NCBI RefSeq assembly: GCF_009931435.1
Contig: NZ_CP043414.1
Source of the DNA: Escherichia coli
GTDB lineage: Bacteria > Pseudomonadota > Gammaproteobacteria > Enterobacterales > Enterobacteriaceae
Length of the DNA stretch: 64,000 nt
Reading direction: 5' to 3' (one strand)
Positions 1-64,000 of the stretch are shown here, piece after piece. Under the pieces are notes generated by a model that saw only the letters and a program-made list of their open reading frames with translations, had not been told where the DNA came from and did not search any database. A program made the position numbers and the translations under genes. Positions within the stretch are counted from its first letter, which is position 1. Every line of letters starts with the position of its first letter.

Positions 1-581
1 GCATCATCAAACCAAAGCGTGATGGGCAGAATATGGTGTTGATAATTAACGCCGTTCAGCGACTGTTCGATTTCATCTGGCGGTAAAAAGCGATTAGCAT
101 GCGGGCGCTCGTCCACCGCCTGCCACGCCTGATGCAGTTCGGGGAGCGATCCCTGCACCAGCGTGGTAAACGCGACCACGCCTCCGGGGCGCACCACGCG
201 ATACAGCTCGCGAAGTGCCGTGGATAAATTACCGCACCACTGCACCGCGAGATTGCTCCATGCAAGATCGAAGGTTGCAGTCGCTAACGGCAGGGATTCG
301 ATATCTCCCGCCAGATAATGGTCTGCGGCATCCTTCTGGCGTGCCTGAACAAGCATTGGCGGCGAGAGATCTAACGCTGTCACCTGCGCGTGACGTTCCC
401 GCCAGTGGCGACTCATCCAGCCAGGTCCACAACCCGCATCCAGTACGTGGGTGTATTTACGCTGTGGGAGCATTGCCAGTAAGACGTCAGCACTCTGGCG
501 CTGTAGATCCGCATGTTGCTCATAATGTGCGGCTGCCCGACCAAATGCCGCAGCAATGGCTTGTTTATTAACCGTTGCCAT
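1..581 (-). CDS. bioC: malonyl-ACP O-methyltransferase BioC, C-terminus cut by window edge
   Basis: Minus-strand ATG at 579-581 reads [38 protein letters not shown], open to position 1; start lies 11 nt downstream of bioF stop. Confidence 0.9.
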
Positions 582-1722
582 GCAGCACCTCCAGCAGACG
601 GTCGATATCCTGCATTTCATGCGCGGCGGTTAGCGTTAAGCGCAGTCGCGCAGTACCAGCGGGTACGGTTGGCGGGCGAATCGCCGTGACCCAGCAGCCT
701 TGCTGGCGCAGTTTTTCTGCCAGTTGTAACGCACGGCTGTTATCACCGACAATCAATGGCTGGATGGCGCTGTATGAATCAGCAAGCGTAAACGGCAAAT
801 CCTGTACTCCGGCACGAAAACGCGTAATGAGTGCCGCCAGTTTTTCGCGCCGTGCATCACCCTCATCACTGCGAATGACCGCCAGCGACGCACGTAATGC
901 CTGCGCCTGAGCGGGCGGCATACTGGTGCTGTAAATAAGATGGCGGGCAAATTGCAGTAGATAATCCGCCACCGTATCGGAGCAAAGCACCGCTGCCCCG
1001 CTGACGCCAAATCCTTTGCCAAAAGTCACCACCAGAAGTTCCGGTTTCACCTGCTGTTGCCAGCAGCTACCGCGCCCCTGTTCACCGATCACGCCCGTGC
1101 CGTGGGCATCGTCGACCATCAACCAGCCGTTGTGCTGTTGCGTTACCTGCTGGATTTCCGCCAGTGGCGCACTATCGCCGTCCATGCTGAACACGCCTTC
1201 TGTCACCACCAGTTGCTGCCCCGGACAGGGGGAAGCAAGCAGTCGCGCCAGATGAGCGACATCGTTATGGGTAAAACGGCGAAGCTGCGACGGGCTTAAA
1301 CTGGCAGCTTCCAGCAATGAGGCGTGACTCAGCCGATCGGCAACAATACGGTCCTCTTTCGCCGTCATCGCGGTAATGACTGCCTGGTTAGCGGCAAAAC
1401 CAGAGATAAACAGCAGTGCCCGCGAATAGCCCAGCCACTCGGCCAGTTCTTCTTCCAGCGCCTGATGCGCCACGCTATAACCGCTGACGTGACCGGAACC
1501 GCCGCTACCGACGCCAAATTGCTCCGCACCCTGCTTCCATGCACGGATGATGTGCGGATGATGACTTAAACCTAAATAATCGTTACTGGAAAAGTTCAGA
1601 TACTGGCATTCATCCGCCACCAGCCAGCGTCCGGCCCCTTGCGCCACCGGATAACGGCGACGCAGGGCATCGGCAGCACGCCGCGCATCGAGCGCCGCGT
1701 TGATTTTCTCCTGCCAGCTCAT
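568..1722 (-). CDS. bioF: 8-amino-7-oxononanoate synthase
   Basis: 384 aa ORF, PLP aminotransferase class II signature, length matches K-12 BioF, 4-nt overlap with bioB. Confidence 0.95.
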
Positions 1723-2759
1723 AGTGCTGCCGCGTTGTAATATTCGTCGGTGTCCGGGGTCATCAGCGCCTGTTCAAGACGTTGCTGTTGTTCGTTATCG
1801 CCCGCCAGCACTGCGGTTTGCTGCGGATTTAACCCCAGTTTGCGGAACAGTTGCAGGTCTTTATCTTCTTCCGGATTCGGCGTGGTCAGCAATTTGCAAC
1901 CGTAGAAAATCGAGTTTGCGCCAGCCATAAAGCACATCGCCTGAGTCTGTTCGTTCATCTGCTCGCGTCCGGCAGAAAGGCGCACGTAAGAGGTCGGCAT
2001 CATGATCCGCGCGACTGCAATAGTGCGAATAAAATCAAAGGCATCGACATCATCGTTATCTGCCAGTGGAGTGCCTTTCACCTTCACCAGCATGTTGATT
2101 GGTACGCTTTCCGGCGGCGTCGGCAGGTTTGCCAGTTGCAGCAATAATCCAGCGCGATCTTTTACCGTTTCGCCTAAACCTACAATGCCACCTGAACAGA
2201 CTTTGATCCCGGCATCACGCACTTTTTCCAGCGTGTCGAGACGTTCCTGATAAGTGCGTGTGGTGATGATATTGCCGTAAAACTCCGGCGAGGTGTCGAG
2301 GTTGTGGTTGTAGTAATCCAGCCCGGCATTCGCAAGGCGCTGCGCCTGAGATTCACTCAACGTGCCCAGCGTCATACACGCCTCCAGGCCCATCGCTTTT
2401 ACCCCCTGCACCATCTGTTCCAGGTACGGCATGTCGCGTTCGTGGGGATTCTTCCACGCCGCGCCCATACAGAAACGTGTCGATCCCGCCGCTTTCGCTT
2501 TTCGCGCCGACTCCAGCACCTGTTCAACTTCCATCAACCGCTCAGCTTCCAGTCCGGTTTTATAACGCGAGCTTTGCGGGCAGTATTTGCAATCTTCCGG
2601 GCAAGCTCCGGTTTTAATTGACAGCAAAGTACTGACCTGCACCTGACGAGGATCGAAATGCTGACGATGCACCTGCTGCGCTTCAAACAGCAGATCCAGC
2701 AACGGTTTTTCAAATAATTCTGTGACTTGCGACAATGTCCAGCGTGGGCGGTGAGCCAT
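1719..2759 (-). CDS. bioB: biotin synthase (radical SAM)
   Basis: 346 aa ORF with CxxxCxxC radical-SAM motif ([10 protein letters not shown]), divergent from bioA. Confidence 0.95.
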
Positions 2760-2801
2760 GGGGCTTCTCCAAAACGTGTTTTTTGTTGTTAATTCGGTGT
2801 A

Positions 2802-2841
2802 GACTTGTAAACCTAAATCTTTTCAATTTGGTTTACAAGTC
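2802..2841. promoter_or_regulatory. bioO: bio operator (BirA binding site) in divergent bioA/bioBFC promoter region
   Basis: 40-bp dyad: gacttgtaaacc (2802-2813) and ggtttacaagtc (2830-2841) are exact reverse complements. Confidence 0.8.
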
Positions 2842-2845
2842 GATT

Positions 2846-4135
2846 ATGACAACGGACGATCTTGCCTTTGACCAACGCCATATCTGGCACCCATACACAT
2901 CCATGACCTCCCCGCTACCGGTTTATCCGGTGGCGAGCGCCGAAGGTTGCGAGCTGATTTTGTCTGACGGCAGACGCCTGATTGACGGTATGTCGTCCTG
3001 GTGGGCGGCAATCCACGGCTACAATCACCCGCAGCTCAATGCGGCAATGAAGTCGCAAATTGATGCCATGTCGCATGTGATGTTTGGCGGTATCACCCAT
3101 GCGCCCGCTGTCGAGCTGTGCCGCAAACTGGTGGCAATGACGCCGCAACCGCTGGAATGCGTTTTTCTCGCGGACTCCGGCTCCGTAGCGGTGGAAGTGG
3201 CGATGAAAATGGCGTTGCAGTACTGGCAAGCCAAAGGCGAAGCGCGCCAGCGTTTTCTGACCTTCCGCAATGGTTATCATGGCGATACCTTTGGCGCGAT
3301 GTCGGTGTGCGATCCAGACAACTCAATGCACAGCCTGTGGAAAGGCTATCTGCCAGAAAACCTGTTTGCTCCCGCGCCGCAAAGCCGCATGGATGGCGAA
3401 TGGGATGAACGCGATATGGTGGGCTTCGCACGTCTGATGGCGGCGCATCGTCATGAAATCGCGGCGGTGATCATTGAACCGATTGTTCAGGGCGCTGGCG
3501 GAATGCGCATGTACCATCCGGAATGGTTAAAACGAATCCGCAAAATGTGCGATCGTGAAGGTATCTTGCTGATTGCTGACGAGATAGCCACCGGTTTTGG
3601 TCGTACCGGCAAACTGTTTGCCTGCGAACATGCGGGGATCGCGCCGGACATTTTGTGCCTCGGTAAAGCCTTAACCGGCGGCACGATGACCCTTTCCGCC
3701 ACGCTCACCACGCGCGAGGTTGCGGAAACCATCAGTAACGGTGAAGCTGGCTGCTTTATGCATGGGCCTACTTTTATGGGCAATCCACTGGCCTGCGCGG
3801 CAGCAAACGCCAGCCTGGCCATTATCGAATCTGGCGACTGGCAGCAGCAGGTAGCGACTATTGAAGTACAACTGCGCGAGCAACTGGCTCCTGCCCGTGA
3901 CGCCGAAATGGTTGCCGATGTGCGCGTGCTGGGAGCGATTGGCGTGGTCGAAACCACTCGTCCGGTGAATATGGCAGCGCTGCAAAAATTCTTTGTCGAA
4001 CAGGATGTCTGGATACGACCATTTGGCAAACTGATTTACCTGATGCCGCCCTATATTATTAGCCCGCAACAGTTGCTGCGCCTGACCACAGCGGTTAACC
4101 GCGCGGTACAGGATGAAACATTTTTTTGCCAATAG
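2846..4135 (+). CDS. bioA: adenosylmethionine-8-amino-7-oxononanoate aminotransferase
   Basis: ORF 2735-4135; start placed at internal ATG 2846 ([19 protein letters not shown]) giving 429 aa as in K-12. Confidence 0.93.
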
Positions 4136-4193
4136 CGGGAAGTCAGCGTGAGGGTTTCTGGCTACACTTTCTGCAAACTAGAAAGGAGGGTTC

Positions 4194-4670
4194 ATGAAAC
4201 TCATCAGTAATGATTTACGCGATGGCGATAAGCTGCCGCATCGTCATGTCTTTAACGGCATGGGTTACGATGGCGATAATATTTCACCGCATCTGGCATG
4301 GGATGATGTTCCTGCGGGAACCAAAAGTTTTGTCGTCACCTGCTACGACCCGGATGCGCCAACCGGCTCCGGCTGGTGGCACTGGGTAGTTGTTAATTTA
4401 CCCGCTGATACCCGCGTATTACCGCAAGGGTTTGGATCTGGTCTGGTAGCAATGCCAGACGGCGTTTTGCAGACGCGTACCGACTTTGGTAAAACCGGGT
4501 ACGATGGTGCAGCGCCGCCGAAAGGCGAAACCCATCGCTACATTTTTACCGTTCACGCGCTGGATGTAGAACGTATTGATGTCGATGAAGGTGCCAGCGG
4601 CGCGATGGTCGGGTTTAACGTTCATTTCCACTCTCTGGCAAGCGCCTCGATTACTGCGATGTTTAGTTAA
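4194..4670 (+). CDS. ybhB: PEBP-family protein YbhB
   Basis: 158 aa ORF, AGGAGG Shine-Dalgarno 7 nt upstream, PEBP-like sequence. Confidence 0.9.
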   Translation: MKLISNDLRDGDKLPHRHVFNGMGYDGDNISPHLAWDDVPAGTKSFVVTCYDPDAPTGSGWWHWVVVNLPADTRVLPQGFGSGLVAMPDGVLQTRTDFGKTGYDGAAPPKGETHRYIFTVHALDVERIDVDEGASGAMVGFNVHFHSLASASITAMFS

Positions 4671-4821
4671 TCACTCTGCCAGATGGCGCAATGCCATCTG
4701 GTATCACTTAAAGGTATTAAAAACAACTTTTTGTCTTTTTACCTTCCCGTTTCGCTCAAGTTAGTATAAAAAAGCAGGCTTCAACGGATTCATTTTTCTA
4801 TTTCATAGCCCGGAGCAACCT

Positions 4822-6105
4822 GTGAACACATTTTCAGTTTCCCGTCTGGCGCTGGCATTGGCTTTTGGCGTGACGCTGACCGCCTGTAGCTCAACACCGC
4901 CCGATCAACGTCCTTCTGATCAAACCGCGCCTGGTACCTCTTCTCGCCCGATTCTGTCGGCAAAAGAAGCGCAGAATTTCGATGCTCAACACTATTTTGC
5001 GTCCCTGACGCCAGGTGCTGCAGCGTGGAATCCTTCCCCGATTACTCTGCCTGCACAACCTGACTTTGTTGTCGGTCCGGCGGGTACTCCGGGTGTAACG
5101 CATACCACGATTCAGGCGGCGGTAGATGCGGCAATTATCAAGCGTACCAATAAGCGCCAGTATATTGCCGTGATGCCTGGTGAATATCAGGGAACGGTGT
5201 ATGTCCCTGCCGCTCCGGGTGGAATTACCGTTTATGGTACAGGTGAAAAACCGATTGATGTGAAGATTGGGCTTTCCCTTGATGGGGGCATGAGCCCTGC
5301 CGACTGGCGTCACGATGTCAATCCGCGCGGCAAATACATGCCCGGTAAACCGGCATGGTATATGTACGATAGCTGCCAGAGCAAACGCAGCGACAGTATC
5401 GGCGTTCTCTGCTCTGCGGTCTTCTGGTCACAAAACAATGGCCTGCAACTGCAAAACCTGACCATCGAAAACACGCTGGGTGATAGCGTAGATGCGGGTA
5501 ACCATCCGGCGGTGGCACTGCGTACTGATGGCGATAAAGTGCAGATCAACAACGTCAACATTCTCGGTCGTCAGAATACCTTCTTTGTGACCAACAGCGG
5601 TGTACAGAACCGTCTGGAAACCAATCGTCAACCACGTACGCTGGTGACGAATAGCTATATTGAAGGGGATGTGGATATCGTTTCTGGTCGCGGCGCAGTG
5701 GTGTTCGATAATACCGAATTCCGCGTGGTGAACTCCCGTACCCAGCAAGAAGCGTATGTGTTTGCACCGGCTACGCTGTCTAACATCTATTACGGTTTCC
5801 TCGCCGTAAACAGCCGCTTCAATGCTTCCGGTGATGGCGTGGCGCAACTGGGCCGCTCGCTGGATGTTGATGCCAATACCAACGGTCAGGTGGTGATCCG
5901 TGATAGCGCCATCAACGAAGGTTTTAACACGGCTAAACCGTGGGCCGATGCGGTGATTTCCAATCGTCCGTTTGCGGGTAATACTGGCAACGTTGATGAT
6001 AACGACGAAGTACAGCGTAATCTGAATGACACTAACTACAACCGCATGTGGGAATACAATAACCGCGGCGTGGGTAGCAAAGTGGTTGCAGAGGCGAAGA
6101 AGTAA
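4822..6105 (+). CDS. ybhC: outer-membrane lipoprotein YbhC (pectinesterase-fold acyl-CoA thioesterase)
   Basis: 427 aa ORF with GTG start and lipoprotein signal peptide ending in lipobox LTAC. Confidence 0.9.
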   Translation: MNTFSVSRLALALAFGVTLTACSSTPPDQRPSDQTAPGTSSRPILSAKEAQNFDAQHYFASLTPGAAAWNPSPITLPAQPDFVVGPAGTPGVTHTTIQAAVDAAIIKRTNKRQYIAVMPGEYQGTVYVPAAPGGITVYGTGEKPIDVKIGLSLDGGMSPADWRHDVNPRGKYMPGKPAWYMYDSCQSKRSDSIGVLCSAVFWSQNNGLQLQNLTIENTLGDSVDAGNHPAVALRTDGDKVQINNVNILGRQNTFFVTNSGVQNRLETNRQPRTLVTNSYIEGDVDIVSGRGAVVFDNTEFRVVNSRTQQEAYVFAPATLSNIYYGFLAVNSRFNASGDGVAQLGRSLDVDANTNGQVVIRDSAINEGFNTAKPWADAVISNRPFAGNTGNVDDNDEVQRNLNDTNYNRMWEYNNRGVGSKVVAEAKK

Positions 6106-6119
6106 AAGCGATTAACTTT

Positions 6120-6322
<203 letters not shown>

Positions 6323-6337
6323 TTCACATGGCGCTTT

Positions 6338-8599
6338 TTACATCTGACGGTTTTTATTGAAGTTAATCAAACTACCCGCCTTGATAATCTCGCGCTCTTC
6401 AGCAGTCAGACTTTCCATATAGAGCGTAATCTCTGTTACCGGCGCATCTTCATGGATCACATAACCTTTAAACGTCGTCCCCGGATTATCCAGCGCCGCT
6501 TTAATGCCAGGGATGTAAATGTAATCGCCCACTTCAAAGTTCGGTGCTTCCGCCATTTGCAGCGGTAACATCCCCCAGTTGATGACGTTAGAACGGTAGC
6601 GTTTAGTCGCGTATTCCTCGGCAATATTCGCCAGACCGCCAATCACACGCTGGCAACTCGCCGCCTGCTCACGCGCAGAACCATCGCCTGGTTTCACCGC
6701 ATAGACCATGCTGCCAATTTCAGTTTGCAGCGGATCAATATGCTCCTGACCAGCAATCTGCTTAATGCGCGCAAACACCTCTGTCAGCTCGCTGACATTG
6801 CCCGCCAGACGCTGATTTTCCAGCTCGGCAGTCGCTTTACTTCTGCCAACATAGCCCGGATCACGGCGTAACAGGGTAAACTCCGCCAAACCAATCGGAT
6901 TTGAACGATAAGAAGAGGTTTCACCGGAAGGAATCAATTCGTCGGTGGTGGTCACTTCGTCGAGGATCTTCGAGCACACTTTGAGGACGATATTGTCAGT
7001 CAGCGCCCCCAATTCCGGCCAGTCTTTGATGTTCGGTCCGTAGATCAGCGATTGCTGGGTCGCCCCTTTCACAAAGCCCTGATAGACGCGATTTTTATAC
7101 GGCGTGACATCGAAGGCATACTCCGGCACGATGTCCCAGCAGTCCAATTCACTTGCAGAGGTTAAATAACCACCGTTTGCGGCTGTTGCAGCGATAGAAC
7201 GGGCATCCATCAACGCCACCGCTGACATCTGACCGTTGGCTGGCTTAGAGCCTTCGCGATTCGGGAAGTTACGCGTGGTGTGGCGAATACTCAAACCGTT
7301 GTTGATTGGCGTGTCGCCCGCGCCAAAGCATGGGCCGCAGAACGCGGTTCTGATGATTGCGCCTGCGCCAATCAAATCTGCTACCACGCCTTTTTTGGCT
7401 AAATCCATAAACACCGGCTGTGATGATGGATAAACCGCCAGCGAGAAGGTGTCATTGCCACAGGATTGACCGCGCAGCGCATTAGCTGCAGCGATAACGT
7501 TTTCATAGTTACCGCCAGAACAGCCCGCGATAATCCCCTGCTGCACTTTCAGGCGACCATTTTCGACTTTATCCAGCAATGAGAGTTTGGCTTTCCCGTG
7601 CGCCACGCGCTCGGACTCAATTTCAATCTCACGCAGAATGTCAGTCAGGTTCTGGTTCAGCATGTCGATTTCATACACGTTGCTCGGGTGGAACGGCAGC
7701 GCAATCATTGGTTTGATGGCACTCAAATCAACGCTGATGCAGCCATCGTAGTACGCCATCGGTTGAGGGTTAAGCTGACAATAATCCTGGCCGCGACCGT
7801 GCAGCGCCAGCCAGTTATGGACTTCTTCATCAGTTTGCCAGACAGAACTTAAACAGGTCGTTTCAGTGGTCATAACGTCAACGCTGTTACGGAAATCGGT
7901 AGAGAGCGCCGCAACACCGGGACCTACGAATTCCATCACTTTGTTTTTGACGTAGCCGTTTTTGAACACGGCACCAATGATAGCCAGCGCCACATCCTGC
8001 GGCCCCACATACGGCGCAGGTTTTCCGGTCAAATGCACCGCAACAACTCCCGGATAGTCGATATCCCAGGTGTCATTAAGCAGCTGTTTTACCAACTCAC
8101 CGCCACCCTCACCGACTGCCATTGTCCCTAATGCACCGTAACGGGTGTGGCTGTCTGACCCGAGGATCATTTTGCCGCCTCCTGCCATCATCTCACGCAT
8201 ATATTGATGGATGACCGCAATATGTGGAGGCACAAAAATACCGCCATAACGCTGCGCTGCCGATAAACCAAAAACATGGTCATCACCGTTAATGGTGCCG
8301 CCGACGGCGCAGAGTGAGTTATGGCAGTTGGTCAGCACATACGGCAGCGGGAAACGTTCCATACCGGACGCTTTAGCGGTCTGTACAATACCAACAAAGG
8401 TAATATCGTGAGAGGCTAATGAATCAAACTTAATTTTAAGTTTGTCCATATTTCCGGACGTATTATGAGAAGAGAGAATAGACCAGGCAATAGTGCCTTT
8501 TTTGGCTTCTTCTTTTTTAATTTCGCCGCTGAAATGTTCTTCGGCAATTATTTCGTTATTACTGGCGAGAAACACGCCTTTTTCAGATAACTTGATCAT
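6338..8599 (-). CDS. ybhJ: aconitase-family protein YbhJ
   Basis: ORF 6338-8623 (761 aa); start placed at Met9 ([10 protein letters not shown]) giving 753 aa as in K-12. Confidence 0.88.
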
Positions 8600-8654
8600 C
8601 AAATGCTCCAGATATCTGCGCACCGTTAAGTGCGCAGAAAGATAATAAATGGAT

Positions 8655-8779
8655 ATACTCTAAATAATTCGAGTTGCAGGAAGGCGGCAAGCGAGTGAAT
8701 CCCCAGGAGCTTACATAAGTAAGTGACTGGGGTGAGCGAACGCAGACGCAGCACATGCAACTTGAAGTATGACGAGTAT
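8655..8779. repeat. ERIC (IRU) element between ybhI and ybhJ
   Basis: Contains gtgaatccccaggagcttacat and aagtaagtgactggggtgagcg, the two ERIC primer core sequences. Confidence 0.75.
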
Positions 8780-8781
8780 AT

Positions 8782-10215
8782 TTACAGCATGTTCCAGCCG
8801 ATCAGCATATTCCACCACCACACGCCGAGGGTGATATGTACCAGGAAGGTTAATATCGTCAGTACCGCACCGACCAACCACCAGGATTTAATATCGTTAT
8901 AGCCTACGCCGAAGATGACCGGACCTGCCGCACCGCCATAGTGAGTAACCATGCCGCCATAGGAGTTGGAGAAAAGCAGCGCCAGCGCAGTTAACATTAA
9001 CGGTGCGCCGGAGACGTTCGCCAGCATGGCAAATACCGGTAACATGGCAACGATATAGGCACTACCGGAAGCAAAGAAATAACGCACGATGATGCTAAGG
9101 AAAATAATAACGAAGAAAGCTACGTTACCATGGCCGTCAAATGCCAGGTTATTTTTAAAGACTTCAGCTAACCATTCGAAGAATTTAACTTTCGATAATA
9201 AGGAGCTTAAGCCGATAATACCGCCGTACCAGATTAAGGTATTCCAGCCGCCTTTATTTTTCACCACGTCTTCCCAGGTAACGATCCCCAGCAGCAGCAT
9301 GGTCGCCATAACAACGATTGCCACAGTGGATTCATCTACCCCGAGCGTTTTACTGAAAATCCAGCCCAACAGCGCCAGCACAAAGACACCGAGCAGCATT
9401 TTTTCGCGGATTTTCATCGGCCCCAGTTCAGCAAGGCCCGCTTTGGCGATGGTTTTGTTATCCACTTTCTTAATTTCTGGCGGATACATGGTGTAAATCA
9501 CCAGCGGAGTGACCAGCAGCATAATGATGCCCGGCAATCCAGCAGCCAGCGCCCATCCACCCCAACTAATTTGTAGGTGCAGAATATCATTGATCATTTT
9601 CAGCGCCAGAATGTTCCCCGCCATTGCGGTAAAGAACATATAGCTGGTGGTTTTAGTGACCATGTAAATGGACATCATCAGGTAATGTCCAACACGACGT
9701 GGGCTTTTTTCAGGTTCTGACCCCAAAGCCACCGCCACGCTGTTGATGATCGGTAACACAATGCCGCCCGCACGCGCGGTGTTAGACGGTGTTGCCGGAG
9801 CCAGTACCAGATCGAGGAATACCGTAACGTAACCCAGCCCCAGGGTAGTGCTACCAATTTTGCCAATCAATAAATAGGCAATACGTTTACCTAACCCTGT
9901 GGTCACAAATGCGGCGCTTAAGGTAAACGCCGAGAACACCAGCCAGGTGGTACCTGAAGAGTAACCGCTTAATACGGCGGTAGTCTTAAATGCACCATCG
10001 GATAAATTACCGACCACCACCATTGAGGCAGCAACGGCAATTAACAGTACGACAGGTTCCGGGAAAGGCTTGATAACCAGCCCGACGATTGCTGCCAGGT
10101 AAATACCAAAAAGCACCCACGCCAGTTCGCTTAATCCTGCCGGAGCTGGCATAAAGCCAATAATACATGGGATCGCTAATATCAGAATTAGCTTCCATAA
10201 CGATTTTTTATTCAT
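8782..10215 (-). CDS. ybhI: DASS-family anion transporter YbhI
   Basis: 477 aa polytopic membrane protein ORF. Confidence 0.9.
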   Translation of the reverse strand: MNKKSLWKLILILAIPCIIGFMPAPAGLSELAWVLFGIYLAAIVGLVIKPFPEPVVLLIAVAASMVVVGNLSDGAFKTTAVLSGYSSGTTWLVFSAFTLSAAFVTTGLGKRIAYLLIGKIGSTTLGLGYVTVFLDLVLAPATPSNTARAGGIVLPIINSVAVALGSEPEKSPRRVGHYLMMSIYMVTKTTSYMFFTAMAGNILALKMINDILHLQISWGGWALAAGLPGIIMLLVTPLVIYTMYPPEIKKVDNKTIAKAGLAELGPMKIREKMLLGVFVLALLGWIFSKTLGVDESTVAIVVMATMLLLGIVTWEDVVKNKGGWNTLIWYGGIIGLSSLLSKVKFFEWLAEVFKNNLAFDGHGNVAFFVIIFLSIIVRYFFASGSAYIVAMLPVFAMLANVSGAPLMLTALALLFSNSYGGMVTHYGGAAGPVIFGVGYNDIKSWWLVGAVLTILTFLVHITLGVWWWNMLIGWNML

Positions 10216-10289
10216 TTAAAATCCTGTTCTTTCTGTATGACTTATACAGAAGTCCTTTGTTAATTGCCCTTATCACGACAACGACCTTT

Positions 10290-11342
10290 TCAGGGAAGAT
10301 AAACTTCACCGGAAAATATTTTTCTGGTCGTCCGAATAACAGATGCGCGTAAGGTTGTGGCATCCTGACCTTCATTGCTTAAATGAACGTCGAGCGCACC
10401 ACTGGGATGTTCAATATTGATATTGCCATATCCTACAGAAGGGACGATTTGTCGGGTGACGGTGCCTTCCAATGCACAGCTACTGGAAATGGCAATAGCA
10501 CCGGTTATCGCCAGCGCACGATGGCAGGAGTGCGGCATAAAATAACGCACATTAATTGCCCCGCCTTTCTGCGCAGGAGAAATAAGCACAGGTTTAGGGA
10601 TAACCATATTACTGACATCACCTAAGCCCATTGCTTTACCCGCTTGTAGGCGGATAGATTCAATGCGGGCTAATAATGTTTTGTCGGCATCCAGTTCCGC
10701 CGGTAATTCATAGCCTGTTTTACCCAAATAATCAGCCGGAATAATGACGACTGGCATCGCCATATCGATACAGGTCACTGGAACATCGTCAAAATAATCA
10801 ATCTGATTATCAGTCGGGAAGACTTTTCCGGTTTTTGTTCCGGCGGCATTCAGGAAAGTGAGCGCAACCGGTGCGGCAGTACCCGGTACGCCGTCAATTC
10901 TGGCGTTACCCTCGTACTCGACAACACCATTTGGCGTTTGCACATCAGCTTCGATGAACGTACCCGTATTGACGTTGCGGATACATACGCGGGTAACTGG
11001 CGAAGTCGCTGCAATCAAACCATTTTCAATAGCAAATGCCCCAACGCCAGACAGCATATTGCCGCAGTTAGGCGTGGTATCGACACGTTGCTCATGGACG
11101 ATAACTTGAGCAAACAGATAATCGACATCAGCACGCGGATCGCTGGAACGGCTAATTATGGCGACTTTACTGGTCAGTGGATTACCGCCGCCAATACCGT
11201 CAATTTCCAGATCGTTACCGGAACCCATAATTGCCATCAATATTTTATCGCGCTGCGTTTGATCTTCGGGTAGATGTTCCGCTAACAGGAACGCGCCCCT
11301 CGAGGTTCCACCTCGCATCATCACGCAGGGTATTTTTTTCAT
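10290..11342 (-). CDS. ybhH: PrpF/AcnD-accessory family isomerase YbhH
   Basis: 350 aa ORF, first gene of ybhHIJ, divergent from ybhD. Confidence 0.9.
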   Translation of the reverse strand: MKKIPCVMMRGGTSRGAFLLAEHLPEDQTQRDKILMAIMGSGNDLEIDGIGGGNPLTSKVAIISRSSDPRADVDYLFAQVIVHEQRVDTTPNCGNMLSGVGAFAIENGLIAATSPVTRVCIRNVNTGTFIEADVQTPNGVVEYEGNARIDGVPGTAAPVALTFLNAAGTKTGKVFPTDNQIDYFDDVPVTCIDMAMPVVIIPADYLGKTGYELPAELDADKTLLARIESIRLQAGKAMGLGDVSNMVIPKPVLISPAQKGGAINVRYFMPHSCHRALAITGAIAISSSCALEGTVTRQIVPSVGYGNINIEHPSGALDVHLSNEGQDATTLRASVIRTTRKIFSGEVYLP

Positions 11343-11525
11343 AATAATGCCCTCAATTTAAAAACATAACTTATTGCGATATGGTTACATTAAGGGCAAA
11401 GCATCTCTAATGACTTTAGCTCAACGATTAATAACATTTTTTCATTAATTTAAGTTGGCTAAATGCAGTTAAAATTTTTAACGGCCTGTCATCCAAAATC
11501 GTCGCATCCATTTTTCGGAGTAATA

Positions 11526-12479
11526 ATGAAGCATGAATTATCAAGTATGAAGGCATTTGTCATACTGGCAGAGTCCAGTTCATTTAACAATGCTGCTAAA
11601 TTACTCAATATTACGCAACCTGCATTAACGCGAAGAATAAAAAAAATGGAAGAGGATTTACATATTCAACTATTTGAGCGTACAACTCGCAAGGTTATGT
11701 TAACAAAAGCAGGAAAAAGGTTGCTCCCGGAGGCGCGGGAATTAATAAAGAAATTCGATGAAACGCTTTTTAATATTCGTGATATGAATGCTTATCATCG
11801 TGGTATGGTGACGTTAGCGTGTATTCCGACCGCAGTATTTTATTTTTTACCACTGGCAATCGGTAAATTTAATGAGCTGTATCCCAATATTAAAGTGCGG
11901 ATTCTGGAACAAGGCACGAATAATTGCATGGAATCGGTGCTGTGTAACGAATCAGACTTTGGCATAAACATGAACAACGTCACAAATTCATCCATTGATT
12001 TTACCCCACTGGTCAACGAGCCGTTTGTGCTGGCCTGTCGGCGTGACCATCCATTGGCCAAAAAGCAGCTTGTAGAATGGCAGGAGTTAGTAGGTTACAA
12101 AATGATTGGCGTACGCTCCTCCAGCGGCAACCGACTTTTGATAGAACAACAGCTGGCCGACAAGCCCTGGAAGCTGGACTGGTTTTACGAAGTGCGTCAT
12201 CTTTCGACGTCATTAGGACTGGTGGAGGCGGGACTGGGGATTTCGGCGCTTCCTGGTCTGGCAATGCCCCATGCACCCTATTCTTCGATTATTGGTATCC
12301 CGCTGGTGGAACCGGTTATACGTCGGACATTGGGGATTATTCGCCGCAAAGATGCCGTGCTTTCTCCGGCAGCAGAACGCTTTTTTGCCTTGCTGATTAA
12401 TTTGTGGACTGACGATAAAGACAACTTGTGGACCAATATCGTCGAACGCCAAAGACATGCGTTACAGGAAATGGGGTAA
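11526..12479 (+). CDS. ybhD: LysR-family transcriptional regulator YbhD
   Basis: ORF 11463-12479; start placed at ATG 11526 (MKHELSSMKAF) giving 317 aa; N-terminal HTH. Confidence 0.88.
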   Translation: MKHELSSMKAFVILAESSSFNNAAKLLNITQPALTRRIKKMEEDLHIQLFERTTRKVMLTKAGKRLLPEARELIKKFDETLFNIRDMNAYHRGMVTLACIPTAVFYFLPLAIGKFNELYPNIKVRILEQGTNNCMESVLCNESDFGINMNNVTNSSIDFTPLVNEPFVLACRRDHPLAKKQLVEWQELVGYKMIGVRSSSGNRLLIEQQLADKPWKLDWFYEVRHLSTSLGLVEAGLGISALPGLAMPHAPYSSIIGIPLVEPVIRRTLGIIRRKDAVLSPAAERFFALLINLWTDDKDNLWTNIVERQRHALQEMG

Positions 12480-12519
12480 TACTCCGGCGCAGGAGATACT
12501 GCGCCGGGTGAATCAGCGG

Positions 12520-13551
<1,032 letters not shown>

Positions 13552-13669
13552 CTAAAATTAGTCGCTTTTGGCGGTGAATGCTGAATTAAAACGCAGAATT
13601 TTGTCCGATAGTGGTATCGGTGTACCATTCGCGCAGACGAAAATTCTTAACCTTAATCTGGAATACGCC

Positions 13670-14488
13670 ATGACCACACGCGTGATTGCACTCGACTTAG
13701 ACGGCACCTTATTGACCCCGAAAAAAACCTTGCTTCCTTCATCGATAGAAGCCCTGGCCCGCGCTCGCGAAGCAGGTTATCAATTAATCATCGTCACGGG
13801 CCGCCATCACGTCGCTATTCATCCTTTTTATCAGGCGCTGGCGCTGGATACACCTGCTATTTGCTGTAATGGCACCTATTTGTATGATTATCATGCAAAA
13901 ACAGTGCTTGAAGCCGATCCAATGCCCGTTAATAAAGCCCTGCAACTCATTGAGATGCTGAATGAACACCACATTCACGGTCTGATGTATGTGGATGATG
14001 CAATGGTCTATGAGCACCCGACCGGGCATGTCATTCGCACGTCTAACTGGGCGCAAACCCTGCCGCCGGAACAGCGTCCGACCTTTACCCAGGTTGCTTC
14101 ACTGGCCGAGACAGCGCAGGAAGTTAACGCAGTATGGAAGTTCGCCCTGACACACGATGACCTGCCGCAATTGCAGCATTTTGGTAAGCATGTTGAACAT
14201 GAATTGGGACTGGAGTGTGAATGGTCCTGGCACGATCAGGTTGATATTGCCCGCGGTGGTAACAGCAAAGGTAAACGCCTGACGAAATGGGTTGAGGCGC
14301 AAGGCTGGTCGATGGAAAACGTTGTCGCATTCGGCGATAATTTTAATGATATCAGTATGCTGGAAGCCGCTGGTACAGGCGTGGCGATGGGCAACGCTGA
14401 TGACGCAGTAAAAGCGCGCGCCAACATTGTGATTGGTGATAACACCACCGACAGCATTGCCCAGTTCATTTATAACCACCTGATTTAA
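13670..14488 (+). CDS. ybhA: HAD-family pyridoxal phosphate phosphatase YbhA
   Basis: ORF 13568-14488; start placed at ATG 13670 (MTTRVIALDLDGTLL, HAD motif I) giving 272 aa. Confidence 0.9.
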   Translation: MTTRVIALDLDGTLLTPKKTLLPSSIEALARAREAGYQLIIVTGRHHVAIHPFYQALALDTPAICCNGTYLYDYHAKTVLEADPMPVNKALQLIEMLNEHHIHGLMYVDDAMVYEHPTGHVIRTSNWAQTLPPEQRPTFTQVASLAETAQEVNAVWKFALTHDDLPQLQHFGKHVEHELGLECEWSWHDQVDIARGGNSKGKRLTKWVEAQGWSMENVVAFGDNFNDISMLEAAGTGVAMGNADDAVKARANIVIGDNTTDSIAQFIYNHLI

Positions 14489-15547
14489 TCAGGCGGTTAT
14501 CGAGACACTTTTAATTTGCGCGTATAGCCACAGGCCAGGTTTGATCGCCAGTTCATCCCTGGCCCACGGGCTTATTCGCGCCCACAGCGTTTTACCGCCG
14601 ACTTCCAGTTCCACTTCCACCTGGCCGTTGTCGTCATAACTATTAACAACTTTTGCCCGCAATACGTTACGAATGCTGGTTTGCTGCGGCGGTTGTAAAA
14701 CCAGCGAGACATCGGAAGCCTGAATGCGGATGCGTAGCGCAGCTTGCAGCGGTTCGTCCAGCTTATTGACCCACAAATGCTGATCGCCCAGCGCCAGTGC
14801 GGTCATCGCGTAATGCGGATGATGTTCCAGTACCGTTACTTTCAGAATGCTGCTTTGTTGCTCTTTCGGCAACCATGGATTCATCACGCTACTGCCCCAG
14901 ACGTCTTCCAGCGCACCGAACGCTTTCACCTGGCCGTTTTCCAGTACCATCACTCGGTCTGCCAGATGGAGGATCTCATCCAGTGAATGACTGACATAGA
15001 GCATCGGAATGTTGATTTCCCGCGTCAACCGTTGCAGATAAGGCAATAGCTCGCGTTTTCGCGGAAGATCCAATGATGCCAGCGGTTCATCCAGTAACAG
15101 CAATTCCGGTGCTGTCAGCAAAGCCCGACCAATCGCCACACGCTGTTTTTCGCCTCCGGACAGGCTGCCCGGTAAACGGTCAAGCAACGGTTCAATGCCT
15201 AAAAGCGCCACCAGCTTATCGAACTGATCGACCATGCTTTTCGCCATGCCGTAGCGCAGATTTCCACGTACTTTGTAATGCGGAAACAGCCGCGCATCCT
15301 GAAACACATAACCAACGCGACGCTTTTCTGGCGAAAGGCAGATCCTTTTTTCGGCGTCATTTAGTACCCGACCATTGAGGACAATCCGCCCTTTTTGTGG
15401 ACGTGTCAGCCCACTGATGGCATTAATCAGCGAGGTTTTTCCGGCACCAGAGACGCCAAAGATAGCAGTGATACCATTGGCGGGCAGCGTTTCATTAATG
15501 GTCAGGCAATGGTTGCCCAACGTCTGGGAAAAATTCAGTTCCAACAT
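14489..15547 (-). CDS. modC: molybdate ABC transporter ATPase
   Basis: 352 aa ORF with Walker [10 protein letters not shown] and ABC signature LSGGEKQR. Confidence 0.95.
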
Positions 15548-15549
15548 GA

Positions 15550-16239
15550 TTAGCGCCCCGCCCGTTCACGGCTGATTCTGGCCAGCCATTCTGAAATCAA
15601 CAGGGAGATCATCGCCAGCGCAATAGAGATAATGCACAGTCTCGCCGCACCACTTTCCCCGCCGGGGGTCTGGATCAGGGTATACATGGCTGAAGGAATG
15701 GTTCGCGTTTCGCCAGGAATGTTAGAAACAAAGGTGATCGTTGCCCCAAACTCACCAAGCGAACGAGCGAATGCCAGTACCGTACCGACGATAATTCCCG
15801 GTAAGGTCAGCGGTAACGTGATAGTAAAGAACACGCGCCAGCGCCCTGCCCCCAATGTTCTTGCGGCCTGTTCCAGTTTGACATCAACCCCTTCCAGCGC
15901 CAGACGAATTGCCCGCACCATCAACGGAAACGACATCACGGCGGCAGCGAGAACCGCACCACGCCAGCTAAAGGCGAAGGTAATGCCAAACCAGTCATAC
16001 AGACGTTCACCGATAAATCCGCGCCGTCCCATCGAAACTAATAACAAGTAACCGACGACCACGGGCGGTAACACCAGCGGTAGATGCAGTACGCTATCGA
16101 GCAGAGCTTTGCCCGGAAATGTGCAACGCACCAGTAACCAGGCAAAAAAGATCCCAAACGGCAGGCTAAACAGCACAGCCAGGGAAGAAACTTTCAGGCT
16201 TAATAAAACCGCCTGCCATTCTGGATCGGTCAGTATCAT
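15550..16239 (-). CDS. modB: molybdate ABC transporter permease
   Basis: 229 aa membrane ORF between modA and modC. Confidence 0.95.
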
Positions 16240-17012
16240 TACTTGGTTGTAAATCCGTAGCGTTTAAAAATTTCCGCAGCCTGCGGTCCCTTCAGATAAT
16301 CATAAAATGCTTTTACTGTCGCATTGTTATGTCCTTCCACAACAGCAACCGGATATTCCACTTTTTTATGTGAATCTTCCGGGAAGGTGGCAACCACTTT
16401 TACCCCTTTGCTGGCAACTGCGTCAGAACCGTAAACAATGCCCAGCGGCGCTTCATTGCGTTCGACCAACGCCAGCGCGCCACGAACATCTTCCGCCGGA
16501 GCCAGTTTCGGGGAGAGCGTATCCCATGCGCCCAGTTTTTGCAGTGCTTCTTTTGCATAAATGCCAGCGGGAACATGTTCCGGATCACCAACCGCCAGGC
16601 GACCGCCATTCAGCAGCGAAGTCCAGTTGGTTTTGCTGTCAATGGAGAAATCTTTCTGCTCGCTGGCTTTCGGTGCTACAACAACCAGGCTATTACCGAG
16701 TAGAGTCTGACGCGAAGCTGTATCGATCGCTTTTTTATTAACTGCATAATCCATCCATTTCTGATCGGCAGAGATAAACAGATCCGCAGGCGCTCCCGCT
16801 TCAATCTGACGGGCGAGAGTAGATGACGAAGCGAAAGAAGAAACCACATCCACGTCTTTCTCTTTTTTATACTGCGTAGCAATGTCCTGCATTGCGTTAG
16901 TCAGTGATGCGGCGGCGAATACCGTGATTTTCCCTTCATCTGCCAGTGCATTGCCAGCAGCAGCGAAAGAGAGTGCCGCCCCGGCAAACAAGTTCAACCA
17001 TTTACGAGCCAT
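16239..17012 (-). CDS. modA: molybdate periplasmic binding protein
   Basis: 257 aa ORF with signal peptide; ATG at 17010-17012. Confidence 0.95.
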   Translation of the reverse strand: MARKWLNLFAGAALSFAAAGNALADEGKITVFAAASLTNAMQDIATQYKKEKDVDVVSSFASSSTLARQIEAGAPADLFISADQKWMDYAVNKKAIDTASRQTLLGNSLVVVAPKASEQKDFSIDSKTNWTSLLNGGRLAVGDPEHVPAGIYAKEALQKLGAWDTLSPKLAPAEDVRGALALVERNEAPLGIVYGSDAVASKGVKVVATFPEDSHKKVEYPVAVVEGHNNATVKAFYDYLKGPQAAEIFKRYGFTTK

Positions 17013-17031
17013 TGGTAACCCCTTAATGTGA

Positions 17032-17055
17032 CGTTATGTAGGCGACAATATAACG
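17032..17055. promoter_or_regulatory. ModE operator at modABC promoter
   Basis: Minus-strand reading cgttatattgtcgcctacataacg matches the remembered ModE site; located 20 nt upstream of modA ATG. Confidence 0.7.
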
Positions 17056-17140
17056 GCAAGTTCAGAATTTTCCCAGCAGTTATTGCTAACCTTTGTGAGG
17101 TTGATGAAAAAAATATCGGCAGGAAAAGCAGGAAGTTGAG

Positions 17141-17170
17141 AAAAAGAAAATGCCCGACTAAGCGGGCATT
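17141..17170 (-). terminator. Rho-independent terminator of acrZ
   Basis: Stem atgcccg / cgggcat with 6-nt loop, followed on the minus strand by TTTTCTTTTT. Confidence 0.6.
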
Positions 17171-17177
17171 CAGAGAA

Positions 17178-17345
<168 letters not shown>

Positions 17346-17455
17346 TCATGAGACTATTCTAACCGCTAAGCACAGAAAAGCACTCCCCTTTTGTGCGGTC
17401 AGCTTTGCGTGGCGTTCGTTTTCCGTCACAATAAGACTTTTGCCAGGACATTGTT

Positions 17456-18244
17456 ATGCAGGCCGAAATCCTTCTCACCCTTAAGCTCCAACAAAAATTA
17501 TTCGCCGACCCGCGCCGCATTTCGTTACTAAAACACATTGCGCTTTCCGGTTCCATTAGCCAGGGAGCGAAAGATGCCGGTATCAGCTATAAAAGCGCCT
17601 GGGATGCCATTAACGAGATGAATCAGTTAAGTGAGCATATTCTGGTTGAGCGCGCAACAGGCGGTAAAGGTGGCGGCGGCGCAGTACTGACCCGCTATGG
17701 TCAGCGACTGATTCAGCTCTATGATTTACTGGCGCAAATCCAGCAAAAAGCCTTTGATGTGTTAAGTGACGATGACGCCTTGCCGCTGAACAGCCTGCTG
17801 GCCGCGATCTCACGTTTTTCACTGCAGACCAGTGCCCGTAACCAGTGGTTTGGCACCATCACCGCCCGCGATCATGATGACATTCAACAACATGTTGATG
17901 TCTTACTGGCCGATGGCAAAACACGCCTTAAAGTCGCGATTACCGCACAAAGTGGCGCACGTCTGGGACTGGATGAAGGCAAAGAAGTGTTGATTCTGCT
18001 GAAAGCGCCGTGGGTGAACATTACTCAGGATGACACTGTCGCCCAGGGTGCCGACAACCAATTGCCGGGCATTATTCGTCATATAGAGCGCGGTGCAGAA
18101 CAGTGCGAAGTATTAATGGCGTTACCTGACGGGCAAACTCTGTGCGCCACGGTGCCGATAAATGAAGCAGCTTCTCTTGAACAAGGGCAGAATGCCACGG
18201 CTTACTTTAACGCCGACAGCGTGATTATCGCTACGCTTTGCTAA
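17456..18244 (+). CDS. modE: molybdate-responsive transcriptional regulator
   Basis: 262 aa ORF divergent from acrZ/modABC. Confidence 0.95.
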   Translation: MQAEILLTLKLQQKLFADPRRISLLKHIALSGSISQGAKDAGISYKSAWDAINEMNQLSEHILVERATGGKGGGGAVLTRYGQRLIQLYDLLAQIQQKAFDVLSDDDALPLNSLLAAISRFSLQTSARNQWFGTITARDHDDIQQHVDVLLADGKTRLKVAITAQSGARLGLDEGKEVLILLKAPWVNITQDDTVAQGADNQLPGIIRHIERGAEQCEVLMALPDGQTLCATVPINEAASLEQGQNATAYFNADSVIIATLC

Positions 18245-18311
18245 GCGTGTTGACAATTTGTTATGAAACACGTATCCCTGTCAGTAATCGCTGCAAAAAA
18301 TGGGATATAAA

Positions 18312-19784
18312 ATGTCATCGTTGCAAATTTTGCAAGGCACGTTTCGTCTTAGCGACACAAAAACGCTGCAATTGTCTCAGCTAACGTTAAACGCGGGTGA
18401 TAGTTGGGCGTTTGTCGGTTCGAATGGAAGCGGGAAGTCGGCGCTGGCCCGCGCGCTGGCGGGGGAACTTCCGTTTTTGAAAGGTGAACGACAAAGTCAG
18501 TTTTCCCACATCACTCGTCTCTCCTTCGAGCAATTGCAAAAGCTCGTCAGCGACGAATGGCAACGGAATAACACCGATATGCTCGGCCCTGGCGAAGATG
18601 ACACCGGACGCACTACGGCTGAAATCATTCAGGATGAAATTAAGGATGCACAGCGTTGTGCGCAGTTGGCGCAGCAGTTCGGCATTACCGCCCTTCTCGA
18701 CCGACGCTTTAAATACCTTTCCACTGGCGAGACGCGAAAAACCCTGCTGTGTCAGGCGCTGATGTCGGAGCCAGACTTGTTGATTCTTGATGAGCCGTTC
18801 GATGGCCTGGATGTTGCCTCACGTCAGCAGCTGGCTGAGCGACTCGCCTCGTTACATCAGTCCGGTATTACCCTGGTACTGGTGCTCAATCGCTTCGATG
18901 AGATCCCGGAATTTGTCCAGTTTGCTGGCGTGCTGGCGGATTGCACGTTAGCGGAAACTGGTGCTAAAGAGGAACTGCTGCAACAGGCACTTGTCGCGCA
19001 ACTGGCGCATAGCGAGCGGCTAGAAGGTGTACAACTGCCGGAGCCGGATGTACCTTCAGCACGTCACGCCTTACCCGCCAACGAACCGCGCATTGTGCTG
19101 AACAATGGCGTGGTTTCTTATAACGATCGCCCCATTCTTAATAACCTTAGCTGGCAGGTGAATCCAGGCGAACACTGGCAAATTGTCGGGCCAAATGGCG
19201 CGGGAAAATCGACGCTATTAAGCCTGATTACAGGCGATCATCCGCAAGGTTACAGCAACGATTTAACACTTTTCGGCCGACGTCGCGGCAGCGGCGAAAC
19301 CATCTGGGACATCAAAAAGCATATCGGTTACGTCAGCAGTAGTTTGCATCTGGATTACCGGGTCAGCACTACCGTGCGTAATGTGATCCTTTCTGGCTAT
19401 TTTGATTCGATTGGCATTTATCAGGCCGTTTCAGATCGCCAGCAAAAACTGGTGCAGCAGTGGCTGGATATTCTCGGCATTGATAAACGCACGGCTGACG
19501 CGCCTTACCATAGTCTTTCCTGGGGACAGCAACGTCTGGCGCTGATCGTCCGCGCGCTGGTGAAACATCCGACGTTGCTTATTCTCGATGAACCACTACA
19601 GGGGCTTGATCCGCTCAATCGCCAGCTTATCCGCCGGTTTGTTGATGTGCTGATTAGCGAAGGTGAAACGCAATTGTTGTTTGTTTCGCACCACGCCGAA
19701 GATGCGCCTGCCTGTATTACCCATCGTCTTGAGTTCGTGCCGGACGGTGAACTCTATCGCTATGTGCTGACAAAAATAAACTGA
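18312..19784 (+). CDS. modF: ABC-type ATPase ModF (two ABC domains)
   Basis: ORF 18300-19784; start placed at Met5 (MSSLQILQG) giving 490 aa; two Walker A motifs. Confidence 0.9.
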   Translation: MSSLQILQGTFRLSDTKTLQLSQLTLNAGDSWAFVGSNGSGKSALARALAGELPFLKGERQSQFSHITRLSFEQLQKLVSDEWQRNNTDMLGPGEDDTGRTTAEIIQDEIKDAQRCAQLAQQFGITALLDRRFKYLSTGETRKTLLCQALMSEPDLLILDEPFDGLDVASRQQLAERLASLHQSGITLVLVLNRFDEIPEFVQFAGVLADCTLAETGAKEELLQQALVAQLAHSERLEGVQLPEPDVPSARHALPANEPRIVLNNGVVSYNDRPILNNLSWQVNPGEHWQIVGPNGAGKSTLLSLITGDHPQGYSNDLTLFGRRRGSGETIWDIKKHIGYVSSSLHLDYRVSTTVRNVILSGYFDSIGIYQAVSDRQQKLVQQWLDILGIDKRTADAPYHSLSWGQQRLALIVRALVKHPTLLILDEPLQGLDPLNRQLIRRFVDVLISEGETQLLFVSHHAEDAPACITHRLEFVPDGELYRYVLTKIN

Positions 19785-19800
19785 GTCGGTAATGCTGACT

Positions 19801-19836
19801 GTACCGGAGGCGGCCTAAGCGCCCTCTCCGGCCTAC
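19801..19836. repeat. REP-like palindromic element downstream of modF
   Basis: ccggaggcggcc...gccctctccggcctac resembles REP. Confidence 0.45.
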
Positions 19837-19952
19837 AGTTCGACGCATCCAGGCATGAAACCGCGTCTTTTTTTTCAGATAAAAAGCGCAATCATTCATA
19901 AAGCCGCTGTTTTATAATCACTTAATCGCGCATAAAAAACGGCTAAATTCTT

Positions 19953-19968
19953 GTGTAAACGATTCCAC
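19953..19968. promoter_or_regulatory. gal external operator OE (GalR/GalS)
   Basis: gtgtaaacgattccac upstream of galE. Confidence 0.65.
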
Positions 19969-19971
19969 TAA

Positions 19972-19993
19972 TTTATTCCATGTCACACTTTTC
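19972..19993. promoter_or_regulatory. CRP site of gal P1/P2 region
   Basis: tttattccatgtcacacttttc adjacent to the tatgctatggtt -10 elements (20004-20014). Confidence 0.55.
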
Positions 19994-20046
19994 GCATCTT
20001 TGTTATGCTATGGTTATTTCATACCATAAGCCTAATGGAGCGAATT

Positions 20047-21063
20047 ATGAGAGTTCTGGTTACCGGTGGTAGCGGTTACATTGGAAGTCATACCTGTGTG
20101 CAATTACTGCAAAACGGTCATGATGTCATCATTCTTGATAACCTCTGTAACAGTAAGCGCAGCGTACTGCCTGTTATCGAGCGTTTAGGCGGCAAACATC
20201 CAACGTTTGTTGAAGGCGATATCCGTAACGAAGCGTTGATGACCGAGATCCTGCACGATCACGCTATCGACACCGTGATCCACTTCGCCGGGCTAAAAGC
20301 CGTTGGCGAATCGGTACAAAAACCGCTGGAATATTACGACAACAATGTCAACGGCACCCTGCGCCTGATTAGCGCCATGCGCGCCGCTAACGTCAAAAAC
20401 TTTATTTTTAGCTCCTCCGCCACCGTTTATGGCGATCAGCCCAAAATTCCATATGTTGAAAGCTTCCCGACCGGCACACCGCAAAGCCCTTACGGCAAAA
20501 GCAAGCTGATGGTGGAACAGATCCTCACCGATCTGCAAAAAGCCCAGCCGGACTGGAGCATTGCCCTGCTGCGCTATTTCAACCCGGTTGGCGCGCATCC
20601 GTCGGGCGATATGGGCGAAGATCCGCAAGGTATTCCGAATAACCTGATGCCATACATCGCCCAGGTTGCTGTAGGCCGTCGCGACTCGCTGGCGATTTTT
20701 GGTAACGATTATCCGACCGAAGACGGTACTGGCGTGCGCGATTACATCCACGTAATGGATCTGGCGGACGGTCACGTCGTGGCGATGGAAAAACTGGCGA
20801 ACAAGCCAGGCGTACACATCTACAACCTCGGCGCTGGCGTGGGCAGCAGCGTGCTGGACGTGGTTAATGCCTTCAGCAAAGCCTGCGGCAAACCGGTTAA
20901 TTATCATTTTGCACCGCGTCGCGAGGGCGACCTTCCGGCCTACTGGGCGGACGCCAGCAAAGCCGACCGTGAACTGAACTGGCGCGTAACGCGCACACTC
21001 GATGAAATGGCGCAGGACACCTGGCACTGGCAGTCACGCCATCCACAGGGATATCCCGATTAA
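20047..21063 (+). CDS. galE: UDP-glucose 4-epimerase
   Basis: ORF 20005-21063; start placed at ATG 20047 (MRVLVTGGSGYIGSH, Rossmann motif) giving 338 aa. Confidence 0.95.
   Translation: MRVLVTGGSGYIGSHTCVQLLQNGHDVIILDNLCNSKRSVLPVIERLGGKHPTFVEGDIRNEALMTEILHDHAIDTVIHFAGLKAVGESVQKPLEYYDNNVNGTLRLISAMRAANVKNFIFSSSATVYGDQPKIPYVESFPTGTPQSPYGKSKLMVEQILTDLQKAQPDWSIALLRYFNPVGAHPSGDMGEDPQGIPNNLMPYIAQVAVGRRDSLAIFGNDYPTEDGTGVRDYIHVMDLADGHVVAMEKLANKPGVHIYNLGAGVGSSVLDVVNAFSKACGKPVNYHFAPRREGDLPAYWADASKADRELNWRVTRTLDEMAQDTWHWQSRHPQGYPD
20066..20081. promoter_or_regulatory. gal internal operator OI inside galE
   Basis: gtggtagcggttacat within the first codons of galE. Confidence 0.6.
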
Positions 21064-21072
21064 GGAACGACC

Positions 21073-22119
21073 ATGACGCAATTTAATCCCGTTGATCATC
21101 CACATCGCCGCTACAACCCGCTCACCGGGCAATGGATTCTGGTTTCACCGCACCGCGCTAAGCGCCCCTGGCAGGGGGCGCAGGAAACGCCAGCCAAACA
21201 GGTGTTACCTGCGCACGATCCAGATTGCTTCCTCTGCGCAGGTAATGTGCGGGTGACAGGCGATAAAAACCCCGATTACACCGGGACTTACGTTTTCACT
21301 AATGACTTTGCGGCCTTGATGTCTGACACGCCAGATGCGCCAGAAAGCAACGATCCTTTGATGCGTTGTCAGAGCGCGCGCGGTACCAGCCGGGTGATCT
21401 GCTTTTCACCGGATCACAGTAAAACGCTGCCAGAACTGAGCGTTGCGGCATTGACGGAAATCGTCAAAACCTGGCAGGAGCAAACCGCAGAACTGGGGAA
21501 AACATACCCGTGGGTGCAGGTCTTTGAAAACAAAGGCGCGGCGATGGGCTGCTCTAACCCGCATCCGCACGGACAGATTTGGGCAAATAGCTTCCTGCCT
21601 AACGAAGCTGAGCGCGAAGACCGCCTGCAAAAAGAATATTTCGCCGGGCAGAAATCACCAATGCTGGTGGATTATGTTCAGCGCGAGCTGGCAGACGGTA
21701 GCCGTACCGTTGTCGAAACCGAACACTGGTTAGCCGTTGTGCCTTACTGGGCTGCCTGGCCGTTCGAAACGCTACTGCTGCCCAAAGCCCACGTTTTGCG
21801 GATCACCGATTTGACCGACGCCCAGCGCAGCGATTTGGCGCTGGCGTTGAAAAAGCTGACCAGTCGTTATGACAACCTCTTCCAGTGCTCCTTCCCCTAC
21901 TCTATGGGCTGGCACGGCGCGCCATTTAATGGCGAAGAGAATCAACACTGGCAGCTGCACGCGCACTTTTATCCGCCTCTGTTACGCTCCGCCACCGTAC
22001 GTAAATTTATGGTTGGTTATGAAATGCTGGCAGAGACCCAGCGAGACCTGACCGCAGAACAGGCAGCAGAGCGTTTGCGCGCAGTCAGCGATATCCATTT
22101 TCGCGAATCCGGAGTGTAA
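21073..22119 (+). CDS. galT: galactose-1-phosphate uridylyltransferase
   Basis: 348 aa ORF with HPHGQ active-site motif. Confidence 0.95.
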
Positions 22120-22122
22120 GAA

Positions 22123-23271
22123 ATGAGTCTGAAAGAAAAAACACAATCTCTGTTTGCCAACGCATTTGGCTACCCTGCCACTCACACCATTCAGGCGCCT
22201 GGCCGCGTGAATTTGATTGGTGAACACACCGACTACAACGACGGTTTCGTTCTGCCCTGCGCGATTGATTATCAAACCGTGATCAGTTGTGCACCACGCG
22301 ATGACCGTAAAGTTCGCGTGATGGCAGCCGATTATGAAAATCAGCTTGACGAGTTTTCCCTTGATGCGCCTATTGTCGCACATGAAAACTATCAATGGGC
22401 TAACTACGTCCGTGGCGTAGTGAAACATCTGCAACTGCGTAACAACAACTTTGGCGGTGTGGACATGGTGATCAGCGGCAATGTGCCGCAGGGTGCAGGG
22501 TTAAGTTCTTCCGCTTCACTGGAAGTCGCGGTCGGAACCGTATTGCAGCAACTTTATCATCTGCCGCTGGACGGCGCACAAATCGCACTTAACGGCCAGG
22601 AAGCAGAAAACCAGTTTGTTGGCTGTAACTGTGGGATCATGGATCAGCTGATTTCCGCGCTCGGCAAAAAAGATCATGCCTTGCTGATCGATTGCCGCTC
22701 ACTGGGCACCAAAGCGGTTTCCATGCCGAAAGGTGTGGCTGTCGTCATCATCAACAGTAACTTCAAACGTACCCTGGTTGGCAGCGAATACAACACCCGT
22801 CGTGAACAGTGCGAAACCGGCGCGCGTTTCTTCCAGCAGCCAGCCCTGCGCGATGTCACTATTGAGGAGTTCAACGCTGTTGCACATGAACTGGACCCGA
22901 TCGTGGCGAAACGCGTGCGTCATATCCTGACTGAAAACGCCCGTACCGTTGAAGCAGCCAGCGCACTGGAGCAAGGCGACCTGAAACGTATGGGCGAGTT
23001 GATGGCGGAGTCTCATGCTTCTATGCGCGATGATTTCGAAATCACCGTGCCGCAAATTGACACTCTGGTAGAAATCGTCAAAGCTGTGATTGGCGACAAA
23101 GGTGGCGTACGCATGACTGGCGGCGGATTTGGCGGCTGTATCGTCGCACTGATCCCGGAAGAGCTGGTGCCTGCCGTACAGCAGGCTGTCGCTGAACAAT
23201 ATGAAGCAAAAACAGGTATTAAAGAGACTTTTTACGTTTGTAAACCATCACAAGGAGCAGGACAGTGCTGA
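22123..23271 (+). CDS. galK: galactokinase
   Basis: 382 aa GHMP kinase ORF. Confidence 0.95.
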
Positions 23272-24305
23272 ACGAAACTCCCGCACTGGCACCCGATGGT
23301 CAGCCGTACCGACTGTTAACTTTGCGGAACAACGCAGGGATGGTAGTCACGCTGATGGACTGGGGTGCGACTTTACTTTCCGCCCGTATTCCGCTTTCCG
23401 ATGGCAGCGTCCGCGAGGCGCTGCTTGGCTGCGCCAGCCCGGAATGCTATCAGGATCAGGCCGCGTTTCTGGGGGCCTCTATTGGTCGTTATGCCAACCG
23501 CATCGCCAATAGCCGTTATACCTTTGACGGTGAAACCGTGACGCTTTCGCCAAGTCAGGGCGTTAACCAGCTGCACGGCGGCCCGGAAGGGTTCGACAAA
23601 CGTCGCTGGCAGATTGTAAATCAGAACGATCGTCAGGTGCTATTTGCCCTGAGTTCAGAAGACGGCGATCAAGGCTTTCCGGGGAATCTCGGCGCGACAG
23701 TGCAGTATCGTCTGACCGACGATAACCGTATCTCCATTACTTATCGCGCCACAGTTGATAAACCTTGCCCGGTGAATATGACTAATCACGTCTATTTCAA
23801 CCTCGACGGCGAGCAGTCTGACGTGCGCAATCACAAGTTGCAGATTCTGGCGGACGAATATCTGCCGGTTGATGAAGCCGGTATTCCGCACGACGGTCTG
23901 AAATCTGTCGCCGGAACATCTTTTGATTTCCGCAGCGCCAAAATCATCGCCAGTGAGTTTCTTGCCGACGACGAACAGCGCAAAGTGAAAGGTTACGATC
24001 ATGCGTTCTTGTTACAGGCCAAAGGCGATGGCAAGAAAGTGGCGGCGCATGTCTGGTCAGCAGATGAAAAATTGCAGCTGAAGGTCTACACCACCGCTCC
24101 GGCTCTGCAATTCTACTCCGGCAACTTCCTCGGCGGCACACCGTCGCGGGGAACCGAACCTTACGCCGACTGGCAAGGGCTGGCGTTGGAAAGCGAGTTT
24201 CTGCCGGACAGCCCGAACCACCCTGAATGGCCGCAACCGGACTGTTTCCTGCGTCCTGGCGAAGAGTATTCCAGCCTGACGGAATATCAGTTTATTGCTG
24301 AGTAA
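23265..24305 (+). CDS. galM: aldose 1-epimerase (galactose mutarotase)
   Basis: 346 aa ORF overlapping galK end by 7 nt. Confidence 0.95.
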
Positions 24306-24507
24306 TGTTAAGCCCTCGTCATGAGGGCTTTATCCTCATATTGTTCAAATCACCAGCAAACACCGACATATTTGCAACTCAATATTCACAACAACCTTAC
24401 ACTGCGACACTATTTTCGCTATGGTTATGCGTAAGCATTGCTGTTGCTTCGTCACGGCAATATAATGAGAATTATTATCATTAAAAGATGATTTGAGGAG
24501 TAAGTAT

Positions 24508-25260
24508 ATGGCTGTAACTAAGCTGGTTCTGGTTCGTCATGGCGAAAGTCAGTGGAACAAAGAAAACCGTTTCACCGGTTGGTACGACGTGGATCTGTCT
24601 GAGAAAGGCGTAAGCGAAGCAAAAGCAGCTGGTAAGCTGCTGAAAGAGGAAGGTTACAGCTTTGATTTTGCTTACACCTCTGTGCTGAAACGCGCTATCC
24701 ATACCCTGTGGAATGTGCTGGACGAACTGGATCAGGCATGGCTGCCCGTTGAGAAATCCTGGAAACTGAACGAACGTCACTACGGTGCGTTGCAGGGTCT
24801 GAACAAAGCGGAAACTGCTGAAAAGTATGGCGACGAGCAGGTGAAACAGTGGCGTCGTGGTTTTGCGGTAACTCCGCCGGAACTGACTAAAGATGATGAG
24901 CGTTATCCGGGCCACGATCCACGTTACGCGAAGCTGAGCGAGAAAGAGCTGCCACTGACGGAAAGCCTGGCGCTGACCATTGACCGCGTGATCCCTTACT
25001 GGAATGAAACTATTCTGCCGCGAATGAAGAGCGGTGAGCGCGTGATCATCGCCGCACACGGTAACTCGTTACGTGCGCTGGTGAAATATCTCGATAATAT
25101 GAGCGAAGAAGAGATTCTTGAGCTGAATATCCCGACTGGCGTGCCACTGGTTTATGAATTCGACGAGAATTTCAAACCGCTGAAACGCTATTATCTGGGT
25201 AATGCTGACGAGATCGCGGCGAAAGCAGCGGCCGTTGCTAACCAGGGTAAAGCGAAGTAA
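24508..25260 (+). CDS. gpmA: 2,3-bisphosphoglycerate-dependent phosphoglycerate mutase
   Basis: ORF 24493-25260; start placed at ATG 24508 ([17 protein letters not shown]) giving 250 aa. Confidence 0.95.
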
Positions 25261-25284
25261 ACGTCATTCGCTTAAAAATGAGAA

Positions 25285-25312
25285 AGCCGACTGCAAGTGA
25301 GTCGGCTTTTTT
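25285..25312 (+). terminator. Rho-independent terminator of gpmA
   Basis: 8-bp stem agccgact / agtcggct, 7-nt loop, followed by TTTTTT. Confidence 0.7.
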
Positions 25313-25334
25313 GTTGCTAACAATGGAGCACATT

Positions 25335-25408
25335 GCCTGATGCGACGCTGCGCGTCTTATCAGGCCTACGGTGATTCATCGGATAACCACTGTGACGGCG
25401 CATCCGAC
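25335..25408. repeat. REP/BIME element between gpmA and aroG
   Basis: gcctgatgcgacgctgcgcgtcttatcaggcctac plus inverted partner. Confidence 0.7.
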
Positions 25409-25417
25409 AATTAAACT

Positions 25418-26470
25418 TTACCCGCGACGCGCTTTTACTGCATTCGCCAGTTGACGTAACAGAGCATCGGTATCTTCCCAGCCAATGCAGGCATCGGTGA
25501 TGCTCTTGCCATAGGCCAGCGGTTCCCCACTCTCGAGGCTCTGATTGCCTTCCACCAGATGGCTTTCCACCATCACGCCAATAATGGCCTTTTCGCCACC
25601 GGCAATCTGCTGGCAAACGTCAGCACAAACATCCATCTGCTTTTTGAATTGTTTCGACGAGTTAGCATGGCTGAAATCGATCATCACCTGTGCTGGCAGG
25701 CCTGCTTTGTTCAGCCCTTCTTTCACTTCAGCAACGTGCTTCGCGCTGTAGTTAGGCTCTTTACCACCGCGCAGAATGATATGGCAATCGCCGTTACCGC
25801 TGGTATTCACAATCGCCGAATGCCCCCATTTCGTTACGGACAGGAAGCAGTGCGGCGCACCGGCGGCATTAATGGCATCGATAGCCACTTTAATCGTACC
25901 GTCGGTGCCATTTTTGAAGCCGACCGGACAAGAAAGACCAGACGCCAGTTCGCGGTGCACCTGCGATTCCGTAGTACGTGCGCCAATTGCCCCCCAACTC
26001 ATCAGGTCCGCGAGATATTGTGGGGTGATCATATCGAGAAATTCACCCGCTGCTGGCAAACCGCTGTCGTTAATATCAAGCAGCAATTTACGGGCAATAC
26101 GCAGACCGTCGTTGATCTGGAAGCTGTTATCCATATGCGGATCGTTAATCAGCCCTTTCCAGCCCACCGTGGTACGCGGCTTTTCAAAATAGACGCGCAT
26201 CACGATTTCCAGCTCATCTTGCAGCTCTTCACGCAGCGCCAGCAAGCGAGTGGCATACTCTTTAGCCGCGACGGGATCATGAATAGAACACGGACCAATC
26301 ACCACCAACAGGCGATCATCATTACCTTTCAGGATCTTATGGATCGCTTTTCGGGCATGGGCAACCGTATTCGCGGCATTTTCAGTAGCAGGGAATTTTT
26401 CCAGCAATGCGACAGGAGGAAGTAACTCTTTGATTTCTTTGATTCGTAAATCGTCGTTCTGATAATTCAT
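25418..26470 (-). CDS. aroG: DAHP synthase, Phe-sensitive
   Basis: 350 aa ORF. Confidence 0.95.
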   Translation of the reverse strand: MNYQNDDLRIKEIKELLPPVALLEKFPATENAANTVAHARKAIHKILKGNDDRLLVVIGPCSIHDPVAAKEYATRLLALREELQDELEIVMRVYFEKPRTTVGWKGLINDPHMDNSFQINDGLRIARKLLLDINDSGLPAAGEFLDMITPQYLADLMSWGAIGARTTESQVHRELASGLSCPVGFKNGTDGTIKVAIDAINAAGAPHCFLSVTKWGHSAIVNTSGNGDCHIILRGGKEPNYSAKHVAEVKEGLNKAGLPAQVMIDFSHANSSKQFKKQMDVCADVCQQIAGGEKAIIGVMVESHLVEGNQSLESGEPLAYGKSITDACIGWEDTDALLRQLANAVKARRG

Positions 26471-26540
26471 GTCTGTTCCAGTGTTGCCATACTTATCTTA
26501 GTGAATGCAATACTTCCAATCTATATCTTCCGTCAGAATG

Positions 26541-26558
26541 TGTAAACGGGGTTTTACA
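26541..26558. promoter_or_regulatory. TyrR box upstream of aroG
   Basis: tgtaaacggggttttaca fits TGTAAA-N6-TTTACA. Confidence 0.55.
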
Positions 26559-26785
26559 CTATGAACGGATTAATCCTGGAATTAGCAAGAAAAACGCCAG
26601 ATTGTCGCGAAAAACGAGATCTCTCCTACAATTTCTAACTGTAACTCCTTTGTTTGTTAATTATTTCAAGATTCTCTGCTGGGTATCTTTGCCTGGCTGA
26701 AATCTTAAACCATTGCCTTATATTCACCTGCAAATGCACTGTTGGAAGAGGTTATCCGACATAACGACCATAACAGGAGCATCCT

Positions 26786-27109
26786 ATGAAAATGACAAAA
26801 CTGGCCACACTATTTTTGACTGCCACTCTAAGCCTTGCCAGCGGTGCCGCACTGGCTGCCGATAGCGGAGCGCAAAGCAATAACGGCCAAGCAAACGCCG
26901 CAGCTGATGCGGGCCAGGTAGCCCCTGATGCCCGTGAAAATGTCGCGCCAAATAACGTCGACAATAACGGGGTAAATACCGGTTCTGGCGGCACAATGCT
27001 GCATCCGGATGGTTCTTCAATGAACAATGACGGCATGACCAAAGATGAAGAGCACAAGAACACCATGTGCAAAGATGGTCGCTGCCCGGATATCAATAAA
27101 AAAGTCTAA
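26786..27109 (+). CDS. ybgS: periplasmic protein YbgS, C-terminally truncated allele
   Basis: 107 aa ORF with signal peptide; same frame stays open a further 19 codons (TGDGINNDVDTKTDGTTQ) to TAA at 27164-27166, which would give the 126 aa K-12 length. Confidence 0.8.
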
Positions 27110-27279
27110 ACCGGTGATGGCATCAACAATGATGTCGATACCAAAACCGACGGTACCACGCAGTAAGCCTGCGAAATAGCCAATAATGGGAGAGCGGAGT
27201 CTCTCCCTTTTAATTTTTCCCTTCTAAAAGCAGTATGATGTCATAAAGTTAAGTGAGAATAATTAAGGGATGACTCGTC

Positions 27280-28221
27280 ATGGCGCACTCACACTCACAC
27301 ACTTCCTCACACCTGCCAGAAGATAATAATGCTCGTCGCTTGTTGTATGCTTTCGGCGTGACTGCCGGGTTTATGCTCGTAGAAGTCATTGGTGGTTTTC
27401 TTTCCGGTTCTCTGGCATTGCTGGCCGATGCGGGTCATATGTTGACCGATACTGCCGCCCTGCTTTTCGCCCTACTCGCAGTGCAATTCTCCCGTCGTCC
27501 TCCCACCATTCGCCACACTTTCGGTTGGCTAAGATTGACCACGCTCGCGGCGTTTGTGAATGCCATCGCCCTGGTGGTGATTACTATTTTGATTGTCTGG
27601 GAGGCGATAGAACGCTTCCGCACGCCGCGTCCGGTCGAGGGCGACATGATGATGGCAATTGCCGTGGCTGGGCTACTGGCAAATATACTTTCTTTCTGGT
27701 TACTTCATCACGGCAGCGAAGAGAAAAACCTCAACGTGCGCGCAGCGGCACTGCATGTCCTCGGGGACCTTCTGGGTTCGGTTGGAGCTATTATTGCCGC
27801 GTTGATTATTATCTGGACCGGCTGGACACCTGCTGACCCCATTCTCTCAATACTGGTGTCGCTTCTGGTTCTGCGTAGCGCGTGGCGACTGTTGAAAGAT
27901 AGCGTGAATGAATTACTTGAAGGTGCACCGGTATCGCTGGATATCGCCGAACTGAAGCGTCGTATGTGCCGGGAAATCCCGGAAGTCCGCAATGTGCACC
28001 ATGTGCATGTTTGGATGGTGGGTGAAAAGCCAGTGATGACACTGCATGTACAGGTGATCCCGCCACACGATCACGACGCGTTGTTGGATCAGATCCAACA
28101 TTATCTGATGGATCACTATCAGATTGCACACGCCACCATCCAGATGGAATATCAACCTTGTCATGGGCCAGACTGCCACCTGAATGAAGGGGTGTCTGGC
28201 CATTCACATCATCATCATTAA
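27280..28221 (+). CDS. zitB: Zn(II) efflux transporter, CDF family
   Basis: 313 aa ORF with His-rich termini; 4-nt convergent overlap with pnuC. Confidence 0.93.
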
Positions 28222-28937
28222 TGGGACAGCGCGCGTGAACCTCTTTCGCGTGCGCTGTTGATCCACATCCGGCTGCCGTTGAGGGCAATAAAGGTCAGGA
28301 TGATGTACTCCAGAGACATGGCGTAAACGCCCTGAAGTGCAAAAATAACGACGCTAATCACGTTAATAATCACCCACAATAGCCAGTTTTCCACATACTT
28401 ACGCGTCATCAGAATCATTGCCACGATAGATAACACCATCATGCAGGAATCCCAGAACGGGAAAGCGTCCGGTTGCAGTTCAGGCATCGCAACCTGTAAT
28501 CCTAATGCTTGCATGATCATGACTGCCACGCGGGTCAAAAATGCAAACACCGGATTGATAAATACCGTCATCAGACCAACCGAAACAACGCAAACCGCCA
28601 ACCAGCTGAGCGCCTTCGGCAATGGCAACCAGCGAATTTTCAACTCCGCCTCGTTCTGACTGGTTTGTCGCGACCACGCATACCAACCGTAAATATTCGC
28701 GGCAAAGAAAAACACCTGTAATAGCAGGCTGGCATACAGCTGAATCTGAAAGAAAATAATGCCAAACAAGGTGACGTTGATCAGGCCAAAGAAGTAGTTG
28801 CTGATCTTCTCCAGACTGGCAAGGCCAATACACAGCAACCCGGCGATCGTGCCTACCGCTTCGATCCATGAGAGATCATAACCGCCTGCTCCTATTGGTA
28901 TATGTACCAGGATATTCTGCACACTAAAAAAATCCAT
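28218..28937 (-). CDS. pnuC: nicotinamide riboside transporter
   Basis: 239 aa membrane ORF downstream of nadA. Confidence 0.93.
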
Positions 28938-28974
28938 CTTTCCCCCAAAGCGTAACGTGACGCCTTATTATTAG

Positions 28975-30018
28975 TTATCCACGTAGTGTAGCCGCAAAAT
29001 CCAGCATACGATTGAGCGGCACCAGCGCCTTCTCTCGCAGCTTTTCCTCAACATGAACCTCGTGATTGCTTCCTTCCTGTTCTAATGCCTCTGCGATGGC
29101 CTGAAGGCCATTCATGGCCATCCACGGACAATGCGCGCAGCTGCGGCAGGTTGCGCCCTCACCCGCGGTTGGTGCTTCCAGTAACTCTTTATCTGGCACC
29201 GCCTGCTGCATTTTGTAGAAAATACCCCGATCGGTTGCCACGATAAGTCGCTGATGTGGCAATGTTTTCGCAGCAGCGATCAGTTGACTGGTGGAACCGA
29301 CCGCATCCGCCATATCTACAATAGCTTGCGGTGATTCTGGATGCACCAGTATGGCAGCATCCGGGTATTGTTTTTGCAAGCGGGTTAACGCCTGAGTCTT
29401 AAATTCATCATGCACAATGCAGGCACCCTGCCAGCATAAAATGTCTGCGCCCGTCTGTTTTTGCACGTAACGCCCCAGATGTTTGTCGGGTGCCCAGATG
29501 ATTTTTTCACCCAAACTATCCAGATGATCAATAAGTTCGACGGCAATGCTTGAAGTTACCACCCAATCTGCCCGCGCTTTTACCGCAGCAGAAGTGTTGG
29601 CGTAGACGACGACAGTATGATCGGGATGGGCATCGCAAAATGCGTTAAATTCTTCAACAGGGCAGCCGAGATCCAGTGAACATTCAGCCTGAAGTGTCGG
29701 CATCAGAATTGTTTTTTCCGGACTGAGAATTTTGGCGGTTTCTCCCATAAATCTCACCCCAGCGACTAACAACGTAGAAGCGGGATGCTTTGCACCGAAG
29801 CGCGCCATTTCCAGAGAATCAGAAATACAGCCACCGGTTTCTTCTGCCAGTTGTTGAATTTCGGGATCGGTATAGTAGTGGGCAACCATCACCGCATTAC
29901 GTTCTTTTAGCAGACGTTTTATCTTCTCGCGGTAATACGCTTTTTCATCAATGCTTAACGGCGTCGGCTTCGGGGGGAAAGGATAAATCGCCGCTTCAGG
30001 ATCAAACATCACGCTCAT
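28975..30018 (-). CDS. nadA: quinolinate synthase A
   Basis: 347 aa ORF. Confidence 0.95.
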
Positions 30019-30090
30019 CTTACCATCTCGTTTTACAGGCTTAACATTAAAACCGACATAAGCGTGATATTCGCTATTATCGGCATAATT

Positions 30091-30108
30091 TGTTTTATAT
30101 GCTAAACA
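30091..30108. promoter_or_regulatory. NadR (NAD box) operator upstream of nadA
   Basis: tgttttatatgctaaaca fits TGTTTA-N6-TAAACA. Confidence 0.6.
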
Positions 30109-30264
30109 AGATAGTCGAATGGTGGGGAAAAGTCACTCGAAATACGTATGAGATGACGAATGCCACACTTTGCGTCTTATTCCTCCGACGTAGAGTCGTT
30201 TACGCAGCAAGCGCGGAGTATGTCATCAGGGTCAAGAATTGAAATTGAGAGATGCCTGAATAGC

Positions 30265-30291
30265 AAAAAAGCGCCTTTAGGGCGCTTTTTT
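30265..30291 (-). terminator. duplicated copy of lysQ-distal terminator hairpin
   Basis: aaaaaagcgcc-tttag-ggcgctttttt; identical to the copy at 30421-30447. Confidence 0.55.
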
Positions 30292-30295
30292 ACAT

Positions 30296-30401
30296 TGGTG
30301 GGTCGTGCAGGATGACTCACTTCGCTCGCCCTTCGGGCCGTCGCCGCAAGCGGCTCCGTTGTTTCGCTGCGCTCTACTCGAACCTGCAGCAGGTTCGAAT
30401 C
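30296..30401. repeat. tRNA-Lys-derived remnant
   Basis: Starts with the 3-prime-terminal 17 nt of tRNA-Lys then diverges; ends with an inverted T-arm-like segment gcaggttcgaatc. Confidence 0.6.
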
Positions 30402-30420
30402 TTTGAATATCGCAGATAGC

Positions 30421-30447
30421 AAAAAAGCGCCTTTAGGGCGCTTTTTT
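30421..30447 (-). terminator. Rho-independent terminator after lysQ
   Basis: Hairpin agcgcc-tttag-ggcgct flanked by A and T runs, immediately 3-prime of the last tRNA. Confidence 0.65.
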
Positions 30448-30451
30448 ACAT

Positions 30452-30527
30452 TGGTGGGTCGTGCAGGATTCGAACCTGCGACCAATTGATTAAAAGTCAA
30501 CTGCTCTACCAACTGAGCTAACGACCC
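30452..30527 (-). tRNA. lysQ: tRNA-Lys (UUU)
   Basis: 76-nt exact reverse complement of tRNA-Lys, anticodon loop CTTTTAA, CCA encoded. Confidence 0.95.
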
Positions 30528-30559
30528 CTTGCGGGATTATGCTGCTTTAATCATTCAGG

Positions 30560-30632
30560 ATGGTGGGTCGTGCAGGATGACTCGACTTCGTCTCGCCCTT
30601 CGGGCCGTTGCTGACGCAACGTTATCCTTCAC
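30560..30632. repeat. intergenic spacer repeat of the tRNA operon (tRNA-Lys 3-prime-end-like)
   Basis: tggtgggtcgtgcaggatgactcgacttcgtctcgcccttcgggccgttgctgacgcaacgttatccttcac; near-identical at 31276-31347. Confidence 0.7.
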
Positions 30633-30659
30633 ATTCTCTACCAGTAACCACCTTTAAAT

Positions 30660-30735
30660 TGGTGGGTCGTGCAGGATTCGAACCTGCGACCAATTGATTA
30701 AAAGTCAACTGCTCTACCAACTGAGCTAACGACCC
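30660..30735 (-). tRNA. lysZ: tRNA-Lys (UUU)
   Basis: 76-nt copy identical to lysQ. Confidence 0.95.
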
Positions 30736-30783
30736 ATACGGGTGTTACCTGAATGATTTCTACTCGGGACCAATCTTTAATAT

Positions 30784-30853
30784 TGGTGGATCGTGCAGGA
30801 TGACTCGCTTCGCTCGCCCTACGGGCCGTTGCTGGCGCAACGTTATCCTTCAC
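30784..30853. repeat. intergenic spacer repeat (diverged copy)
   Basis: tggtggatcgtgcaggatgactcgcttcgctcgccctacgggccgttgctggcgcaacgttatccttcac. Confidence 0.65.
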
Positions 30854-30881
30854 GCTTAACATCTGAGTTTGATGTTAAAAC

Positions 30882-30957
30882 TGGTGGGTCGTGCAGGATT
30901 CGAACCTGCGACCAATTGATTAAAAGTCAACTGCTCTACCAACTGAGCTAACGACCC
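30882..30957 (-). tRNA. lysY: tRNA-Lys (UUU)
   Basis: 76-nt copy identical to lysQ. Confidence 0.95.
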
Positions 30958-30960
30958 GAG

Positions 30961-31036
30961 TGGTGGGTGATGACGGGATCGAACCGCCGACCCCCTCCTT
31001 GTAAGGGAGGTGCTCTCCCAGCTGAGCTAATCACCC
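30961..31036 (-). tRNA. valZ: tRNA-Val (UAC)
   Basis: Reverse complement of tRNA-Val, anticodon loop CTTACAA, T-loop GGTTCGATCC. Confidence 0.93.
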
Positions 31037-31086
31037 GATACTGCGCTGGATACTACAAACTACTTCCACCGAACCCACCGCATTAG

Positions 31087-31162
31087 TGGTGGGTCGTGCA
31101 GGATTCGAACCTGCGACCAATTGATTAAAAGTCAACTGCTCTACCAACTGAGCTAACGACCC
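31087..31162 (-). tRNA. lysW: tRNA-Lys (UUU)
   Basis: 76-nt copy identical to lysQ. Confidence 0.95.
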
Positions 31163-31164
31163 GG

Positions 31165-31240
31165 TGGTGGGTGATGACGGGTTCGAACCGCCGACCCCCT
31201 CCTTGTAAGGGAGGTGCTCTCCCAGCTGAGCTAATCACCC
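31165..31240 (-). tRNA. valT: tRNA-Val (UAC), T-loop variant
   Basis: Same as valZ except one base (GGTTCGAACC instead of GGTTCGATCC). Confidence 0.9.
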
Positions 31241-31275
31241 GATACTACGCTGGATACTACAACTAACTAGGTTAG

Positions 31276-31347
31276 TGGTGGGTCGTGCAGGATGACTCGA
31301 CTTCGTCTCGCCCTTCGGGCCGTTGCTGACGCAACGTTATCCTTCAC
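31276..31347. repeat. intergenic spacer repeat of the tRNA operon
   Basis: Near-identical to 30560-30632. Confidence 0.7.
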
Positions 31348-31375
31348 GTTTTACTACCGCTTCCACCTTAGCGAT

Positions 31376-31451
31376 TGGTGGGTCGTGCAGGATTCGAACC
31401 TGCGACCAATTGATTAAAAGTCAACTGCTCTACCAACTGAGCTAACGACCC
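31376..31451 (-). tRNA. lysT: tRNA-Lys (UUU), first gene of operon
   Basis: 76-nt copy identical to lysQ. Confidence 0.95.
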
Positions 31452-31615
31452 ACTTTTTCGTTGCTTTCGGTTTGTTTGATATCCCGTGGCAACGGCGGCA
31501 TATATTACTGATTTCAGACTTGAGCGCAACAAAAATTTCGATGTAGATCACTCAACTGCTTATGATTCGCACGACACGACCAGAAATAATGCAACTTCTG
31601 GTCGTGTGTTATGCA

Positions 31616-32407
31616 TTACATCGCGTTCAGACGTTTTTGCGCCTGTTTTGCGCCATCAGTACCAGGGTATTTACTGATAACCTGCTGGTATACGGCTTTC
31701 GCTTTTGCGGTGTCACCTTTGTCCTGCATGATGACGCCGACTTTAAACATCGCATCTGCAGCCTTCGGTGACTTCGGATAGTTTTTCACTACCGAAGCAA
31801 AATAATACGCCGCATCATCTTTTTTACCCTTGTTGTAGTTTAACTGACCCAGCCAATAATTGGCGTTTGGCAGATAAGTTGAATCAGGGTAATTTTTGAT
31901 GAAATTCTGAAATGCCACCATTGCGTCATCCTGGCGGGATTTATCCTGCACCAGCGCAATAGCTGCATTGTAATCCGTGTTTGCATCACCGCTTTTCACC
32001 GGCGCGCCAGCATTCGCAGTACCAGCATCAGCTGTCGGCGTCGTTGATGCCGCCGCACCGCTTTGATCGCCGCTGGTTGATTGCGCCGCTGCACCACCGC
32101 TGCTGAGGCTATCGATCTGCAACAGGATCTGCTTTTGCCGCTCCACGACCTGATTCAGTTGATACTGATTTTCCTGAATCTGACCACGCAGGGAATCAAT
32201 ATCGGATTGATTATCAGAGAGTTGTTGCTGGAGTTGGGTTAAAAGCTGGCTGTGAGCATTAGAAATACGCTCAAGTTGAGTGACGCGGTCTTCGACCGAG
32301 CCTGAGCCGACACTACTGATTGGTGCCTGAGCAAAAGCGGCCCAGGGGGCCGCTATACCAACCAGTAACGACAGACTCAATAGTTGATGTCTGAAGTTAC
32401 TGCTCAT
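31616..32407 (-). CDS. cpoB: cell division coordinator CpoB (YbgF), TPR protein
   Basis: 263 aa ORF with signal peptide, Gln-rich coiled coil and TPR C-terminus. Confidence 0.93.
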   Translation of the reverse strand: MSSNFRHQLLSLSLLVGIAAPWAAFAQAPISSVGSGSVEDRVTQLERISNAHSQLLTQLQQQLSDNQSDIDSLRGQIQENQYQLNQVVERQKQILLQIDSLSSGGAAAQSTSGDQSGAAASTTPTADAGTANAGAPVKSGDANTDYNAAIALVQDKSRQDDAMVAFQNFIKNYPDSTYLPNANYWLGQLNYNKGKKDDAAYYFASVVKNYPKSPKAADAMFKVGVIMQDKGDTAKAKAVYQQVISKYPGTDGAKQAQKRLNAM

Positions 32408-32416
32408 GCAATTCTC

Positions 32417-32962
<546 letters not shown>

Positions 32963-32972
32963 TTAATTATTA

Positions 32973-34265
32973 TCACAGATACGGCGACCAGGCAGGGAAT
33001 TTGACCTGTCCATCAGTTGCCGGAAGACGCGCTTTGAAACGCCCATCTGTAGAAACCAAATTCAGCACGGATCCCATCCCCTGAGAAGAGCTGTAGATTA
33101 CCATAGTGCCGTTAGGTGCCAGACTTGGCGTTTCATCCAGGAACGTGGACGACAGAACTTGTACGCCTCCCGTTGCCAGATCTTGTTTGGCAATGTGCTG
33201 CTGCCCACCATTGGAGCTGACCATTACCATAAATTTACCGTCGCTGCTGACATCCGCATCCTGGTTCTGCGAACCTTCCCAGGTAATACGTTGTGGCGCA
33301 CCGCCGTTGATATTCACTTTATAAACCTGCGGACGACCGGCCTGGTCAGAAGTAAATGCCAGGTTCTGGCTGTCCGGGAACCAGGTCGGTTCGGTATTGT
33401 TACTGCGACCATCAGTCACCTGGCGGATCTGACCAGAAGCCAAATCCATTACGTACAGGTTCAGGCTACCGGTTTTCGACAAGGCGAATGCCAGTTTGCT
33501 GCCGTCTGGCGAGAATGCTGGTGCACCGTTGTGACGCGGGAATGAAGCCACCTGACGTACAGCACCATTTGCCAGCGTTTGAATAACCAGCGCTGAACGA
33601 CCGCTCTCGAAAGTCACATAGGCCAGTTTAGAACCATCCGGTGACCATGCCGGAGACATCAGCGGCTGCGGAGAACGGTGAACGACAAACTGGTTGTAAC
33701 CGTCATAGTCAGATACGCGCAGTTCATACGGGAACTGACCGCCATTGGTCTGAACAACGTAGGCAATACGGGTACGGAACGCACCTTTAATGCCGGTCAG
33801 TTTTTCAAACACTTCATCACTGGCGGTATGACCAGCATAACGCAGCCACTGCTTGTTCACTTTGTACGAGTTCTGAGCAAGTACAGTACCCGGTGCGCCG
33901 CCAGTGTCAACCAGCTGATAAGCAACATTGTAAGAGCCGTCCGGATTCGGAGTGACCTGGCCGACAACCACAGCGTCAATGCCCAGCGCAGACCATGCTG
34001 CTGGTTGTACTTCCTGTGCACTACCCGGCTGCTGTGGCAGACGAGCGCGATCTAATGGATTAAATTTACCGCTGTTACGCAAGTCAGCAGCAACGATGCC
34101 GCCAATATCTTCAGGTGCTGCACCAGGACCCGCCCACTGGAAAGGAACAACGCCAATAGGACGACCGGAATCTACACCGCTGTCGATCACAATGCGGACT
34201 TCAGCATGCAGAACTGATGCCCACAGTATGAGAAAACCAAATGCTACTCGTAATGCCTGCTTCAT
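32973..34265 (-). CDS. tolB: Tol-Pal system periplasmic protein TolB
   Basis: ORF 431 aa; second Met gives 430 aa; beta-propeller repeats. Confidence 0.95.
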
Positions 34266-34397
34266 CATATCTCCCTTATCTGGACCGATGGCCCACGATA
34301 ATTTAGCAGAATGTTAACAAACTAAAATACACAAAACTACCAGAACCCCGTGGCAACCGGTGTCTGATGTTGACCGTCGGAACAGTCAGCATCGCGA

Positions 34398-35663
34398 TTA
34401 CGGTTTGAAGTCCAATGGCGCGTTTTTGAACACTTCATATACTGCCTGGCTTGGTGGTTTCGGGATCTTCGCAAGTTTAGCTGCTGCCAACGCAGCCTGA
34501 CAAAGTGCGGGATCGCCACCTTCAGGTTTGATATCCAGTAACATACCATCGGGTGCCAGTTTTATGCGCAGCGTACAGGTCTTGCCTGCATAGGACGATG
34601 CGTCATAGAACTTACTTTCGATAGCAGATTTAATCTGCCCGGCATAGTTATTGATATCGGCCCCTGATGCGCCATTGTTTTTAGTATTACCACTCCCGGC
34701 AGGCGAAGCATTGTTCCCTTTCGCCCCTCCCCCCGTTTTCGGTGCATTCTTACCAGAGCTTAGCTCACCGAAAATATCATCTGCCTCTGCGGCCGCTTTT
34801 GCTGCAGCGGCTTTTTCAGCTGCAGCTTTTGCCGCTGCCGCTTTTTTGTCTGCGGCGGCTTTTTCTGCCGCTGCTTTCTTATCAGCTGCTGCCTTTTCAG
34901 CAGCCGCTTTTTCTGCTGCTTTTTTGTCGGCTGCAGCTTTCTCTGCCGCTGCTTTCTTATCAGCTGCTGCCTTTTCAGCAGCCGCTTTCTTCTCAGCTTC
35001 TGCCTTGGTTTTTTCAGCAGCTTCAGTTGCCGCTTTTTTTCTTGCTTCAGCTGCAGCTGCTTCTGCCGCTTCCGCTTTCTTCTTCAGCGCCGCAGCGGCT
35101 GCTTCGGCTTTTTTCTGCGCTTCGGCTGCGGCTTTGGCTGCTTCTGCTTCTGCTTTTTTCTTCGCGTCTGCAGCCGCTTTCTTCGCTGCTTCTTCCGCAG
35201 CTTTTGCATCCGCTTCAGCCTTCGCTTTAGCATCTGCAGCCGCTTTCGCTGCCGCCTCTTCCGCTTGCTTCTGCTTTAACTCGGCCTGTTTTGCGGCTTC
35301 TTCAGCCTGCTTTTTCTGCTCCTGAGCCGCTAACCGCTCTTTCTCAAGTTGCTTCAGGCGTTCCTGTTCAGCCGCTTGTTTCTCACGCAGTTCTTCCGCA
35401 GCCTGCTGTTCCTTCATCTTGCGCTGCTCATCAGAACGCTTCGCGCTTGATTCCTGGCTTTGCATGCGTTTGTACTGCTCAACTACCGCACCTGAATCAA
35501 CCATTACAGCGTCGATGGACGAACCACCGCCGCCTCCGGCTGAAGCTTCTATATTCTCATCGAACGAACTCCAGATCAGCGCCGCAAATAAGATGACATG
35601 CAGCACTGCTGAAATAATTATCGCCCGCTTGAGCTTGTCGTTTTGTTCGGTTGCCTTTGACAC
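34398..35663 (-). CDS. tolA: Tol-Pal system protein TolA
   Basis: 421 aa ORF with long Ala/Lys/Glu-rich helical domain II, which generates the DNA-level repetitiveness at 34740-35300. Confidence 0.95.
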   Translation of the reverse strand: MSKATEQNDKLKRAIIISAVLHVILFAALIWSSFDENIEASAGGGGGSSIDAVMVDSGAVVEQYKRMQSQESSAKRSDEQRKMKEQQAAEELREKQAAEQERLKQLEKERLAAQEQKKQAEEAAKQAELKQKQAEEAAAKAAADAKAKAEADAKAAEEAAKKAAADAKKKAEAEAAKAAAEAQKKAEAAAAALKKKAEAAEAAAAEARKKAATEAAEKTKAEAEKKAAAEKAAADKKAAAEKAAADKKAAEKAAAEKAAADKKAAAEKAAADKKAAAAKAAAEKAAAAKAAAEADDIFGELSSGKNAPKTGGGAKGNNASPAGSGNTKNNGASGADINNYAGQIKSAIESKFYDASSYAGKTCTLRIKLAPDGMLLDIKPEGGDPALCQAALAAAKLAKIPKPPSQAVYEVFKNAPLDFKP

Positions 35664-35727
35664 TCTCGGTTTCCAAAAACTGTTCGCCTGTTACCCGCTC
35701 TCTTTCAAGCAAGGGAAACGCAGATGT

Positions 35728-36156
35728 TTAGATAGGCTGCGTCATTAAACCAACCGATTTCACACCCGCACTATGTAACAAGTTCAGTGCTTTAATTATT
35801 TCATCGTAAGGCACATCTTTTGCGCCACCGATCAGAAAGACCGTTTTCGGGTTGGCCTTGAAACGGCTGGACACTTCCGCCACCACCTGCTCTGGTGGTA
35901 AACGCTCCAGGCGATCTTTCTCAACCACCACGGTGTACTGACCAATACCAGACACTTCAACAATCACTGGCGGATTATCGTTACTGCTCACCGCCTGTGA
36001 TTCAGTAGCGTCTGGCAGATCGACCTCCACGCTCTGGGTGATGATGGGCGCTGTCGCCATAAAGATCAGCAACAGCACCAGCAGTACGTCCAGCAACGGT
36101 ACAATGTTGATTTCGGACTTGAGATCGCGACGACCTCGTCCACGCGCTCTGGCCAT
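35728..36156 (-). CDS. tolR: Tol-Pal system protein TolR
   Basis: 142 aa ORF. Confidence 0.95.
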   Translation of the reverse strand: MARARGRGRRDLKSEINIVPLLDVLLVLLLIFMATAPIITQSVEVDLPDATESQAVSSNDNPPVIVEVSGIGQYTVVVEKDRLERLPPEQVVAEVSSRFKANPKTVFLIGGAKDVPYDEIIKALNLLHSAGVKSVGLMTQPI

Positions 36157-36159
36157 GGC

Positions 36160-37253
<1,094 letters not shown>

Positions 37254-37402
37254 TTTACATCCCGGTAATGCAACAAAAGTTAGAGCTTTTAAACGCTGCT
37301 ACTATACGCGCGCGATTGAGGTTTGGGAATGAGGGCAAGTTAAGGGAGCGTAAAAATTTATGGGCCTGAAGCGGCCCATAAATTTTTAAAGAGAATTCTG
37401 AT

Positions 37403-37696
37403 TTAAAAGAAGAAGAAAATCAGCCCGACAATGAGAACAATATCGGCAAGCAAAGGGCAAAAAATCCCTTGCCAGAGAACCTTCTGCGGACGAAAGCCCA
37501 CGCCGTGAATAACACCAGCACAGACGGCCCACATCAGCAATAAACCATGCCAGATTTCCAGTTCACTGGTCTTCGCGGCGAAACGTGACGGGTCCCAAAA
37601 CATACATCCTGCTAACAGAAGCGCCATCACGAAGGAAAGCGCCCGCAGGGGGCGCTTGTCCATTACCGCATACAAGGTTGCGATAATCTTACTCAT
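37403..37696 (-). CDS. ybgE: small inner membrane protein YbgE
   Basis: 97 aa ORF; start codon overlaps cydX stop. Confidence 0.88.
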   Translation of the reverse strand: MSKIIATLYAVMDKRPLRALSFVMALLLAGCMFWDPSRFAAKTSELEIWHGLLLMWAVCAGVIHGVGFRPQKVLWQGIFCPLLADIVLIVGLIFFFF

Positions 37697-37809
37697 CAGA
37701 TGTCTTCTTGACCGGCTTTGCCTGATTCGACGTGCTCAAGCGCCAGCGCGGTGATTACCCCAAACGAACAGGCAAGAAGCGTTCCCAGAATCCATGCGAA
37801 ATACCACAT
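37696..37809 (-). CDS. cydX: cytochrome bd-I accessory subunit CydX (37 aa)
   Basis: Not in ORF track (<60 aa); minus strand reads MWYFAWILGTLLACSFGVITALALEHVESGKAGQEDI. Confidence 0.9.
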   Translation of the reverse strand: MWYFAWILGTLLACSFGVITALALEHVESGKAGQEDI

Positions 37810-37823
37810 TTTTAGCTCCTTAC

Positions 37824-38963
37824 TTAGTACAGAGAGTGGGTGTTACGTTCAATATCTTCTTTGGTGATACGACCGAACATTTTCCAGTAGCACCAGGCGG
37901 TGTAGAGCAGAATGATCGGTACCAGAACCACCGCAACCCAGGTCATGACGTTAAGCGTCAGCTGGCTGGAAGTTGCATCCCACATTGTCAGACTTGCGTT
38001 CATCATGGTGCTGGACGGCATCACAAACGGGAACATTGCAATACCGGCAGTCAGGATGATGCAGGCCAGCGTCAGGGAGGAGAACACAAACGCCCACGCC
38101 GCTTTATCCATACGTGCAGTCAGAATGGTCAGCAGAGGCAGAACCACACCCAGTACCGGAATAGCCCACAGAATCGGCGTATTGTTGAAGTTCACCAACC
38201 ATGCGCCAGCTTCACGAACCACTTCTTTATTCAGCGGGTTAGATGCCGCGTAATGGTCCATTGTTGATTTCACAACATAACCATCGATACCGTACATCAC
38301 CCATACGCCAGCCAGTGCGAAGCAGACCAGTGTCACCAGTGCCGCCACCTGAGCCGTTGCACGGGTACGCAGGTGCAGTTCGCCCACGGTACGCATCTGC
38401 AGATAGGTTGCGCCCTGAGTAATGATCATCCCTACGCTCACCACGCCAGCCAGCAGGCCGAACGGGTTAAGCAGCTGGAAGAAGTTACCGGTGTAGTACA
38501 GACGCAGATATTCATCCACGTTGAACGGTACGCCCTGCAACAGGTTACCAAACGCCACGCCAATCACCAGCGGCGGAACGAAGCTACCAATGAAGATGCC
38601 CCAGTCCCACATGTTACGCCAGCGGGTTTCTTCAATCTTGGAGCGGTAGTCAAAACCGACCGGACGGAAGAACAGAGACGCCAGCACGAGGATCATCGCC
38701 ACATAGAAGCCGGAGAACGCAGCGGCATAGACCATCGGCCAGGCAGCAAACAGAGCGCCACCCGCAGTGATCAGCCATACCTGGTTACCGTCCCAGTGTG
38801 GTGCGATGGAGTTAATCATAATTCGACGCTCGGTGTCGTTACGACCGAGGAAACGGGTGAGCATGCCCACCCCCATGTCGAAACCGTCAGTGACTGCAAA
38901 ACCAATCAGCAGAACGCCAACCAGCAGCCACCAGATAAAACGCAATACTTCATAATCGATCAT
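37824..38963 (-). CDS. cydB: cytochrome bd-I ubiquinol oxidase subunit II
   Basis: 379 aa membrane ORF. Confidence 0.95.
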   Translation of the reverse strand: MIDYEVLRFIWWLLVGVLLIGFAVTDGFDMGVGMLTRFLGRNDTERRIMINSIAPHWDGNQVWLITAGGALFAAWPMVYAAAFSGFYVAMILVLASLFFRPVGFDYRSKIEETRWRNMWDWGIFIGSFVPPLVIGVAFGNLLQGVPFNVDEYLRLYYTGNFFQLLNPFGLLAGVVSVGMIITQGATYLQMRTVGELHLRTRATAQVAALVTLVCFALAGVWVMYGIDGYVVKSTMDHYAASNPLNKEVVREAGAWLVNFNNTPILWAIPVLGVVLPLLTILTARMDKAAWAFVFSSLTLACIILTAGIAMFPFVMPSSTMMNASLTMWDATSSQLTLNVMTWVAVVLVPIILLYTAWCYWKMFGRITKEDIERNTHSLY

Positions 38964-38978
38964 TTGACGACTCCTGTC

Positions 38979-40547
38979 TTAGCGTGCCGGCTGAGTAGTC
39001 GTGGAAGACTGCTCAAAGTGATAGCGACCGGTTTTCAGGCTGCTTGGGCCGAGGCGTGCAAACTTGAACATCAAGAACAATTCTGCCACCAGGAACAGGG
39101 TATACAGGCCACAAATCAGCACCATCGAGAAGATGAGGTCGCCTGCGGTCAGTGACGAGTTCGCTACAGCTGTCGGCAGCACTTCACCGATAGCCCAAGG
39201 TTGGCGACCATATTCAGCCACGAACCAGCCCGCTTCTACAGCAATCCACGGCAACGGAATACCGTACAATGCAGCGCGCAGCAGCCATTTTTTCTCGCCA
39301 ATACGGTTGCGGATGACACTCCAGAAAGAGAGCGCGATGATTGCCAGCAGCAGGAAGCCACACGCCACCATGATACGGAACGCGAAGTACAGCGGCGCTA
39401 CACGTGGAATGGAGTCTTTGGTTGCCTGTTGAATCTGCGCTTCAGTCGCATCCGCCACGTTTGGCGTGTAGCGTTTCAGCAACAGACCGTAACCGAGGTC
39501 TTTCTTCATGCTATTGAACTGGTCACGAACCGCCTGGTCAGTAGAACCAGAACGCAGTTGCTCGAGCAGAGAGTACGCCTTCATCCCGTTACGGATGCGT
39601 TCTTCATGCTGCACCATCAGCTCTTTCAGGCCGATAACCGGGGTATCCACGGAACGCGTTGCAATGATGCCCAGCGCGTAAGGGATCTGGATCGCAAATT
39701 TGTTCGTCTCCTCTTCCTGATCAGGAATGCCGAACAGAGTAAAGGCAGCAGGTGCAGGTTGCGTTTCCCACTCGGCTTCAATAGCAGCCAGTTTGGTTTT
39801 CTGCACGTCGCCCATTTCATAACCGGATTCATCACCCAGAACAATAACAGACAGAACGGCAGCCATACCGAAGCTGGCAGCGATAGCAAAGGAGCGTTTA
39901 GCAAAGGCGAAGTCACGACCTTTCAGCATATACCATGCGCTGATACCGAGGATGAACATCGCGCCAGTCACATAACCAGACGCTACCGTGTGAACGAATT
40001 TCACCTGAGCAACCGGGTTAAGCACCAGCTCGGAGAAGCTCACCATCTCCATACGCATAGTTTCAAAGTTGAAATCGGATGCGATTGGGTTTTGCATCCA
40101 GCCGTTCGCAACCAGAATCCACAGTGCGGACAGGTTTGAACCAAGCGCCACCAGCCAGGTGACACACATATGCTGAACTTTACCCAGACGATCCCAACCG
40201 AAGAAGAACAGACCTACAAAGGTGGATTCGAGGAAGAAGGCCATCAGACCTTCGATTGCCAGCGGCGCGCCGAAAATATCCCCTACATAGTGGGAATAGT
40301 AAGACCAGTTAGTCCCGAACTGGAACTCCATGGTCAGACCGGTTGCCACACCCAGAGCGAAGTTGATACCAAACAACTTGCCCCAGAACTTGGTCATATC
40401 TTTATAAATCTGTTTGCCGGAAAGGACGTAGACCGTTTCCATAATGGCCAGCAGGAACGCCATACCGAGCGTCAGTGGCACAAAAAGGAAGTGGTACATC
40501 GCGGTCAAGGCAAACTGTAAGCGCGACAGTTCGACTATATCTAACAT
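38979..40547 (-). CDS. cydA: cytochrome bd-I ubiquinol oxidase subunit I
   Basis: ORF 523 aa; second Met gives 522 aa. Confidence 0.95.
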
Positions 40548-40883
40548 CATGACTCCTTGCTCATCGCATGAAGACTCCGAGAGTGAACCCCGTTAGAAAG
40601 GGTCACACGCATGCCCCAATACAAAATTATTTGCTCGCCTCTATCGCTGCCTTTTCCTCAAAAGTGGAAAAGACAATGATAAAAAGTTACAAATATGTTA
40701 ATGAATAAACCAAATTGATCCCGTAATTATATTACGCCGCAAAATCCTTACAATAAACAGGTTTTTATTGAGCAAATTTGCATTTTTCGACAGTGATCAA
40801 TTTATAGCGAAATTGTCACGACCTCACCAATTTGATCTACGACAATTTATCGTGTTTTGCAGATTTTTTTCAAGAATTAAAAA

Positions 40884-40897
40884 TTGATTTATATCAA
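40884..40897. promoter_or_regulatory. FNR-type box in cydAB upstream region
   Basis: ttgatttatatcaa is an exact TTGAT-N4-ATCAA palindrome, about 340 bp upstream of cydA. Confidence 0.5.
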
Positions 40898-41272
40898 AAC
40901 CAATCAAATATGTTAATTATGTATAAACCATAGACCATTGGTAATTTTATTGTTAATTTATTGTGAAATATTTATGTAACACAATTATTACAATAAAAAG
41001 ACATAGATAAAAAACCAGTGTTTTATTTAACAGAATCGCCTTATCAACTTTTTATAATACCAATTGATTAGAGTAGCCAATTTGTTGCTATTTTACATAA
41101 CATATTTTTATCAAAGTTAATTGATTGTTGCCTTTATGAGCATCGCCGTAAGACCGCCATGTTATTGTTTCATTTGTAATAATCACCAATAAGTATCGAT
41201 GAGAGAGATATCGCTTAACAGAGGCGACTGTGTCTGCATGAACACAGGCAACTTTCGCCTGATAAACGAAAA

Positions 41273-42295
41273 ATGAGCGATTTTTGCAAGTTAGTTTTTC
41301 TATTGCCGGGTACGCTGAGCGCCTCGCTTGATTACAATGAGGTTGCTGCCATGGGTCTTGATAATATAGGTTCTGTTGTCAATCGCTTCTCTGGTTGGCC
41401 ATCAAATGATCCTCTAAAAACAGATAACGAATCAATGACATCACCCGTGACTGTGCAGGTAATAAAGTTGATTGCCGCCATCCTTGACCCACATCGGATA
41501 GTCGTTGGTATCGATACACTTTATACAACGCAGCGCAAAACATTTACCTCAGAGGGTCAACAACTCATTGAATCAGCATTGAAAACACTTAATGTGATGA
41601 ATTTAAATAACCTGGAAACAGATCGTGATGAGGAGGGTAACTATCTGGCTTTTGGATATAACGTTGACACTCCTGACAGAATAACCGTTTCTGCTTATAA
41701 TGAAAAAAAACCTTTCTGTTATGGCCAATGTCTTTTAATACAGGATGAAGAACCAGATTTATTTAACCTGGTAAAAATTAAAACCTTTGAAGCCAGGCAT
41801 AATTATGTTTCTAAATTGATGAGCGATCCGGAATTTATGTTTAAATTCAGTTATAGCGCCCAACAAAATAGATTAGAACCTCATCTTCTGGTTCCCACTT
41901 ATTTCCCTCTGAAAACAAACCAACCGGTTACGCTAGAGGATGTACTGATACTTTATCGTTTCTTTAAAATGAATGGCGATTTTAATATATTAACATCAGA
42001 TGAATACATGAGTATCATGACACCTCTGATGAAGTGTGAGCGTAGTATCCACGACCATAACAGGTATGTGACGGGCAAAGATGCTCTTCTTCTGGACAAT
42101 CCTCCGTCTGGTAACCAGATATATTTCCATATTTCCCCTGACGAATCAGCAACACTTGTCCTTTATTTTTCAGACAATAACCTTGAATCCTTCGTCTTTG
42201 AAAATGATATTCCGAGCCAGTATCGACATTTCAAAATGTTTACCAATTTAGCACTAGTTATTGATCAGTTAACCGACGCCAATCAAATACTTTAA
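41273..42295 (+). CDS. hypothetical protein, no recognisable family, low-GC gene
   Basis: 340-codon ORF in about 33 percent GC DNA; no Shine-Dalgarno at first ATG; alternative start ATG 41351 has GAGG 9 nt upstream. Confidence 0.6.
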   Translation: MSDFCKLVFLLPGTLSASLDYNEVAAMGLDNIGSVVNRFSGWPSNDPLKTDNESMTSPVTVQVIKLIAAILDPHRIVVGIDTLYTTQRKTFTSEGQQLIESALKTLNVMNLNNLETDRDEEGNYLAFGYNVDTPDRITVSAYNEKKPFCYGQCLLIQDEEPDLFNLVKIKTFEARHNYVSKLMSDPEFMFKFSYSAQQNRLEPHLLVPTYFPLKTNQPVTLEDVLILYRFFKMNGDFNILTSDEYMSIMTPLMKCERSIHDHNRYVTGKDALLLDNPPSGNQIYFHISPDESATLVLYFSDNNLESFVFENDIPSQYRHFKMFTNLALVIDQLTDANQIL

Positions 42296-42374
42296 TTTTC
42301 TATACAGCCCTGTGTAAAATATTGCTAAACAGTGCCCGGGGTTGATTTTTATTCCTCACGGTGATATTTAAATC

Positions 42375-42797
42375 ATGACACCATCTCAGCTCTCTTTTAA
42401 TACTCTTCCTGTCAATGCAACATGCACTTCAGAGATAACAGTAAACACACAAAAATTCTCTGACATCCTCTACTCAGTGGGGTATTCCCTAAAGGATCTG
42501 GCTTATCTGAGCAGATGTCTGGCATCATTACACCCGACACTCGCCAAAAACATTTATGAAACGGAAAATCTCAGCGATCAAAAATTACTTTATATAGATT
42601 GCCGTAGTACAAATGAAATCAAGATAAATATCTTTTTGGGTCAAAAAAGAGAAGAATTAATCGAAATTAGTTCTGATACAGTCATTTTTTCGATACTGTC
42701 TTCATTGATTGACTCAGTTATTTCTGAACATCGACATCAAATCCCCGTTAACGATTCAAATAATTCTGAACTATTTTATGAGGATTATACTGATTAA
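42375..42797 (+). CDS. hypothetical small acidic protein, no recognisable family
   Basis: 140 aa ORF, same strand, 79 bp downstream of the 340 aa ORF, AT-rich, acidic C-terminus (ELFYEDYTD). Confidence 0.55.
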   Translation: MTPSQLSFNTLPVNATCTSEITVNTQKFSDILYSVGYSLKDLAYLSRCLASLHPTLAKNIYETENLSDQKLLYIDCRSTNEIKINIFLGQKREELIEISSDTVIFSILSSLIDSVISEHRHQIPVNDSNNSELFYEDYTD

Positions 42798-43341
42798 ATC
42801 CACTCTGTACGAACCTGTCCTGCATTTATGCCAGAAGTATTAGAATCTTTGCTTAACGTTACTCATACAGTAGCACCTTCATGTGCCTCTCTTTTTTACG
42901 AAAAATCAAAAGAGCTAACAAAAGTCATTCTTCGCATGAATCATTAATTATTTGTTATTTTCAACATTATTTTTACATTAAGCATATATGAATTGCAGTG
43001 AAATTCGACTTAACTTTTATGAAATGCATTTACTCATGGCTAAAGCCACGTCACAAAAATGCAAATTAGAAGTTGATCACAATTATCTCAATCCATCAAA
43101 TCAAGTTAATTTTAAAAATTTAACATCCATGACATTAGTTGACATAACACGCTGAATTAAAATGAGAATTTAAAAAAACACTTTAAACAATCATTTCCCG
43201 AAAGACATTTTGAAAATAGATCAATTGCAACATTACGGTCAGATAAAGACACTCCTCTGATATTAAACCTGTGCCGTTATGAACGGCCATAAATACGACG
43301 TGTGTAACTTAATTTACTCTCTGTCTTACAAAGGATTACCC

Positions 43342-43791
43342 ATGAAGAAAGCAACACTTGTGATTGGCGTTATTGGCGCGGACTGCCATGCAGTAGGCAA
43401 TAAAGTTCTGGACCGCGTTTTTAGCAACCATGACTTCAGAGTCATTAATCTGGGCGTAATGGTCAGCCAGGACGAATATATTGATGCTGCCATTGAAACT
43501 GGCGCTGACGCGATTGTCGTCTCCTCTATCTATGGGCATGGCGATATCGATTGTCTGGGCATGCGCGAACGCTGCATCGAGCGTGGGCTGGGTAACATCC
43601 TGCTCTATGTGGGCGGTAACCTGGTGGTCGGAAAACATGACTTCGCTGACGTGGAAACCAAGTTCAAAGAGATGGGATTTGATCGCGTCTTTTCCCCAAG
43701 TCATGACTTAGAAGATGTTTGTCAGCTGATGGCCCACGATATCAACCAACGTCATGACGTTGATACTCGCATTCTTGAAGAGGCAATCTGA
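43342..43791 (+). CDS. glutamate mutase sigma subunit (B12-binding subunit)
   Basis: ORF 43279-43791; start placed at ATG 43342 after AAAGGA; [18 protein letters not shown] resembles the clostridial MutS/GlmS cobalamin-binding motif. Confidence 0.88.
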
Positions 43792-45179
43792 TGCAAATCG
43801 TCTCTGTCGATATTGGATCGACGTGGACCAAAGCAGCCCTCTTCACCCGGGAGGGGGACGCGTTAACGTTGGTTAACCACGTTCTGACCCCAACCACCAC
43901 CCATCATCTGGCGAAGGGGTTTTTCTCCAGCCTGGACCAGGTGTTAAACGTAGATGATGCCCTCCCCCTGTTAAACAGTGGTGAGGTTGCATTGAAGTAT
44001 TCCTCCTCTGCCAAAGGTGGGCTGGCGGTTGCCGCAATGGGAATAGTGCCTTCTATCACTCTGGAAACCGCGAAAGTAACCGCTCACTCTGCGGGTGCTA
44101 AAATTGCGCAATATTACGCCTACAAGCTGAACCGCCGTGATATCCAGGCACTGGAAGAAACGCAGCCCGATATTCTCTTGTTCACCGGCGGCACCGACGG
44201 CGGAGAAGAAAGCTACGGACTGAATAACGCCCGTGTGCTGGCAGAATCCAAACTCGACTGCGCCATTATTTATGCCGGAAACCGGGATATTCAGGACAAG
44301 GTGCAGGAGATCCTCGGGCATAAAGACCTGACCATCGTCGACAACGTTCTGCCCGATCTTGACCATCCGAACCCTTTAGCTGCACGCCAGGCTATCTGCG
44401 ACATATTCCTTAAACGCATCGTTAAAGGGAAAGGGCTGGATGTCATTGTTGATAAAACAGGCGAAGAACCAATGCCGACACCATGGACGGTCTTTGAACT
44501 GGTTAAGGCAATCAGTAACGTCGATCACAGCTGGAAAGAGTTCATGCTGATCGACATGGGCGGCGCAACCACCGATGTCTATTCCGCCTGTGCCAACACG
44601 CTCTCGCCCGACACTGTTTTACATGGCGTACCGGAACCCTTCGTAAAACGGACGGTGGAAGGCGATCTGGGAATGCGCGTCTCGGCAATGGTGGTTGGTG
44701 AAAGTGCGAAAGAGTTAGTCAGTGTGAATTTTGCTCAGCAACCCGCACAGTTGGACGCTTTTTATCATTACCTCCGTCATCTAGTCGCTCATCCCGACTA
44801 CTTACCCGCGAATGCAGATGAAAAATATTTCGATACCGTCCTGGCCGGACTGTGTGTGGGTTATGCCACCGAAAGACATGCGGGCACCAAAAAAGAGGTC
44901 TGCACCTGCGTCGGCAATGTCGATTTACAGATGGGACGTGACCTGACAACCGTGCGTAAAGTCGTGGGTTCCGGCGGATGGCTCTCGCGTGCCAGTCAGT
45001 TCGATATGCATCACTGGTTGAAATACCGCGAGTTAAACGACGACGGTAAACGCATTCTCTTACCGACCGAATTTGAATATTACCGCGATTCCCGGGGGCT
45101 ATTACCACTGCTGGCAAACGTCGCCAGAGTCGATCCGCTGGCCGCCGCGCGCACCAGTATTCAATGCTTAACCCTATAA
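43791..45179 (+). CDS. glutamate mutase accessory protein MutL/GlmL-like
   Basis: 462 aa ORF starting [18 protein letters not shown] (ASKHA-like ATPase N-terminus); 1-nt overlap with upstream gene. Confidence 0.85.
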   Translation: MQIVSVDIGSTWTKAALFTREGDALTLVNHVLTPTTTHHLAKGFFSSLDQVLNVDDALPLLNSGEVALKYSSSAKGGLAVAAMGIVPSITLETAKVTAHSAGAKIAQYYAYKLNRRDIQALEETQPDILLFTGGTDGGEESYGLNNARVLAESKLDCAIIYAGNRDIQDKVQEILGHKDLTIVDNVLPDLDHPNPLAARQAICDIFLKRIVKGKGLDVIVDKTGEEPMPTPWTVFELVKAISNVDHSWKEFMLIDMGGATTDVYSACANTLSPDTVLHGVPEPFVKRTVEGDLGMRVSAMVVGESAKELVSVNFAQQPAQLDAFYHYLRHLVAHPDYLPANADEKYFDTVLAGLCVGYATERHAGTKKEVCTCVGNVDLQMGRDLTTVRKVVGSGGWLSRASQFDMHHWLKYRELNDDGKRILLPTEFEYYRDSRGLLPLLANVARVDPLAAARTSIQCLTL

Positions 45180-45197
45180 CAATTAAGGCTGCAATCA

Positions 45198-46643
45198 ATG
45201 GAACTTCGAAATAAGAAATTAACCCATGACGAATTCATGACCGAGCGGCAACAGGTATTGAAAACCTGGGAAACCGGCAAGGATGTTGAAAACTTTGAAG
45301 ATGGCGTTAAATACCAACAAACCATTCCTGAGCATAAACGCTTCTCTCTTGCCCTGCTGAAAGCAGACAAGGAAGGTAAAACCCTTAGCCAACCGCGCGC
45401 AGGCGTGGCGCTGATGGACGAACACATCGAACTACTGAAAACACTACAAGAAGAGTGCGATCTGCTGCCGAGCACTATCGATGCATATACCCGTCTGAAT
45501 CGGTACGAAGAAGCTGCTGTAGGGATTAAAAAATCCATCGAAGCCGGAACCTCTAAACTGAACGGTTTACCGGTAGTTAACCACGGCGTCGCAGCTTGCC
45601 GTCGCCTCACCGAAACTCTGCAAAAACCGCTACAGATCCGCCACGGCACGCCAGATGCGCGTCTGCTGGCTGAAATCTCGATGGCCAGCGGCTTTACCAG
45701 TTATGAAGGCGGCGGCATTTCCTACAATATTCCGTATGCCAAGCGCGTAACGCTGGAAAAATCGATCCGCGACTGGCAGTACTGCGATCGTTTAATGGGG
45801 ATGTACGAAGAACACGGGATCCGCATCAACCGCGAACCGTTTGGCCCACTAACGGGTACGCTGATCCCGCCGTTTATCTCGCACTCTATCGCAATAATCG
45901 AAGGCTTGCTGGCACTGGAACAGGGTGTGAAGTCTATCACCGTTGGTTATGGTCAGGTCGGTAGCCTGACGCAGGATGTTGCGGCGATCCAGTCTCTGCG
46001 GGAACTTGCACACGAATATTTTCAGAGCTATGGCTATACCGACTACGAATTAAGTACCGTGTTTCACCAGTGGATGGGAGGCTTTCCGGAGGACGAATCG
46101 AAAGCGTTCGCCATTATCTCCTGGGGTGCTGCAGTCGCGGGGATGTCTGGTGCTACCAAAGTCATCACCAAAAGTCCGCACGAAGCCTGGGGCATCCCGA
46201 CTGCTGCTGCCAACATTCAGGGGCTAAAAGCCTCCCGCCAGATGCTCAACATGGTCAACGAGCAGAAATTCCCGCCGTGCCCGGCGGTTGAACTAGAAAT
46301 TGAACTGATTAAGAGCGAGGTTCGCGCTGTACTGAACAAAGTGTTCGAACTGGGTAATGGTGATATTGCGCGCGGTACGGTGCTGGCATTTGAAGCGGGC
46401 GTACTGGATGTGCCGTTTGCACCAGCCGCCTGCAACGCGGGCAAAATTCTTCCGGTCCGTGACAACACCGGCGCGATACGCGTACTGGAAGCCGGAGCCG
46501 TTCCATTGCCAAAAGATATTCTCGACCTCCACCACGATTACGTTGCGGAACGCGCGCGCTTTGAAGGACGCCAACCGACATTCCAGATGGTTGTAGATGA
46601 CATCAATGCTGTATCCCACAGTAAATTAATAGGAAGACCATAA
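45198..46643 (+). CDS. glutamate mutase epsilon (catalytic) subunit
   Basis: 481 aa ORF, N-terminus MELRNKKLTHDEFMTERQQVLKTW resembles clostridial GlmE/MutE. Confidence 0.88.
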   Translation: MELRNKKLTHDEFMTERQQVLKTWETGKDVENFEDGVKYQQTIPEHKRFSLALLKADKEGKTLSQPRAGVALMDEHIELLKTLQEECDLLPSTIDAYTRLNRYEEAAVGIKKSIEAGTSKLNGLPVVNHGVAACRRLTETLQKPLQIRHGTPDARLLAEISMASGFTSYEGGGISYNIPYAKRVTLEKSIRDWQYCDRLMGMYEEHGIRINREPFGPLTGTLIPPFISHSIAIIEGLLALEQGVKSITVGYGQVGSLTQDVAAIQSLRELAHEYFQSYGYTDYELSTVFHQWMGGFPEDESKAFAIISWGAAVAGMSGATKVITKSPHEAWGIPTAAANIQGLKASRQMLNMVNEQKFPPCPAVELEIELIKSEVRAVLNKVFELGNGDIARGTVLAFEAGVLDVPFAPAACNAGKILPVRDNTGAIRVLEAGAVPLPKDILDLHHDYVAERARFEGRQPTFQMVVDDINAVSHSKLIGRP

Positions 46644-47884
46644 TGAAAATAAAACAGGCCCTTTTTACCGCTGGCTACTCCTCATTCTATTTCGATGATC
46701 AGCAGGCGATAAAAAACGGAGCGGGTCACGACGGCTTTTTCTACACCGGAGAGCCGGTAACACAGGGGTTTAACGCCGTACGTCAGGCCGGGGAGTGCGT
46801 TTCGGTTCAGTTGATTCTGGAAAACGGTGCGGTCGCCGTAGGTGACTGTGCTGCCGTACAGTATTCCGGGGCAGGCGGTCGCGATCCACTGTTCCTCGCA
46901 GAGCACTTTATTCCGTTCCTCAACGACCATATCAAGCCATTACTGGTAGGCCGCGATGTGGATGCTTTCCTGCCGAATGCCCGTTTCTTCGACAAATTGC
47001 GTATTGACGGCAACTTGCTGCATACCGCCGTACGTTACGGATTATCACAGGCGCTGCTTGATGCTACCGCGCTGGCAACCGGCCGTCTGAAAACTGAAGT
47101 GGTCTGTGATGAATGGCAGTTGCCACGCGTGGCGGAATCCATTCCATTATTTGGTCAGAGCGGCGACGATCGATATATCGCCGTCGATAAGATGATCCTT
47201 AAGGGCATCGACGTGCTGCCCCATGCGCTGATTAATAACGTCGAAGAGAAACTGGGCTTTAAAGGTGAAAAACTGCGCGAATATGTCCGCTGGTTGTCAG
47301 ATCGCATTCTGAGCAAGCGCACCAGCGCACGCTACCACCCTACCCTGCACATCGATGTATACGGCACTATCGGTCTGATCTTCGATATGGATCCGCTTCG
47401 CTGTGCGCAATACATCGCCAGTCTGGAAAAAGAGGCGCAAGGCCTGCCGCTCTACATTGAGGGGCCGGTCGATGCCGGTAACAAGCCCGATCAAATCCGC
47501 CTGCTGACCGCGATTACCAAAGAGCTGACGCGCCTCGGTTCCGGCGTGAAAATCGTGGCCGATGAATGGTGTAACACCTACCAGGATATTGTTGATTTCA
47601 CTGATGCCGCCAGTTGCCACATGGTGCAAATCAAAACCCCGGATCTGGGCAGTATTCACAACATCGTCGATGCAGTTCTTTATTGCAACAGCCACAGCAT
47701 GGAAGCGTACCAGGGCGGCACCTGCAATGAAACTGATGTCAGTGCCCGCACCTGTGTCCACGTCGCCCTTGCTGCTCGCCCCATGCGTATGCTGGTAAAA
47801 CCAGGGATGGGCTTTGACGAAGGCCTCGATATCGTCTTCAACGAAATGAATCGTACTATCGCGCTGTTGCAGGCTAAGGATTAA
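46643..47884 (+). CDS. 3-methylaspartate ammonia-lyase
   Basis: 413 aa ORF, N-terminus MKIKQALFTAGYSSFYFDDQQAIKNGAGHDGFFYTGEPVTQGF is a close match to remembered methylaspartase (enolase superfamily). Confidence 0.88.
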   Translation: MKIKQALFTAGYSSFYFDDQQAIKNGAGHDGFFYTGEPVTQGFNAVRQAGECVSVQLILENGAVAVGDCAAVQYSGAGGRDPLFLAEHFIPFLNDHIKPLLVGRDVDAFLPNARFFDKLRIDGNLLHTAVRYGLSQALLDATALATGRLKTEVVCDEWQLPRVAESIPLFGQSGDDRYIAVDKMILKGIDVLPHALINNVEEKLGFKGEKLREYVRWLSDRILSKRTSARYHPTLHIDVYGTIGLIFDMDPLRCAQYIASLEKEAQGLPLYIEGPVDAGNKPDQIRLLTAITKELTRLGSGVKIVADEWCNTYQDIVDFTDAASCHMVQIKTPDLGSIHNIVDAVLYCNSHSMEAYQGGTCNETDVSARTCVHVALAARPMRMLVKPGMGFDEGLDIVFNEMNRTIALLQAKD

Positions 47885-47887
47885 CAA

Positions 47888-49258
47888 ATGGCTCGTTCTT
47901 TTAAAGTCTTATCGCCAACGGCAATCCTCGGGTATGGATTCCCGGAAGAGAGCTTCCGCAAAGCGATGGCAGAATCGCCCGATCTGATCGCCGTTGATGC
48001 AGGCTCTTCCGATCCTGGCCCCCACTACCTCGGGGCGGGCAAACCGTTTACCGATCGCGCAGGGGTCAAGCGCGATCTGCGCTATATGATCACCGCAGGC
48101 GTGCAAAATAATATACCGGTGGTGATCGGAACGGCCGGCGGTTCTGGTGCCGCTCCACACCTGGAGTGGTGCCGAGAAATAATTCATGAGATTGCCCGGG
48201 AAGAGCACCTCGCGTTCTCGATGGCGCTGATCCCGGCAGACGTTGACAAAGCCATCGTCCACCAGGCGCTGGATAACGGCAAAATCACAGCGCTGGATTT
48301 TGTCCCGCCGTTAACCCACGACGCGATTGACGAAAGTACGTATATCGTCGCGCAAATGGGCATCGAACCCTTCCAGCAGGCGCTGAAAGAAGGCGCGCAA
48401 GTGGTGCTGGGCGGGCGCGCTTACGACCCGGCCTGCTTTGCTGCGCTACCGATCATGCAAGGCTTTGATGAAGGTCTGGCGCTGCATTGTGGGAAAATCC
48501 TTGAATGCGCGGCAATCGCCGCAACGCCCGGCTCAGGCTCTGACTGTGCGATGGGCATCATTGATGACAACGGCTTTACGCTGAAGACATTTAATCCGAA
48601 GCGTAAATTTACCGAAACGTCAGCGGCTGCACACACACTGTATGAGAAATCCGATCCCTACTTCCTGCCAGGACCTGGCGGCGTGTTGAACCTGAAAGGC
48701 TGCACATTTAAAGCGGTCAATGACGGCGAAGTGTACGTCAGCGGTTCTAAGCATGAAGAAACGCCGTATGCCCTGAAACTGGAAGGTGCGCGGCGGGTGG
48801 GCTTCCGCTGTCTGACCATCGCAGGAACGCGCGACCCGATCATGATCGCCGGGATCGATAAAATCATCGATGAAGTCAAAACCAGCGTTTCGCGTAACCT
48901 GTCGCTCGACGATGACAGCATTCGCATCAATTTCCACCTGTACGGCAAAAACGGGGTGATGGGCGACCATGAACCGATGCAAACTGCCGGGCATGAGCTG
49001 GGGATTGTCCTTGATGTAGTTGCACCGACCCAGGATATTGCCAATAGCGTTTGCTCGCTGGTGCGCTCTACCATGCTGCACTACGGCTATGAAAACCGCA
49101 TCGCTACCGCAGGCAACCTGGCGTTCCCGTTCTCCCCTTCTGATATCCAGGGCGGGCCGGTATACGAATTTTCCATATATCACCTGATTGAAGCCAACGA
49201 CGCTCTGCGTTTTGATTTCCATATTGAACAGGTGACGCCAGAAGGAGTTCAGGCATGA
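47888..49258 (+). CDS. conserved protein of unknown function, tentatively DUF1446 / AtuA-like
   Basis: 456 aa ORF 3 nt after the lyase gene; family assignment from memory of an LIAVDAGSSDPGP-type N-terminal pattern. Confidence 0.7.
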   Translation: MARSFKVLSPTAILGYGFPEESFRKAMAESPDLIAVDAGSSDPGPHYLGAGKPFTDRAGVKRDLRYMITAGVQNNIPVVIGTAGGSGAAPHLEWCREIIHEIAREEHLAFSMALIPADVDKAIVHQALDNGKITALDFVPPLTHDAIDESTYIVAQMGIEPFQQALKEGAQVVLGGRAYDPACFAALPIMQGFDEGLALHCGKILECAAIAATPGSGSDCAMGIIDDNGFTLKTFNPKRKFTETSAAAHTLYEKSDPYFLPGPGGVLNLKGCTFKAVNDGEVYVSGSKHEETPYALKLEGARRVGFRCLTIAGTRDPIMIAGIDKIIDEVKTSVSRNLSLDDDSIRINFHLYGKNGVMGDHEPMQTAGHELGIVLDVVAPTQDIANSVCSLVRSTMLHYGYENRIATAGNLAFPFSPSDIQGGPVYEFSIYHLIEANDALRFDFHIEQVTPEGVQA

Positions 49259-49572
49259 AACAGTCAATTGTCTCACTGGCGCAAGTCATTCGTTCGAAAA
49301 ATGCCGGACCTTACGAACTGGTTTTAGATATTTTATTTAAAACGAAAGAAAACTATGAGCGAGTAAAATCATCAGGGCAATTAACCCCAGAACTGATTGC
49401 GCGCTTATATCATGTTGAACCTGACTTTATTCATCGTATTGTCTGGTTTGATCCTTCTAACGCAGTAAAAATTGTCATGCCACGAGATATTATCTCCGGG
49501 AATGTAGGTGACAATGATGTCTATGGCGCACAGCAACATGCACCTTTATTAAATATGAGTTTCGATTTGTAA
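49255..49572 (+). CDS. small conserved protein, tentatively DUF4387-like partner
   Basis: 105 aa ORF overlapping the preceding gene by 4 nt (ATGA coupling). Confidence 0.7.
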   Translation: MKQSIVSLAQVIRSKNAGPYELVLDILFKTKENYERVKSSGQLTPELIARLYHVEPDFIHRIVWFDPSNAVKIVMPRDIISGNVGDNDVYGAQQHAPLLNMSFDL

Positions 49573-49658
49573 AAATCCGAACACTTTTAGCCAACTGACA
49601 TCCCGTCACTTATTGCAGCTCAACACTTCAGCTATTTGTAAGGTTGTTATAGCAGGTA

Positions 49659-49684
49659 GATGCCTGAATCTCTATTCAGGCATC
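49659..49684 (+). other. intra-operon stem-loop (possible attenuator or processing site)
   Basis: 10-bp stem gatgcctgaa / ttcaggcatc with 6-nt loop; no clean U-tract. Confidence 0.3.
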
Positions 49685-49732
49685 CACTTCTCCTGATTCT
49701 GATTTATCGCCGTGCACCTGATGGAGGAAAAA

Positions 49733-51013
49733 ATGAAGAAAATAAGTTTAACCACGATGATTCTTTTGGCGCTGGTACTTGGAATGATTATCGGCGTAGT
49801 GCTCAATAACACTGCTTCACCGGAAACAGCAAAACTCTATGCGCAAGAAATATCGATATTCACGACGATTTTCTTACGACTGATAAAAATGATTATCGCT
49901 CCGTTAGTGGTCTCTACCCTGGTGGTAGGTATTGCTAAAATGGGCGATGCCAAAGCCCTTGGTCGTATTTTTTCTAAAACACTCTTTTTATTTATTTGCG
50001 CCTCATTGCTGTCAATTGCCTTAGGCTTGATAACGGTAAATTTCTTCATGCCAGGCACAGGAATTAATTTTGTTGCACACGGTGCCGAAACCACCGGAGT
50101 GGTCGCGTCAGAACCCTTTACACTAAAAGTATTTATTTCGCATGCTTTCCCCACCAGCATTGTCGATGCCATGGCGCACAATGAAATTTTGCAAATCGTG
50201 GTGTTCTCAATTTTCCTCGGCTGTAGCCTGACGGCGATTGGTGAGAAAGGCAGCGCCATCGTTCACGCCTTAGATTCGCTGGCACATGCCATGTTAAAGC
50301 TCACTGGCTACGTCATGCTCTTCGCTCCCCTGACCGTATTCGCCGCTATTTCAGCATTGATTGCTGAACGAGGACTGGCAGTTATGGTGAGCGCCGGGAT
50401 CTTTATGGGTGAATTTTATTTCACCATGTTATTACTTTGGGTGCTGCTTATCGGTCTGGCCATCGTTTATGTCGGCCCCTGCATCAGACGCCTGACCCGC
50501 GCCCTTTCAGAACCCGCCCTGCTGGCATTTACCACATCCAGTTCTGAAGCTGCTTTTCCGGGAACGCTTGAAAAACTGGAGCAATTTGGCGTTTCCCCCA
50601 AAATTGCCAGCTTTGTCTTACCCATTGGCTACTCATTTAATCTCGTTGGATCAATGGCCTACTGCTCCTTCGCCACAGTTTTCATCGCCCAGGCCTGCAA
50701 TATCCATTTATCCATCGGTGAGCAAATCACCATGCTGTTGATCCTGATGTTGACCTCGAAAGGAATGGCTGGCGTACCACGCGCCTCAATGGTGGTTATC
50801 GCCGCCACGCTCAACCAGTTCAATATTCCGGAAGCGGGGCTGATCTTGCTGATGGGCGTTGATCCGTTCCTTGATATGGGGCGTTCCGCGACAAACGTCA
50901 TGAGCAACGCAATGGGCGCTGCGATGGTGAGTCGGTGGGAAGGCGAACATTTCGGCGAGGGCTGTCGGGGTAAAGCATTAAAACCCAATGAATCGAACGT
51001 TGCTCTGCCCTGA
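49733..51013 (+). CDS. dicarboxylate/amino acid:cation symporter (DAACS, GltP/DctA family)
   Basis: ORF 49712-51013; start placed at ATG 49733 after GGAGG; polytopic membrane protein. Confidence 0.85.
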   Translation: MKKISLTTMILLALVLGMIIGVVLNNTASPETAKLYAQEISIFTTIFLRLIKMIIAPLVVSTLVVGIAKMGDAKALGRIFSKTLFLFICASLLSIALGLITVNFFMPGTGINFVAHGAETTGVVASEPFTLKVFISHAFPTSIVDAMAHNEILQIVVFSIFLGCSLTAIGEKGSAIVHALDSLAHAMLKLTGYVMLFAPLTVFAAISALIAERGLAVMVSAGIFMGEFYFTMLLLWVLLIGLAIVYVGPCIRRLTRALSEPALLAFTTSSSEAAFPGTLEKLEQFGVSPKIASFVLPIGYSFNLVGSMAYCSFATVFIAQACNIHLSIGEQITMLLILMLTSKGMAGVPRASMVVIAATLNQFNIPEAGLILLMGVDPFLDMGRSATNVMSNAMGAAMVSRWEGEHFGEGCRGKALKPNESNVALP

Positions 51014-51120
51014 GGGGGATCTTAAGCAATCAGAAGCCAATGACTACGCATTTTTATAAGCCGGATCATGAAGTTAGACGGCAATTAAGTAACACTAACG
51101 TTTAAGGTGAAAAGTGAAAT

Positions 51121-52773
51121 ATGTCCAAACCATTTATCTGGCAAGAACCGTTTCTACAAAATAAAGACGGTACAGAATATACATTAATTAGCGATCAACA
51201 TATTACAGTAACGGAATTAGACGGCGAAGAAGTAATAAAAATCGCTCCTGAAGCATTAACGCTGCTTGCCCGGCAGGCATTTTATGAAGCCTCTTTTTTC
51301 TTACGTTCCGCTCATTTGCAACAGGTCGCCAGCATTCTTAACGATCCGCAGGCCAGCAGTAATGATAAATACGTTGCGTTGCAGTTATTACGTAATGCTG
51401 AAGTCTCAGCAAAAGGGGTATTACCCAACTGTCAGGATACCGGCACCGCAACTATTGTTGCCAGTAAAGGGCAACAGATATGGACGGGAGGTAACGACGC
51501 TGAAGCCTTAAGCAAAGGCATTTACAGTACTTTCCAGGAAAATAATCTGCGCTTTTCACAAAATGCGCCGCTGGATATGTATACCGAAGTCAATACGCAA
51601 ACCAATCTTCCGGCGCAGATTGATATCAGCGCTGTCGCTGGTAATGAGTACCATTTTCTCTGTGTTAATAAAGGGGGCGGCTCCGCCAATAAAGCCGCAC
51701 TTTATCAGGAAACCAAATCCTTATTGCAACCAGAAAAACTGACCGCATTTTTAATCGACAAAATGAAATCGTTGGGCACGGCCGCCTGCCCGCCCTACCA
51801 CATCGCCTTTGTCGTCGGAGGGCTTTCAGCCGATCAAACCTTAAAAGTTGCCAAGCTGGCCTCTACGAAATATTACGACAATTTGCCCACCAGCGGAAAC
51901 GAGCAGGGACAAGCATTCCGTGATATTGAGCTGGAAAAAGCGTTGCTCGAGGCCAGTCAGCAATTTGGTATTGGTGCGCAATTTGGGGGTAAATATTTCG
52001 CTCATGATATTCGCGTCATTCGTCTGCCGCGTCACGGTGGCTCTTGCCCGATAGCTATGGCGCTCTCCTGTTCTGCCGATCGCAATATCAAAGCAAAAAT
52101 TAACAAGCATGGTATCTGGCTGGAAAAACTCGAACACAATCCGGGGCAATATATTCCAGCCTCACTGCGGGAAGAAAATCACGCGCAACATGTACAGCTG
52201 GATCTAAACCGTCCGTTGCGTGACGTGATGCAGGATCTCGCCAGATTACCGGTAGGTACCCGCGTGTCGTTAAGTGGTCCCATCGTAGTGGCGCGCGATA
52301 TCGCCCACGCAAAAATAAAAGCGCGGCTGGATAGCGGCGAATCGATGCCGGATTACCTGAAGCATCATATTGTCTATTACGCTGGCCCGGCGAAAACACC
52401 GGAGAACATGGCCTGCGGTTCACTGGGTCCAACCACGGGCGGTCGAATGGACGGTTATGTCGAAACCTTCCAGGCGGCTGGCGGCAGTCTGGTAATGTTA
52501 TCGAAAGGTAACCGCAGCCAGCAGGTCACCGATGCCTGTCACAAACATGCAGGCTTCAATCTGGGAAGTATTGGCGGTGCAGCTGCGTTACTGGCGCAAG
52601 AATATGTCAAAAGTCTGCGTTGCCTGGAATACCCGGAGCTGGGTATGGAGGCGGTGTGGATGATGGAAGTGGAAAATCTGCCCGCATTCATCCTGGTTGA
52701 TGATAAAGGCAATAATTTCTTTAGCCAGTTTGAGCAGCAACACCGCTGCGCCAGTTGCCCTGCGGGACATTAA
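51121..52773 (+). CDS. fumD: class I (Fe-S) fumarate hydratase family protein, mesaconase candidate
   Basis: 550 aa ORF, FumA/FumB length and fold; symbol from memory of the O157:H7 cluster. Confidence 0.8.
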
Positions 52774-52782
52774 GGAAAATGA

Positions 52783-53385
52783 ATGGAAGCGCGAATTTCA
52801 ACTGAACGGCATGTGCAGCGCCAACAGAAATTGAAGGAACAGGTCGATACGCGCGTCGCGGCGGCGATAGAGAAAAAAGGGATCTTGATTGTTTTCACCG
52901 GCAACGGCAAAGGGAAATCCACTGCCGCGTTTGGTACTGTGACGCGCGCGGTGGGTCATGGCAAAACGGTGGGGGTTGCGCAGTACATCAAGGGGCAATG
53001 GGACAACGGCGAATACAACCTTCTCCAGCCGCTGGGGGTTGAGTTTCATATTATGGGAACCGGTTTTACCTGGGAGACTCAGAACCGGCAAGCGGATATC
53101 GACGCGGCGAAAGAGGTCTGGTCGGAAAGCAAACGGATGCTGGCTGACAAGCGTTACGACTTAGTGGTGCTTGATGAGCTGACCTATATGCTGGCTTACC
53201 ATTATCTGGACACCGAAGAAGTGATCACTTCTCTGCAAAACCGCCCGGCACAACAAAGTGTCATTGTCACCGGACGCAGTTGCCACAGTCAGATATTAAA
53301 AATGGCGGATACGGTCAGCGAAATCCGCCCCGTCAAACATGCTTTTGATAACGGCATTCAGGCGCAGCCGGGTATCGACTGGTAA
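52783..53385 (+). CDS. cob(I)alamin adenosyltransferase, CobA/BtuR family paralog
   Basis: 200 aa ORF with P-loop IVFTGNGKGKSTAAFG; close to remembered K-12 BtuR. Confidence 0.85.
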   Translation: MEARISTERHVQRQQKLKEQVDTRVAAAIEKKGILIVFTGNGKGKSTAAFGTVTRAVGHGKTVGVAQYIKGQWDNGEYNLLQPLGVEFHIMGTGFTWETQNRQADIDAAKEVWSESKRMLADKRYDLVVLDELTYMLAYHYLDTEEVITSLQNRPAQQSVIVTGRSCHSQILKMADTVSEIRPVKHAFDNGIQAQPGIDW

Positions 53386-53418
53386 TAACTGCGCCTGGCA
53401 TCCAGCCAGGCGCAGGTT

Positions 53419-54324
53419 TTACATCTCCTGCGGTACGACCGATTTCGCCAGCAACCATTCACGAAATTGCTGCAAGTGCGGCGAGTCAGACTTCTCTTCC
53501 TGCCACGTCATAATAAAACGATTACCGGTACGAATAGGCACATCACAGGGAATCACCATATCGCCACTATCCAAATCATGTTGAATAGCGAACCGTGGTA
53601 ACAGCGCCACGCCGAGATTAGAGCGCACGGCGGCAATCAGCATTGAAAGCAAATCGAAACGTGGTCCGTTATTGACCAGCGGACTGCTAACGCCAGATAA
53701 AGCAAACCACTCTTCCCAGCCAGTAATACGGGTGCTTTGATGCAGAAGTGGTAACTCAGTAAGCAGTTCTGCCACTGACAGTTTTTGATCGGACATTGCA
53801 AGCAAACTGCCGCTGCATACCGGCAAAATCTCCTCTTCAAAGAGATATTCTACTTCCGCCCAGGGCGCGCAAAAATTTTCGCGCATAATGACAGCATCGT
53901 ACTCCCGATTAAGAAAATCGCCGTTATTAGCTAAAGAATGAATATTAACAATAATATCGGGATGTAACTTTGTGAATTCATGTAAATTTGGGATTAACCA
54001 GTGGGTACTAAACGTAGGATTAACGGCAAGTTCAATAACCTGAACCGTAGGCTGCCAGGTCATAATCGTATTGGTATCGCGCTCCAATTTATTTAATGTT
54101 TCTTTTACTATCCCCAGGTAATACTTCCCTGCATCATTAAGAAAAATGCGTTTTTTAGAGTGTGAAAATAACGGAGTATGTAAAAATTCCTCCAACGCAC
54201 TTACTTGTCTGAATACTGCACTTTGGGTTAACGCTAACTCCTCTGCCGCTCTGGTATAACTTTCATGACGTGCGACGACCTCAAAAGTCACCAGCAGCTC
54301 CGTTTTAGGTATTTTTCCTCGCAT
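53419..54324 (-). CDS. LysR-family transcriptional regulator
   Basis: 301 aa ORF, N-terminal HTH (ESYTRAAEELALTQSAVFRQVSALEEFL). Confidence 0.85.
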   Translation of the reverse strand: MRGKIPKTELLVTFEVVARHESYTRAAEELALTQSAVFRQVSALEEFLHTPLFSHSKKRIFLNDAGKYYLGIVKETLNKLERDTNTIMTWQPTVQVIELAVNPTFSTHWLIPNLHEFTKLHPDIIVNIHSLANNGDFLNREYDAVIMRENFCAPWAEVEYLFEEEILPVCSGSLLAMSDQKLSVAELLTELPLLHQSTRITGWEEWFALSGVSSPLVNNGPRFDLLSMLIAAVRSNLGVALLPRFAIQHDLDSGDMVIPCDVPIRTGNRFIMTWQEEKSDSPHLQQFREWLLAKSVVPQEM

Positions 54325-54480
54325 AATGCCGTCCCTTAAAAATAGTTTAAACCATCAAAAATACATTACTTATTACGAAGTAATGGTAACCAAAGCAGCA
54401 ATAAATAATTTATAAGAATCATGATTAACATTTATAACCCAGTAAGCCTGGCGTGACAATTATCTTAATCAGATAATAAT

Positions 54481-54509
54481 AATCCGAAAAGCACAGCACC
54501 TTTCGGATT
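54481..54509 (-). terminator. hairpin downstream of the HAL-like gene (weak terminator candidate)
   Basis: Stem atccgaaa / tttcggat with 11-nt loop, followed on the minus strand by ATTATTATTAT. Confidence 0.35.
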
Positions 54510-54594
54510 ATCAGGAATTACATTAAGTGAAAATTATTAAATTGATATCATTTATCATATCTGTGGATATAATGATAAACAATCAACATAGATT

Positions 54595-56265
54595 TTATTT
54601 TTGATTTATAGCATATCCCTCTAAGAATTTTTGCGATGCTTCAATATCCGGGGTAAAGACCCGATCCTGACTGACAAATGGCACGACTTGACGATAAGCG
54701 GTGAACATCGCTTTTGTTGATTTGCCTAACGCCAGCTGTGGATCGGCTTGCAAGCGCAAATCAATCGCCTGGGCAGAATGCATCAGTTCAATGCCATAAA
54801 TGACATTCAAATTATCAACAACCTGTTTCAATCTTCTCGCCGCGTGGTCGTTATTGGCACCCGTATCTTCAATGCCTCCGGCTACCGGTTGAATATCGAA
54901 AGAAACCGGGTTAGCGAGATCGACATTTTCCGCATGCAGCGCAACAAACGGGATATGTAATGAACCGAAGCCATGACCTTTATTACCTGCTGCCGACAGG
55001 AAGCGTGACAAACCGGTAAAGTGATCATCTTCAAGATGCAGCGAGCGGCGCATACTGTTATGTGAAACATGCACTAACGCCACGGTCAGACGCTGGGTGG
55101 CAAGCGCAACCGGTAACGATTCGAAATTCGCCGTCGGGAAGATCCCACCGCTGATTGCCCCATCTTTAACAAAATATTGCGCGACCTGACTGGAGTCCTG
55201 ATACGCTTTGTCTGCATTCAGCACGGTTGCCGGGTTGTCATCGGAACTGTTGATCTGCACGGTAATGGTATCTTCAGCATCGCGCAACGCGCGCATTGCC
55301 TCAGAAATGGTATACACCGTCGTTCTGAACGATAACGGATCCTGCAATGCACGTTTGTCATCCTTATGCCATAAATAAGAACCACTTAACGCATCGCGAA
55401 TCTCTTTAGCGGAATCAGCCAACTGCGGGAAAGGACGCACGGCGATCGACTGCGGCAGTACCGGCGCGACATTGCCATTCAACGCTTCGAGGCTCATGGC
55501 GAAAACCACCGGACTGACATTCAGCACCTGGCGTGCCGACCGTACCGCTTCAATTGCATATGCTGTTCCGACACTGTTGTTCGACAAAATCGCCAGCATA
55601 TCTTTACCCTGCGGGACCAGTGGTTTAAGCCCCACTTTCACCAGCGCATCGCCACCACTCATTTCCACGCCATTAACCCGCGCTTTCCACTCGCCCATCA
55701 TCACCAGACCAACGTGTGAAGCGAGCATAATATCCGCTGCGCCGATACTTCCCCGCGCCGGAATTAACGGCGTAACGCCTCGATTAATAAACTCGGCATA
55801 CAACTCGGCAATATAAGGCTGCGCGCCGGTTTGCCCATGCAACATAGTATTTAAACGTAACACCATTGAGAGACGGGCAAGATAATCCGGCAACATCGGA
55901 CCGACGCCCGCAGAATGGGCGCGCAGCGCGGCAGCATTAAATTTTTTCGATGCGTCAATCACCTCAGGCGTTAAATTTCCTTTGGCATCAAATATGGGCT
56001 GATCTTTATTTAGCCCCACGCCCACGGTTAAGCCATAAACAGGCGTACCTGAATGCGCGGCAGTCATCACCAGATCATAACTTTTTTCCATGCGCTCCAT
56101 GGCGTTCGACGCGATTTTGACGCCGTTATCACCTAATGCAATTGACCAGGCCTGGTCAATAGAGAGATGTTCGCCATCCAGCGTAATGGTTGATTTTGCC
56201 ATCGCGATGGAGCAAACGCTCCAGAGCACAACGGTGACAGTGACTCTGCGTATCAATCCTTTCAT
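54595..56265 (-). CDS. aromatic amino acid lyase (HAL/PAL) fold protein lacking the MIO triad, signal-peptide-like N-terminus
   Basis: 556 aa ORF; conserved GSVGASGDLAPLAH block reads GSIGAADIMLASH (codons checked at 55729-55752); N-terminus MKGLIRRVTVTVVLWSVCSIAMA; AAGGA 6 nt upstream of ATG 56265. Confidence 0.8.
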   Translation of the reverse strand: MKGLIRRVTVTVVLWSVCSIAMAKSTITLDGEHLSIDQAWSIALGDNGVKIASNAMERMEKSYDLVMTAAHSGTPVYGLTVGVGLNKDQPIFDAKGNLTPEVIDASKKFNAAALRAHSAGVGPMLPDYLARLSMVLRLNTMLHGQTGAQPYIAELYAEFINRGVTPLIPARGSIGAADIMLASHVGLVMMGEWKARVNGVEMSGGDALVKVGLKPLVPQGKDMLAILSNNSVGTAYAIEAVRSARQVLNVSPVVFAMSLEALNGNVAPVLPQSIAVRPFPQLADSAKEIRDALSGSYLWHKDDKRALQDPLSFRTTVYTISEAMRALRDAEDTITVQINSSDDNPATVLNADKAYQDSSQVAQYFVKDGAISGGIFPTANFESLPVALATQRLTVALVHVSHNSMRRSLHLEDDHFTGLSRFLSAAGNKGHGFGSLHIPFVALHAENVDLANPVSFDIQPVAGGIEDTGANNDHAARRLKQVVDNLNVIYGIELMHSAQAIDLRLQADPQLALGKSTKAMFTAYRQVVPFVSQDRVFTPDIEASQKFLEGYAINQK

Positions 56266-56315
56266 TGTGTTTCCTTATTTTGATGAGTTTAACAACGGAT
56301 TACTGCAACAACCTC

Positions 56316-57266
56316 TTAATTTGTTTTATCTGTTTTTCCTCGACGGACAATAGTGGCAGCCAGGCGAGCGGCAACCTTCGCGGTCAAATTATCGCGGTCC
56401 AAATCTGGGTTCAGTTCGGCAATATCCGCAGCAATCAACTTCTCGCTACCGGCAATTAAATTCACAATAGCCTCAGCAATATTTAATGGCACGCCTAACG
56501 GCGAAGGCGCAGAAACGCCAGGAGCCTGATAACCCGGTAAGACATCAAGACAAATCGTTAAATAAATGGCGTCACACGCCTGAATATCTGCCGAGAGCGC
56601 ATTAACAATCTCATGCAAACCACGTTCAAATTGCAGAGATTCATCCAGCCAATAACGCACACCAGGACAATCAGCACGATCAAATAACGCCTGAGTGTTG
56701 GCATAACGGCTTATTCCCAGCACGCGATAATGAAACGGTTTGCCATGCTGCGCATTCCACTCCTGCATCTGCCGAAACGGCGTACCCGAATTGGCCTTTT
56801 CCGCCATCCGCAAATCAAAATGCGCGTCAAGGTTGACTATCAGCAGTCGCCGAATATCCGGACGCGACTGCATAATCCCCTGAAATGTTCCCCATGCCAC
56901 TTCATGACCGCCGCCCAGAACGACCGGCAAACTGCCGCGCGCAATTGCCATAGCCACGTTTTCCGCCAGACGGTTTTGTGCGGGTTCCAGCGCGTGGTCT
57001 TCGCTTTGCACGTCACCCATGTCAAAAATAGCGCCTTCATGGAGCACTGGCATATTGCCCAACATGCTGCGTAATGCGCCCGGTCCGCCTGCTGCGCCCG
57101 CTCGCCCACCGTTACGTTGCACCCCGTCATCGACGGCAAAACCAATCAGCGTACTGCCTCCATGACTTTGTTCGGTAAACGGTTTTACATGCTGATGCCA
57201 GCGGGTGCTGACGCCAGTTTCCTGCGAGTCAACACGTCCACTCCATGCCATAAATGTTTGCTTCAT
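56316..57266 (-). CDS. hutG: formimidoylglutamase
   Basis: ORF 56316-57305; start placed at ATG 57264-57266 overlapping hutI stop (TAATG); arginase-fold motifs GGGHE and DAHFD. Confidence 0.85.
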   Translation of the reverse strand: MKQTFMAWSGRVDSQETGVSTRWHQHVKPFTEQSHGGSTLIGFAVDDGVQRNGGRAGAAGGPGALRSMLGNMPVLHEGAIFDMGDVQSEDHALEPAQNRLAENVAMAIARGSLPVVLGGGHEVAWGTFQGIMQSRPDIRRLLIVNLDAHFDLRMAEKANSGTPFRQMQEWNAQHGKPFHYRVLGISRYANTQALFDRADCPGVRYWLDESLQFERGLHEIVNALSADIQACDAIYLTICLDVLPGYQAPGVSAPSPLGVPLNIAEAIVNLIAGSEKLIAADIAELNPDLDRDNLTAKVAARLAATIVRRGKTDKTN

Positions 57267-58477
57267 TACCAACTCCTTTTTCCGCCGACAATCAGCCCCA
57301 GACAAGGCTGATGTCCAAACCAGTAAGCCAGCTCACGCGGATGATTAAGATCCCAAACAGCCATATCCGCCCGTAGTCCCGGCGCAAGTTCACCCCGATC
57401 AACAAGTCCAAGCGCTTTTGCCGCATGACGTGTAACGCCCTGAACGGCTTCCAGCGGGGTCATGTGAAACAGCGTACAGGCCATATTGATCATCAACTGC
57501 AATGACATGTTGGGAGACGTTCCGGGGTTATGATCCGTGGAGATGGCAATCGGCACACCTGCGGCCCGCAGAGCGACAATCGGCGGCAGATGGGTTTCGC
57601 GCAGGAAGTAATAAGCACCGGGAAGCAAAACCGCCACTGTTCCAGCCGCTTTCATGGCGGCGATCCCCGACTCGCTCAGGTACTCCAGATGATCGCAGGA
57701 GAGTGCAGAAAACGCCGCTGCCAGCGCCGCGCCTTGCTGGTCAGAAAGCTGTTCGGCATGCAGTTTTACAGGTAATCCATAGCTTTGCGCTTTACTGAAA
57801 ACGCGCCGTACCTGCTCTGGAGTAAAGGCGATGTTTTCACAAAAAGCATCAACTGCATCAATCAGCCCCTGTTCATGCAACACGCACATCCAGTCGCAAA
57901 GCGCCGTAATGTAATCATCACTGCGCCCGGCAAACTCTGGCGGCAGGCTGTGCGCCCCGAGAAACGTAGACTGAATATGTAACCCGGTAGATTGCTGCAA
58001 GCGGCGGATCACGCGTAAACAACGCGCTTCATCTTCCAGCGTTAAGCCATAACCCGATTTGATTTCAAGCGTACTGACGCCTTCACGTTGCCAGTTTCGC
58101 AGTCGCTGCGCCGCCAGTTCAAACAGCTGTGTTTCGCTGGCTGCCCGCGTGGCATTAACCGTAGATAAGATCCCGCCGCCCGCTCTGGCGATATCTTCAT
58201 AAGCCACGCCTTGCAACCGCATCTCAAACTCGTTCGCCCTCTGGCCGCCATACACCAGATGTGTATGACAATCTACCAGACCGGGTGTCAGCAACTTACC
58301 CTGTAGATCGTGTTCTTCTGTAATATCAGCCGTCAGTTCACGGGGGATCTGCGTGGCCTTCCCAAGCCAGACAATCGAGTCACCGCGGCTGATTAATGCA
58401 CCGTTTTCAATCACCCCCCAATCATTAGCCGAAAGCGTCGTCAGGGTGGTATTTCGCCAGAGCGTAAATGCACTCAT
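57266..58477 (-). CDS. hutI: imidazolonepropionase
   Basis: ORF 57266-58513; start placed at ATG 58477 (MSAFTLWRNTTL) overlapping hutD stop (ATGA); amidohydrolase DCHTHL motif. Confidence 0.85.
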   Translation of the reverse strand: MSAFTLWRNTTLTTLSANDWGVIENGALISRGDSIVWLGKATQIPRELTADITEEHDLQGKLLTPGLVDCHTHLVYGGQRANEFEMRLQGVAYEDIARAGGGILSTVNATRAASETQLFELAAQRLRNWQREGVSTLEIKSGYGLTLEDEARCLRVIRRLQQSTGLHIQSTFLGAHSLPPEFAGRSDDYITALCDWMCVLHEQGLIDAVDAFCENIAFTPEQVRRVFSKAQSYGLPVKLHAEQLSDQQGAALAAAFSALSCDHLEYLSESGIAAMKAAGTVAVLLPGAYYFLRETHLPPIVALRAAGVPIAISTDHNPGTSPNMSLQLMINMACTLFHMTPLEAVQGVTRHAAKALGLVDRGELAPGLRADMAVWDLNHPRELAYWFGHQPCLGLIVGGKRSW

Positions 58478-59064
58478 AAGGATTTTTCCCCTCGTAGATA
58501 ATAAATCCACCAACCCGCCAGCTCGCCGACGGAGACTTTTTGCTGTGGTACGAAACGCCAGGAGTTGCCATCAGGCGCAAACCGCCATAACAACGTATTC
58601 GCCGTTACAAACACCCTGTTCTCGCCGCTTATCCACTCCCCTTCACACAGCGTGAACAGCCCCGCTTGCGCATGCGCCGGAGGGAGCCAGTCAATGACGC
58701 TTTGCACACGACGCATCCCCGCATCGCCTTCCCGCGCCATAATATTCAGATCGCGAACCCCGCCGCCCAGCAGCTGACAATCAGGCATTGCTTCTCCAGG
58801 GAAAATTAAGGCGGGATCGTGACGTTGCAGGTTGATGATCGAATCGGCAAACGTTAGCTTCACCCCTTCCCCGTCGAGGATCGCGAGGCCACGAACCACG
58901 CCAGGCCACGCTGAAAAAGGGCCATCCTGACTGACATTCGCCATACTGATGCGCAACAACCAGTTTTCATCATCGGGCCAGGCAAGCAGCTGTCGGGTAA
59001 ACCCCCCGCCGTTGCGCCACGGTTGCAGCGGCTTATCCATTGCAGAAATCAGCATCGGTTCCAT
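58474..59064 (-). CDS. hutD: HutD-family protein
   Basis: 196 aa ORF with WRNGGGFTRQL, matching the HutD N-terminal signature. Confidence 0.8.
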   Translation of the reverse strand: MEPMLISAMDKPLQPWRNGGGFTRQLLAWPDDENWLLRISMANVSQDGPFSAWPGVVRGLAILDGEGVKLTFADSIINLQRHDPALIFPGEAMPDCQLLGGGVRDLNIMAREGDAGMRRVQSVIDWLPPAHAQAGLFTLCEGEWISGENRVFVTANTLLWRFAPDGNSWRFVPQQKVSVGELAGWWIYYLRGEKSL

Positions 59065-59065
59065 A

Positions 59066-60475
59066 TTAAGACTCGGGATAAATCGTATAAGCAGGAACGC
59101 AGGTGGTGCGTTTGGCCCACGGGTAATAGATAACGGCGGTAATTAACAAGCCGACAATCCAGGAGATATCCGCCCCATCCATCAGGACAGAAATGGGTCC
59201 CTGATACAGTTTTTGATTCAGGAAGGGGATCTGCACCAACACGCCTACGCCATAGCACGTCAAAGCGGTTTTGTTATACGCGCCATAACGCCCTTCCGGG
59301 GTATAAAGCGCTGGAATATCGGTTTTACCTTGTGAGATGAAGTAATAATCGATGAGATTAATGGCACTCCACGGAACAAATACCGTCAACAGTAGCAGAA
59401 CGAAGTTTTTGAAATTATTCAAAAAATCTGCGCTTGCCGCCAGCGCGACGACCATCGACAACAGCACGAACCCTACAACGTAGGCAGCACGAACACGCTG
59501 TGAAACCTGACTGCGATCATTAAAGGCGCTGACGGTCGCCAGAATCGACATAAAGCCACCGTAGGCATTCAAACAGTTCACCGTCAGTTTGCCGCAAACA
59601 ATCACCATATAAATCAGAATGGCGAAGGTGGGTCCGGCTAACTCGCCCATAAAACCAACCTGATCCTTCAGGAAGTTAGCACCACAGGCCGCAACAAGTA
59701 CGCCAAACGTCATGGCACATTGCGCACCAAGCGTGGTTCCCAGAAAGGTGGCAAAGAAGATTGATTTTGCTGGCGTATCAGAGGGTAAATAGCGGGAATA
59801 ATCAGAGGCGTAAGGGGCAAACGTTAATTGCCATCCGGCAGAGAGAGCAATCGTTAATAAAAAGACCGACAGACTAAATGGCTTTTGACCAAATGCCGCA
59901 GCCACATCGTAGTGACCGCTAAGTTGAGTGGCCAGGTAAATAAACCCCAGAATACTTAATATCCCTGCAACACGGCCAACGACGTGAATTAGTTTATAAC
60001 CGACCAATGCGATCATCGCGGTCAGCATGCCGAAAATAATAATTCCGGTCGATGCCGATTCGAAACCAAATATCCGGTTAATCGCCTGACCGGATAATAC
60101 TGTACCCGTCGCGGCAAATCCAAGGTACATAATAATCACCATCAGTAACGGTAGCGCCGCTCCTTTAACGCCAAAGCGGATACGACTGGAGATCATCTGG
60201 GGTAATCCCAGCTTTGCCCCCTGCGACGAGTGCAATGCCATTACTGCACCACCAATAATATTACCGATTAATAAACCAATTATTGCTGACATAGCTTCGG
60301 AGCCAAAAATAATCGCTAACGCGCCGTCCACCACTGCGGTAATTTGTAAGTTAGCACTTAGCCATAAAGTAAACTGACTAGATGGCGCGCCGTGGCGAGC
60401 AGACTCAGGAACGGCGTTAATCGTATTTGATTCTAATACTGGCTTTTTACTGCGGATAGGGCTGCTTGATTCCAT
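59066..60475 (-). CDS. NCS1-family permease (CodB-like)
   Basis: ORF 59066-60520 starts on TTG; start placed at ATG 60475 with AGGAG 8 nt upstream; CodB-like RFGVKGAALP segment. Confidence 0.8.
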   Translation of the reverse strand: MESSSPIRSKKPVLESNTINAVPESARHGAPSSQFTLWLSANLQITAVVDGALAIIFGSEAMSAIIGLLIGNIIGGAVMALHSSQGAKLGLPQMISSRIRFGVKGAALPLLMVIIMYLGFAATGTVLSGQAINRIFGFESASTGIIIFGMLTAMIALVGYKLIHVVGRVAGILSILGFIYLATQLSGHYDVAAAFGQKPFSLSVFLLTIALSAGWQLTFAPYASDYSRYLPSDTPAKSIFFATFLGTTLGAQCAMTFGVLVAACGANFLKDQVGFMGELAGPTFAILIYMVIVCGKLTVNCLNAYGGFMSILATVSAFNDRSQVSQRVRAAYVVGFVLLSMVVALAASADFLNNFKNFVLLLLTVFVPWSAINLIDYYFISQGKTDIPALYTPEGRYGAYNKTALTCYGVGVLVQIPFLNQKLYQGPISVLMDGADISWIVGLLITAVIYYPWAKRTTCVPAYTIYPES

Positions 60476-60638
60476 GAAAAAGTCTCCTGCAAAATGAGAG
60501 GTCATTTTTTGAAACAGCAATAGAGGGTCGGGAGATATTTTTCTCGACGATGTAAAAATATTTTTTGATAATTATTGTTATACAGGCGAATTATTCTCCG
60601 CCTGTATTAGCGCAAATATTAAATGACGGCGTTAATAT

Positions 60639-62336
60639 TTAGCGAATCATCGGTAATTTCAGACCATAGTTTTTGGCACATTCAATTGCCGCTTCATAAC
60701 CCGCATCCGCATGACGCATAACCCCGGACGCACAGTCATTCACCAGCACACGCGCCAGACGTTTTTCGGCTTCTTCGCTACCATCGGCAACAATAACCAT
60801 CCCGGCGTGTTGTGAATACCCCATCCCGACGCCGCCGCCATGATGCAGGGATACCCACGTTGCTCCCCCTGCAGTGTTGAGCAAACCGTTGAGCAACGGC
60901 CAGTCAGAAACCGCATCACTGCCATCAAGCATGCTTTCGGTTTCGCGGTTCGGGCTGGCGACAGAACCGGTATCAAGATGATCGCGCCCAATCACAATCG
61001 GTGCTTTTAGTTCACCGTTGCGCACCATTTCGTTGAATGCCAGCCCCGCCAGGTGACGCTCACCAAGCCCCAGCCAGCAAATACGTGAAGGAAGTCCCTG
61101 GAAGGCAATGCGCTCGCGCGCCATATCCAGCCAGCGATGCGTCAGTACGTTATTGGGGAACAACTCTTTAATTTTGGCATCGGTTTTATAGATATCTTCC
61201 GGGTCGCCAGACAGCGCCACCCAACGGAATGGACCTTTGCCTTCACAAAACATTGGACGAATATAAGCCGGAACAAAGCCCGGGAAATCAAAGGCATTTT
61301 GCAGACCTTCGTTGAAGGCCACCTGGCGGATGTTGTTGCCATAATCGACAACCGGGATCCCCATCGCCTGGAAGTCCAGCATCCCCTGAACATGTGCGAC
61401 GCAGCTCTGTGCCGCTTCTTTTTGCAATCTGGCGTGTTGCTGTGGATCCTGCTGTGCAGCGCGCCATTGTTCTACGCTCCAGCCCATCGGTAGGTAGCCA
61501 TAAACCAGATCGTGAGCGGAAGTCTGGTCGGTTACCAGATCCGGCTTAATCGCCCCCTGATGCGCACGTTTCACCAGCTCAGGAACAATTTCCGCCGCAT
61601 TGCCCAACAGCGCGATTGAAACAGCGTCTTTGCGCTCGGTATGGTATTTAATCAGCGCCAGTGCATCATCAAGATCTTTCGCTTGTTTATCGACATAACG
61701 GGTACGCAGTCGGAAGTCGATGCTACTTTGCTGGCACTCGATATTTAATGAGCACGCCCCCGCCAGAGTCGCCGCCAGCGGTTGTGCGCCACCCATACCA
61801 CCGAGCCCCGCGGTCAGGATCCATTTTCCACTCAGCGAATTGTTGTAGTGCTGACGACCCGCTTCAACAAAGGTTTCGAACGTTCCCTGCACAATGCCCT
61901 GACTACCGATGTAGATCCACGAGCCAGCGGTCATCTGGCCGTACATGAACAGACCTTTACGATCCAGTTCATTGAAATGATCCCAGTTGGCCCATTGCGG
62001 TACCAGGTTAGAGTTGGCAATCAATACGCGCGGCGCATCGGTATGCGTTTTAAACACGCCTACGGGTTTACCGGACTGAACCAGCAGTGACTCATCAGCT
62101 TCCAGATTTTTCAGTGATTCAAGGATCTTGTCAAAACACTCCCAGTTACGTGCCGCACGACCAATACCACCATACACCACCAGATGCTGTGGATTTTCGG
62201 CAACGTCGGGATCAAGGTTGTTCTGCAACATCCGGTAGGCTGCTTCAATTTGCCAGTTTTTGCAGTGCAGCTGCGTACCGTGTGGCGCATGGATTACACG
62301 GCTGGTATCAATACGCGGGTCTGAAGGCTTACTCAT
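60639..62336 (-). CDS. hutU: urocanate hydratase
   Basis: ORF 60639-62435; start placed at ATG 62336 ([12 protein letters not shown]) with AGGAG upstream, 565 aa; long identity runs with remembered HutU ([33 protein letters not shown]). Confidence 0.88.
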
Positions 62337-62402
62337 GAATCTTCTCCTGTTACTTGATAAAATTAAACGCTGTAATCGGTCAGAAAAAACGAACGAATGA
62401 AT

Positions 62403-62419
62403 ATAGAAACGGTTTCTAT
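62403..62419. promoter_or_regulatory. candidate operator palindrome upstream of hutU
   Basis: atagaaac-g-gtttctat, 8-1-8 perfect dyad about 70 bp upstream of hutU start. Confidence 0.3.
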
Positions 62420-62454
62420 AATTCCCGTTTATCATTTTGTATTATTAATTCATT

Positions 62455-62487
62455 TAGTGAATATTGTTTGTCTTGGTATATTCACTA
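62455..62487. promoter_or_regulatory. candidate operator inverted repeat upstream of hutU
   Basis: tagtgaatat-N13-atattcacta, perfect 10-bp arms. Confidence 0.3.
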
Positions 62488-63093
62488 TGAATATAAATTC
62501 AAAACCACCAACGCGTTGTATGCGAATTCAATATGCTTAATTTAACTTGTCGAAAAAGTGATATTGTTGGCAAAATATTTTCTAATTTGAACATATGAAT
62601 ATGATGAGATTGCAAGATGTCAGTAATTTAATTATCTAAGAAATGCGTTAATAACGACCAGATATTAGCGTAACAACAGGTGTTCCGACACCACACAGTG
62701 CGCATAACACAATGATATTTAAAATAAGATCTTCATTATTCGTCATAAAGACATGTTTTATTATCATTAATAATCCATTTGTTTTCATCCCACTTTTGAT
62801 AATTAAAAAACGGCAACAATGGCTAGTTACCCGACGTAAAAATAGGCGTAAAAATAAATCTTAAAATATATCCACTGGAAATTATCATTTTTCATATTTT
62901 ACAATCTGGCGTCGATAACTTACCCCTTTTATAACACCCCCGTTTGTTAATAGTCTTTTTTATCTTGTATTGATCGTCATTGCTGCATACACTACGCGCG
63001 TTTTCTTTCCCTTTTGCTGGCTGCTGACCGGAAAGACAAAATTACCCTCGCAATACAGGGGGTTGATTAACGTCTATATTTCAGGACAGCGTT

Positions 63094-64000
63094 ATGCATC
63101 ATCTTTCAAGGCTTGATAAAGCCTTTCTGCGCAAAGGGATCCAACTTTCCCGCGCCAACAATATTGTTTCATTATGTCGTCCATCAGGAGCCAGTGCCCG
63201 CGTACTGCTGCCGGACGAACTGCCGCTGGAAGAAAAAGCAGTGACACAACTGCTTGATTTTGCAGAAGTGAAGATACCAGGCCATCCAGGTTACGTACGC
63301 CAGACGTGCGCGACGCCAGATTTTCATCCCGGCAATGGCGTCCCCGTTGGCGCGGTGGTGGCCTCAACGCCGGATTTAGTCATTCCCGCCGCCATCGGCA
63401 CCGATATTTCTTGTGGCATGCGGCTGCTGACGACCGGATTAACCCTTGAGCAAGCCGAAGCGAATAAAGAAATAATCACTCAGCGGTTAACACAAGTGTT
63501 ACTGCAGAATGAGCGCGATGTTCCGTTATCCGCACGAGCGTTCACCGCGCTTTTTGATGGCGGACCGGCAGATTGCATGTCGGCCTTGCCATCAGCAGGT
63601 CTCTGGACACGTACAAATATCCCCCGGATGACGCAAGAGATTGACCGCTGCATTGGGCTTAACGAGCATAACAGTCATTCGCGTTATGCCCCCACCTGCC
63701 CTGCTGGCAACGGACCGCGCATTACTCCGCGATCCTTGTCTTGGTACGCCGGGTTCAGGTAATCATTTTATTGAACTTCAGGTCGTTGATAGCGTGGTTG
63801 ATCGCCATGTAGCCTGGCAACAAGGGCTGAAAACAGGCGATATTGTGGTGATGATCCACAGTGGATCGCGAGATGTTGGCTTTTACGTCGGAAGACGCTG
63901 GATGGATCGCGCCCGTGCTGAATGGCCCACCGGACATAAACATCCACAAAGCGGGTTATATGGTCTGGCAGGCGGACTGGCGGAGGAATATCTACAAGCG
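63094..64000 (+). pseudogene. RtcB-family RNA ligase homolog, apparent frameshift, runs off window
   Basis: Frame 1 carries PDFHPGNGVPVGAV and stops at 63762; frame 2 opens at 63632 and carries LGTPGSGNHFIEL and HSGSRDVG; C5 run at 63688-63692 lies in the overlap. Confidence 0.65.

Follow-up and report, generated by a model that had tools for sequence, protein, structure and literature searches.

A probable composite control region shared by the divergent cydABX and glutamate mutase operons of Escherichia coli, with an Escherichia-restricted islet of two orphan genes

In a 64-kb stretch of Escherichia coli DNA (64,000 nucleotides, contig NZ_CP043414.1; hereafter the window), cydA and glmS, the first gene of the glutamate mutase-methylaspartate operon, are transcribed away from each other across 2794 bp of AT-rich DNA. 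The operon opens a glutamate-to-citramalate cluster that, according to Kronen & Berg 2015 (PMC4682846), about a quarter of the surveyed E. coli genomes carry, as do 90.6% of O157:H7 strains and many opportunistic enterobacteria. The article describes the cluster genes and the FumD enzyme and states that expression of the cluster in O157:H7 was not achieved; its available part does not mention the promoter, the dyad, the upstream orphan ORFs or the adjacency to cydA. What, then, is the interval between the two genes: a single block of horizontally acquired DNA silenced by H-NS, as the original prediction suggested, or an assembly of parts with separate histories? We put the probability at roughly 70% that it is a long divergent control region, serving cydABX on the minus strand and the glutamate mutase-methylaspartate operon on the plus strand, with an Escherichia-restricted islet of two orphan genes in its unconserved middle, and that its parts work as proposed below. 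Coordinates are collected in Table 1.

Table 1. Features of the cydA-glmS region and of the linked regulator gene (window coordinates)
Feature	Position	Strand	Basis or remark
cydA, cytochrome bd-I subunit I	38979..40550	-	ORF list; RefSeq annotation of matching E. coli loci
AT-rich tract	40548..43341		entire cydA-to-glmS start-codon interval; 34.9% GC
Core cydAB control region (leader, promoters, FNR sites)	40551..~40925	-	orthology
Second FNR-like site TTGATCTACGACAA (2 mismatches)	40832..40845		53 bp nearer cydA than the exact box
Exact FNR box TTGATTTATATCAA	40884..40897		sole exact TTGAT-N4-ATCAA in 64 kb
Distal cyd upstream segment, Escherichia-specific	40926..41186		sequence comparison
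Lineage-restricted islet holding ORF1 and ORF2	~41187..42935	+	homology breakpoints
ORF1, 314 aa, orphan	41351..42295	+	RefSeq-style start; longest ORF from 41273
ORF2, 140 aa, orphan	42375..42797	+	less stable than ORF1
glm operon control region	42936..43341	+	77-80% identical in E. whittamii, E. albertii
Conserved 15-bp dyad TTGAAAATAGATCAA (TTGA-N7-TCAA, T-N11-A type)	43210..43224		candidate activator site, centre ~-43
Predicted -35 hexamer TTGCAA	43225..43230	+	TTG in 54/54 loci; directly abuts dyad
Predicted weak -10 hexamer GACACT	43248..43253	+	17 bp from -35 in 54/54 loci
Small hairpin GCCGTT-ATG-AACGGC, predicted leader	43273..43287	+	minimum-free-energy structure
glmS (methylaspartate mutase S), operon's first gene	43342..43791	+	RefSeq annotation of matching loci
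Cluster LysR-type regulator (GcvA-like), candidate dyad binder	53419..54324	-	NCBIfam, PDB matches

Composition, the cyd side and the age of the adjacency

The window as a whole has 50.3% GC, and when all 2794-bp windows were scanned, the lowest value (34.8%) belonged to the one starting at position 40651, practically the tract itself. The tract lies about 4.5 standard deviations under the mean of such windows (mean 50.2%, sd 3.4%), and the claim that some 2.8 kb of AT-rich DNA is present here is well founded. The low GC runs through every sub-part (cydA-ORF1 spacer, 32.3%; ORF1, 37.6%; ORF2, 34.8%; ORF2-glmS spacer, 31.8%), as against 53.1% for cydAB and 52.5% for the glm operon on the flanks. 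The RefSeq start of cydA is the second ATG, at position 40547.

Of 5426 complete E. coli genomes, 5425 match the cyd-proximal part of the tract. Its alignment with K-12 has 79% identity and ends at about position 40922; alignments with Klebsiella, Citrobacter, Salmonella and Pseudescherichia show 75-85% identity and end between 40897 and 40944. In K-12, the cydAB region is a multi-promoter region (P1-P5) under the control of FNR, ArcA and H-NS. The second FNR-like site in Table 1, which aligns with TTGTTCTCGATCAA in K-12, is presumably the second FNR site over the P1 start (after Cotter et al. 1997). The exact FNR box was correctly predicted: it is unique in the window and is found 338-346 bp from the cydA start in all 25 loci compared (Escherichia, Klebsiella, Citrobacter, Salmonella and Pseudescherichia); its half-sites are the same in every locus, and only the 4-bp spacer varies. 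We regard the box as real because of this conservation and not because of the match count, since 0.11 exact matches are expected by chance per window and 11 of 100 shuffles contained at least one. Its K-12 orthologue, TTGATATTTATCAA, lies 341.5 bp upstream of cydA. For cydAB, Myers et al. (2013; PMC3688515) listed a single FNR site, at -53.5, together with a ChIP-seq peak of FNR, and we infer that the box corresponds to this site. The box is most likely the orthologue of the site that FNR uses in K-12 to repress cydAB under full anaerobiosis. ArcA, whose anti-repression of H-NS at K-12 cydAB has been reported (PMC3798270), activates in K-12 mainly by displacing H-NS. A scan of the window with an ArcA-type consensus gave three matches with at most three mismatches, all within the tract. 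Shuffled windows do as well by chance, with a mean of 1.79 matches and at least three in 26 of 100 shuffles. AT-rich DNA favors matches to this consensus. The cyd part, including its FNR box, is textbook material and already known.

Divergent cydA and glmS neighbors were found in 20 loci from Escherichia, Klebsiella, Citrobacter, Salmonella arizonae and Pseudescherichia. In those loci the spacer between the two genes measures 844-1574 bp with 32-40% GC, and the three spacers for which ORFs were listed contain none as long as 70 aa. Because the divergent pair recurs across at least five genera, the adjacency is old; and because the DNA upstream of glmS has 24-41% GC in every genus examined, its AT-richness belongs to the operon's control region as such and does not signal that this strain acquired it recently. 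When four genus-level representatives were aligned, 50-100% of the columns were invariant across most of the cyd-proximal ~350 bp (28% in one 40-column block), and mostly 0-20% in the mid-spacer. Cross-genus conservation is restricted to the cyd-proximal ~400 bp and to a block containing the dyad and the -35 hexamer.

The islet and its two orphan genes

Beyond the core cyd region, the distal segment has counterparts of 88-90% identity in E. whittamii, in Escherichia sp. E1V33 and in those E. coli genomes with a TPR gene at the site; it is missing from K-12 and from other genera. Homology to the TPR-gene-carrying genomes ends at 41186. Homology to E. whittamii and Escherichia sp. E1V33 stops at the same position and restarts at 42936, so the intervening islet is absent from these two. 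Its carriers are glm-positive E. coli, E. albertii and Escherichia sp. MOD1-EC7003, with none in other genera, and it is 85-93% identical to O157 compared with ~98% for the flanks. A search of the islet for mobility genes, a tRNA site or convincing flanking repeats found none. Since one genome (L007) carries the ORF1 family beside cydA without the glm operon, the islet and the operon are separable. As judged from sequence comparison, the islet is the sole lineage-restricted part of the tract. Other genera have some 650 bp of AT-rich, unconserved spacer where E. coli and E. albertii have ORF1 and ORF2, and of the whole tract these two genes alone behave as foreign or lineage-specific DNA.

Two ORFs in this region had been described as unknown, and so they are: both are annotated as "hypothetical protein" in RefSeq E. 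coli, and neither was matched to a described family or fold in searches of Pfam, NCBIfam, PHROGs, PADLOC and PDB sequences. In collections of 5.8 billion clusters and 1.84 billion representatives, relatives of ORF1 are confined to Escherichia; those of ORF2 are confined to Escherichia and Shigella. No relatives of either were found in phage or true plasmid records. This narrow range would also suit frames that are open merely by chance within a non-coding, AT-rich spacer, as would the very low AlphaFold confidence (mean pLDDT of 43 for ORF1, not usable, and 39.5 for ORF2, too poor for structure searching), the truncated, frameshifted or internally deleted variants of ORF2 in several lineages (the E. 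albertii form has 90 aa), and the lack of any scored promoter-like site upstream of ORF1. However, the ORF1 frame has remained open at identical length, with zero indels across 945 nt at 76% nucleotide identity, in DNA of 35-38% GC. Its non-synonymous changes are significantly below the neutral level (dN/dS of 0.37 vs O157 and 0.38 vs E. albertii; p = 1e-4 and 2e-7), and ORF2 follows the same trend more weakly (dN/dS 0.43, p = 0.014). Chance frames are therefore a most unlikely explanation, and ORF1 and ORF2 appear to be real genes that evolve fast under purifying selection (dN/dS ~0.4). GC3 is low in both (34% in ORF1).

These limits bear on the proposal that the whole 2.8 kb is one horizontally acquired, H-NS-silenced block that arrived with the mutase island. 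The uniformly low GC fits such a block, and so do the presence of the full tract in just 1134 of 5426 complete E. coli genomes, a number equal to that of genomes with the glm island, and the lack of detectable expression in O157 (PMC4682846). A single arrival is nevertheless hard to reconcile with the near-universal occurrence of the cyd-proximal 375 bp in E. coli and its presence in other genera, with the distal segment in genomes that lack the island, with the AT-rich cydA-glmS spacer common to five genera, or with the ORF1 family beside cydA in L007; we consider it very unlikely. Of the claim of horizontal acquisition, what stands concerns positions ~41187-42935, where the distribution is restricted and patchy. 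No such pattern is seen for 40551-40925 or for the promoter block upstream of glmS (43183-43229), which is conserved wherever the glm operon occurs. The tract thus appears to be a composite and not a single acquired islet.

The predicted glm promoter and its candidate operator

The spacer between ORF2 and glmS (42798-43341) is 544 bp long, not about 480 bp as first given. That it contains the promoter of the mutase operon had been presumed, and this agrees with a footprint present in 54 of 55 Enterobacterales loci: a dyad TTGA-N7-TCAA, followed by TTGnnn, 17 bp and nAnAnT. The motif ATCAATTG is missing from only one of the 55 loci (L049). Within the dyad, the right arm ATCAA is invariant (54/54 loci), and the left arm has T2 in 54/54, G3 in 47/54 and A4 in 53/54; the dyad forms a sharp island of conservation in an otherwise unconserved spacer. 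The -10 hexamer keeps A2 in 54, A4 in 53 and T6 in 54 of the 54 loci, whereas the top base at each position between the two hexamers reaches only 0.33-0.78. Spacing within 16-18 bp, retained key bases and a varying spacer are as expected of a sigma-70 promoter, and a simple single-sequence scan left it unscored because the -10 is weak. Transcription would start near position 43260, driven by a sigma-70 promoter whose -35 is good but whose -10 is poor, a combination that implies the need for an activator, probably at the abutting dyad. Another hexamer, TATTAA (43261-43266), is conserved in Enterobacteriaceae and could be the true -10, in which case the dyad centre shifts to about -56. A search for further copies of the dyad before the regulator gene and the downstream sub-operons found none.

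Which activator would bind there? The dyad resembles a class II site for FNR or another CRP/FNR-family protein, through which anaerobiosis would switch on the operon directly: its right arm is an invariant ATCAA, its left arm is TTGA[A/T]-like, and its centre at about -43 almost coincides with the -41.5 typical of such sites, while the promoter that it abuts has a weak -10. The enzyme itself is said to have been reported by Kato and Asano in 1997 from enterobacteria grown with limited oxygen. FumD, moreover, carries an oxygen-labile Fe-S cluster, according to Kronen & Berg 2015 (PMC4682846). The FNR-type pentamers, however, are 5 bp apart instead of 4 in all 54 loci, whichever of the three sequence groups they belong to. 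One added base pair normally abolishes FNR/CRP binding. The dyad does not have the TTGA-N6-TCAA spacing of FNR/CRP-type sites. The best FNR-like match in the spacer, TTGATCACAATTAT (43073-43086), is correctly spaced, but it has two mismatches, is conserved within Escherichia only and sits ~185 bp ahead of the predicted start; the original prediction was right that only weak FNR-like half-sites occur here, and the spacer has no exact box. Direct control by FNR or another CRP/FNR-family protein at the dyad is thus rather unlikely.

We read the footprint instead as an activator-dependent sigma-70 promoter whose operator suits the LysR-type regulator of the cluster better than FNR. The dyad contains TGA-N7-TCA inside TTGAAAATAGATCAA, an interrupted T-N11-A dyad of the kind bound by LysR-type proteins. 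The best NCBIfam match of the regulator is GcvA (221 bits, under the 288-bit cut-off), as is its best PDB match (8y6u, E = 7e-43). In Rhodoferax and Aromatoleum, glmS has a homologue of the regulator gene (42-45% identity) as its divergent neighbor, and in five Yersinia loci a homologue (62-65% identity) is located upstream of glmS, so that the linkage of this regulator to glmS spans Enterobacterales and Betaproteobacteria. In E. coli, the regulator gene is 10 kb from glmS and convergent, not divergent. The best dyad of LysR-type regulators is usually near -65; neither a site near -65 nor an autoregulated divergent promoter was found here. The best candidate activator at the dyad would be this GcvA-like protein, responding to a metabolite of the pathway.

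A structured leader is another conceivable control element, because the enzyme requires adenosylcobalamin and a long spacer precedes glmS; the predicted leader even contains a small hairpin (Table 1). In other genera, a hairpin of differing sequence was seen by eye at a similar place. Against a cobalamin riboswitch or other structured leader, the scan of the whole window with Rfam covariance models gave no cis-regulatory match at gathering score upstream of glmS (the matches in the window being tRNAs, RtT, naRNA4 and the cpoB thermometer only), and nothing credible appeared at E<=10 in 40500-43450, cobalamin (RF00174) included, just as had been stated for a B12-riboswitch core. The predicted glm leader is only ~80 nt long. 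Its folding z-score is -1.06, and RNAalifold on sequences from 13 genera and species gave -0.7 kcal/mol and three pairs, with no consensus fold or covariation. Control by such an RNA element is extremely improbable, and glm control would proceed without a riboswitch.

Possible silencing, possible shared control and known systems

With 34.9% GC against 50.3%, the tract shows the AT content far above average, over several hundred base pairs, that is typical of xenogeneic targets of H-NS, and its silencing by H-NS is plausible. ORF1 and ORF2 would be the most likely putative target. For the cyd promoter of K-12, silencing by H-NS is documented (Govantes et al. 2000, cited in PMC3798270). In O157:H7 ATCC 700728, methylaspartase activity was undetectable under any condition tried (PMC4682846), and putative silencing by H-NS is consistent with this undetected expression. 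The AT-rich DNA upstream would probably keep the glm promoter silent under laboratory conditions. A search for literature treating H-NS together with methylaspartate found none.

A bolder reading is that cydABX and the glm operon are kept divergent in at least five enterobacterial genera by one shared oxygen-responsive ArcA/FNR/H-NS switch, with the LysR-type regulator adding substrate specificity and with ORF1 and ORF2 inserted into, or arisen in, the silenced spacer. If so, an ArcA/FNR/H-NS complex on the spacer would set the state of both promoters, and the high-affinity oxidase would be co-expressed with the oxygen-sensitive B12/Fe-S glutamate pathway in microaerobic gut niches. We consider this unlikely. 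The picture of the locus is corrected: the cyd-glm adjacency is ancient and the lineage-specific part is a 1.75-kb orphan-gene islet only. The tract is mostly ordinary, yet it reveals a predicted promoter and operator of the mutase operon that are conserved and had not been described. A placed predicted promoter, a 15-bp candidate operator, a named candidate activator and a defined AT-rich spacer provide handles on the problem of cluster expression.

Like H-NS-silenced AT-rich islands, the tract sustains ~35% GC over more than 1 kb, its two ORFs have low GC3, the islet has a narrow taxonomic range, and the neighboring operon lacks detectable laboratory expression (PMC4682846). It differs from them in that only the middle ~1.75 kb is lineage-restricted and that mobility genes, a tRNA site, convincing flanking repeats and phage or true plasmid relatives were not found. 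The glm side resembles the T-N11-A promoters of the LysR type, in particular those of the GcvA/AmpR/DsdC subgroup, in having a 15-bp interrupted dyad beside a promoter with a weak -10 and a cognate LysR-family gene that accompanies the operon in distant taxa; the dyad here, however, is near -43 whereas theirs is at about -65, and the regulator, a predicted binder here, is not encoded divergently from the operon in Enterobacteriaceae. With the K-12 cydAB control region, the tract shares the orthologous proximal ~375 bp, in which the exact FNR palindrome is equally distant from cydA and is followed, 53 bp downstream, by a second FNR-like site. Past ~40925 the two sequences are unrelated, and the upstream neighbor of cydA is mngB, at 846 bp, in K-12 but the ORF1-ORF2 islet followed by the glm operon here. 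Closest of all is the methylaspartate cluster of O157:H7, with the same order glmS-glmL-glmE-mal-DUF1446-DUF4387-gltP-fumD-cobO-LysR regulator and nucleotide identities of 92% across the tract and ~98% across the operon, while the island of the present strain adds hut genes past the regulator gene.

Composition and layout of the cydA-glmS interval

The divergent genes cydA and glmS are separated by a long, divergent control region that is AT-rich and ancient and encloses a small islet of orphan genes specific to Escherichia. On the minus strand, the window carries pal-tolBARQ-ybgC-ybgE-cydXBA, a chromosome segment of E. coli type. The plus strand beyond cydA carries two hypothetical ORFs followed by the methylaspartate (glutamate mutase) cluster in the order glmS-glmL-glmE-mal-DUF1446-DUF4387-gltP-fumD-cobO, and then a convergent LysR-type regulator gene and, in this strain, hut genes as well. 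At the gene level this island had been described before (Kronen & Berg, 2015, PMC4682846). The AT-rich tract of the original prediction (40548-43341) proved to be the exact interval from the cydA start codon to the glmS start codon, and its composition was confirmed: it has 34.9% GC, compared with 50.3% for the window and about 53% in each flanking operon. This makes it the window's AT-richest 2.8 kb; segments of the same length have a mean GC about 4.5 sd higher.

Shorter AT-rich spots were seen at 11201-11700, 54101-54500, and 62301-62700 (28-38% GC in 500-bp windows), and one of them is the spacer upstream of the LysR-type regulator gene. The Rfam elements at gathering score were a cluster of seven tRNA genes with four RtT elements set among them, the thermometer of CpoB/ybgF, and naRNA4. 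A segment of tolA (34900-35199) was 79% identical to that of O157, the comparison E. coli, while the adjoining DNA was 97-99% identical; because annotated tolA lengths vary among strains, this is probably a repeat-length polymorphism.

Features and homology boundaries in the window, with conservation among the aligned loci where counted
Feature	Coordinates	Description
tRNA/RtT cluster, CpoB/ybgF thermometer and naRNA4	30296-31451, 32378-32516; 6174-6244	Rfam; ordinary E. coli features
End of homology, K-12 (mngRAB at the site)	near 40922	
End of homology, E. coli with TPR gene at the site, E. whittamii, Escherichia sp. E1V33	41186	
Resumption of homology, E. whittamii	42936	
ORF1	41351-42295	314 aa; annotated hypothetical protein
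ORF2	42375-42797	140 aa; annotated hypothetical protein
Dyad TTGA-N7-TCAA	43210-43224	15 bp
Right arm of dyad, ATCAA	43220-43224	54/54 loci
TTG of adjoining hexamer (TTGCAA in the window)	43225-43230	54/54 loci
Spacer of exactly 17 bp	43231-43247	length in 54/54 loci; sequence unconserved
Hexamer nAnAnT (GACACT in the window)	43248-43253	A2 54/54, A4 53/54, T6 54/54
Leader hairpin GCCGTT/AACGGC	43273-43287	example from the window
Leader hairpin CAGCG/CGCTG		example from K. spallanzanii
Leader hairpin GCGCA/TGCGC		example from Buttiauxella

A probably old arrangement and a lineage-restricted islet

The original prediction saw in the whole tract a composition typical of H-NS-silenced, horizontally acquired DNA. 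In a megablast comparison with 5426 complete E. coli genomes, the cyd-proximal end was matched in 5425, whereas the full-length tract was matched in 1134, a set identical to the carriers of the glm island. A scan of one genome per species yielded 80 loci with a close GlmS. Twenty of them have a divergent cydA upstream of glmS and belong to Escherichia, four Klebsiella species, many Citrobacter, Salmonella enterica subsp. arizonae, and Pseudescherichia. The spacers in these 20 loci measure 844-1574 bp (mostly about 1215 bp) with 32-40% GC. Among genus-level representatives, conservation is confined to about 400 bp by cydA and a sharp island some 110-150 bp ahead of glmS, and the middle of about 650 bp is AT-rich and unconserved. 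ORF1 and ORF2 are found inside the spacer only in E. coli, E. albertii, and a single other lineage of Escherichia; the spacers of E. whittamii and S. arizonae hold no ORF of at least 70 aa wholly inside, and in that of C. amalonaticus two short ORFs (92 and 101 aa) lie on the minus strand. In our reading, the divergent cydA-glm pair is an old Enterobacteriaceae arrangement, the sucD-cydA interval has been remodelled many times since, and about 41187-42935 is the sole lineage-restricted part of the tract. Horizontal acquisition is not supported for the tract as a whole, given the near-universal cyd-proximal end and the old synteny; the original observation was right and its interpretation half right.

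The sucD-cydA interval is a hot spot for gene-content change. An Escherichia contig from Logan (L007, SRR11658232) carries at 7197-10780 cydA, an ORF1 homologue (63% identity), an unknown ORF of 258 aa, and sucD, and it lacks the glm operon; islet and operon can therefore occur apart, and ORF1 can persist beside cydA alone. A third architecture, consisting of a tetratricopeptide-repeat (TPR) protein gene with or without mngAB, was seen in two E. coli loci (NZ_HG994851.1 and NZ_CP107140.1). Upstream of cydA these loci carry over 1.3 kb without annotation, and they have 40551-41186 in common with the window. Past the LysR-type regulator, the island contains hutU, a HAL/PAL-type ammonia-lyase gene, a cytosine permease gene, and others up to the end of the window. 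The stretch 49000-64000, which includes the regulator, is covered to at least 80% in only 143 of the 5426 complete genomes, and in O157 sucD comes soon after the regulator.

The two unknown ORFs are present as originally described. They have zero matches in Pfam, NCBIfam, PHROGs, PADLOC, and PDB sequences, and purifying selection points to both being genes. The islet is 85-93% identical between the window and O157, compared with about 98% in the flanks. ORF1 keeps exactly 945 nt in E. albertii, without an indel and at 76% nucleotide identity. Its dN/dS is 0.37-0.38, with fewer non-synonymous changes than under neutrality (p down to 2e-7), and that of ORF2 is 0.43 (p = 0.014), although ORF2 is truncated or frameshifted in some lineages. 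GC3 is 34% in ORF1 and 31% in ORF2 as against 53-62% in neighbouring genes. Judged by these substitution patterns, ORF1 and ORF2 are real, fast-evolving orphan genes. A word-indexed search of 5.8 billion clusters and a full HMMER search of 1.84 billion representatives returned relatives or fragments from Escherichia/Shigella only. By tblastn, no match was obtained among phages, and only three "plasmid" records matched; they measure 0.73-4.9 Mb, are classed as non-mobilizable, and include two of chromosome size. Two PLSDB entries of 4.9 Mb each with this chromosomal locus (NZ_CP141089.1 and NZ_CP134663.1) look like chromosomes filed as plasmids, and a 4.9-kb contig (L011, JAIJJM010000209.1, "MAG: Collinsella sp.") with ORF1, ORF2, and a GlmS 100% identical to the window is evidently a mis-binned E. 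coli contig.

AlphaFold models of the two proteins were unusable (mean pLDDT of 43 for ORF1 and 39.5 for ORF2). Paralogy between ORF2 and the C-terminus of ORF1, which have a similar predicted beta-beta-beta-alpha layout, was rejected at an hhalign probability of 0.4%, and a 55-aa ORF at 42988-43155 was discarded as a gene because its start codon is lost in E. albertii. Around the islet, a search for mobility signatures gave weak repeats only, unconvincing in AT-rich DNA. One example is a 26-nt direct repeat of 85% identity, with one copy at the edge of the conserved cyd core (CCAATCAAATATGTTAATTATGTATA, 40900-40925) and its partner at the ORF1 3' end (CCAATCAAATACTTTAATTTTCTATA, 42279-42304), which may be due to chance in DNA of this composition.

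The cyd side and the case for H-NS

An exact FNR-type palindrome (TTGATTTATATCAA) lies at 40884-40897, as had been stated, and is the sole exact one in 64 kb. The proximal 375 bp of the tract, palindrome included, align with the K-12 cydAB regulatory region, in which the counterpart TTGATATTTATCAA is centred 341.5 bp upstream of the cydA ATG, and a second FNR-like site is located in the aligned region 53 bp nearer cydA. All 25 loci compared, from five genera, have an exact palindrome at a distance of 338-346 bp from the start of cydA, with invariant half-sites and a variable 4-bp spacer (TTAT, TTAA, TAAA, CTAA, or TTAC); by this conservation it is a clean phylogenetic footprint. cydAB is listed among the direct targets of FNR repression, with a site at -53.5 (Myers et al., 2013, PMC3688515). 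Park et al. (2013, PMC3798270) mapped three ArcA regions upstream of cydA and summarised earlier work in which ArcA activates cydAB mainly via disruption of H-NS binding. The cyd part is known, textbook biology; its AT-richness is that of a large regulatory region and no sign of foreign origin.

The composition of the tract, the H-NS/ArcA interplay at K-12 cyd, and the silence of the pathway in O157:H7 together make a plausible case for H-NS, and within the tract it is ORF1/ORF2 that come closest to what is usual for an H-NS target. As reported by Kronen & Berg (2015, PMC4682846), O157:H7 ATCC 700728 showed no detectable methylaspartase activity or glutamate-dependent growth in any condition tried. 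Scans with the published high-affinity H-NS motif and the ArcA consensus gave few matches, not beyond chance, and literature searches on Sakai/EDL933 locus tags and on H-NS with methylaspartate turned up neither expression nor ChIP data for the locus. A 42-bp block (ATTAATTATTTGTTATTTTCAACATTATTTTTACATTAAGCA, 42936-42977), some 300 bp ahead of the predicted start of glm, is conserved in E. coli, E. whittamii, and E. albertii and holds one of the window's three ArcA-consensus-like matches.

Predicted promoter and operator of the mutase operon

The 600 bp upstream of glmS, or the part available on the contig, had 24-41% GC in 53 of 53 Enterobacterales loci, compared with 46-59% for the operon, and this held with or without cydA as a neighbour. 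The low GC here is a feature of the control region of the operon rather than a sign that this strain acquired the DNA recently. The spacer upstream of glmS, originally put at about 480 bp, measures 544 bp. Within it, ATCAATTG was found in a conserved context in 54 of 55 loci, and these 54 were aligned on the motif for the conservation counts (Table). We read the footprint as a predicted sigma-70 promoter whose -35 is good and whose -10 is poor. Transcription of glm would then begin close to 43260, with a leader about 80 nt long, and TATTAA at 43261-43266, conserved in Enterobacteriaceae, could be an alternative -10.

The absence of a B12 riboswitch upstream of the mutase genes was borne out by covariance-model scanning, since Rfam gave nothing relevant for the whole window at gathering score or for the tract at E<=10. 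RNAalifold on 13 leaders and single-sequence folding revealed no conserved or unusually stable structure and no covariation, and a riboswitch or structured glm leader was rejected for want of an Rfam family, consensus fold, or covariation. By eye, a short hairpin or palindrome of differing sequence is seen just downstream of the predicted promoter in most genera; it was not recovered by RNAalifold and could be a 5' stabilising stem-loop or chance.

Immediately upstream of the -35-like hexamer is the dyad TTGAAAATAGATCAA, centred near -43. It resembles an FNR site, which accounts for the "weak FNR-like half-sites" of the original prediction, yet 5 bp, and not 4, separate its pentamers in every sequence group, Yersinia, Morganella, and Hafnia among them. 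It therefore departs from the spacing that defines FNR/CRP sites, and such a site is the less likely reading. The cluster regulator (53419-54324, minus strand) is GcvA-like, and because glmS is linked to a homologue of it in Yersinia and has one divergently beside it in Rhodoferax and Aromatoleum, we propose it with moderate confidence as a candidate activator that would bind the dyad. Our confidence is only moderate because the position is atypical for a primary LysR-type site, a second copy of the motif was not detected, and TATTAA offers an alternative -10. In front of the regulator gene, gltP, or fumD, no second TTGA-N7-TCAA was found; a match with one mismatch lies at 54572. The betaproteobacterial divergent spacers contained no motif similar to the dyad.

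The conserved cydA-glmS synteny, the delimitation of the islet, the evidence for ORF1 and ORF2 as real genes, and the strongly footprinted predicted promoter and operator of the mutase operon, with a candidate regulator, are new. Their main value is that the unexplained silence of the glutamate mutase pathway becomes experimentally approachable. In its form the dyad, T-N11-A, matches the typical boxes of LysR-type regulators.

What the first reader, a model, noticed from the sequence alone, without database searches (positions are those of the whole stretch)
41273..42797. AT-rich two-gene islet of unknown function at the backbone/accessory junction
Two same-strand ORFs (340 aa and 140 aa, 79 bp apart) sit in a markedly AT-rich block between the cydA regulatory region and the glutamate mutase operon. 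Neither matches any family I recognise. Long open frames are improbable by chance in AT-rich DNA because stop codons are AT-rich, so both are probably real genes. The small protein is acidic with an ELFYEDYTD C-terminus. The arrangement (large protein plus small acidic partner, foreign composition, beside a catabolic island) fits a toxin/immunity, effector/chaperone or defence-type pair, but that is speculation.
Basis: seen in the sequence. Interest (0 to 1): 0.68.

Follow-up and report, generated by a model that had tools for sequence, protein, structure and literature searches.

The report
Orphan Escherichia gene pair beside cydA
Two uncharacterised genes found only in Escherichia sit in an AT-rich patch between cydA and the glutamate-fermentation island; the larger is clearly a real gene and the smaller probably is, but they are almost silent, dispensable, fixed in place, and show no sign of being a toxin, defence or secretion pair.

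Summary
Both ORFs are at the stated coordinates, 79 bp apart, in a 26-43% GC block between cydA and glmS. One correction: the conserved start of ORF1 is 41351 (314 aa). The 340-aa form exists only because an upstream TAG is TTG in this strain.

ORF1 is a real coding gene: pN/pS is 0.40-0.47 (p=1e-9), and it has no indel against E. albertii at 76% DNA identity. ORF2 is only modestly supported (pN/pS 0.46, p=0.01).

Neither protein matches Pfam, NCBIfam, PADLOC, PHROGs or PDB sequences. A profile search of ORF1 against 1.84 billion representative proteins also found nothing, and both structure models are unreliable. Homologues occur only in Escherichia, always at this chromosomal site. In E. coli they occur in essentially as many genomes as the methylaspartate operon (1135 against 1131 of 5426).

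ORF2 carries a stop in E. albertii while ORF1 stays intact. Both genes are broken by ERIC insertions and indels in Escherichia sp. MOD1-EC7003. The O157 counterparts are nearly untranscribed in 11 conditions and were not found in a shotgun proteome.

Best reading: vertically inherited, weakly constrained orphan genes in an AT-rich islet that is probably H-NS-silenced. The toxin/immunity, defence and effector/chaperone readings are unsupported. Function is unresolved.

The parts
40551..41193 (.). AT-rich cydA upstream (regulatory) region. This is backbone DNA and marks the left boundary of the islet.
   Evidence: Shared at 87-99% with other Escherichia. Some E. coli that lack the pair (e.g. O2:K2:H1 C 237-04) match only window 40600-41193, and K-12-type genomes match only about 40682-40922.
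41250..41350 (+). Conserved leader of about 100 nt upstream of ORF1. It holds a 10-codon upstream ORF (ATG 41273; MSDFCKLVFL). That ORF's stop codon (TAG in all relatives) is TTG here at 41303-41305. The Shine-Dalgarno GAGG lies at 41339-41342.
   Evidence: In alignment of 8 loci this stretch is more conserved than the coding region: 95% to O157 and 86% to E. albertii. A hairpin that would sequester the Shine-Dalgarno is predicted, but it is no more stable than shuffled sequence (z=0.02) and shows no covariation.
41351..42295 (+).
   Evidence: pN/pS is 0.40 (p=4.5e-5) against O157 and 0.47 (p=1e-9) against E. albertii. Substitutions at codon positions 1, 2 and 3 number 69, 53 and 105 (p=4e-6). 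There are no indels at 76% nucleotide identity. The frame stayed open in only 8 of 5000 random-substitution simulations. PGAP annotates it as a 314-aa hypothetical protein.
42296..42374 (.). 79-nt spacer between ORF1 and ORF2, poorly conserved.
   Evidence: The alignment block covering the spacer (42269-42366) is 84% identical to O157 and 64% to E. albertii, with gaps. No terminator-like site was found between or after the ORFs.
42375..42797 (+). ORF2: a 140-aa acidic orphan protein. It is probably coding, but weakly constrained and dispensable.
   Evidence: pN/pS is 0.46 (p=0.01), and substitutions are spread evenly across codon positions. It is intact in E. coli, has an internal stop in E. 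albertii, is degraded in L004, and is disrupted by an ERIC element in L011. The AF2 core has pLDDT 70-81, but the model disagrees with the AFDB model of the E. coli orthologue (TM 0.29).
42798..43341 (.). AT-rich (about 30% GC) non-coding spacer up to the glmS start at 43342. It is presumably the promoter and regulatory region of the methylaspartate operon.
   Evidence: 42946-43341 is 77-85% identical to E. albertii, whereas 42767-42945 is poorly conserved. The 55-aa ORF at 42988-43155 is not kept open in relatives. There is no Rfam match.

Best explanation
ORF1 (41351-42295, 314 aa) and ORF2 (42375-42797, 140 aa) are orphan protein-coding genes restricted to Escherichia. They sit in an AT-rich islet that forms the cydA-proximal end of the cydA-sucD variable region. 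In E. coli they travel as a single haplotype with the methylaspartate (glutamate-fermentation) island.

Shown:
- They were already present before E. coli and E. albertii split.
- They have been inherited vertically at one fixed site.
- Their proteins evolve several-fold to roughly 60-fold faster than those of neighbouring genes (omega about 0.4, against 0.006-0.17).
- They are almost untranscribed under laboratory and environmental test conditions.
- They have been lost by point mutation, frameshift or ERIC insertion in several lineages.
- ORF1 persists without ORF2, so the two are not an obligate two-component module.

Inferred:
- The DNA came from a low-GC donor.
- It is kept repressed by H-NS-type xenogeneic silencing, like other AT-rich islets of E. 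coli, and is expressed only under an unknown niche-specific signal.
- Both products are soluble, acidic cytoplasmic proteins.
- The best-constrained part of ORF1 is residues 53-104.
- The conserved 5' leader with its upstream ORF suggests post-transcriptional control of ORF1.

The biochemical activity is unresolved. The most likely role is a conditionally expressed, non-essential accessory protein. It is not a selfish or conflict module.
For: Coding status:
- Searches support ORF1 as coding.
- pN/pS in the two alternative frames is 0.89-0.92, against 0.47 in frame.

Orphan status:
- ORF1 homologues are all Escherichia-type proteins; where a source names them they are Escherichia coli.
- The profile search of 1.84e9 representative proteins returned only fragments of ORF1 itself.
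- The scan of GTDB species genomes found only E. albertii, Escherichia sp. MOD1-EC7003 and two E. coli-like MAG contigs.
- ORF2 homologues are all Escherichia or Shigella where named.
- There are no Pfam, NCBIfam, PADLOC, PHROGs or PDB matches.

Fixed, vertically inherited locus:
- 1135 of 5426 E. coli genomes carry the pair, with a median of one place per genome, on chromosomes.
- glmE is present in 1131 genomes.
- dS of ORF1 is 0.18 and 0.60, comparable with neighbouring genes at 0.05-0.15 and 0.22-1.1.

Dispensability:
-.

Silence:
- These loci are absent from the Pieper 2011 proteome tables, which do list cydA.

General precedent:
- H-NS-bound genes of E. coli evolve faster at non-synonymous sites (Higashi 2016, PMC4720273).
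Against: - No H-NS binding or hns-mutant data were found for this locus, so silencing by H-NS is inferred only from composition and low expression.
- Intactness in 60 of 60 sampled E. coli genomes and omega well below 1 show that ORF1 does something, and that function is not identified here.
- Near-perfect linkage with the methylaspartate operon could reflect a functional tie rather than mere physical linkage.
- Structure predictions were too poor to exclude a known fold (pLDDT 43 and 58, with alignments of only 6-8 sequences).
Confidence: 0.6

Rival explanations
1. The pair is an accessory or regulatory factor of the adjacent methylaspartate (glutamate to mesaconate) island. ORF1, with or without ORF2, would modulate expression or assembly of the B12-dependent glutamate mutase pathway encoded immediately downstream on the same strand.
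For: - The pair lies on the same strand directly upstream of glmS.
- The numbers of E. coli genomes carrying the pair (1135) and glmE (1131) are almost identical.
- Both the pair and the operon are near-silent in EDL933.
- No terminator-like site lies between ORF2 and glmS.
Against: - The operon occurs in Klebsiella, Citrobacter, Salmonella, Yersinia and others (Kronen & Berg 2015), but no ORF1 or ORF2 homologue exists outside Escherichia.
- Composition differs sharply (36% against about 52% GC), which implies a separate origin.
- A 545-nt spacer separates ORF2 from glmS.
- The island already encodes a LysR regulator and CobO.
- ORF2 is a pseudogene in E. albertii strains that keep an intact operon.
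- ORF1 is intact in L004, where the operon is absent, although that deletion looks recent.
Confidence: 0.14
2. ORF1 is a type III secretion effector and ORF2 is its small acidic class I chaperone.
For: - The setting is an AT-rich islet holding a fast-evolving orphan protein.
- The ORF1 N-terminus is rich in Ser, Asn and Pro: 9-11 of the first 30 residues, depending on the sequence.
- ORF1 residues 1-91 are predicted without confident structure.
- ORF2 is 140 aa with pI 4.65 and lies directly downstream.
- The pair occurs in T3SS-bearing lineages (O157, O145, E. albertii).
Against: - There is no match to any effector or chaperone family, not even at Pfam E<=10.
- The predicted ORF2 topology is alpha-alpha-beta-beta-beta-alpha, not the CesT-type alpha-beta3-alpha-beta2-alpha.
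- ORF2 is inactivated in E. albertii while ORF1 is kept.
- The pair is intact in many E. coli lineages, such as ST648 and porcine ETEC. From general knowledge these lack LEE; this was not tested here.
- The N-terminus also contains 3 Asp and 1 Glu in the first 30 residues.
Confidence: 0.08
3. The pair is a toxin/immunity, toxin-antitoxin or anti-phage defence pair.
For: - Two adjacent same-strand genes, one large and one small and acidic, in DNA of foreign composition.
- Elevated protein evolutionary rate.
Against: - There is no PADLOC hit and no toxin, antitoxin or nuclease domain.
- The pair is single-copy at one conserved chromosomal site, with no integrase, transposase or phage context, and it is absent from genuine plasmids.
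- Inheritance is vertical.
- The small partner is lost while the large one stays intact in E. albertii. That would be lethal if ORF1 were a toxin neutralised by ORF2.
- No window of ORF1 has pN/pS above 1.
Confidence: 0.06
4. Both ORFs are functionless relics of an old acquisition that merely remain open.
For: - Near-zero transcription and no proteomic detection.
- Repeated independent inactivation in E. albertii, its type strain and MOD1-EC7003.
- ORF2 shows a flat codon-position substitution pattern and only a marginal pN/pS signal.
Against: - ORF1 has pN/pS 0.40-0.47 with p down to 1e-9.
- ORF1 has no indel across the E. coli-E. albertii divergence.
- Its frame stayed open in only 8 of 5000 neutral simulations.
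- Both genes are intact in 60 of 60 sampled E. coli genomes.
- The relic reading remains plausible for ORF2 alone, at roughly 0.3.
Confidence: 0.07

Closest known systems
H-NS-bound, horizontally acquired AT-rich genes of E. coli (e.g. ybdO; Higashi et al. 2016, PMC4720273)
   Same: - AT content far below the genome average.
- Near-silence in standard culture.
- Faster non-synonymous evolution than neighbouring genes.
- Conserved chromosomal position across strains.
   Different: H-NS binding at this locus has not been shown; no data were found. The proteins have no recognisable domain, whereas ybdO encodes a LysR-type regulator.
Methylaspartate / glutamate-fermentation island of E. coli O157:H7 (glmS-glmL-glmE-mal-...-fumD; Kronen & Berg 2015, PMC4682846)
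   Same: The pair is the cydA-proximal end of the same inserted haplotype. It is found in essentially as many E. coli genomes as the operon (1135 against 1131 of 5426).
   Different: - The pair is absent wherever the operon occurs outside Escherichia.
- GC content differs (36% against about 52%).
- The paper's text, as searched here, does not mention these two genes.
- The pair is separated from glmS by a 545-nt spacer.
Type II toxin-antitoxin and polymorphic toxin/immunity pairs
   Same: Two adjacent co-oriented genes, the smaller one acidic, in compositionally foreign DNA.
   Different: - No toxin or antitoxin domains.
- Not mobile and not multicopy.
- The larger gene comes first.
- The small gene decays while the large one stays intact.
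- No PADLOC match.
T3SS effector plus class I chaperone pairs (e.g. Tir/CesT)
   Same: A small (140 aa) acidic protein encoded next to a larger protein with a polar N-terminus, in an AT-rich islet.
   Different: - No CesT-family match.
- A different predicted topology.
- Present in lineages not known to carry LEE.
- The putative chaperone is a pseudogene in E. albertii.
Recently evolved orphan genes of E. coli O157:H7 (Neuhaus et al. 2016, PMC4765031)
   Same: Restricted to Escherichia, with no homologues and weak expression.

Membership tests
Taxonomically restricted (orphan) protein-coding gene | No detectable homologue outside a narrow clade | tested here: met
   ORF1: only Escherichia in 5.8e9 clusters, 1.84e9 representatives with a profile and GTDB species genomes. 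ORF2: only Escherichia or Shigella. The exhaustive representative search was not run for ORF2.
Taxonomically restricted (orphan) protein-coding gene | Sequence evolves under coding (purifying) constraint | tested here: met
   ORF1: pN/pS 0.40-0.47, p=4.5e-5 to 1e-9, with codon-position bias and no indels. ORF2: only marginal (pN/pS 0.46, p=0.01, flat position pattern), so inconclusive for ORF2.
H-NS-type xenogeneically silenced islet | AT content well above the host average | tested here: met
   GC is 0.26-0.43 against about 0.52 in the flanks. GC3 is 0.31-0.34 against 0.58-0.62.
H-NS-type xenogeneically silenced islet | Transcriptionally silent under standard conditions | tested here: met
   In the EDL933 counterparts, all four CDSs between glmS and cydA have RPKM 0-12 in 11 conditions and are absent from the proteome tables. 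This is a different strain, and the tag-to-ORF mapping is inferred.
H-NS-type xenogeneically silenced islet | H-NS occupancy and de-repression in an hns mutant | not testable with these tools
   No entry for this locus appears in the supplements of two H-NS ChIP/ChAP papers. The enrichment of the H-NS motif in the islet is what AT-richness alone would give.
Toxin-antitoxin / toxin-immunity pair | Recognisable toxin or antitoxin/immunity domain | tested here: not met
   No hit in Pfam (even at E<=10), NCBIfam, PADLOC, PHROGs or PDB sequences.
Toxin-antitoxin / toxin-immunity pair | The protective partner is retained whenever the toxin gene is intact | tested here: not met
   E. albertii L005-L007 have an intact ORF1, while ORF2 carries an in-frame stop. 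In L004, ORF1 is intact and ORF2 is degraded. This is compatible only with the reverse assignment, in which ORF2 is the toxin.
Toxin-antitoxin / toxin-immunity pair | Toxicity of one component, neutralised by the other | not testable with these tools
   Requires expression experiments.
Anti-phage defence system | Match to a known or candidate defence protein model | tested here: not met
   PADLOC-DB gives 0 families for both proteins at E<=1.
Anti-phage defence system | Location in a defence island or mobile element, with patchy horizontal distribution | tested here: not met
   The pair has one fixed chromosomal site between cydA and glmS in every genome examined. Its neighbours are respiratory and catabolic genes, and dS resembles that of the neighbours.
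T3SS effector + class I chaperone | Chaperone of the CesT/SycE family or fold (alpha-beta3-alpha-beta2-alpha dimer) | tested here: inconclusive
   [not shown]
T3SS effector + class I chaperone | N-terminal secretion signal and T3SS-dependent translocation | not testable with these tools
   Only composition was inspected: a Ser/Asn/Pro-rich first 30 residues that also carry 4 acidic residues.
Methylaspartate-pathway gene cluster | Co-occurrence with glutamate mutase genes | tested here: met
   Within E. coli, 1135 genomes have the pair and 1131 have glmE. This was measured as matching counts, not as a per-genome overlap.
Methylaspartate-pathway gene cluster | Conserved with the cluster in other taxa that carry it | tested here: not met
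   The cluster is reported in many Enterobacteriaceae and in clostridia, but no ORF1 or ORF2 homologue exists outside Escherichia.

The most novel reading that the evidence does not exclude
ORF1 founds a previously unrecognised, Escherichia-specific protein family. Its fold would be invisible to current sequence and structure methods. It would act in host or microbe interaction, for example as a secreted or conditionally deployed effector, under control of a conserved leader with an upstream ORF, with ORF2 as an expendable helper. The conserved N-terminal 100 residues and the faster-changing middle region would then be a delivery or partner-binding module and a target-facing module.
Probability: 0.1. 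Interest if true: 0.6.

Novelty: new member of a known kind. Interest (0 to 1): 0.27.

Why it matters
About a fifth of complete E. coli genomes, including O157:H7, carry these two genes, and none of the literature searches run here turned up a study of them. Showing that ORF1 is a constrained, 314-aa, genus-restricted protein with no detectable relatives marks it as a clean example of an old orphan gene. It could be used to ask what such genes do and how silenced AT-rich DNA is retained.

In practice, this work corrects the gene model, places the islet boundary at about 41194, and removes the attractive but unsupported toxin/defence label. It does not open a long-standing question.

Tried and rejected
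Homology and structure:
- Family scans for both proteins found nothing: Pfam, NCBIfam, PADLOC, PHROGs and PDB sequence profiles.
- The exhaustive profile search of 1.84e9 representatives with ORF1 returned only fragments of ORF1 itself.
- A second ORF2 search with a profile added only frameshifted E. coli copies from low-quality assemblies.
- AlphaFold2 gave pLDDT 43 for ORF1 and 58 for ORF2.
- Foldseek against AFDB50 found only E. coli orthologues of ORF2, and these matched with TM 0.29. The model is therefore not reproducible.
- Profile-profile tests for ORF1/ORF2 paralogy and for internal repeats in ORF1 found nothing.

Sequence signals:
- The promoter and terminator scan found no more sites than in shuffled sequence.
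- Rfam gave only a sub-threshold chance hit.
- Repeat search found only short, chance-like repeats and no flanking direct repeats that would suggest a mobile insertion.
- The H-NS high-affinity motif count is not informative beyond AT-richness.
- The leader RNA fold has z=0.02 and no covariation.
- The 55-aa ORF at 42988-43155 was rejected as a gene.
- Sliding-window pN/pS found no window above 1, so there is no evidence of positive selection at this resolution.

Literature:
- Searches by locus tag and by WP accession found no paper on these genes.
- The supplements of two H-NS papers and one translatome paper do not list the locus.
Full report

Yes. The ORF list gives 41273-42295 (+, 340 aa) and 42375-42797 (+, 140 aa), separated by 79 nt. 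GC falls to 0.26-0.43 between about 40600 and 43300, from roughly 0.50-0.55 on either side. Third-position GC is 0.34 for ORF1 and 0.31 for ORF2, against 0.62 for cydA and 0.58 for glmL.

Chance does not explain ORFs of this length. In 2000 first-order Markov simulations of the 2085-nt islet, the longest ATG-ORF averaged 74 aa. It reached 140 aa or more in 0.4% of runs and never reached 314 aa.

Both products are acidic (pI 4.8 and 4.65). Neither has a hydrophobic stretch that would suggest a signal peptide or membrane helix.

**2. Where the window comes from and what surrounds the ORFs**

The region is 98.2% identical to 'E. coli' strain N96 and about 91-92% identical to O157:H7 and about 1100 other complete E. 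coli genomes.

RefSeq annotation of the same locus reads as follows: tol-pal and ybgC, then ybgE-cydX-cydB-cydA on the minus strand, then two 'hypothetical proteins'. After these come glmS, glmL, glmE, methylaspartate ammonia-lyase, an AtuA-family protein, DUF4387, a dicarboxylate/amino-acid symporter, the class I fumarase FumD, CobO and a LysR regulator, and finally sucD. This is the glutamate-fermentation (methylaspartate) cluster described for O157:H7 by Kronen & Berg 2015 (PMC4682846).

Some E. coli that lack the island (e.g. O2:K2:H1 C 237-04) match the window only from 40600 to 41193. K-12-type genomes match only about 40682-40922. The backbone/accessory junction is therefore near 41194.

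**3. Gene model of ORF1**

PGAP annotates 314 aa, not 340. An alignment of eight loci explains the difference. The 26-codon extension is closed by an in-frame TAG in N96, O157, an E. coli-like MAG contig, three E. albertii sequences, L004 and MOD1-EC7003. Only the window has TTG there, at 41303-41305.

The conserved start is ATG 41351, with GAGG eight nucleotides upstream at 41339-41342. In the relatives, the upstream ATG (41273) opens a conserved 10-codon upstream ORF: MSDFCKLVFL in E. coli, MSDFCKFLFP in E. albertii and MSNFCTSVFL in MOD1-EC7003.

The leader of about 100 nt (41250-41350) is more conserved than the gene itself, at 95% to O157 and 86% to E. albertii. A hairpin that would sequester the Shine-Dalgarno is predicted. 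It is no more stable than shuffled sequence (z=0.02) and has no informative covariation, so this remains only a lead.

**4. Are they genes?**

ORF1 is a gene.
- Against E. albertii (76% DNA identity, 63% protein identity) it has no indel.
- Substitutions at codon positions 1, 2 and 3 number 69, 53 and 105 (p=4e-6).
- pN/pS is 0.47 (Fisher p=1e-9), against 0.89-0.92 in the two other frames.
- When the same 227 substitutions were placed at random, the frame stayed open in only 8 of 5000 trials.

ORF2 is less certain.
- pN/pS against O157 is 0.46 (p=0.01), with control frames at 0.72-0.93.
- Substitutions are spread evenly over codon positions (13, 13 and 16).
- Under random substitution the frame stays open 26% of the time.

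On balance ORF2 is probably coding, because a chance ORF of this length is rare and the pN/pS signal is modest but real. I give it about a 0.3 chance of being non-functional.

**5. Distribution and evolutionary behaviour**

The pair occurs in 1135 of 5426 complete E. coli genomes. It is nearly always full length, with a median of one place per genome, on the chromosome. All 60 evenly sampled records annotate two intact hypothetical CDSs. The three 'plasmid' hits are records of 0.73-4.9 Mb that PLSDB types as non-mobilizable; two are chromosome-sized and look like mislabelled chromosomes. glmE is found in 1131 genomes, so within E. coli the pair and the operon behave as a single haplotype. This was judged from matching counts, not from a per-genome overlap.

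Outside E. coli:
- E. albertii L005-L007 carry an intact 314-aa ORF1. Their ORF2 has an in-frame stop at codon 36 but is otherwise collinear.
- An E. albertii-like contig (L004) lacks the operon, keeps ORF1, and has only a remnant of ORF2.
- In the E. albertii type strain, ORF1 is frameshifted into 209-aa and 108-aa pieces.
- In Escherichia sp. MOD1-EC7003, both genes are broken by ERIC repeat insertions and indels.

The dS of ORF1 (0.18 to O157, 0.60 to E. albertii) lies within the range of its neighbours (0.05-0.15 and 0.22-1.1). Its omega of 0.37, however, compares with 0.006-0.17 for cydA, cydB, glmS, glmL, glmE, MAL and AtuA. The islet is therefore old, vertically inherited and evolving fast at the protein level.

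No 52-codon window of ORF1 has pN/pS above 1. The tightest constraint is on residues 53-104 (0.16-0.23).

**6. Homology and structure**

Nothing was found.
- Pfam gave no hit even at E<=10. NCBIfam, PADLOC, PHROGs and PDB sequence profiles were all negative.
- A profile of six ORF1 sequences searched against 1.84 billion representative proteins returned only short fragments of ORF1 itself.
- A scan of one genome per GTDB species found only E. albertii, MOD1-EC7003 and two E. coli-like MAG contigs.
- Two ORF2 searches found only Escherichia or Shigella sequences. The weakest hits were frameshifted copies from poor assemblies.
- AlphaFold2 with these shallow alignments gave pLDDT 43 for ORF1 and 58 for ORF2.
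- Foldseek matched the ORF2 model only to E. coli orthologues, with TM 0.29, so the model is not reproducible.
- ORF1 and ORF2 are not detectably related to each other, and ORF1 has no internal repeat.

**7. Expression**

| Locus | RPKM across the 11 conditions |
|---|---|

**8. Interpretation**

The data fit an old, vertically inherited, AT-rich islet carrying two genus-restricted orphan genes. The genes are kept almost silent, evolve quickly, and are individually dispensable. ORF1 is under real but weak purifying selection and does not depend on ORF2.

Silencing by H-NS is an inference from composition and expression. I found no binding data for this locus. It is nonetheless consistent with the general finding that H-NS-bound E. 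coli genes evolve faster at non-synonymous sites (Higashi 2016).

- there is no defence or toxin signature;
- the pair is not mobile;
- inheritance is vertical;
- the small partner has been lost while the large one stays intact.

A role tied to the methylaspartate island is the most serious rival, given the shared strand and co-occurrence. It is weakened because the pair is absent wherever the operon occurs in other genera, because composition differs, and because ORF2 is inactivated in E. albertii strains with an intact operon.

The effector/chaperone idea rests only on generic features.

The biochemical function remains unknown. I put 0.6 on the 'silenced orphan accessory genes, not a conflict module' reading, and about 0.1 on ORF1 being a genuinely new functional family of wider interest.

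**9. Verdict**

This is a real feature, correctly spotted, with a corrected gene model. Biologically it is an ordinary case of uncharacterised, lineage-restricted genes in AT-rich DNA. Interest is low to moderate.

Noticed in passing
window 41250-41350 (upstream ORF 41273-41305): A leader of about 100 nt upstream of ORF1 is more conserved than ORF1 itself. It holds a 10-codon upstream ORF whose TAG stop is mutated to TTG only in this window, fusing it in frame to ORF1 to give the 340-aa form. A hairpin that would sequester the Shine-Dalgarno is predicted but not statistically supported.
   Followed up: partly
L011 6387-6430 and about 7128 (Escherichia sp. MOD1-EC7003); window 8695-8738: ERIC (IRU) repeat elements are inserted inside both the ORF1 and ORF2 orthologues of MOD1-EC7003, disrupting them. 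A canonical ERIC copy also lies elsewhere in the window, at 8695-8738. The ERIC primer sequences used came from memory and matched exactly.
   Followed up: partly
L004 9907-10683; L010 about 7862-8206: E. albertii-type genomes that lack the methylaspartate operon carry instead, between ORF1 and sucD, a 258-aa protein with a signal-peptide-like N-terminus and no Pfam match. It is a second orphan at the same variable spot. In the type strain only a 114-aa ORF matching its C-terminal part was listed.
   Followed up: partly
window 42946-43341: The AT-rich non-coding stretch just upstream of glmS is 77-85% identical to E. albertii, as conserved as ORF1. It is probably the operon's promoter and operator region. 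No riboswitch or other Rfam match was found, even though the pathway depends on B12.
   Followed up: partly
window 54595-56265 (minus strand): Between the LysR regulator and sucD the window encodes a protein of the histidine/aromatic ammonia-lyase family (295 bits, below the 524-bit HutH cutoff). The closest genome, N96, is annotated with an RtcB-family gene at the corresponding place. This would be another variable spot in the cydA-sucD region.
   Followed up: no
window 41351-41506 (ORF1 codons 1-52): Synonymous divergence to E. albertii is low in the first 52 codons (pS 0.23, against 0.33-0.61 elsewhere). This hints at nucleotide-level constraint continuing from the leader into the 5' end of the gene.
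   Followed up: no
[not shown]
   Followed up: no
whole window against E. coli genomes: The window's synonymous divergence from O157 is about 0.05-0.15 in core genes such as cydA, and only 4 of 5426 complete genomes are >=99% identical across the pair. One ORF2 relative comes from strain TW10509. The source is probably a divergent Escherichia lineage filed under E. coli.
   Followed up: no

Follow-up and report, generated by a model that had tools for sequence, protein, structure and literature searches.

An intact methylaspartate (mesaconate) pathway operon in an accessory island of Escherichia coli encodes a predicted citramalate lyase

The window, a 64,000-nucleotide stretch of E. coli DNA (contig NZ_CP043414.1), carries nine intact, co-directional open reading frames on the plus strand between positions 43342 and 53385. 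The open reading frame listing reproduces the order and coordinates of the packed gene set described in an initial annotation of this DNA, and the gene assignments proposed there hold, as GlmS, GlmL, GlmE, MAL, the class I fumarase, and CobA all exceed curated NCBIfam cut-offs. The operon and its surroundings comprise the following features.

40923-43341, no strand: left end of the accessory island, with two low-GC open reading frames and the glmS upstream region
41273-42295 and 42375-42797, plus strand: left-end open reading frames of unknown function (ORF calls)
42798-43341, plus strand: region 5′ of glmS, presumed promoter/regulatory region (544 bp, AT-rich, 32% GC)
43342-43791, plus strand: glmS, glutamate (methylaspartate) mutase S subunit, B12-binding (NF002612, 251.9 bits, cut-off 110; PDB 1I9C_A, E = 2.8e-49)
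43791-45179, plus strand: glmL (mutL), glutamate mutase accessory/reactivating protein (NF040745, 506.6 bits, cut-off 475; TIGR01319, 883 bits)
45198-46643, plus strand: glmE, glutamate mutase E (catalytic) subunit (TIGR01503, 865 bits, cut-off 390; PDB 6H9E_B and 1CB7_B, E about 1e-190)
46643-47884, plus strand: mal, 3-methylaspartate ammonia-lyase (TIGR01502, 544 bits, cut-off 286; PDB 1KKO_A, 898 bits across all 413 residues)
47888-49258, plus strand: cmlA, predicted citramalate lyase large subunit, AtuA/DUF1446 family (match to PDB 9ERQ chain A)
49255-49572, plus strand: cmlB, predicted citramalate lyase small subunit, DUF4387 (PDB 9ERQ_B, E = 5e-57, residues 1-104)
49658-49683, plus strand: perfect 11-bp hairpin, GATGCCTGAAT-CTCT-ATTCAGGCATC, within the 160 nt that separate cmlB from the transporter gene
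49733-51013, plus strand: DAACS-family dicarboxylate/amino acid:cation symporter (DctA and GltP models, both below cut-off)
51121-52773, plus strand: fumD, class I (Fe-S) fumarase homolog, mesaconase/fumarase (NF011921, 1275.8 bits, cut-off 1060)
52783-53385, plus strand: cobO/cobA-type ATP:cob(I)alamin adenosyltransferase (TIGR00708, 245 bits, cut-off 168; NF004637, 295 bits, cut-off 185)
53389-53415, no strand: strong G+C-rich hairpin where cobO and the LysR gene converge (11-bp stem, 9 G-C pairs)
53419-54324, minus strand: LysR-family regulator, GcvA-like, transcribed toward the operon (NF008352)
54595-62435, minus strand: hut-like module of the same island, outside the operon (lyase, hutG, hutI, hutD, NCS1 permease, hutU; NCBIfam)
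54595-56265, minus strand: lyase of that module, without a MIO motif and with a signal-peptide-like N-terminus

The intergenic spacings from glmS to cobO are, in order, -1, 18, -1, 3, -4, 160, 107, and 9 nt, the start of cmlB overlapping the end of cmlA by 4 nt. None of the nine genes contains an internal stop, and each has the length of its EDL933 ortholog. The start of glmS is placed at 43342 rather than at the alternative position 43279, since AAAGGA precedes the ATG there and clostridial GlmS is homologous from this methionine onward. The ATG of the transporter gene (49733) has GGAGG just 5′ of it.

The region is very probably the enterobacterial methylaspartate (mesaconate) pathway cluster, carried by the same accessory island as in O157:H7 and intact here; the cluster itself has already been published (Kronen and Berg, 2015; PMC4682846). 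The O157:H7 precedent named in the initial annotation is real, with 98% DNA identity between the window and EDL933, and the operon proteins are 98-100% identical. The published Enterobacteriaceae cluster shows the identical order of glmS, glmL, glmE, mal, DUF1446, DUF4387, gltP-like, fumD, cobA, and LysR genes at a shared chromosomal site between cydA and sucD (PMC4682846). About a fifth of complete E. coli genomes carry it (1117 of 5426). As had been proposed, it is accessory relative to K-12: MG1655 has mngR-mngA-mngB between sucD/sdhX and cydA instead, and on the cydA side the window is homologous to K-12 only as far as position 40922. GC content is 36-37% across 41000-42999. The two left-end open reading frames have no match in NCBIfam, Pfam, PADLOC, or PHROG, and EDL933 is annotated with hypothetical proteins at both positions.

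The encoded route would begin with glutamate import by the DAACS symporter, a presumed importer of glutamate (or a C5-dicarboxylate). The transporter scores 312 bits against the DctA model (cut-off 513) and 302 bits against that for GltP (cut-off 638); it was named GltP by Kronen and Berg (PMC4682846). That the true substrate is instead an imported C5 compound (3-methylaspartate, mesaconate, or citramalate), with the mutase mostly reversed or minor, is improbable. The carrier is equally close to GltP and to dicarboxylate carriers of the DctA type, and the FumD and MAL reactions are reversible (kinetics, PMC4682846), but the operon is headed by glmS, glmL, and glmE and has its own adenosyltransferase, which would be costly if the mutase were dispensable. 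Furthermore, every phylum sampled has the mutase genes in its conserved core.

CobO, judged by its family membership, would convert salvaged cob(I)alamin to adenosylcobalamin; its P-loop, GNGKGKST, is intact. GlmS and GlmE, with GlmL maintaining their activity, would then convert (S)-glutamate to (2S,3S)-3-methylaspartate, as suggested by their equivalog assignments and by the conservation of cofactor-binding and active-site residues. GlmS (98.7% identical to its EDL933 counterpart; GlmL, 98.3%) keeps the base-off/His-on cobalamin-binding motif Asp14-x-His16-x-x-Gly19, and in GlmE an alignment places Arg67, Arg99, Arg148, Glu170, and Tyr180 opposite Clostridium cochlearium Arg66, Arg100, Arg149, Glu171, and Tyr181. 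MAL, which would release ammonia from 3-methylaspartate to give mesaconate, retains Gln172, His194, Asp238, Glu273, Asp307, Gln329, Lys331, Thr360, Cys361, and Leu384. The GlmE active-site residues and the catalytic and Mg-binding residues of MAL, whose loss would have spoken against the pathway according to the initial annotation, are thus all present. The O157:H7 methylaspartate ammonia-lyase functions in vivo (bioRxiv 10.1101/2025.11.12.688011).

FumD would hydrate mesaconate to (S)-citramalate. It is 98.2% identical to EDL933 FumD and scores below the cut-offs of the FumA and FumB models. Its Cys104, Cys223, and Cys317 each fall opposite a conserved cysteine in the Leishmania class I fumarase 5L2R, and we take these to be the cluster ligands. 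Every cofactor-binding, active-site, and cluster-ligand residue tested across the operon is conserved. Mesaconate hydration was demonstrated biochemically for FumD of O157:H7 strain ATCC 700728, a mesaconase/fumarase that prefers mesaconate 2- to 3-fold, so that the mesaconase role first proposed for the fumarase homolog is published (PMC4682846).

The steps from glutamate through 3-methylaspartate and mesaconate to citramalate stand as first proposed, but citramalate as the endpoint does not. Kronen and Berg (2015; PMC4682846) offered no explanation for the DUF1446 protein or for what becomes of citramalate, and the DUF1446 and DUF4387 proteins had been called proteins of unknown function in the initial annotation. 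Both match PDB entries 9ERQ and 9EVF ("Citramalate lyase - AMPPNP - citramalate complex," released 2025-10-22), in which citramalate is bound and, in 9ERQ, chains A and B are deposited as CmlA and CmlB, the latter named "Citramalate lyase, subunit B (cmlB)." CmlA of the window is about 90-93% identical to chain A, a crystallized protein named citramalate lyase, and CmlB is 100% identical to its EDL933 counterpart. The pair, E. coli orthologs of the deposited proteins, is thus predicted to be the citramalate lyase, the missing last enzyme, a function that rests on the depositors' molecule names, the structure title, and use in one preprint, where a Raoultella planticola Cml ortholog was employed in vivo for conversion of citramalate to pyruvate and acetate (bioRxiv 10.1101/2025.11.12.688011). 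Given these matches, the encoded route would end at pyruvate and acetate, and the ATP analog in the crystal complex suggests that a nucleotide is probably involved in the CmlAB reaction.

It is highly improbable that the E. coli AtuA-family/DUF4387 pair does something other than cleave citramalate, leaving citramalate as the final product. Such a reading could draw on the lack of a primary paper on CmlAB in the literature searched and on citramalate lyase activity having gone undetected in cell extracts, though the cluster was unexpressed in those cells (Kronen and Berg, 2015). The close identity to a citramalate-bound protein and the in vivo reaction of the R. planticola ortholog argue against it, as does gene context: the pair directly adjoins mal across distant phyla, 3′ of mal or, in one Bacillota locus, 5′ of it, and cmlA is followed by cmlB in every locus with enough flank. 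PGAP names cmlA after AtuA of the Pseudomonas acyclic terpene utilization cluster, and the two proteins have Pfam PF07287 in common (E = 7.4e-19), but the match is distant (68 bits) and the contexts differ, with atu genes in Pseudomonas and glutamate mutase, methylaspartase, and a DUF4387 partner here. The name is uninformative about function in this case.

The assignment of CmlAB as the lyase also separates this operon from the clostridial cluster (Clostridium tetanomorphum, C. tetani, and C. cochlearium), with which it would share the chemistry by which glutamate becomes pyruvate and acetate. The operon's GlmS, GlmE, and MAL show clear homology to their clostridial counterparts and have the active-site residues in common. 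However, a single FumA-like chain serves as the mesaconase here, where clostridia have the two-subunit MesAB, and the regulator is of the LysR rather than the GntR type. Clostridia use a CitDEF-type acyl-carrier citramalate lyase complex with CitC, CitX, and CitG; no such lyase is found in the island, where CmlAB (AtuA family plus DUF4387) stands in for it. The core glmS-glmL-glmE-mal-cmlA-cmlB is conserved in Enterobacterales, Aromatoleum, Azoarcus, Telmatospirillum, Bacillota, Clostridiales, Dictyoglomaceae, and Desulfotomaculum. In the Dictyoglomaceae locus, the core is followed by two-subunit class I fumarase genes, without CitDEF.

Few regulatory signals are recognizable. The best FNR-like and CRP-like sites 5′ of glmS in a motif scan carry 2 mismatches and are unconvincing, no sigma-70-like plus-strand site occurs in 42798-43341, and the density of promoter-like sites over 40500-54700 does not exceed that of shuffled sequence. 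Rfam gives no match 5′ of glmS, and hence no cobalamin riboswitch. The hairpin at 49658-49683 lacks a following T run (fold of 49640-49715, -21 kcal/mol, z = -2.0). The hairpin at 53389-53415 (-28.1 kcal/mol, z = -6.2; 0 of 200 shuffles as stable) is the operon terminator, and probably bidirectional. The LysR protein matches the GcvA subfamily model best, at 221 bits against a cut-off of 288, and is a candidate regulator of the island. Most Enterobacterales loci keep its gene beside fumD or cobO; the gene is divergent from glmS in Aromatoleum and in Yersinia adjoins a separate fumD upstream of glmS. The AT-rich upstream region without a recognizable promoter, the LysR gene beside the operon, and the failure of the published study to find inducing conditions together suggest that expression is probably tightly restricted.

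In an O157:H7 strain, under the conditions tested, methylaspartase activity, anaerobic growth on glutamate, and citramalate lyase activity were all undetected, and Kronen and Berg (2015; PMC4682846) found no inducing conditions; the physiological role is consequently unproven. These authors suggested pathogenicity-linked induction or secretion of citramalate. It is possible, though doubtful, that the enzymes are functional but serve purposes other than energy-yielding glutamate fermentation, as a niche-induced module silent under ordinary conditions: release of ammonia from glutamate, production or consumption of mesaconate or citramalate as effectors, or catabolism of glutamate derived from the hut-like module. 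The missing expression and growth in O157:H7, the authors' own proposals, the 32% GC upstream region, and the original presence in the island of a predicted glutamate supplier fit such a role. With CmlAB, however, the route would reach central metabolites, which argues against citramalate as an end product, and the six-gene core is kept in anaerobes that plausibly ferment glutamate.

Glutamate for this fermentation route may come from the hut-like module, which had been placed upstream of the operon; it actually lies downstream, on the minus strand beyond the LysR gene. The window represents the long form of the island, in which the hut-like operon plus an rtcB-family gene separate the LysR gene from sucD, whereas EDL933 retains only scars of these. 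The module occurs in 143 of the 5426 genomes, and the scars in EDL933 indicate that this long form is ancestral and that both modules were once one island in E. coli. That history supports the plausible idea that the two form one route. In its favor too, hut genes adjoin glmS in a Desulfotomaculum locus; the module lies beside the cluster in no other Enterobacterales species of the scan, which counts against one route.

The lyase, the first enzyme of this module, is not a true histidine ammonia-lyase. It lacks the MIO motif, and its best PDB match is ergothionase 6S7J. Its closest known relatives are the Treponema denticola enzyme of that entry and the Shewanella periplasmic trimethylammonia-lyases (histidine betaine lyase Swoo_3913, ergothionase SO_3057, and N-pi-methyl histidine betaine lyase SO_3299). 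It resembles trimethylammonia-lyases in its HAL-family fold and export-signal-like N-terminus, with ~55% identity to Shewanella family members. However, the proteins encoded alongside it are cytoplasmic HutU, HutI, and HutG and an NCS1 permease, whereas a urocanate-type reductase of the periplasm accompanies its relatives. It has Ile (motif SLHIP) at the position of the ergothioneine-binding Lys384, where Lys, Asn, or Gln is reported for the characterized enzymes.

The vitamin-B12-dependent methylaspartate operon at 43342-53385 is a known system, present in the literature since 2015, in which a textbook-type pathway occurs in an unexpected host. Kronen and Berg described the same cluster in Escherichia coli O157:H7 and other Enterobacteriaceae, and named FumD, whose recombinant form favours mesaconate over fumarate 2- to 3-fold (PLoS One 2015; PMC4682846); the initial annotation had correctly pointed to an O157:H7 cluster of this kind with a fumarase homologue acting as mesaconase. 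The frequency of the cluster was put at 26.5% among E. coli genomes and 90.6% among those of O157:H7; the labels given were GltP for the transporter, CobA for the adenosyltransferase and LTTR for the regulator, and a DUF1446 gene after mal was noted without a function, the fate of citramalate being called unclear (PMC4682846). Under the conditions tried, an O157:H7 strain showed no citramalate lyase or methylaspartase activity, no anaerobic growth on glutamate and no expression of the cluster (PMC4682846). Every cluster gene carries a PGAP name in RefSeq genomes. Confirmation of the operon adds little, and its biology in E. coli is what matters; to our knowledge, no conditions have been reported under which it is expressed in this species.

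The nine co-directional genes claimed for this stretch are real, and the ORF table gives them in the order first described:

Genes of the methylaspartate operon and the adjoining regulator gene
43342-43791, + strand: glmS, glutamate mutase S
43791-45179, + strand: glmL (mutL), mutase reactivating protein, between glmS and glmE
45198-46643, + strand: glmE, glutamate mutase E
46643-47884, + strand: mal, methylaspartate ammonia-lyase (MAL)
47888-49258, + strand: cmlA, AtuA-family gene, 456 residues
49255-49572, + strand: cmlB, DUF4387 gene, 105 residues, overlapping cmlA by 4 nt
49733-51013, + strand: DAACS transporter gene, after a 160-nt gap
51121-52773, + strand: fumD, class I fumarase, 107 nt after the transporter gene
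52783-53385, + strand: cobO, B12 adenosyltransferase, 9 nt after fumD
53419-54324, - strand: LysR-family gene, convergent with cobO

The first six genes, glmS to cmlB, overlap or are separated by gaps of at most 18 nt. An alternative ORF start for glmS is possible at 43279, but the ATG at 43342 is preferred because it follows an AAAGGA ribosome-binding site and because homology to clostridial GlmS begins at that Met. Between cobO and the LysR gene lies a G+C-rich hairpin (53389-53415; -28.1 kcal/mol, z = -6.2).

The window is collinear with the K-12 chromosome from bioF to cydA. Homology to K-12 ends at 40922, 373 bp upstream of cydA, and MG1655 carries mngR-mngA-mngB between sucD/sdhX and cydA, so that the cluster is accessory relative to K-12, as had been proposed. 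Of 5426 complete E. coli genomes, 1117 contain the 10.6 kb from 43000 to 53600, at 95-99% identity; carriers of the operon thus make up about a fifth of E. coli strains, including most O157:H7. EDL933 (O157:H7) is among them at 98%, and its nine proteins are equal in length and 98.2-100% identical to those of the window, FumD being 98.2% identical. Collinearity with EDL933 extends over 33926-54732 (96.8% identity), with the same insertion site and gene order as the O157:H7-type island between cydA and sucD. The backbone itself is 96.2% identical to K-12 over 1-31104 (bioF to the lysine/valine tRNA cluster) and 98.6% identical over the tol-pal-cyd stretch (31087-38005); the closest complete genomes, at 99.2-99.8%, are 2020CK-00188, MFDS1022581 and R32_14_1F. 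These identities place the window in an uncommon E. coli lineage.

Protein family calls were made with NCBIfam models and their curated cut-offs. The initial assignments of six proteins hold at this level: GlmS (252 bits against a cut-off of 110), GlmL (NF040745, 506.6 against 475), GlmE (865 against 390), MAL (TIGR01502, 544 against 286), the class I fumarase FumD (NF011921, 1275.8 against 1060) and the CobA-type adenosyltransferase (245 against 168). FumD falls short of the FumA and FumB cut-offs, and the DAACS member of those for both GltP and DctA, so that any substrate named for this transporter is a candidate only. The proposal would have failed had catalytic residues been missing from the mutase E subunit or the lyase, and all of them are present. 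In GlmE, Arg67, Arg99, Arg148, Glu170 and Tyr180 align with Arg66, Arg100, Arg149, Glu171 and Tyr181 of the Clostridium cochlearium enzyme, from whose structures we take the roles of these residues, the arginine triad presumably binding the substrate. MAL, with residue numbering identical to 1KCZ and 1KKO, retains Gln172, His194, Asp238, Glu273, Asp307, Gln329 and Lys331, among which we take Lys331 and His194 to be catalytic and Asp238, Glu273 and Asp307 to be Mg ligands. The DxHxxG cobalamin-binding motif of GlmS is present in the alignment as Asp14-x-His16-x-x-Gly19, and Cys104, Cys223 and Cys317 of FumD, presumed to be cluster ligands, align with conserved cysteines in the structure of a Leishmania class I fumarase.

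The two proteins initially described as of unknown function both match citramalate lyase in the PDB. CmlA, the AtuA-family/DUF1446 protein, aligns over its full length with chain A of 9ERQ/9EVF at 972 bits, with the same fold as 9ERQ chain A; the depositors gave this chain two names, 'Acyclic terpene utilization AtuA family protein' and 'Citramalate lyase, subunit A (cmlA)'. CmlB, the DUF4387 protein, matches 9ERQ chain B, 'Citramalate lyase, subunit B (cmlB)', with E = 5e-57. A literature search returned no primary paper for 9ERQ/9EVF or for CmlAB, and only a preprint that uses the enzyme, in which the Raoultella planticola protein is stated to convert (S)-citramalate to pyruvate and acetate (bioRxiv 10.64898/2026.01.16.699985). 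By this homology, E. coli CmlAB is predicted to be a citramalate lyase that would make pyruvate and acetate from (S)-citramalate. The crystal contains an ATP analogue, which points to the involvement of a nucleotide, perhaps to activate the substrate or perhaps in another role.

Independent support for this assignment comes from gene context. A scan for CmlA over one genome per species gave 61 loci, which were then searched by tblastn with all island proteins. The order glmS-glmL-glmE-mal-cmlA-cmlB recurs in Klebsiella, Citrobacter, Salmonella, Enterobacter, Yersinia, Morganella, Hafnia and Budvicia, in Aromatoleum, Azoarcus and Telmatospirillum, and in Clostridiales, Dictyoglomaceae and Desulfotomaculum; one Bacillota locus has the same six genes with cmlA-cmlB ahead of mal. 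The cmlA-cmlB pair is retained at all loci with enough flanking sequence. No citD, citE or citF homologue is found among the island genes, and a CitDEF-type citramalate lyase is absent from the Dictyoglomaceae locus as well. Whereas clostridia use the acyl-carrier lyase CitDEF, the step in the window would be covered by the non-homologous CmlAB. With the CmlAB match, the encoded route would run from glutamate through 3-methylaspartate and mesaconate to (S)-citramalate, and then to pyruvate and acetate. The proposed conversion of glutamate to citramalate thus stands as far as citramalate, but not with citramalate as its end point, and the operon is 'complete' in a fuller sense than the initial annotation intended, CmlAB supplying the last step. 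Citramalate need not then be a secreted end product. That cells convert glutamate to acetate in this way is a prediction from the gene content of the cluster.

The 544 bp upstream of glmS (32% G+C) contain no sigma-70-like site on the + strand, and the count of promoter-like sites over the whole region scanned is below that expected from shuffled sequences. The best FNR-like and CRP-like sites upstream of glmS are weak, with 2 mismatches each; in view of these mismatches and the shuffle counts, the promoter, FNR and CRP candidates were set aside. Neither a cobalamin riboswitch nor any other Rfam family was detected in 40000-64000 at gathering thresholds. Within the operon, a perfect 11-bp inverted repeat (49658-49683, + strand) with a 4-nt loop and no T run lies in the 160 nt between cmlB and the transporter gene; it may be a palindrome bound by a protein, or an element that serves RNA processing or stability. 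This gap and the 107 nt that precede fumD leave room for internal promoters or for processing of the transcript. In most Enterobacterales the cluster is accompanied by the LysR gene; this gene is convergent with the operon here, an unusual orientation for the family, and divergent, upstream of glmS, in Aromatoleum. We infer a putative silencing of the operon under ordinary conditions, to be relieved by a specific signal, which fits the lack of expression reported in 2015.

The island in EDL933 differs from that of the window at its right end. In the short form seen in EDL933 the LysR gene is followed by sucD, whereas in the window a hut-like operon and an rtcB-family gene stand between LysR and sucD. 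In EDL933, 666 bp separate the LysR gene from sucD and hold four pieces of this missing segment:

Remnants of the long island in EDL933
54598-54732 of the window: 3' fragment of the hut-like lyase gene
55075-55136 of the window: 62-nt inner fragment of the lyase gene, 87% identity
57-nt fragment from inside the rtcB-family gene
3' end of the rtcB-family gene

The fragments map to 20728-20850 of the EDL933 locus. These scars indicate that the short O157-type island is a deletion derivative, that the long form is ancestral within E. coli, and that the methylaspartate and hut-like modules were formerly parts of one island. The hut-like module is present in 143 of 5426 genomes, and adding the LysR gene to the query leaves this count unchanged. 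In about 840 more genomes the match to the hut query is confined to its first 133 nt, which correspond to the final 45 codons of the lyase gene. The short form with fragments is found in O157:H7 and about 970 other genomes.

Several further features of the island were observed. The rtcB-family gene (63094-64000, + strand) has a 1-nt insertion near 63689 when compared with its 465-residue counterpart in strain 2020CK-00188; the reading frame is thereby shifted, and the ORF stops at 63762 after 222 residues, reflecting either a pseudogene or a sequencing error. At the left end, in a stretch of 36-37% G+C, ORFs 41273-42295 and 42375-42797 (+ strand; 340 and 140 residues) have no NCBIfam, Pfam, PADLOC or PHROG match; EDL933 has hypothetical proteins at the same places, so these ORFs travel with the island. 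Metagenome-assembled genomes labelled Collinsella sp. and Citrobacter sp. encode island proteins mostly 97-100% identical to those of the window, the two hypothetical ORFs of the Citrobacter sp. assembly reaching just 83-88%; these contigs are most likely misbinned Escherichia contigs.

The hut-like operon, initially placed upstream of the methylaspartate genes, in fact occupies the - strand on the far side of the LysR gene (54595-62435). In order of transcription it encodes HutU, an NCS1-family permease, HutD, HutI, HutG and a 556-residue lyase of the histidine ammonia-lyase (HAL) family (54595-56265). Like a canonical Hut operon, it contains a urocanate hydratase (HutU, 934 bits against a cut-off of 375, and under the cut-offs of both thiourocanate hydratase models), an imidazolonepropionase (HutI, 452 against 298) and a formimidoylglutamase (HutG, 288.5 against 229). 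The lyase, however, is not HutH, as it reaches 277 bits against the TIGR01225 cut-off of 539. Its best PDB match is the Treponema denticola ergothionase, at 295 bits versus about 168 for true HALs, and it reads GSIGAADIM at the MIO position, without the Ala-Ser-Gly from which HALs form the MIO cofactor. Its first 23 residues (MKGLIRRVTVTVVLWSVCSIAMA), followed by KST, resemble a Sec signal, and homology to ergothionase starts just after them; hydrophobic N-termini are common to the aligned Gram-negative homologues and absent in the Enterococcus protein. By this candidate signal peptide, the lyase may be an exported protein.

The lyase also departs from ergothionase in that it reads GSLHIPF where ergothionase reads GTIQKTF, with Ile replacing the ergothioneine-binding Lys384 (T. 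denticola numbering; the PDB chain index may be off by one residue, and no Lys is nearby in the lyase). Two preprints describe periplasmic Shewanella lyases lacking the MIO cofactor that release trimethylamine from betaine substrates, namely histidine betaine, ergothioneine and N-pi-methyl histidine betaine, and report that acceptance of the sulfur compound depends on which residue occupies the position of ergothionase Lys384. The lyase of the window is about 55% identical to Shewanella members of the family. At the Lys384 position the alignment shows SLHIP in the window lyase and AIQK in many homologues. A best guess, and a weak one, is that its substrate is a betaine without sulfur, such as hercynine, from which urocanate would be formed for the adjacent HutU; the weakness is that, outside Escherichia, the closest proteins sharing this motif have gene neighbourhoods that are unrelated and not hut-like.

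The family alignment, which includes P0094, P0056, P0048, P0066 and P0111, splits at this same position. SLH[IV]P is carried by the window lyase, E. marmotae, two metagenomic proteins and Enterococcus, and AIQK by E. albertii, Citrobacter werkmanii, Hafnia, Leminorella, Sutterella and Shewanella members; from the AIQK motif, the latter proteins are likely exported ergothionases.

Taken as a whole, the module suggests that a histidine betaine would yield trimethylamine and urocanate in the periplasm, with urocanate then taken up and converted to glutamate. The idea that it feeds the methylaspartate operon finds some support in the former single island, in the classical histidine fermentation of Clostridium tetanomorphum, which passes through glutamate, and in a locus of Desulfotomaculum copahuensis (907-14259) that encodes FtcD, HutI, FchA, glmS, glmL, glmE, mal, cmlA, cmlB, a sigma-54 activator and HutP. 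The latter is an independent hut-glm neighbourhood that uses the formimidoyltransferase branch, whereas the window module has HutG. Against a general link, none of the 61 loci shows a hut-like module adjoining the cluster in other Enterobacterales; apart from Desulfotomaculum, the linkage is found only in Escherichia.

What we add is the CmlAB assignment, a correction of where the hut-like module lies and of what it is, and, by inference, the ancestral status of the long island. A more speculative step, which we rate as improbable though worth stating, is that the ancestral long island was a single catabolic unit of more than 20 kb for a dietary histidine betaine. In this scheme, the exported lyase without the MIO cofactor would act in the periplasm on hercynine or a closely related compound free of sulfur, releasing trimethylamine and urocanate; the NCS1 permease would import urocanate; HutU, HutI and HutG would convert it to glutamate and formamide; and the B12-dependent methylaspartate/CmlAB operon would carry glutamate on to pyruvate, acetate and ammonia, with the LysR regulator between the modules perhaps coordinating both. 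While the operon itself is of low interest, the lyase and the possible coupled route deserve separate study. If the scheme is true, most carriers, including O157:H7, hold a deletion derivative without the feeder module, and this loss could explain the missing inducing condition for the operon in O157:H7. An original feeder module with a lyase of the trimethylamine-releasing type would suggest urocanate, hercynine and related betaines as inducers and, if confirmed, would add another enterobacterial source of trimethylamine in the gut.

What the first reader, a model, noticed from the sequence alone, without database searches (positions are those of the whole stretch)
47888..49572. Conserved unknown-function gene pair embedded in the methylaspartate operon
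A 456 aa and a 105 aa protein sit between the lyase and the transporter, the second overlapping the first by 4 nt. The known pathway (mutase, lyase, mesaconase, B12 adenosyltransferase) does not obviously need them. I tentatively assign them to the DUF1446 (AtuA-like) and DUF4387 families, which are often found paired, but this is from memory. Their co-transcription with the pathway genes suggests a missing step or cofactor-handling function.
Basis: partly seen in the sequence, partly recalled or inferred. Interest (0 to 1): 0.5.

Follow-up and report, generated by a model that had tools for sequence, protein, structure and literature searches.

The report
Citramalate lyase CmlAB gene pair
The two "unknown" genes encode the large and small subunits of a recently solved citramalate lyase (CmlAB), which performs the last step of the glutamate-to-pyruvate-plus-acetate pathway encoded by this operon, so the pair is real and interesting but already explained.

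Summary
Two + strand genes, 47888-49258 (456 aa) and 49255-49572 (105 aa), overlap by ATGA and lie between the methylaspartate ammonia-lyase gene and a dicarboxylate/amino-acid symporter gene.

The family guesses are also correct: Pfam AtuA/DUF1446 (E=7e-19) and DUF4387 (E=3e-39).

The function is no longer unknown. PDB entries 9ERQ and 9EVF, released October 2025, are named "Citramalate lyase, subunit A (cmlA)" and "subunit B (cmlB)". They match at 92% (420/456, no gaps) and 85% identity. A 2026 preprint uses the Raoultella cmlAB genes to cleave citramalate to pyruvate and acetate in vivo.

Context agrees with this:
- In 80 loci, nearly all from different species, cmlA sits directly after the lyase gene in 77.
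- cmlB follows cmlA in 77.
- The mutase E subunit is present wherever enough upstream sequence exists, except in two loci.
- No locus carries classical citrate-lyase-type (CitCDEFXG) genes.
- In longer relatives the two proteins are fused.

So the pair supplies the step that was missing for E. coli in 2015. The role of the bound adenine nucleotide (AMPPNP or ADP in the crystals) could not be settled here.

Verdict: already known. Annotation databases still lag behind.

The parts
43342..43791 (+). glmS, methylaspartate (glutamate) mutase subunit S. The longest ORF starts at 43279; the RefSeq start corresponds to 43342.
   Evidence: NF002612/TIGR01501 E=2e-75; RefSeq annotation in L001
43791..45179 (+). 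glmL, mutase accessory (reactivating) protein
   Evidence: TIGR01319 E=4e-266, NF040745
45198..46643 (+). glmE, methylaspartate mutase subunit E
   Evidence: TIGR01503 E=1e-260
46643..47884 (+). mal, methylaspartate ammonia-lyase
   Evidence: TIGR01502 E=2e-163
47888..49258 (+). cmlA, large subunit of citramalate lyase (AtuA/DUF1446 family), 456 aa
49255..49572 (+). cmlB, small subunit of citramalate lyase (DUF4387), 105 aa, translationally coupled to cmlA through an ATGA overlap
49733..51013 (+). dicarboxylate/amino acid:cation symporter (GltP/DctA type). The ORF opens at 49712 (GTG); the RefSeq start corresponds to 49733.
   Evidence: NF002461/NF008440 below the equivalog cut-offs; RefSeq annotation
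51121..52773 (+). fumD, class I fumarate hydratase acting as mesaconase (mesaconate to (S)-citramalate)
   Evidence: NF011921 score 1276, above the cut-off of 1060; biochemistry in PMC4682846
52783..53385 (+). cobA/cobO, corrinoid adenosyltransferase
   Evidence: NF004637/TIGR00708
53389..53415 (+). the only strong intrinsic-terminator-like hairpin on the + strand of the operon region (11-bp stem, 9 G-C pairs), just after cobA
53419..54324 (-). LysR-family regulator, convergent with the operon; candidate regulator only
   Evidence: NF008352 GcvA-like, below cut-off; RefSeq annotation

Best explanation
The two genes encode the large (CmlA, AtuA/DUF1446 fold) and small (CmlB, DUF4387) subunits of one enzyme, citramalate lyase CmlAB. 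The operon converts glutamate to 3-methylaspartate (GlmS/GlmE, with GlmL and CobA for B12 upkeep), then to mesaconate (Mal), then to (S)-citramalate (FumD). CmlAB then breaks the C2-C3 bond of citramalate to give pyruvate and acetate. This completes the methylaspartate pathway without the acyl-carrier-protein machinery of the classical citrate-lyase-type enzyme. The two subunits are made in a fixed ratio by translational coupling (ATGA overlap with its own Shine-Dalgarno sequence) and form a complex. The catalytic site also binds an adenine nucleotide. What is shown: the homology, the depositors' naming, the ligands in the crystals, in vivo activity of the 92%-identical orthologue, and the conserved context. 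What is inferred: that the E. coli-type protein in this window has the same activity, and what the nucleotide does. My estimate for the nucleotide is about 50% that ATP takes part chemically (phosphoryl transfer to a carboxylate to make the C-C cleavage feasible), about 40% that it is an activator or structural ligand that is not consumed, and about 10% something else.
For: (1) PDB 9ERQ/9EVF chains A and B are named citramalate lyase subunits A (cmlA) and B (cmlB). They match the window proteins at E=3e-292 and 5e-57 over full length, with 420/456 and 88/104 identical residues. None of the 36 substitutions in CmlA falls on a column that is invariant among 21 homologues.
(2) The entry titles are 'Citramalate lyase - AMPPNP - citramalate complex' and 'Citramalate lyase - ADP - pyruvate complex', so both substrate and product are seen bound.
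[quoted passage not shown] Mesaconate-dependent growth of an acetyl-CoA auxotroph is lost on curing the cmlAB plasmid, and isotope labelling confirms the route.
(5) Synteny: mal lies immediately upstream of cmlA in 78/81 loci and cmlB immediately downstream in 78/81. GlmE is present in 73/81; six of the eight misses are contig truncations. A class I hydratase is present in 54 loci, and no CitC/D/E/F/X/G homologue occurs in any locus or in the window.
(6) In the two loci that truly lack mutase and lyase genes, one (L080) still pairs cmlAB with a two-subunit fumarase-type hydratase. This fits a hydratase-then-lyase module.
(7) Fusion evidence: all 18 relatives longer than 600 aa carry a CmlB-like C-terminal domain (Pfam AtuA+DUF4387).
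(8) In E. coli the pair travels with the whole operon: 1121 genomes carry the pair and 1117 carry at least 80% of glmS-cobA.
Against: I found no primary paper describing CmlAB in the searchable library, so kinetics, stoichiometry and the role of ATP are unknown to me. The functional label rests on depositors' names and on a preprint that received the genes as a gift. The activity of the E. coli-type protein itself has not been shown. [quoted passage not shown] Pfam and NCBIfam give no functional name. The preprint never mentions ATP and treats the reaction as a reversible lyase. Its evolved strains also needed more Acs, which points to free acetate. This sits uneasily with a stoichiometric ATP requirement.
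Confidence: 0.9

Rival explanations
1. Same enzyme, but it is an ATP-consuming lyase. ATP phosphorylates the C4 carboxylate of citramalate. The acyl phosphate makes the retro-Claisen cleavage feasible, and the products are pyruvate, ADP and acetyl phosphate. Acetate kinase then turns acetyl phosphate into acetate plus ATP, so the step is energy-neutral.
Confidence: 0.3
2. The pair is a cofactor-handling or repair factor for the B12-dependent mutase.
For: Tight linkage to glmS/L/E in most loci.
Against: GlmL and CobA already cover reactivation and adenosylation. cmlAB occurs with a hydratase but without any mutase in L080 and L083 and alone in L053. The crystals contain citramalate and pyruvate, not corrinoids.
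Confidence: 0.02
3. The large protein is what its database names say: an acyclic terpene utilisation protein (AtuA), or, in older records, a second 3-methylaspartate ammonia-lyase.
For: PGAP name 'acyclic terpene utilization AtuA family protein'. Several homologues are named '3-methylaspartate ammonia-lyase'.
Against: No atu genes (geranyl-CoA carboxylase and the others) lie near it in the window or in the 80 loci. The Pfam match is only family-level, at 68 bits. There is no NCBIfam match to methylaspartase TIGR01502, whereas the real Mal next door scores 544 bits. PMC4682846 already flagged the lyase name as unexplained.
Confidence: 0.01
4. The enzyme is a citramalate lyase by ancestry, but in E. 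coli the operon is cryptic or serves another purpose, such as use of mesaconate or citramalate, or of histidine-derived glutamate, rather than glutamate fermentation.
For: No expression and no growth on glutamate were found for E. coli ATCC 700728. A hut cluster lies next to the operon in this window. cmlAB with a hydratase occurs without the mutase elsewhere.
Against: All nine genes are intact here and in about 1117 E. coli genomes at 95-99% identity, which argues for purifying selection on the whole pathway.
Confidence: 0.15

Closest known systems
CmlAB citramalate lyase of Raoultella/Klebsiella (PDB 9ERQ and 9EVF, released October 2025; used as 'Cml' in bioRxiv 10.64898/2026.01.16.699985)
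   Different: 36 and 16 substitutions, all outside columns invariant in the subfamily for CmlA. Activity of the E. coli-lineage protein has not been measured. In this window the operon is flanked by a hut cluster.
Classical citramalate lyase, EC 4.1.3.22 (Clostridium tetanomorphum; CitDEF-like complex with an acyl-carrier subunit and CitC/X/G activation)
   Same: Same pathway position and same overall reaction, (S)-citramalate to pyruvate plus acetate (PMC4682846).
   Different: No sequence relationship. No CitC/D/E/F/X/G homologue occurs in the window or in any of 80 cmlAB loci. There is no ACP or prosthetic-group machinery, and CmlAB binds an adenine nucleotide instead. It is an analogous (non-homologous) enzyme.
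[quoted passage not shown]
   Same: Same Pfam family, PF07287. The proposed AtuA reaction also releases acetate from a tertiary beta-hydroxy acid (PMC4847356), which is formally the same bond cleavage as citramalate to pyruvate plus acetate.
   Different: The relationship is distant (68-bit Pfam match). AtuA is about 600-615 aa, a length that fits the AtuA+DUF4387 fusions seen, but I did not test AtuA itself. Its substrate is a CoA ester. Its activity has never been demonstrated as far as I could find.
(S)-citramalyl-CoA lyase route (CoA transferase plus CitE-like Ccl), as in itaconate or mesaconate degradation
   Same: Also yields pyruvate and a C2 unit from citramalate.
   Different: It needs CoA activation and gives acetyl-CoA. 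Most enterobacteria lack it, and no CitE homologue is present here.

Membership tests
CmlAB citramalate lyase (as in PDB 9ERQ/9EVF) | Large subunit homologous over full length to chain A | tested here: met
CmlAB citramalate lyase (as in PDB 9ERQ/9EVF) | Small DUF4387 subunit homologous to chain B and encoded immediately downstream | tested here: met
CmlAB citramalate lyase (as in PDB 9ERQ/9EVF) | Conserved residues of the subfamily and of the wider family are retained | tested here: met
   All columns invariant in alignments A1 and A2 include the window sequence. The family-wide core is present: D42, G44, G87, G176, R177, D180, H200, K203, E206, C207, E253, E299, E370, H432. Which of these contact the ligands could not be checked, because I had no coordinates.
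CmlAB citramalate lyase (as in PDB 9ERQ/9EVF) | Genomic association with enzymes that make citramalate (mal, glutamate mutase, mesaconase) | tested here: met
   78/81 loci with mal, 73/81 with GlmE, 54 with a class I hydratase. Same in the window.
CmlAB citramalate lyase (as in PDB 9ERQ/9EVF) | Cleaves (S)-citramalate to pyruvate plus acetate | not testable with these tools
   Shown in vivo only for the R. planticola orthologue.
Pfam PF07287 AtuA / DUF1446 | Significant match to the family HMM | tested here: met
   E=7.4e-19, 68.3 bits, residues 63-393 against model positions 61-396 of 437.
Pfam PF14330 DUF4387 | Significant match to the family HMM | tested here: met
   E=2.9e-39, 134 bits, residues 6-101 against model positions 2-97 of 98.
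Classical citrate/citramalate lyase complex (CitDEF plus CitC/X/G) | ACP (CitD), beta (CitE) and alpha (CitF) subunits and activation genes | tested here: not met
   tblastn with E. coli K-12 CitC/D/E/F/X/G found nothing in the window or in the 80 loci.
Methylaspartate ammonia-lyase (legacy name for CmlA homologues) | Match to TIGR01502 / enolase-superfamily MAAL domains | tested here: not met
   No NCBIfam hit for CmlA, whereas the neighbouring Mal gives E=2e-163. Pfam finds only AtuA.
Atu (acyclic terpene utilisation) pathway | Clustered with atuB-H (geranyl-CoA carboxylase, acyl-CoA dehydrogenase, hydratase) | tested here: not met
   Neighbours are glm, mal, fumD, cobA and hut genes.

The most novel reading that the evidence does not exclude
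The AtuA/DUF4387 two-component module would be a general, previously unrecognised class of adenine-nucleotide-dependent C-C lyases that release acetate, or acetyl phosphate, from tertiary beta-hydroxy acids. The module comprises about 2400 clusters at 50% identity, including fungal fusions. CmlAB is its first solved member. [quoted passage not shown] Relatives found next to M20 amidohydrolases, FAD oxidoreductases or isochorismatase-like genes would act on other hydroxy acids. In the CmlAB case ATP would be a true co-substrate, with acetyl phosphate as product.
Probability: 0.25. Interest if true: 0.65.

Novelty: already known. Interest (0 to 1): 0.3.

Why it matters
CmlAB closes the gap left open in 2015 for the methylaspartate pathway in Enterobacteriaceae, namely what happens to citramalate. 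It shows that about one fifth of complete E. coli genomes (1117 of 5426), including O157:H7 strains, encode a complete route from glutamate to pyruvate plus acetate. In this window the adjacent hut cluster could feed histidine-derived glutamate into the same route.

It is a non-homologous replacement of the ACP-dependent lyase by a compact two-gene enzyme, and that enzyme is already being used in synthetic C1 metabolism.

In practice, thousands of database entries still read 'AtuA family', 'DUF4387' or, wrongly, '3-methylaspartate ammonia-lyase'. They could be renamed within the subfamily that shares at least about 60% identity and the conserved gene order.

Tried and rejected
- NCBIfam gave no family for either protein.
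- Seven literature searches for a primary CmlAB paper found only the 2015 paper and the 2026 preprint that uses the enzyme. The search terms were DUF names, 'citramalate lyase', CmlAB, the PDB codes, Raoultella, ATP-dependent or phosphate variants, and methylaspartate with mesaconase.
- Five cysteines are invariant in the close subfamily, which suggested a thioester mechanism. Only C207 is kept family-wide, at 88%, so the idea stays speculative.
- The simple promoter scan found no + strand sigma-70-like site upstream of glmS, so the operon start and its regulation remain undefined.
- L062 (Lentisphaerae MAG) has cmlA but no recognisable cmlB downstream. I did not pursue this.
- I did not obtain Pseudomonas AtuA itself, so its fusion status is inferred from its length only.

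Full report
**Observation.** The ORF table contains exactly the two ORFs described: 47888..49258 (+, 456 aa) and 49255..49572 (+, 105 aa).
- The sequence shows the mal stop codon at 47882-47884 and the first ATG three bases later, behind an AAGGA.
- The second ATG is embedded in ATGA (49255-49258), with GAAGGAG 7 nt upstream. This is a classic translationally coupled pair.
- Upstream genes are glmS, glmL, glmE and methylaspartate ammonia-lyase. Downstream are a GltP/DctA-type symporter, the class I fumarate hydratase FumD and a corrinoid adenosyltransferase. All were identified with NCBIfam and match the RefSeq annotation of a 99.7%-identical E. coli chromosome.
- The only convincing + strand terminator in the region follows cobA at 53389-53415. 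This is consistent with one transcription unit running from glmS to cobA.

**Families.** Pfam places the large protein in PF07287 (AtuA, formerly DUF1446) with E=7e-19, and the small one in PF14330 (DUF4387) with E=3e-39. NCBIfam has no model for either protein. PGAP calls them 'acyclic terpene utilization AtuA family protein' and 'DUF4387 domain-containing protein'.

**What it is.** A sequence search of the PDB gives near-identical chains.
- 9erq_A/9evf_A is 456 aa (E=3e-292) and is named 'Citramalate lyase, subunit A (cmlA)'.
- 9erq_B/9evf_B is 105 aa (E=5e-57) and is named 'Citramalate lyase, subunit B (cmlB)'.
- Identity is 420/456 and 88/104 without gaps.
- The PDB CmlA sequence is 100% identical to the Klebsiella michiganensis locus L007.
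- The entry titles are 'Citramalate lyase - AMPPNP - citramalate complex' (released 2025-10-22) and 'Citramalate lyase - ADP - pyruvate complex' (released 2025-10-08).

[quoted passage not shown] Berg, expressed as cmlAB.
- Mesaconate-dependent growth of an acetyl-CoA auxotroph required the plasmid.
- Labelling confirmed carbon flow from mesaconate into acetyl-CoA.

Kronen and Berg 2015 (PMC4682846) had shown several things for E. coli O157:H7.
- FumD makes (S)-citramalate.
- 'The fate of (S)-citramalate ... is still unclear'.
- A DUF1446 gene after mal was unexplained and often mislabelled as methylaspartate ammonia-lyase.

CmlAB is thus the missing last enzyme.

**Independent context evidence.** An alignment of 21 CmlA-like proteins (A1) was used to scan one genome per GTDB species. 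The scan confirmed 571 relatives, and the 80 best (60-99% identity) were fetched with 10-kb flanks. They come from Enterobacterales, Rhodocyclales, Riflebacteria, Spirochaetes, Lentisphaerae, Holophagae and others. The counts below are tblastn results with the window's operon proteins over these 80 loci plus L001.
- Mal lies directly upstream of cmlA in 78/81 loci.
- CmlB lies directly downstream in 78/81. Two of the three misses are contig ends.
- GlmE is present in 73/81. Six of the eight misses are truncated contigs.
- A class I hydratase, in one- or two-subunit form, is present in 54 loci.
- No homologue of CitC, D, E, F, X or G occurs in any locus or in the window.

Two loci truly lack mutase and lyase genes.
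- L080 (Holophagaceae) has cmlAB followed by a two-subunit fumarase-type hydratase. That arrangement is a hydratase-then-lyase module.
- L053 (Accumulibacter) has cmlAB alone among unrelated genes.

In E. coli, 1121 complete genomes carry the pair and 1117 carry at least 80% of the whole glmS-cobA stretch. The pair therefore essentially never occurs without the pathway.

**The two proteins are partners.** Three lines of evidence go beyond the ATGA coupling.
- Every one of seven more distant homologues examined (44-61% identity) has a DUF4387 gene immediately downstream.
- All 18 of the 150 family representatives that are longer than 600 aa carry a CmlB-like C-terminal domain. Precomputed Pfam shows AtuA+DUF4387 in one polypeptide, mostly in fungi.
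- CmlB keeps strongly conserved polar motifs: IRSKNAGPYEL and SG..GD.DVYGAQQHAPL. This suggests it contributes to the active site or to an interface rather than being a passive add-on. That reading is an inference.

**Mechanism.** Three things are shown: the substrate and product in the crystals, an adenine nucleotide in both complexes, and pyruvate plus acetate as in vivo products of the orthologue. The chemistry is not shown.
- Cleaving a free beta-hydroxy carboxylate needs stabilisation of a carboxylate-alpha carbanion. Citrate-lyase-type enzymes solve this with thioesters.
- The pairing of AMPPNP with substrate and ADP with product suggests that ATP is turned over, for example through an acyl phosphate that would give acetyl phosphate.
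- Against that, the preprint never mentions ATP, treats the step as acetate-reversible, and needed Acs upregulation to use 'mesaconate-derived acetate'.
- Residues conserved across 116 representatives are D42, G44, G87, G176-R177, D180, H200, K203, E206, C207, E253, E299, E370 and H432. All are present in the window protein and are the obvious candidates for nucleotide, metal and substrate binding.
- I therefore commit to 'citramalate lyase CmlAB' at 0.9. I leave the ATP role open: about 0.5 chemical participant, about 0.4 activator or structural ligand.

[quoted passage not shown] Formally this is the same release of acetate from a tertiary beta-hydroxy acid. The Thauera AtuA in that paper is 615 aa, which matches the length of the AtuA+DUF4387 fusions, but I did not test AtuA itself.

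The family is large: 2386 clusters at 50% identity with E<=1e-3. Below about 55% identity the gene neighbourhoods change to M20 peptidase with amidohydrolase, DcuC and fumarase; to an MFS transporter with an FAD oxidoreductase; or to isochorismatase-like genes. The citramalate function should therefore be transferred only within the syntenic subfamily.

**Verdict.** The feature is already known from deposited structures and from use in a preprint, although I could not find the primary description and public annotation has not caught up. Interest is modest (0.3). What remains open is the nucleotide-dependent mechanism and the chemistry of the wider AtuA/DUF4387 family.

Noticed in passing
window 49255-49572 (cmlB) compared with 47888-49258 (cmlA); loci L001-L044, L048, L055, L064: cmlB is compositionally anomalous. 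Its GC is 0.38 (GC3 0.32), against 0.56 (GC3 0.62) for the overlapping cmlA and 0.49-0.54 for the rest of the operon. The same drop of about 7-17 GC points is seen in every Enterobacterales locus. It is not seen in several other lineages such as Rhodocyclales and Riflebacteria, where cmlB GC3 is about equal to cmlA GC3. I have no explanation. Possibilities are a mosaic origin, selection for weak mRNA structure, or an internal regulatory element.
   Followed up: partly
window 54595-~61500 (- strand): A histidine-utilisation cluster lies directly next to the methylaspartate operon: a HAL-type hutH, hutG, hutI, hutD, a cytosine-permease-family transporter and hutU. Together the two modules would take histidine through glutamate to pyruvate plus acetate. 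Only 143 of 5426 complete E. coli genomes have at least 80% of this stretch. About 840 others keep only a 138-bp remnant of its first bases, which suggests the cluster was deleted in most lineages that retain the operon. Compare the 'oxidative histidine pathway' (hut plus mal) described for gut Firmicutes in PMC13320830.
   Followed up: partly
window 49659-49684: A perfect 10-bp hairpin (GATGCCTGAA, loop TCTCTA, TTCAGGCATC) lies in the 139-nt spacer between cmlB and the symporter gene. It has no T tract, so it is not an obvious terminator. It could be an mRNA stabiliser, a processing site or a partial attenuator.
   Followed up: no
window ~40600-43250: A low-GC stretch (0.39-0.40, against about 0.52 nearby) lies between cydA and glmS. 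It holds two ORFs annotated only as hypothetical proteins, 41273-42295 (340 aa) and 42375-42797 (140 aa). It looks like a separately acquired insert at the edge of the island.
   Followed up: no
homologues P0002, P0060, P0072: Several CmlA homologues in public databases are named '3-methylaspartate ammonia-lyase'. This is a context-driven misannotation already remarked on in PMC4682846. The true Mal is the neighbouring enolase-superfamily protein.
   Followed up: yes
L083 8001-15596; L080 9633-13764: cmlAB-like pairs occur without mutase or lyase genes but with a two-subunit class I (Fumerase/Fumerase_C) hydratase. In L083 (55% identity) an M20 peptidase, an Amidohydro_3 protein and a DcuC transporter are also present. 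This may be a different entry route into the same hydratase-then-lyase module.
   Followed up: partly
L093 9750-10697; L094 2066-3013; L080 11367-12338: In non-enterobacterial loci a conserved ORF of about 315-323 aa lies between cmlB and the hydratase gene. It has no hit on record in the two libraries checked: no precomputed Pfam entry for the L093/L094 ORFs and no NCBIfam match for the L080 ORF. It is an uncharacterised accessory gene of the cluster.
   Followed up: no
window 43279-43341 and 53419-54324: The longest glmS ORF starts 63 nt upstream of the RefSeq start (MKKATLV... at 43342). The LysR-type regulator gene is convergent with the operon end rather than divergent from its promoter. 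No sigma-70-like + strand promoter was found upstream of glmS by the simple scan.
   Followed up: no
L062 3329-4768: A Lentisphaerae MAG carries glmE, mal and cmlA, but no recognisable cmlB within 3 kb downstream. This could be loss, relocation or an assembly artefact.
   Followed up: partly

Follow-up and report, generated by a model that had tools for sequence, protein, structure and literature searches.

In the pdu and eut systems, the genes for an adenosylcobalamin-dependent enzyme and its reactivase-like partner are accompanied by one for an adenosyltransferase, in genomes that also encode the housekeeping adenosyltransferase CobA. The pdu cluster pairs PduO with PduGH, and the eut cluster pairs EutT with EutA. 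In addition, the PduO-type adenosyltransferase has a chaperone function for methylmalonyl-CoA mutase. Escherichia coli is unable to synthesise the corrin ring. CobA and PduO have been described as partly redundant (PMC4923194), and glutamate mutase is described as requiring both supplied B12 and constant reactivation (review PMC7100375). The housekeeping enzyme of Salmonella enterica and E. coli, CobA/BtuR (CobO; EC 2.5.1.17; PDB 1G5R, 1G5T, 1G64, 4HUT), is a protein of 196 amino acids encoded between yciK and rluB.

The closest described locus is the glutamate mutase cluster of E. coli O157:H7, in which Fig 5 of Kronen and Berg 2015 (PMC4682846) labels one gene 'CobA, cob(I)alamin adenosyltransferase'. 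According to the same paper, 26.5% of E. coli strains carry the cluster, as do 14.8% of Enterobacteriaceae, and the FumD orthologue of O157:H7 is biochemically a mesaconase/fumarase. CobA is only labelled there (PMC4682846); its paralogy, its separate clade, the selection acting on it and the Arg165 change presented below are not discussed. Our search of the later literature on the cluster, on DUF1446/DUF4387, or on FumD in connection with cobalamin retrieved nothing past Kronen and Berg 2015.

The gene studied here, referred to as island cobA, was found in a stretch of 64,000 nucleotides of E. coli DNA (the window). It is the same gene as the O157:H7 cobA: the two copies are told apart by 6 of 603 bases and, in the protein, by 2 of 200 residues. 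The clusters of both strains share the order glmS-glmL-glmE-mal-DUF1446-DUF4387-gltP-fumD-cobA facing lysR. A hut (histidine utilisation) cluster comes next in the window, whereas O157:H7 has no hut genes at that place. The island protein belongs to the same family as the housekeeping CobA/BtuR, with which it shares 67-68% identity without gaps, and it reaches 200 amino acids by virtue of four extra N-terminal residues; its gene, however, is located after fumD and falls into a separate clade. As in the pdu and eut systems, a B12 enzyme, a reactivase-like protein and an adenosyltransferase are brought together in the glm cluster. On the other hand, the PduO and EutT families show no homology to island CobA, for which only PF02572 and PF12557 were matched, and the glm cluster has neither the PduS-like reductase nor the microcompartment genes of the pdu type. 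Island cobA and its placement are already known and, since both are found in the literature and in RefSeq, where the gene is labelled cobO, cob(I)yrinic acid a,c-diamide adenosyltransferase, the discovery weight of the locus is small. The paralogy, the separate clade, the selection and the Arg165 change constitute added detail and not a new kind of thing.

The island cobA gene and its cluster

Island cobA extends from 52783 to 53385 (+) and encodes 200 amino acids, assigned to the CobA-type ATP:co(I)rrinoid adenosyltransferases on the basis of family and structure matches. The gene starts with ATG, and its translation, as read from the window, includes GILIVFTGNGKGKSTAAFGT. An identical 603-bp coding sequence with the same start is annotated by RefSeq in E. 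coli strains carrying copies 99.0-99.8% identical at the nucleotide level. Rereading of the sequence showed that the coordinates and the P-loop string given in a preliminary description of the locus were both correct. That description had located the gene 9 bp downstream of a fumarase-like gene, and this spacing is borne out by the TAA stop of the upstream class I fumarase ORF at 52771-52773, which leaves a 9-bp gap (52774-52782) before cobA. A Shine-Dalgarno-like AGGA motif, read directly at 52773-52776 (+), overlaps the fumD stop in part and is separated from the cobA ATG by six bases.

On the 3′ side of cobA, a hairpin was identified at 53389-53415, with 11 pairs of which 9 are GC, a free energy of -28.1 kcal/mol (z -6.18 vs shuffles) and a GUUUU stretch after it. 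This structure is a likely transcription terminator between cobA and the convergent lysR gene (53419-54324, -; Pfam PF00126 and PF03466), which encodes a LysR-type regulator and ends at 53419. Island cobA, with the hairpin and the LysR gene after it, is the last + strand gene of the cluster; the preliminary description had likewise called it the last operon gene. Neighbour mapping located lysR downstream of cobA also in the 13 syntenic loci from other species (L003-L015) and in the Morganella morganii locus (L058) described below.

The remaining genes of the cluster precede cobA on the same strand. The first of them, glmS (43342-43791, +), was located by mapping the RefSeq coding sequences of loci L001 and L083, and encodes the B12-binding small subunit of glutamate (methylaspartate) mutase, whose residues 14-19 (DCHAVG) correspond to the base-off/His-on cobalamin-binding motif DxHxxG. 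Next come glmL/mutL (43791-45179, +; Pfam PF13941 MutL, 464 bits), encoding a mutase accessory protein and putative reactivase named by RefSeq methylaspartate mutase accessory protein GlmL; glmE (45198-46643, +; Pfam PF06368, 713 bits), encoding the catalytic subunit of glutamate mutase; and the methylaspartate ammonia-lyase gene mal (46643-47884, +; Pfam PF07476 and PF05034). They are followed by genes for an AtuA/DUF1446-family protein (47888-49258, +; Pfam PF07287, 72 bits), whose position is kept in L003-L015, a DUF4387 protein (49255-49572, +; Pfam PF14330, 134 bits), and a GltP-like dicarboxylate/amino acid:cation symporter (49733-51013, +; Pfam PF00375, 343 bits; start taken from the L001 RefSeq coding sequence). 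The gene preceding cobA is fumD, for a class I fumarase/mesaconase (51121-52773, +; Pfam PF05681 and PF05683). GlmS, GlmE, GlmL (PF13941) and CobA are thus all encoded on one strand within 43.3-53.4 kb. In related E. coli genomes, the cluster is inserted between cydAB and sucABCD.

The genes for the AtuA/DUF1446 and DUF4387 proteins (47888-49572, +) overlap at their stop and start codons, and the pair is found inside the operon in all syntenic loci. Kronen and Berg left open what becomes of (S)-citramalate in these organisms (PMC4682846), which makes both proteins candidates for the missing step.

In a consensus scan for internal sigma-70 promoters or terminators that would part cobA from fumD, promoter-like sites were fewer than in shuffled sequences, and the sole strong terminator lies after cobA; such a scan says little about operon structure. 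The cluster contains gaps of 160 bp before gltP and 107 bp before fumD. Predicted coupling is evident from the sequence for the fumD-cobA pair only, and not for the cluster as a single transcript. No Rfam family, and hence no cobalamin riboswitch for the cluster, reached its gathering score in the 40-55 kb region of the window, and the cluster ORFs contain no Pfam domains of PduS-like corrinoid reductases or microcompartment shell proteins. With neither a corrinoid reductase nor a cobalamin riboswitch in the cluster, the cofactor-maintenance module is incomplete in comparison with that of pdu.

Additional features were observed in the neighbourhood. The hut cluster lies directly beyond the LysR gene (54595-62435, -, and 63094-63762, +), and contains genes for a HAL/PAL-family lyase, hutG, hutI, HutD, a cytosine/purine-type permease and hutU, and then an RtcB gene fragment. 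The whole hut flank was recovered in 143 of the 1133 E. coli genomes that match any part of it. Because Hut yields glutamate, the substrate of the mutase, the hut genes and the mutase operon may form one histidine-to-mesaconate route. The lyase of this cluster (54595-56265, -; 556 aa), named by RefSeq only as 'HAL/PAL/TAL family ammonia-lyase', has a signal-peptide-like N-terminus, MKGLIRRVTVTVVLWSVCSIAMAKS; a signal peptide would be unusual on a histidine ammonia-lyase. Two AT-rich ORFs (41273-42295 and 42375-42797, +; GC ~0.36 vs ~0.52 in the cluster) are located between cydA and glmS; they have no Pfam match, and correspond to RefSeq hypothetical proteins in related strains. Finally, Rfam identified a seven-tRNA array interleaved with RtT repeats (30296-31451, -), a CpoB/ybgF thermometer (32378-32516, -) and naRNA4 (6174-6244, -), which are ordinary features of the E. 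coli tol-pal/cyd neighbourhood.

Distribution, gene order and selection of the two cobA copies

The preliminary description had regarded the gene as a second copy and not as the sole btuR of its genome, and the check for the housekeeping gene upholds this view. Of the 5426 complete E. coli genomes searched by megablast with K-12 btuR, 5422 contained the yciK-linked housekeeping gene, a result that rules out a relocated single btuR. Island cobA was present in 1121 of the same 5426 genomes (~21%), so that at least 1117 of them carry both copies. Full-length glmE was also detected in 1121/5426 genomes; this agreement is one of equal counts (1121 each) and not of member-by-member overlap. The cobA and glmE counts match those expected for an island copy that travels with the cluster. 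In a distant search, two places were found in each island-bearing record among those listed, including NZ_AP027764.1, whose island copy gives a protein identical to that of the window. One of the 1122 E. coli records with island cobA is a plasmid instead of a chromosome, as is one of the glmE records.

Relatives of the gene were then sought in one genome per bacterial species, and the neighbours of the best 80 loci were mapped. Two types of locus emerged from this analysis. Among these best 80, the 13 loci at 80-85% identity, which belong to other Enterobacterales, all show the order glmL-glmE-mal-atuA-DUF4387-gltP-(glutaminase)-fumD-cobA facing lysR, and originate from eight Citrobacter genomes, a Raoultella MAG, Lelliottia, two Buttiauxella and Klebsiella michiganensis. 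The 66 loci at 65-71% identity, also within the best 80, are without exception of the yciK-btuR type; in 61 of these, wherever the available sequence extends far enough, btuR is followed by rluB. Both types occur together in ten species of this set. The window gene, which follows fumD, does not share the yciK-btuR-rluB order. The linkage to the pathway that had been suggested from the E. coli locus is supported by a gene order kept in 13 species of five other genera and, for its last part, in Morganella, as well as by the equal counts of cobA and glmE.

The gap between gltP and fumD measures ~1.1-1.4 kb in the Citrobacter, Raoultella, Lelliottia, Buttiauxella and Klebsiella loci (L003-L015), vs 107 bp in the window (51014-51120). 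In the one locus that was checked, L003, this gap (7135-8136) encodes a glutaminase (PF04960), which would add another glutamate-supplying function to the cluster.

In a neighbour-joining tree, the island copies formed one group in 100 of 100 bootstraps, and in 96 of 100 the island copies and a fumD-linked copy from Morganella morganii together stood apart from every housekeeping copy. The closest representative outside the enterobacterial CobA cluster was only 57% identical. The tree split and this low identity of the next outside representative point to an old paralog that is nevertheless of gammaproteobacterial lineage, with no distant import. Selection was estimated within Citrobacter, dS being saturated between genera: dN/dS values were 0.02-0.06 for island copies and 0.02-0.035 for the housekeeping copies of the same genomes. 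Purifying selection acts on island cobA just as strongly as on the housekeeping btuR.

The Morganella morganii locus (L058) has the order gltP-fumD-cobA, with a cobA 68% identical to the island type. Its gltP-fumD-cobA genes adjoin cobT, cobC, cobS, cobU, cbiP, cbiO, cbiQ and cbiM (6573-19627 of the locus), and the 10 kb to each side of cobA contained neither glm nor mal genes. The fumD-linked cobA may be the general CobA of Morganella, resembling the ancestor of the island copy. This arrangement has to be considered in connection with an alternative in which the island gene encodes an active adenosyltransferase without any special link to glutamate mutase, a passenger of a horizontally mobile cluster that was perhaps once a general CobA, and in which BtuR would suffice. 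In Morganella, the gene sits beside cob/cbi B12 genes, away from any glm or mal gene, and looks like a general B12-pathway gene; in addition, every catalytic residue of island CobA is as in the housekeeping enzyme, and no specialised domain was detected by Pfam. The housekeeping BtuR present in the same genomes might indeed suffice, which would leave the island copy redundant. A redundant gene should, however, decay or vanish in some lineages, but island cobA is kept in 13/13 syntenic loci and in as many E. coli genomes as full-length glmE, with a dN/dS as low as that of the housekeeping copy. These data lead us to consider a mere passenger unlikely, and to favour a paralog maintained together with the cluster.

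Family membership and conserved residues of island CobA

The assignment to the CobA/BtuR-type adenosyltransferases, previously made by reading the sequence, holds for all three family models above their curated cutoffs: NCBIfam NF004637 (295.2 bits, cutoff 185), the cobA equivalog TIGR00708 (245.4 bits, cutoff 167.75) and Pfam PF02572 (216 bits vs a cutoff of 25.7, covering profile positions 1-172 of 172). Apart from PF02572, the only Pfam match was PF12557. Chain A of PDB 1g5r, the Salmonella enterica CobA (SeCobA), was aligned gap-free over residues 6-200 (E 1.7e-87, 68% identity), from which the fold of island CobA is predicted to be that of PDB 1G5R. The gene had also been called a close homolog of btuR, a statement that can now be quantified as 67% amino-acid identity, and ~68% nucleotide identity, to K-12 BtuR.

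The P-loop of island CobA, GNGKGKST at residues 40-47, fits the MgATP-binding motif GxGKGK[TS]T. In SeCobA numbering, K39, K41, T43, F91, W93, E128, R161 and R9 are kept in the window copy and in 13/13 other island loci; the P-loop and F91, W93, E128, R161 and R9 are common to the housekeeping enzyme. The equivalents in the window copy are F95 (SeCobA F91), W97 (W93), E132 (E128), R165 (R161) and R13 (R9). F95 and W97 are located in the stretch TGFTWETQNR, and both are kept in 14/14 island and 68/68 housekeeping sequences. Their SeCobA counterparts, Phe91 and Trp93, displace the lower ligand, giving four-coordinate cob(II)alamin. An uninterrupted ORF of 200 aa is present in the window copy and in each of the 13 syntenic island loci. 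Among the 120 representatives of the island-type cluster, a length of 200 aa is shared by 115, the P-loop by all and the TGFTW motif by 118.

Island copies differ from the housekeeping enzyme at several positions. T42 of SeCobA is S in every island copy; S is also found in 40 of 108 representatives of the wider CobA family (clustered at 50% identity). Fixed island substitutions were also observed at SeCobA positions 28, 62, 70, 74, 86, 102 and 121. At the position of Arg165, all 68 housekeeping sequences and the Morganella copy have R, whereas 14/14 island loci have A, S or T (Ser169 in the window CobA), and R is found in 0/119 island-type representatives. Buan and Escalante-Semerena (J Biol Chem 2005) reportedly found Arg9 and Arg165 to matter for the docking of flavodoxin (FldA) and not for catalysis. 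Of this reported docking pair, the window copy retains the equivalent of Arg9 and lacks that of Arg165. The replacement of Arg165 in every island copy is a small new point.

This pattern could be taken to mean that the island copy works differently, either with an electron donor other than FldA or as a partner of GlmS and GlmL in cofactor delivery: the arginine is invariant in the housekeeping and Morganella sequences, it is absent from all 14 island loci and from the 119 island-type representatives, and it is reportedly involved in docking FldA. The other reported docking residue, Arg9, is retained, however, and position 165 is variable in the wider family, where R occurs in only 9 of the 108 representatives and P, E, A, Q and K are common, so that its loss is unremarkable. 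The variability of the position indicates that the Arg165 change marks a lineage rather than a defect, and it weakens the value of the change as a marker of altered function. An altered mode of action is, in our opinion, improbable, and the use of another electron donor by the island enzyme has a low probability.

The window copy carries a further change at codon 166 (53278-53280), which encodes Ser where SeCobA has Gly162, beside Arg161. Gly is present at this position in 119/119 island-type representatives and 81/83 enterobacterial CobA sequences, and the Ser allele is shared by the window and two other E. coli strains. Since CobA proteins of the wider family vary at this residue, the substitution is probably tolerated, and it was discarded as a window-specific defect. 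This Ser at an otherwise conserved Gly, together with weak matches to PRK07413 and PRK07414, both far under their cutoffs, is what could suggest a decaying gene or a CobA-like P-loop protein of other function. Such an interpretation is extremely improbable given the score well over the cobA equivalog cutoff, the 200-aa ORF intact in the window, in the 13 syntenic loci and in nearly all 120 listed relatives, the dN/dS of 0.02-0.06 and the family-wide variability of SeCobA position 162. A pseudogene or a P-loop protein that is not an adenosyltransferase was ruled out on the basis of the equivalog-level scores, intact ORFs and low dN/dS. Altogether, the sequence data suggest that island cobA probably encodes a working CobA-type adenosyltransferase, an old paralog of BtuR that moves with the enterobacterial glutamate mutase/methylaspartase/FumD cluster.

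Proposed role in the glutamate mutase pathway

Judging from gene position only, island CobA most likely forms or regenerates the adenosylcobalamin used by glutamate mutase, working alongside GlmL. With a start located 9 bp after fumD, cobA would be made whenever the fumD part of the cluster is expressed, and the capacity to adenosylate imported corrinoids would rise together with the level of GlmS/GlmE apoenzyme. The 68% identity to S. enterica CobA and the conserved residues suggest the chemistry of the reaction. MgATP would be held by the P-loop of island CobA, and cob(II)alamin would be bound in such a way that Phe95 and Trp97 push off the lower ligand, leading to four-coordinate Co(II). 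A one-electron donor would then reduce Co(II) to Co(I), whose attack on C5′ of ATP would yield adenosylcobalamin and triphosphate. Damaged cofactor leaving the mutase could be re-adenosylated by island CobA, probably with the help of GlmL.

Previous data on comparable clusters have to be weighed against this role. The clostridial glutamate fermentation clusters (Fig 4 legend, PMC4682846) include no adenosyltransferase, from which it follows that glutamate mutase needs no linked adenosyltransferase. Moreover, Kronen and Berg reported that they could not induce the cluster in O157:H7 ATCC 700728, that no methylaspartase activity was detected, and that glutamate was without effect on anaerobic growth, the growth tests being each carried out with and without hydroxo-, cyano- and adenosylcobalamin (PMC4682846). 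Methylaspartase activity does occur in other enterobacteria, namely the strains of Kato and Asano to which that paper refers.

The island proteins might also form a functionally specialised subfamily, with another electron donor or with a direct hand-off of adenosylcobalamin in a GlmL-CobA-GlmS repair relay. We regard such specialisation as doubtful; if true, the relay would be the CobA-type counterpart of the PduO-type chaperone for methylmalonyl-CoA mutase. Under the preferred role in cofactor supply and repair, island cobA and glmL would be a natural cofactor-maintenance pair and, as such, a candidate for engineered mesaconate production. About one fifth of the complete E. coli genomes, O157:H7 included, carry this B12-dependent pathway, which leads from glutamate to mesaconate and citramalate. 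The presence in the cluster of its own conserved and selected adenosyltransferase suggests that in the natural habitat, most likely a gut in which corrinoids are scavenged, the pathway is limited by activation or repair of the cofactor.
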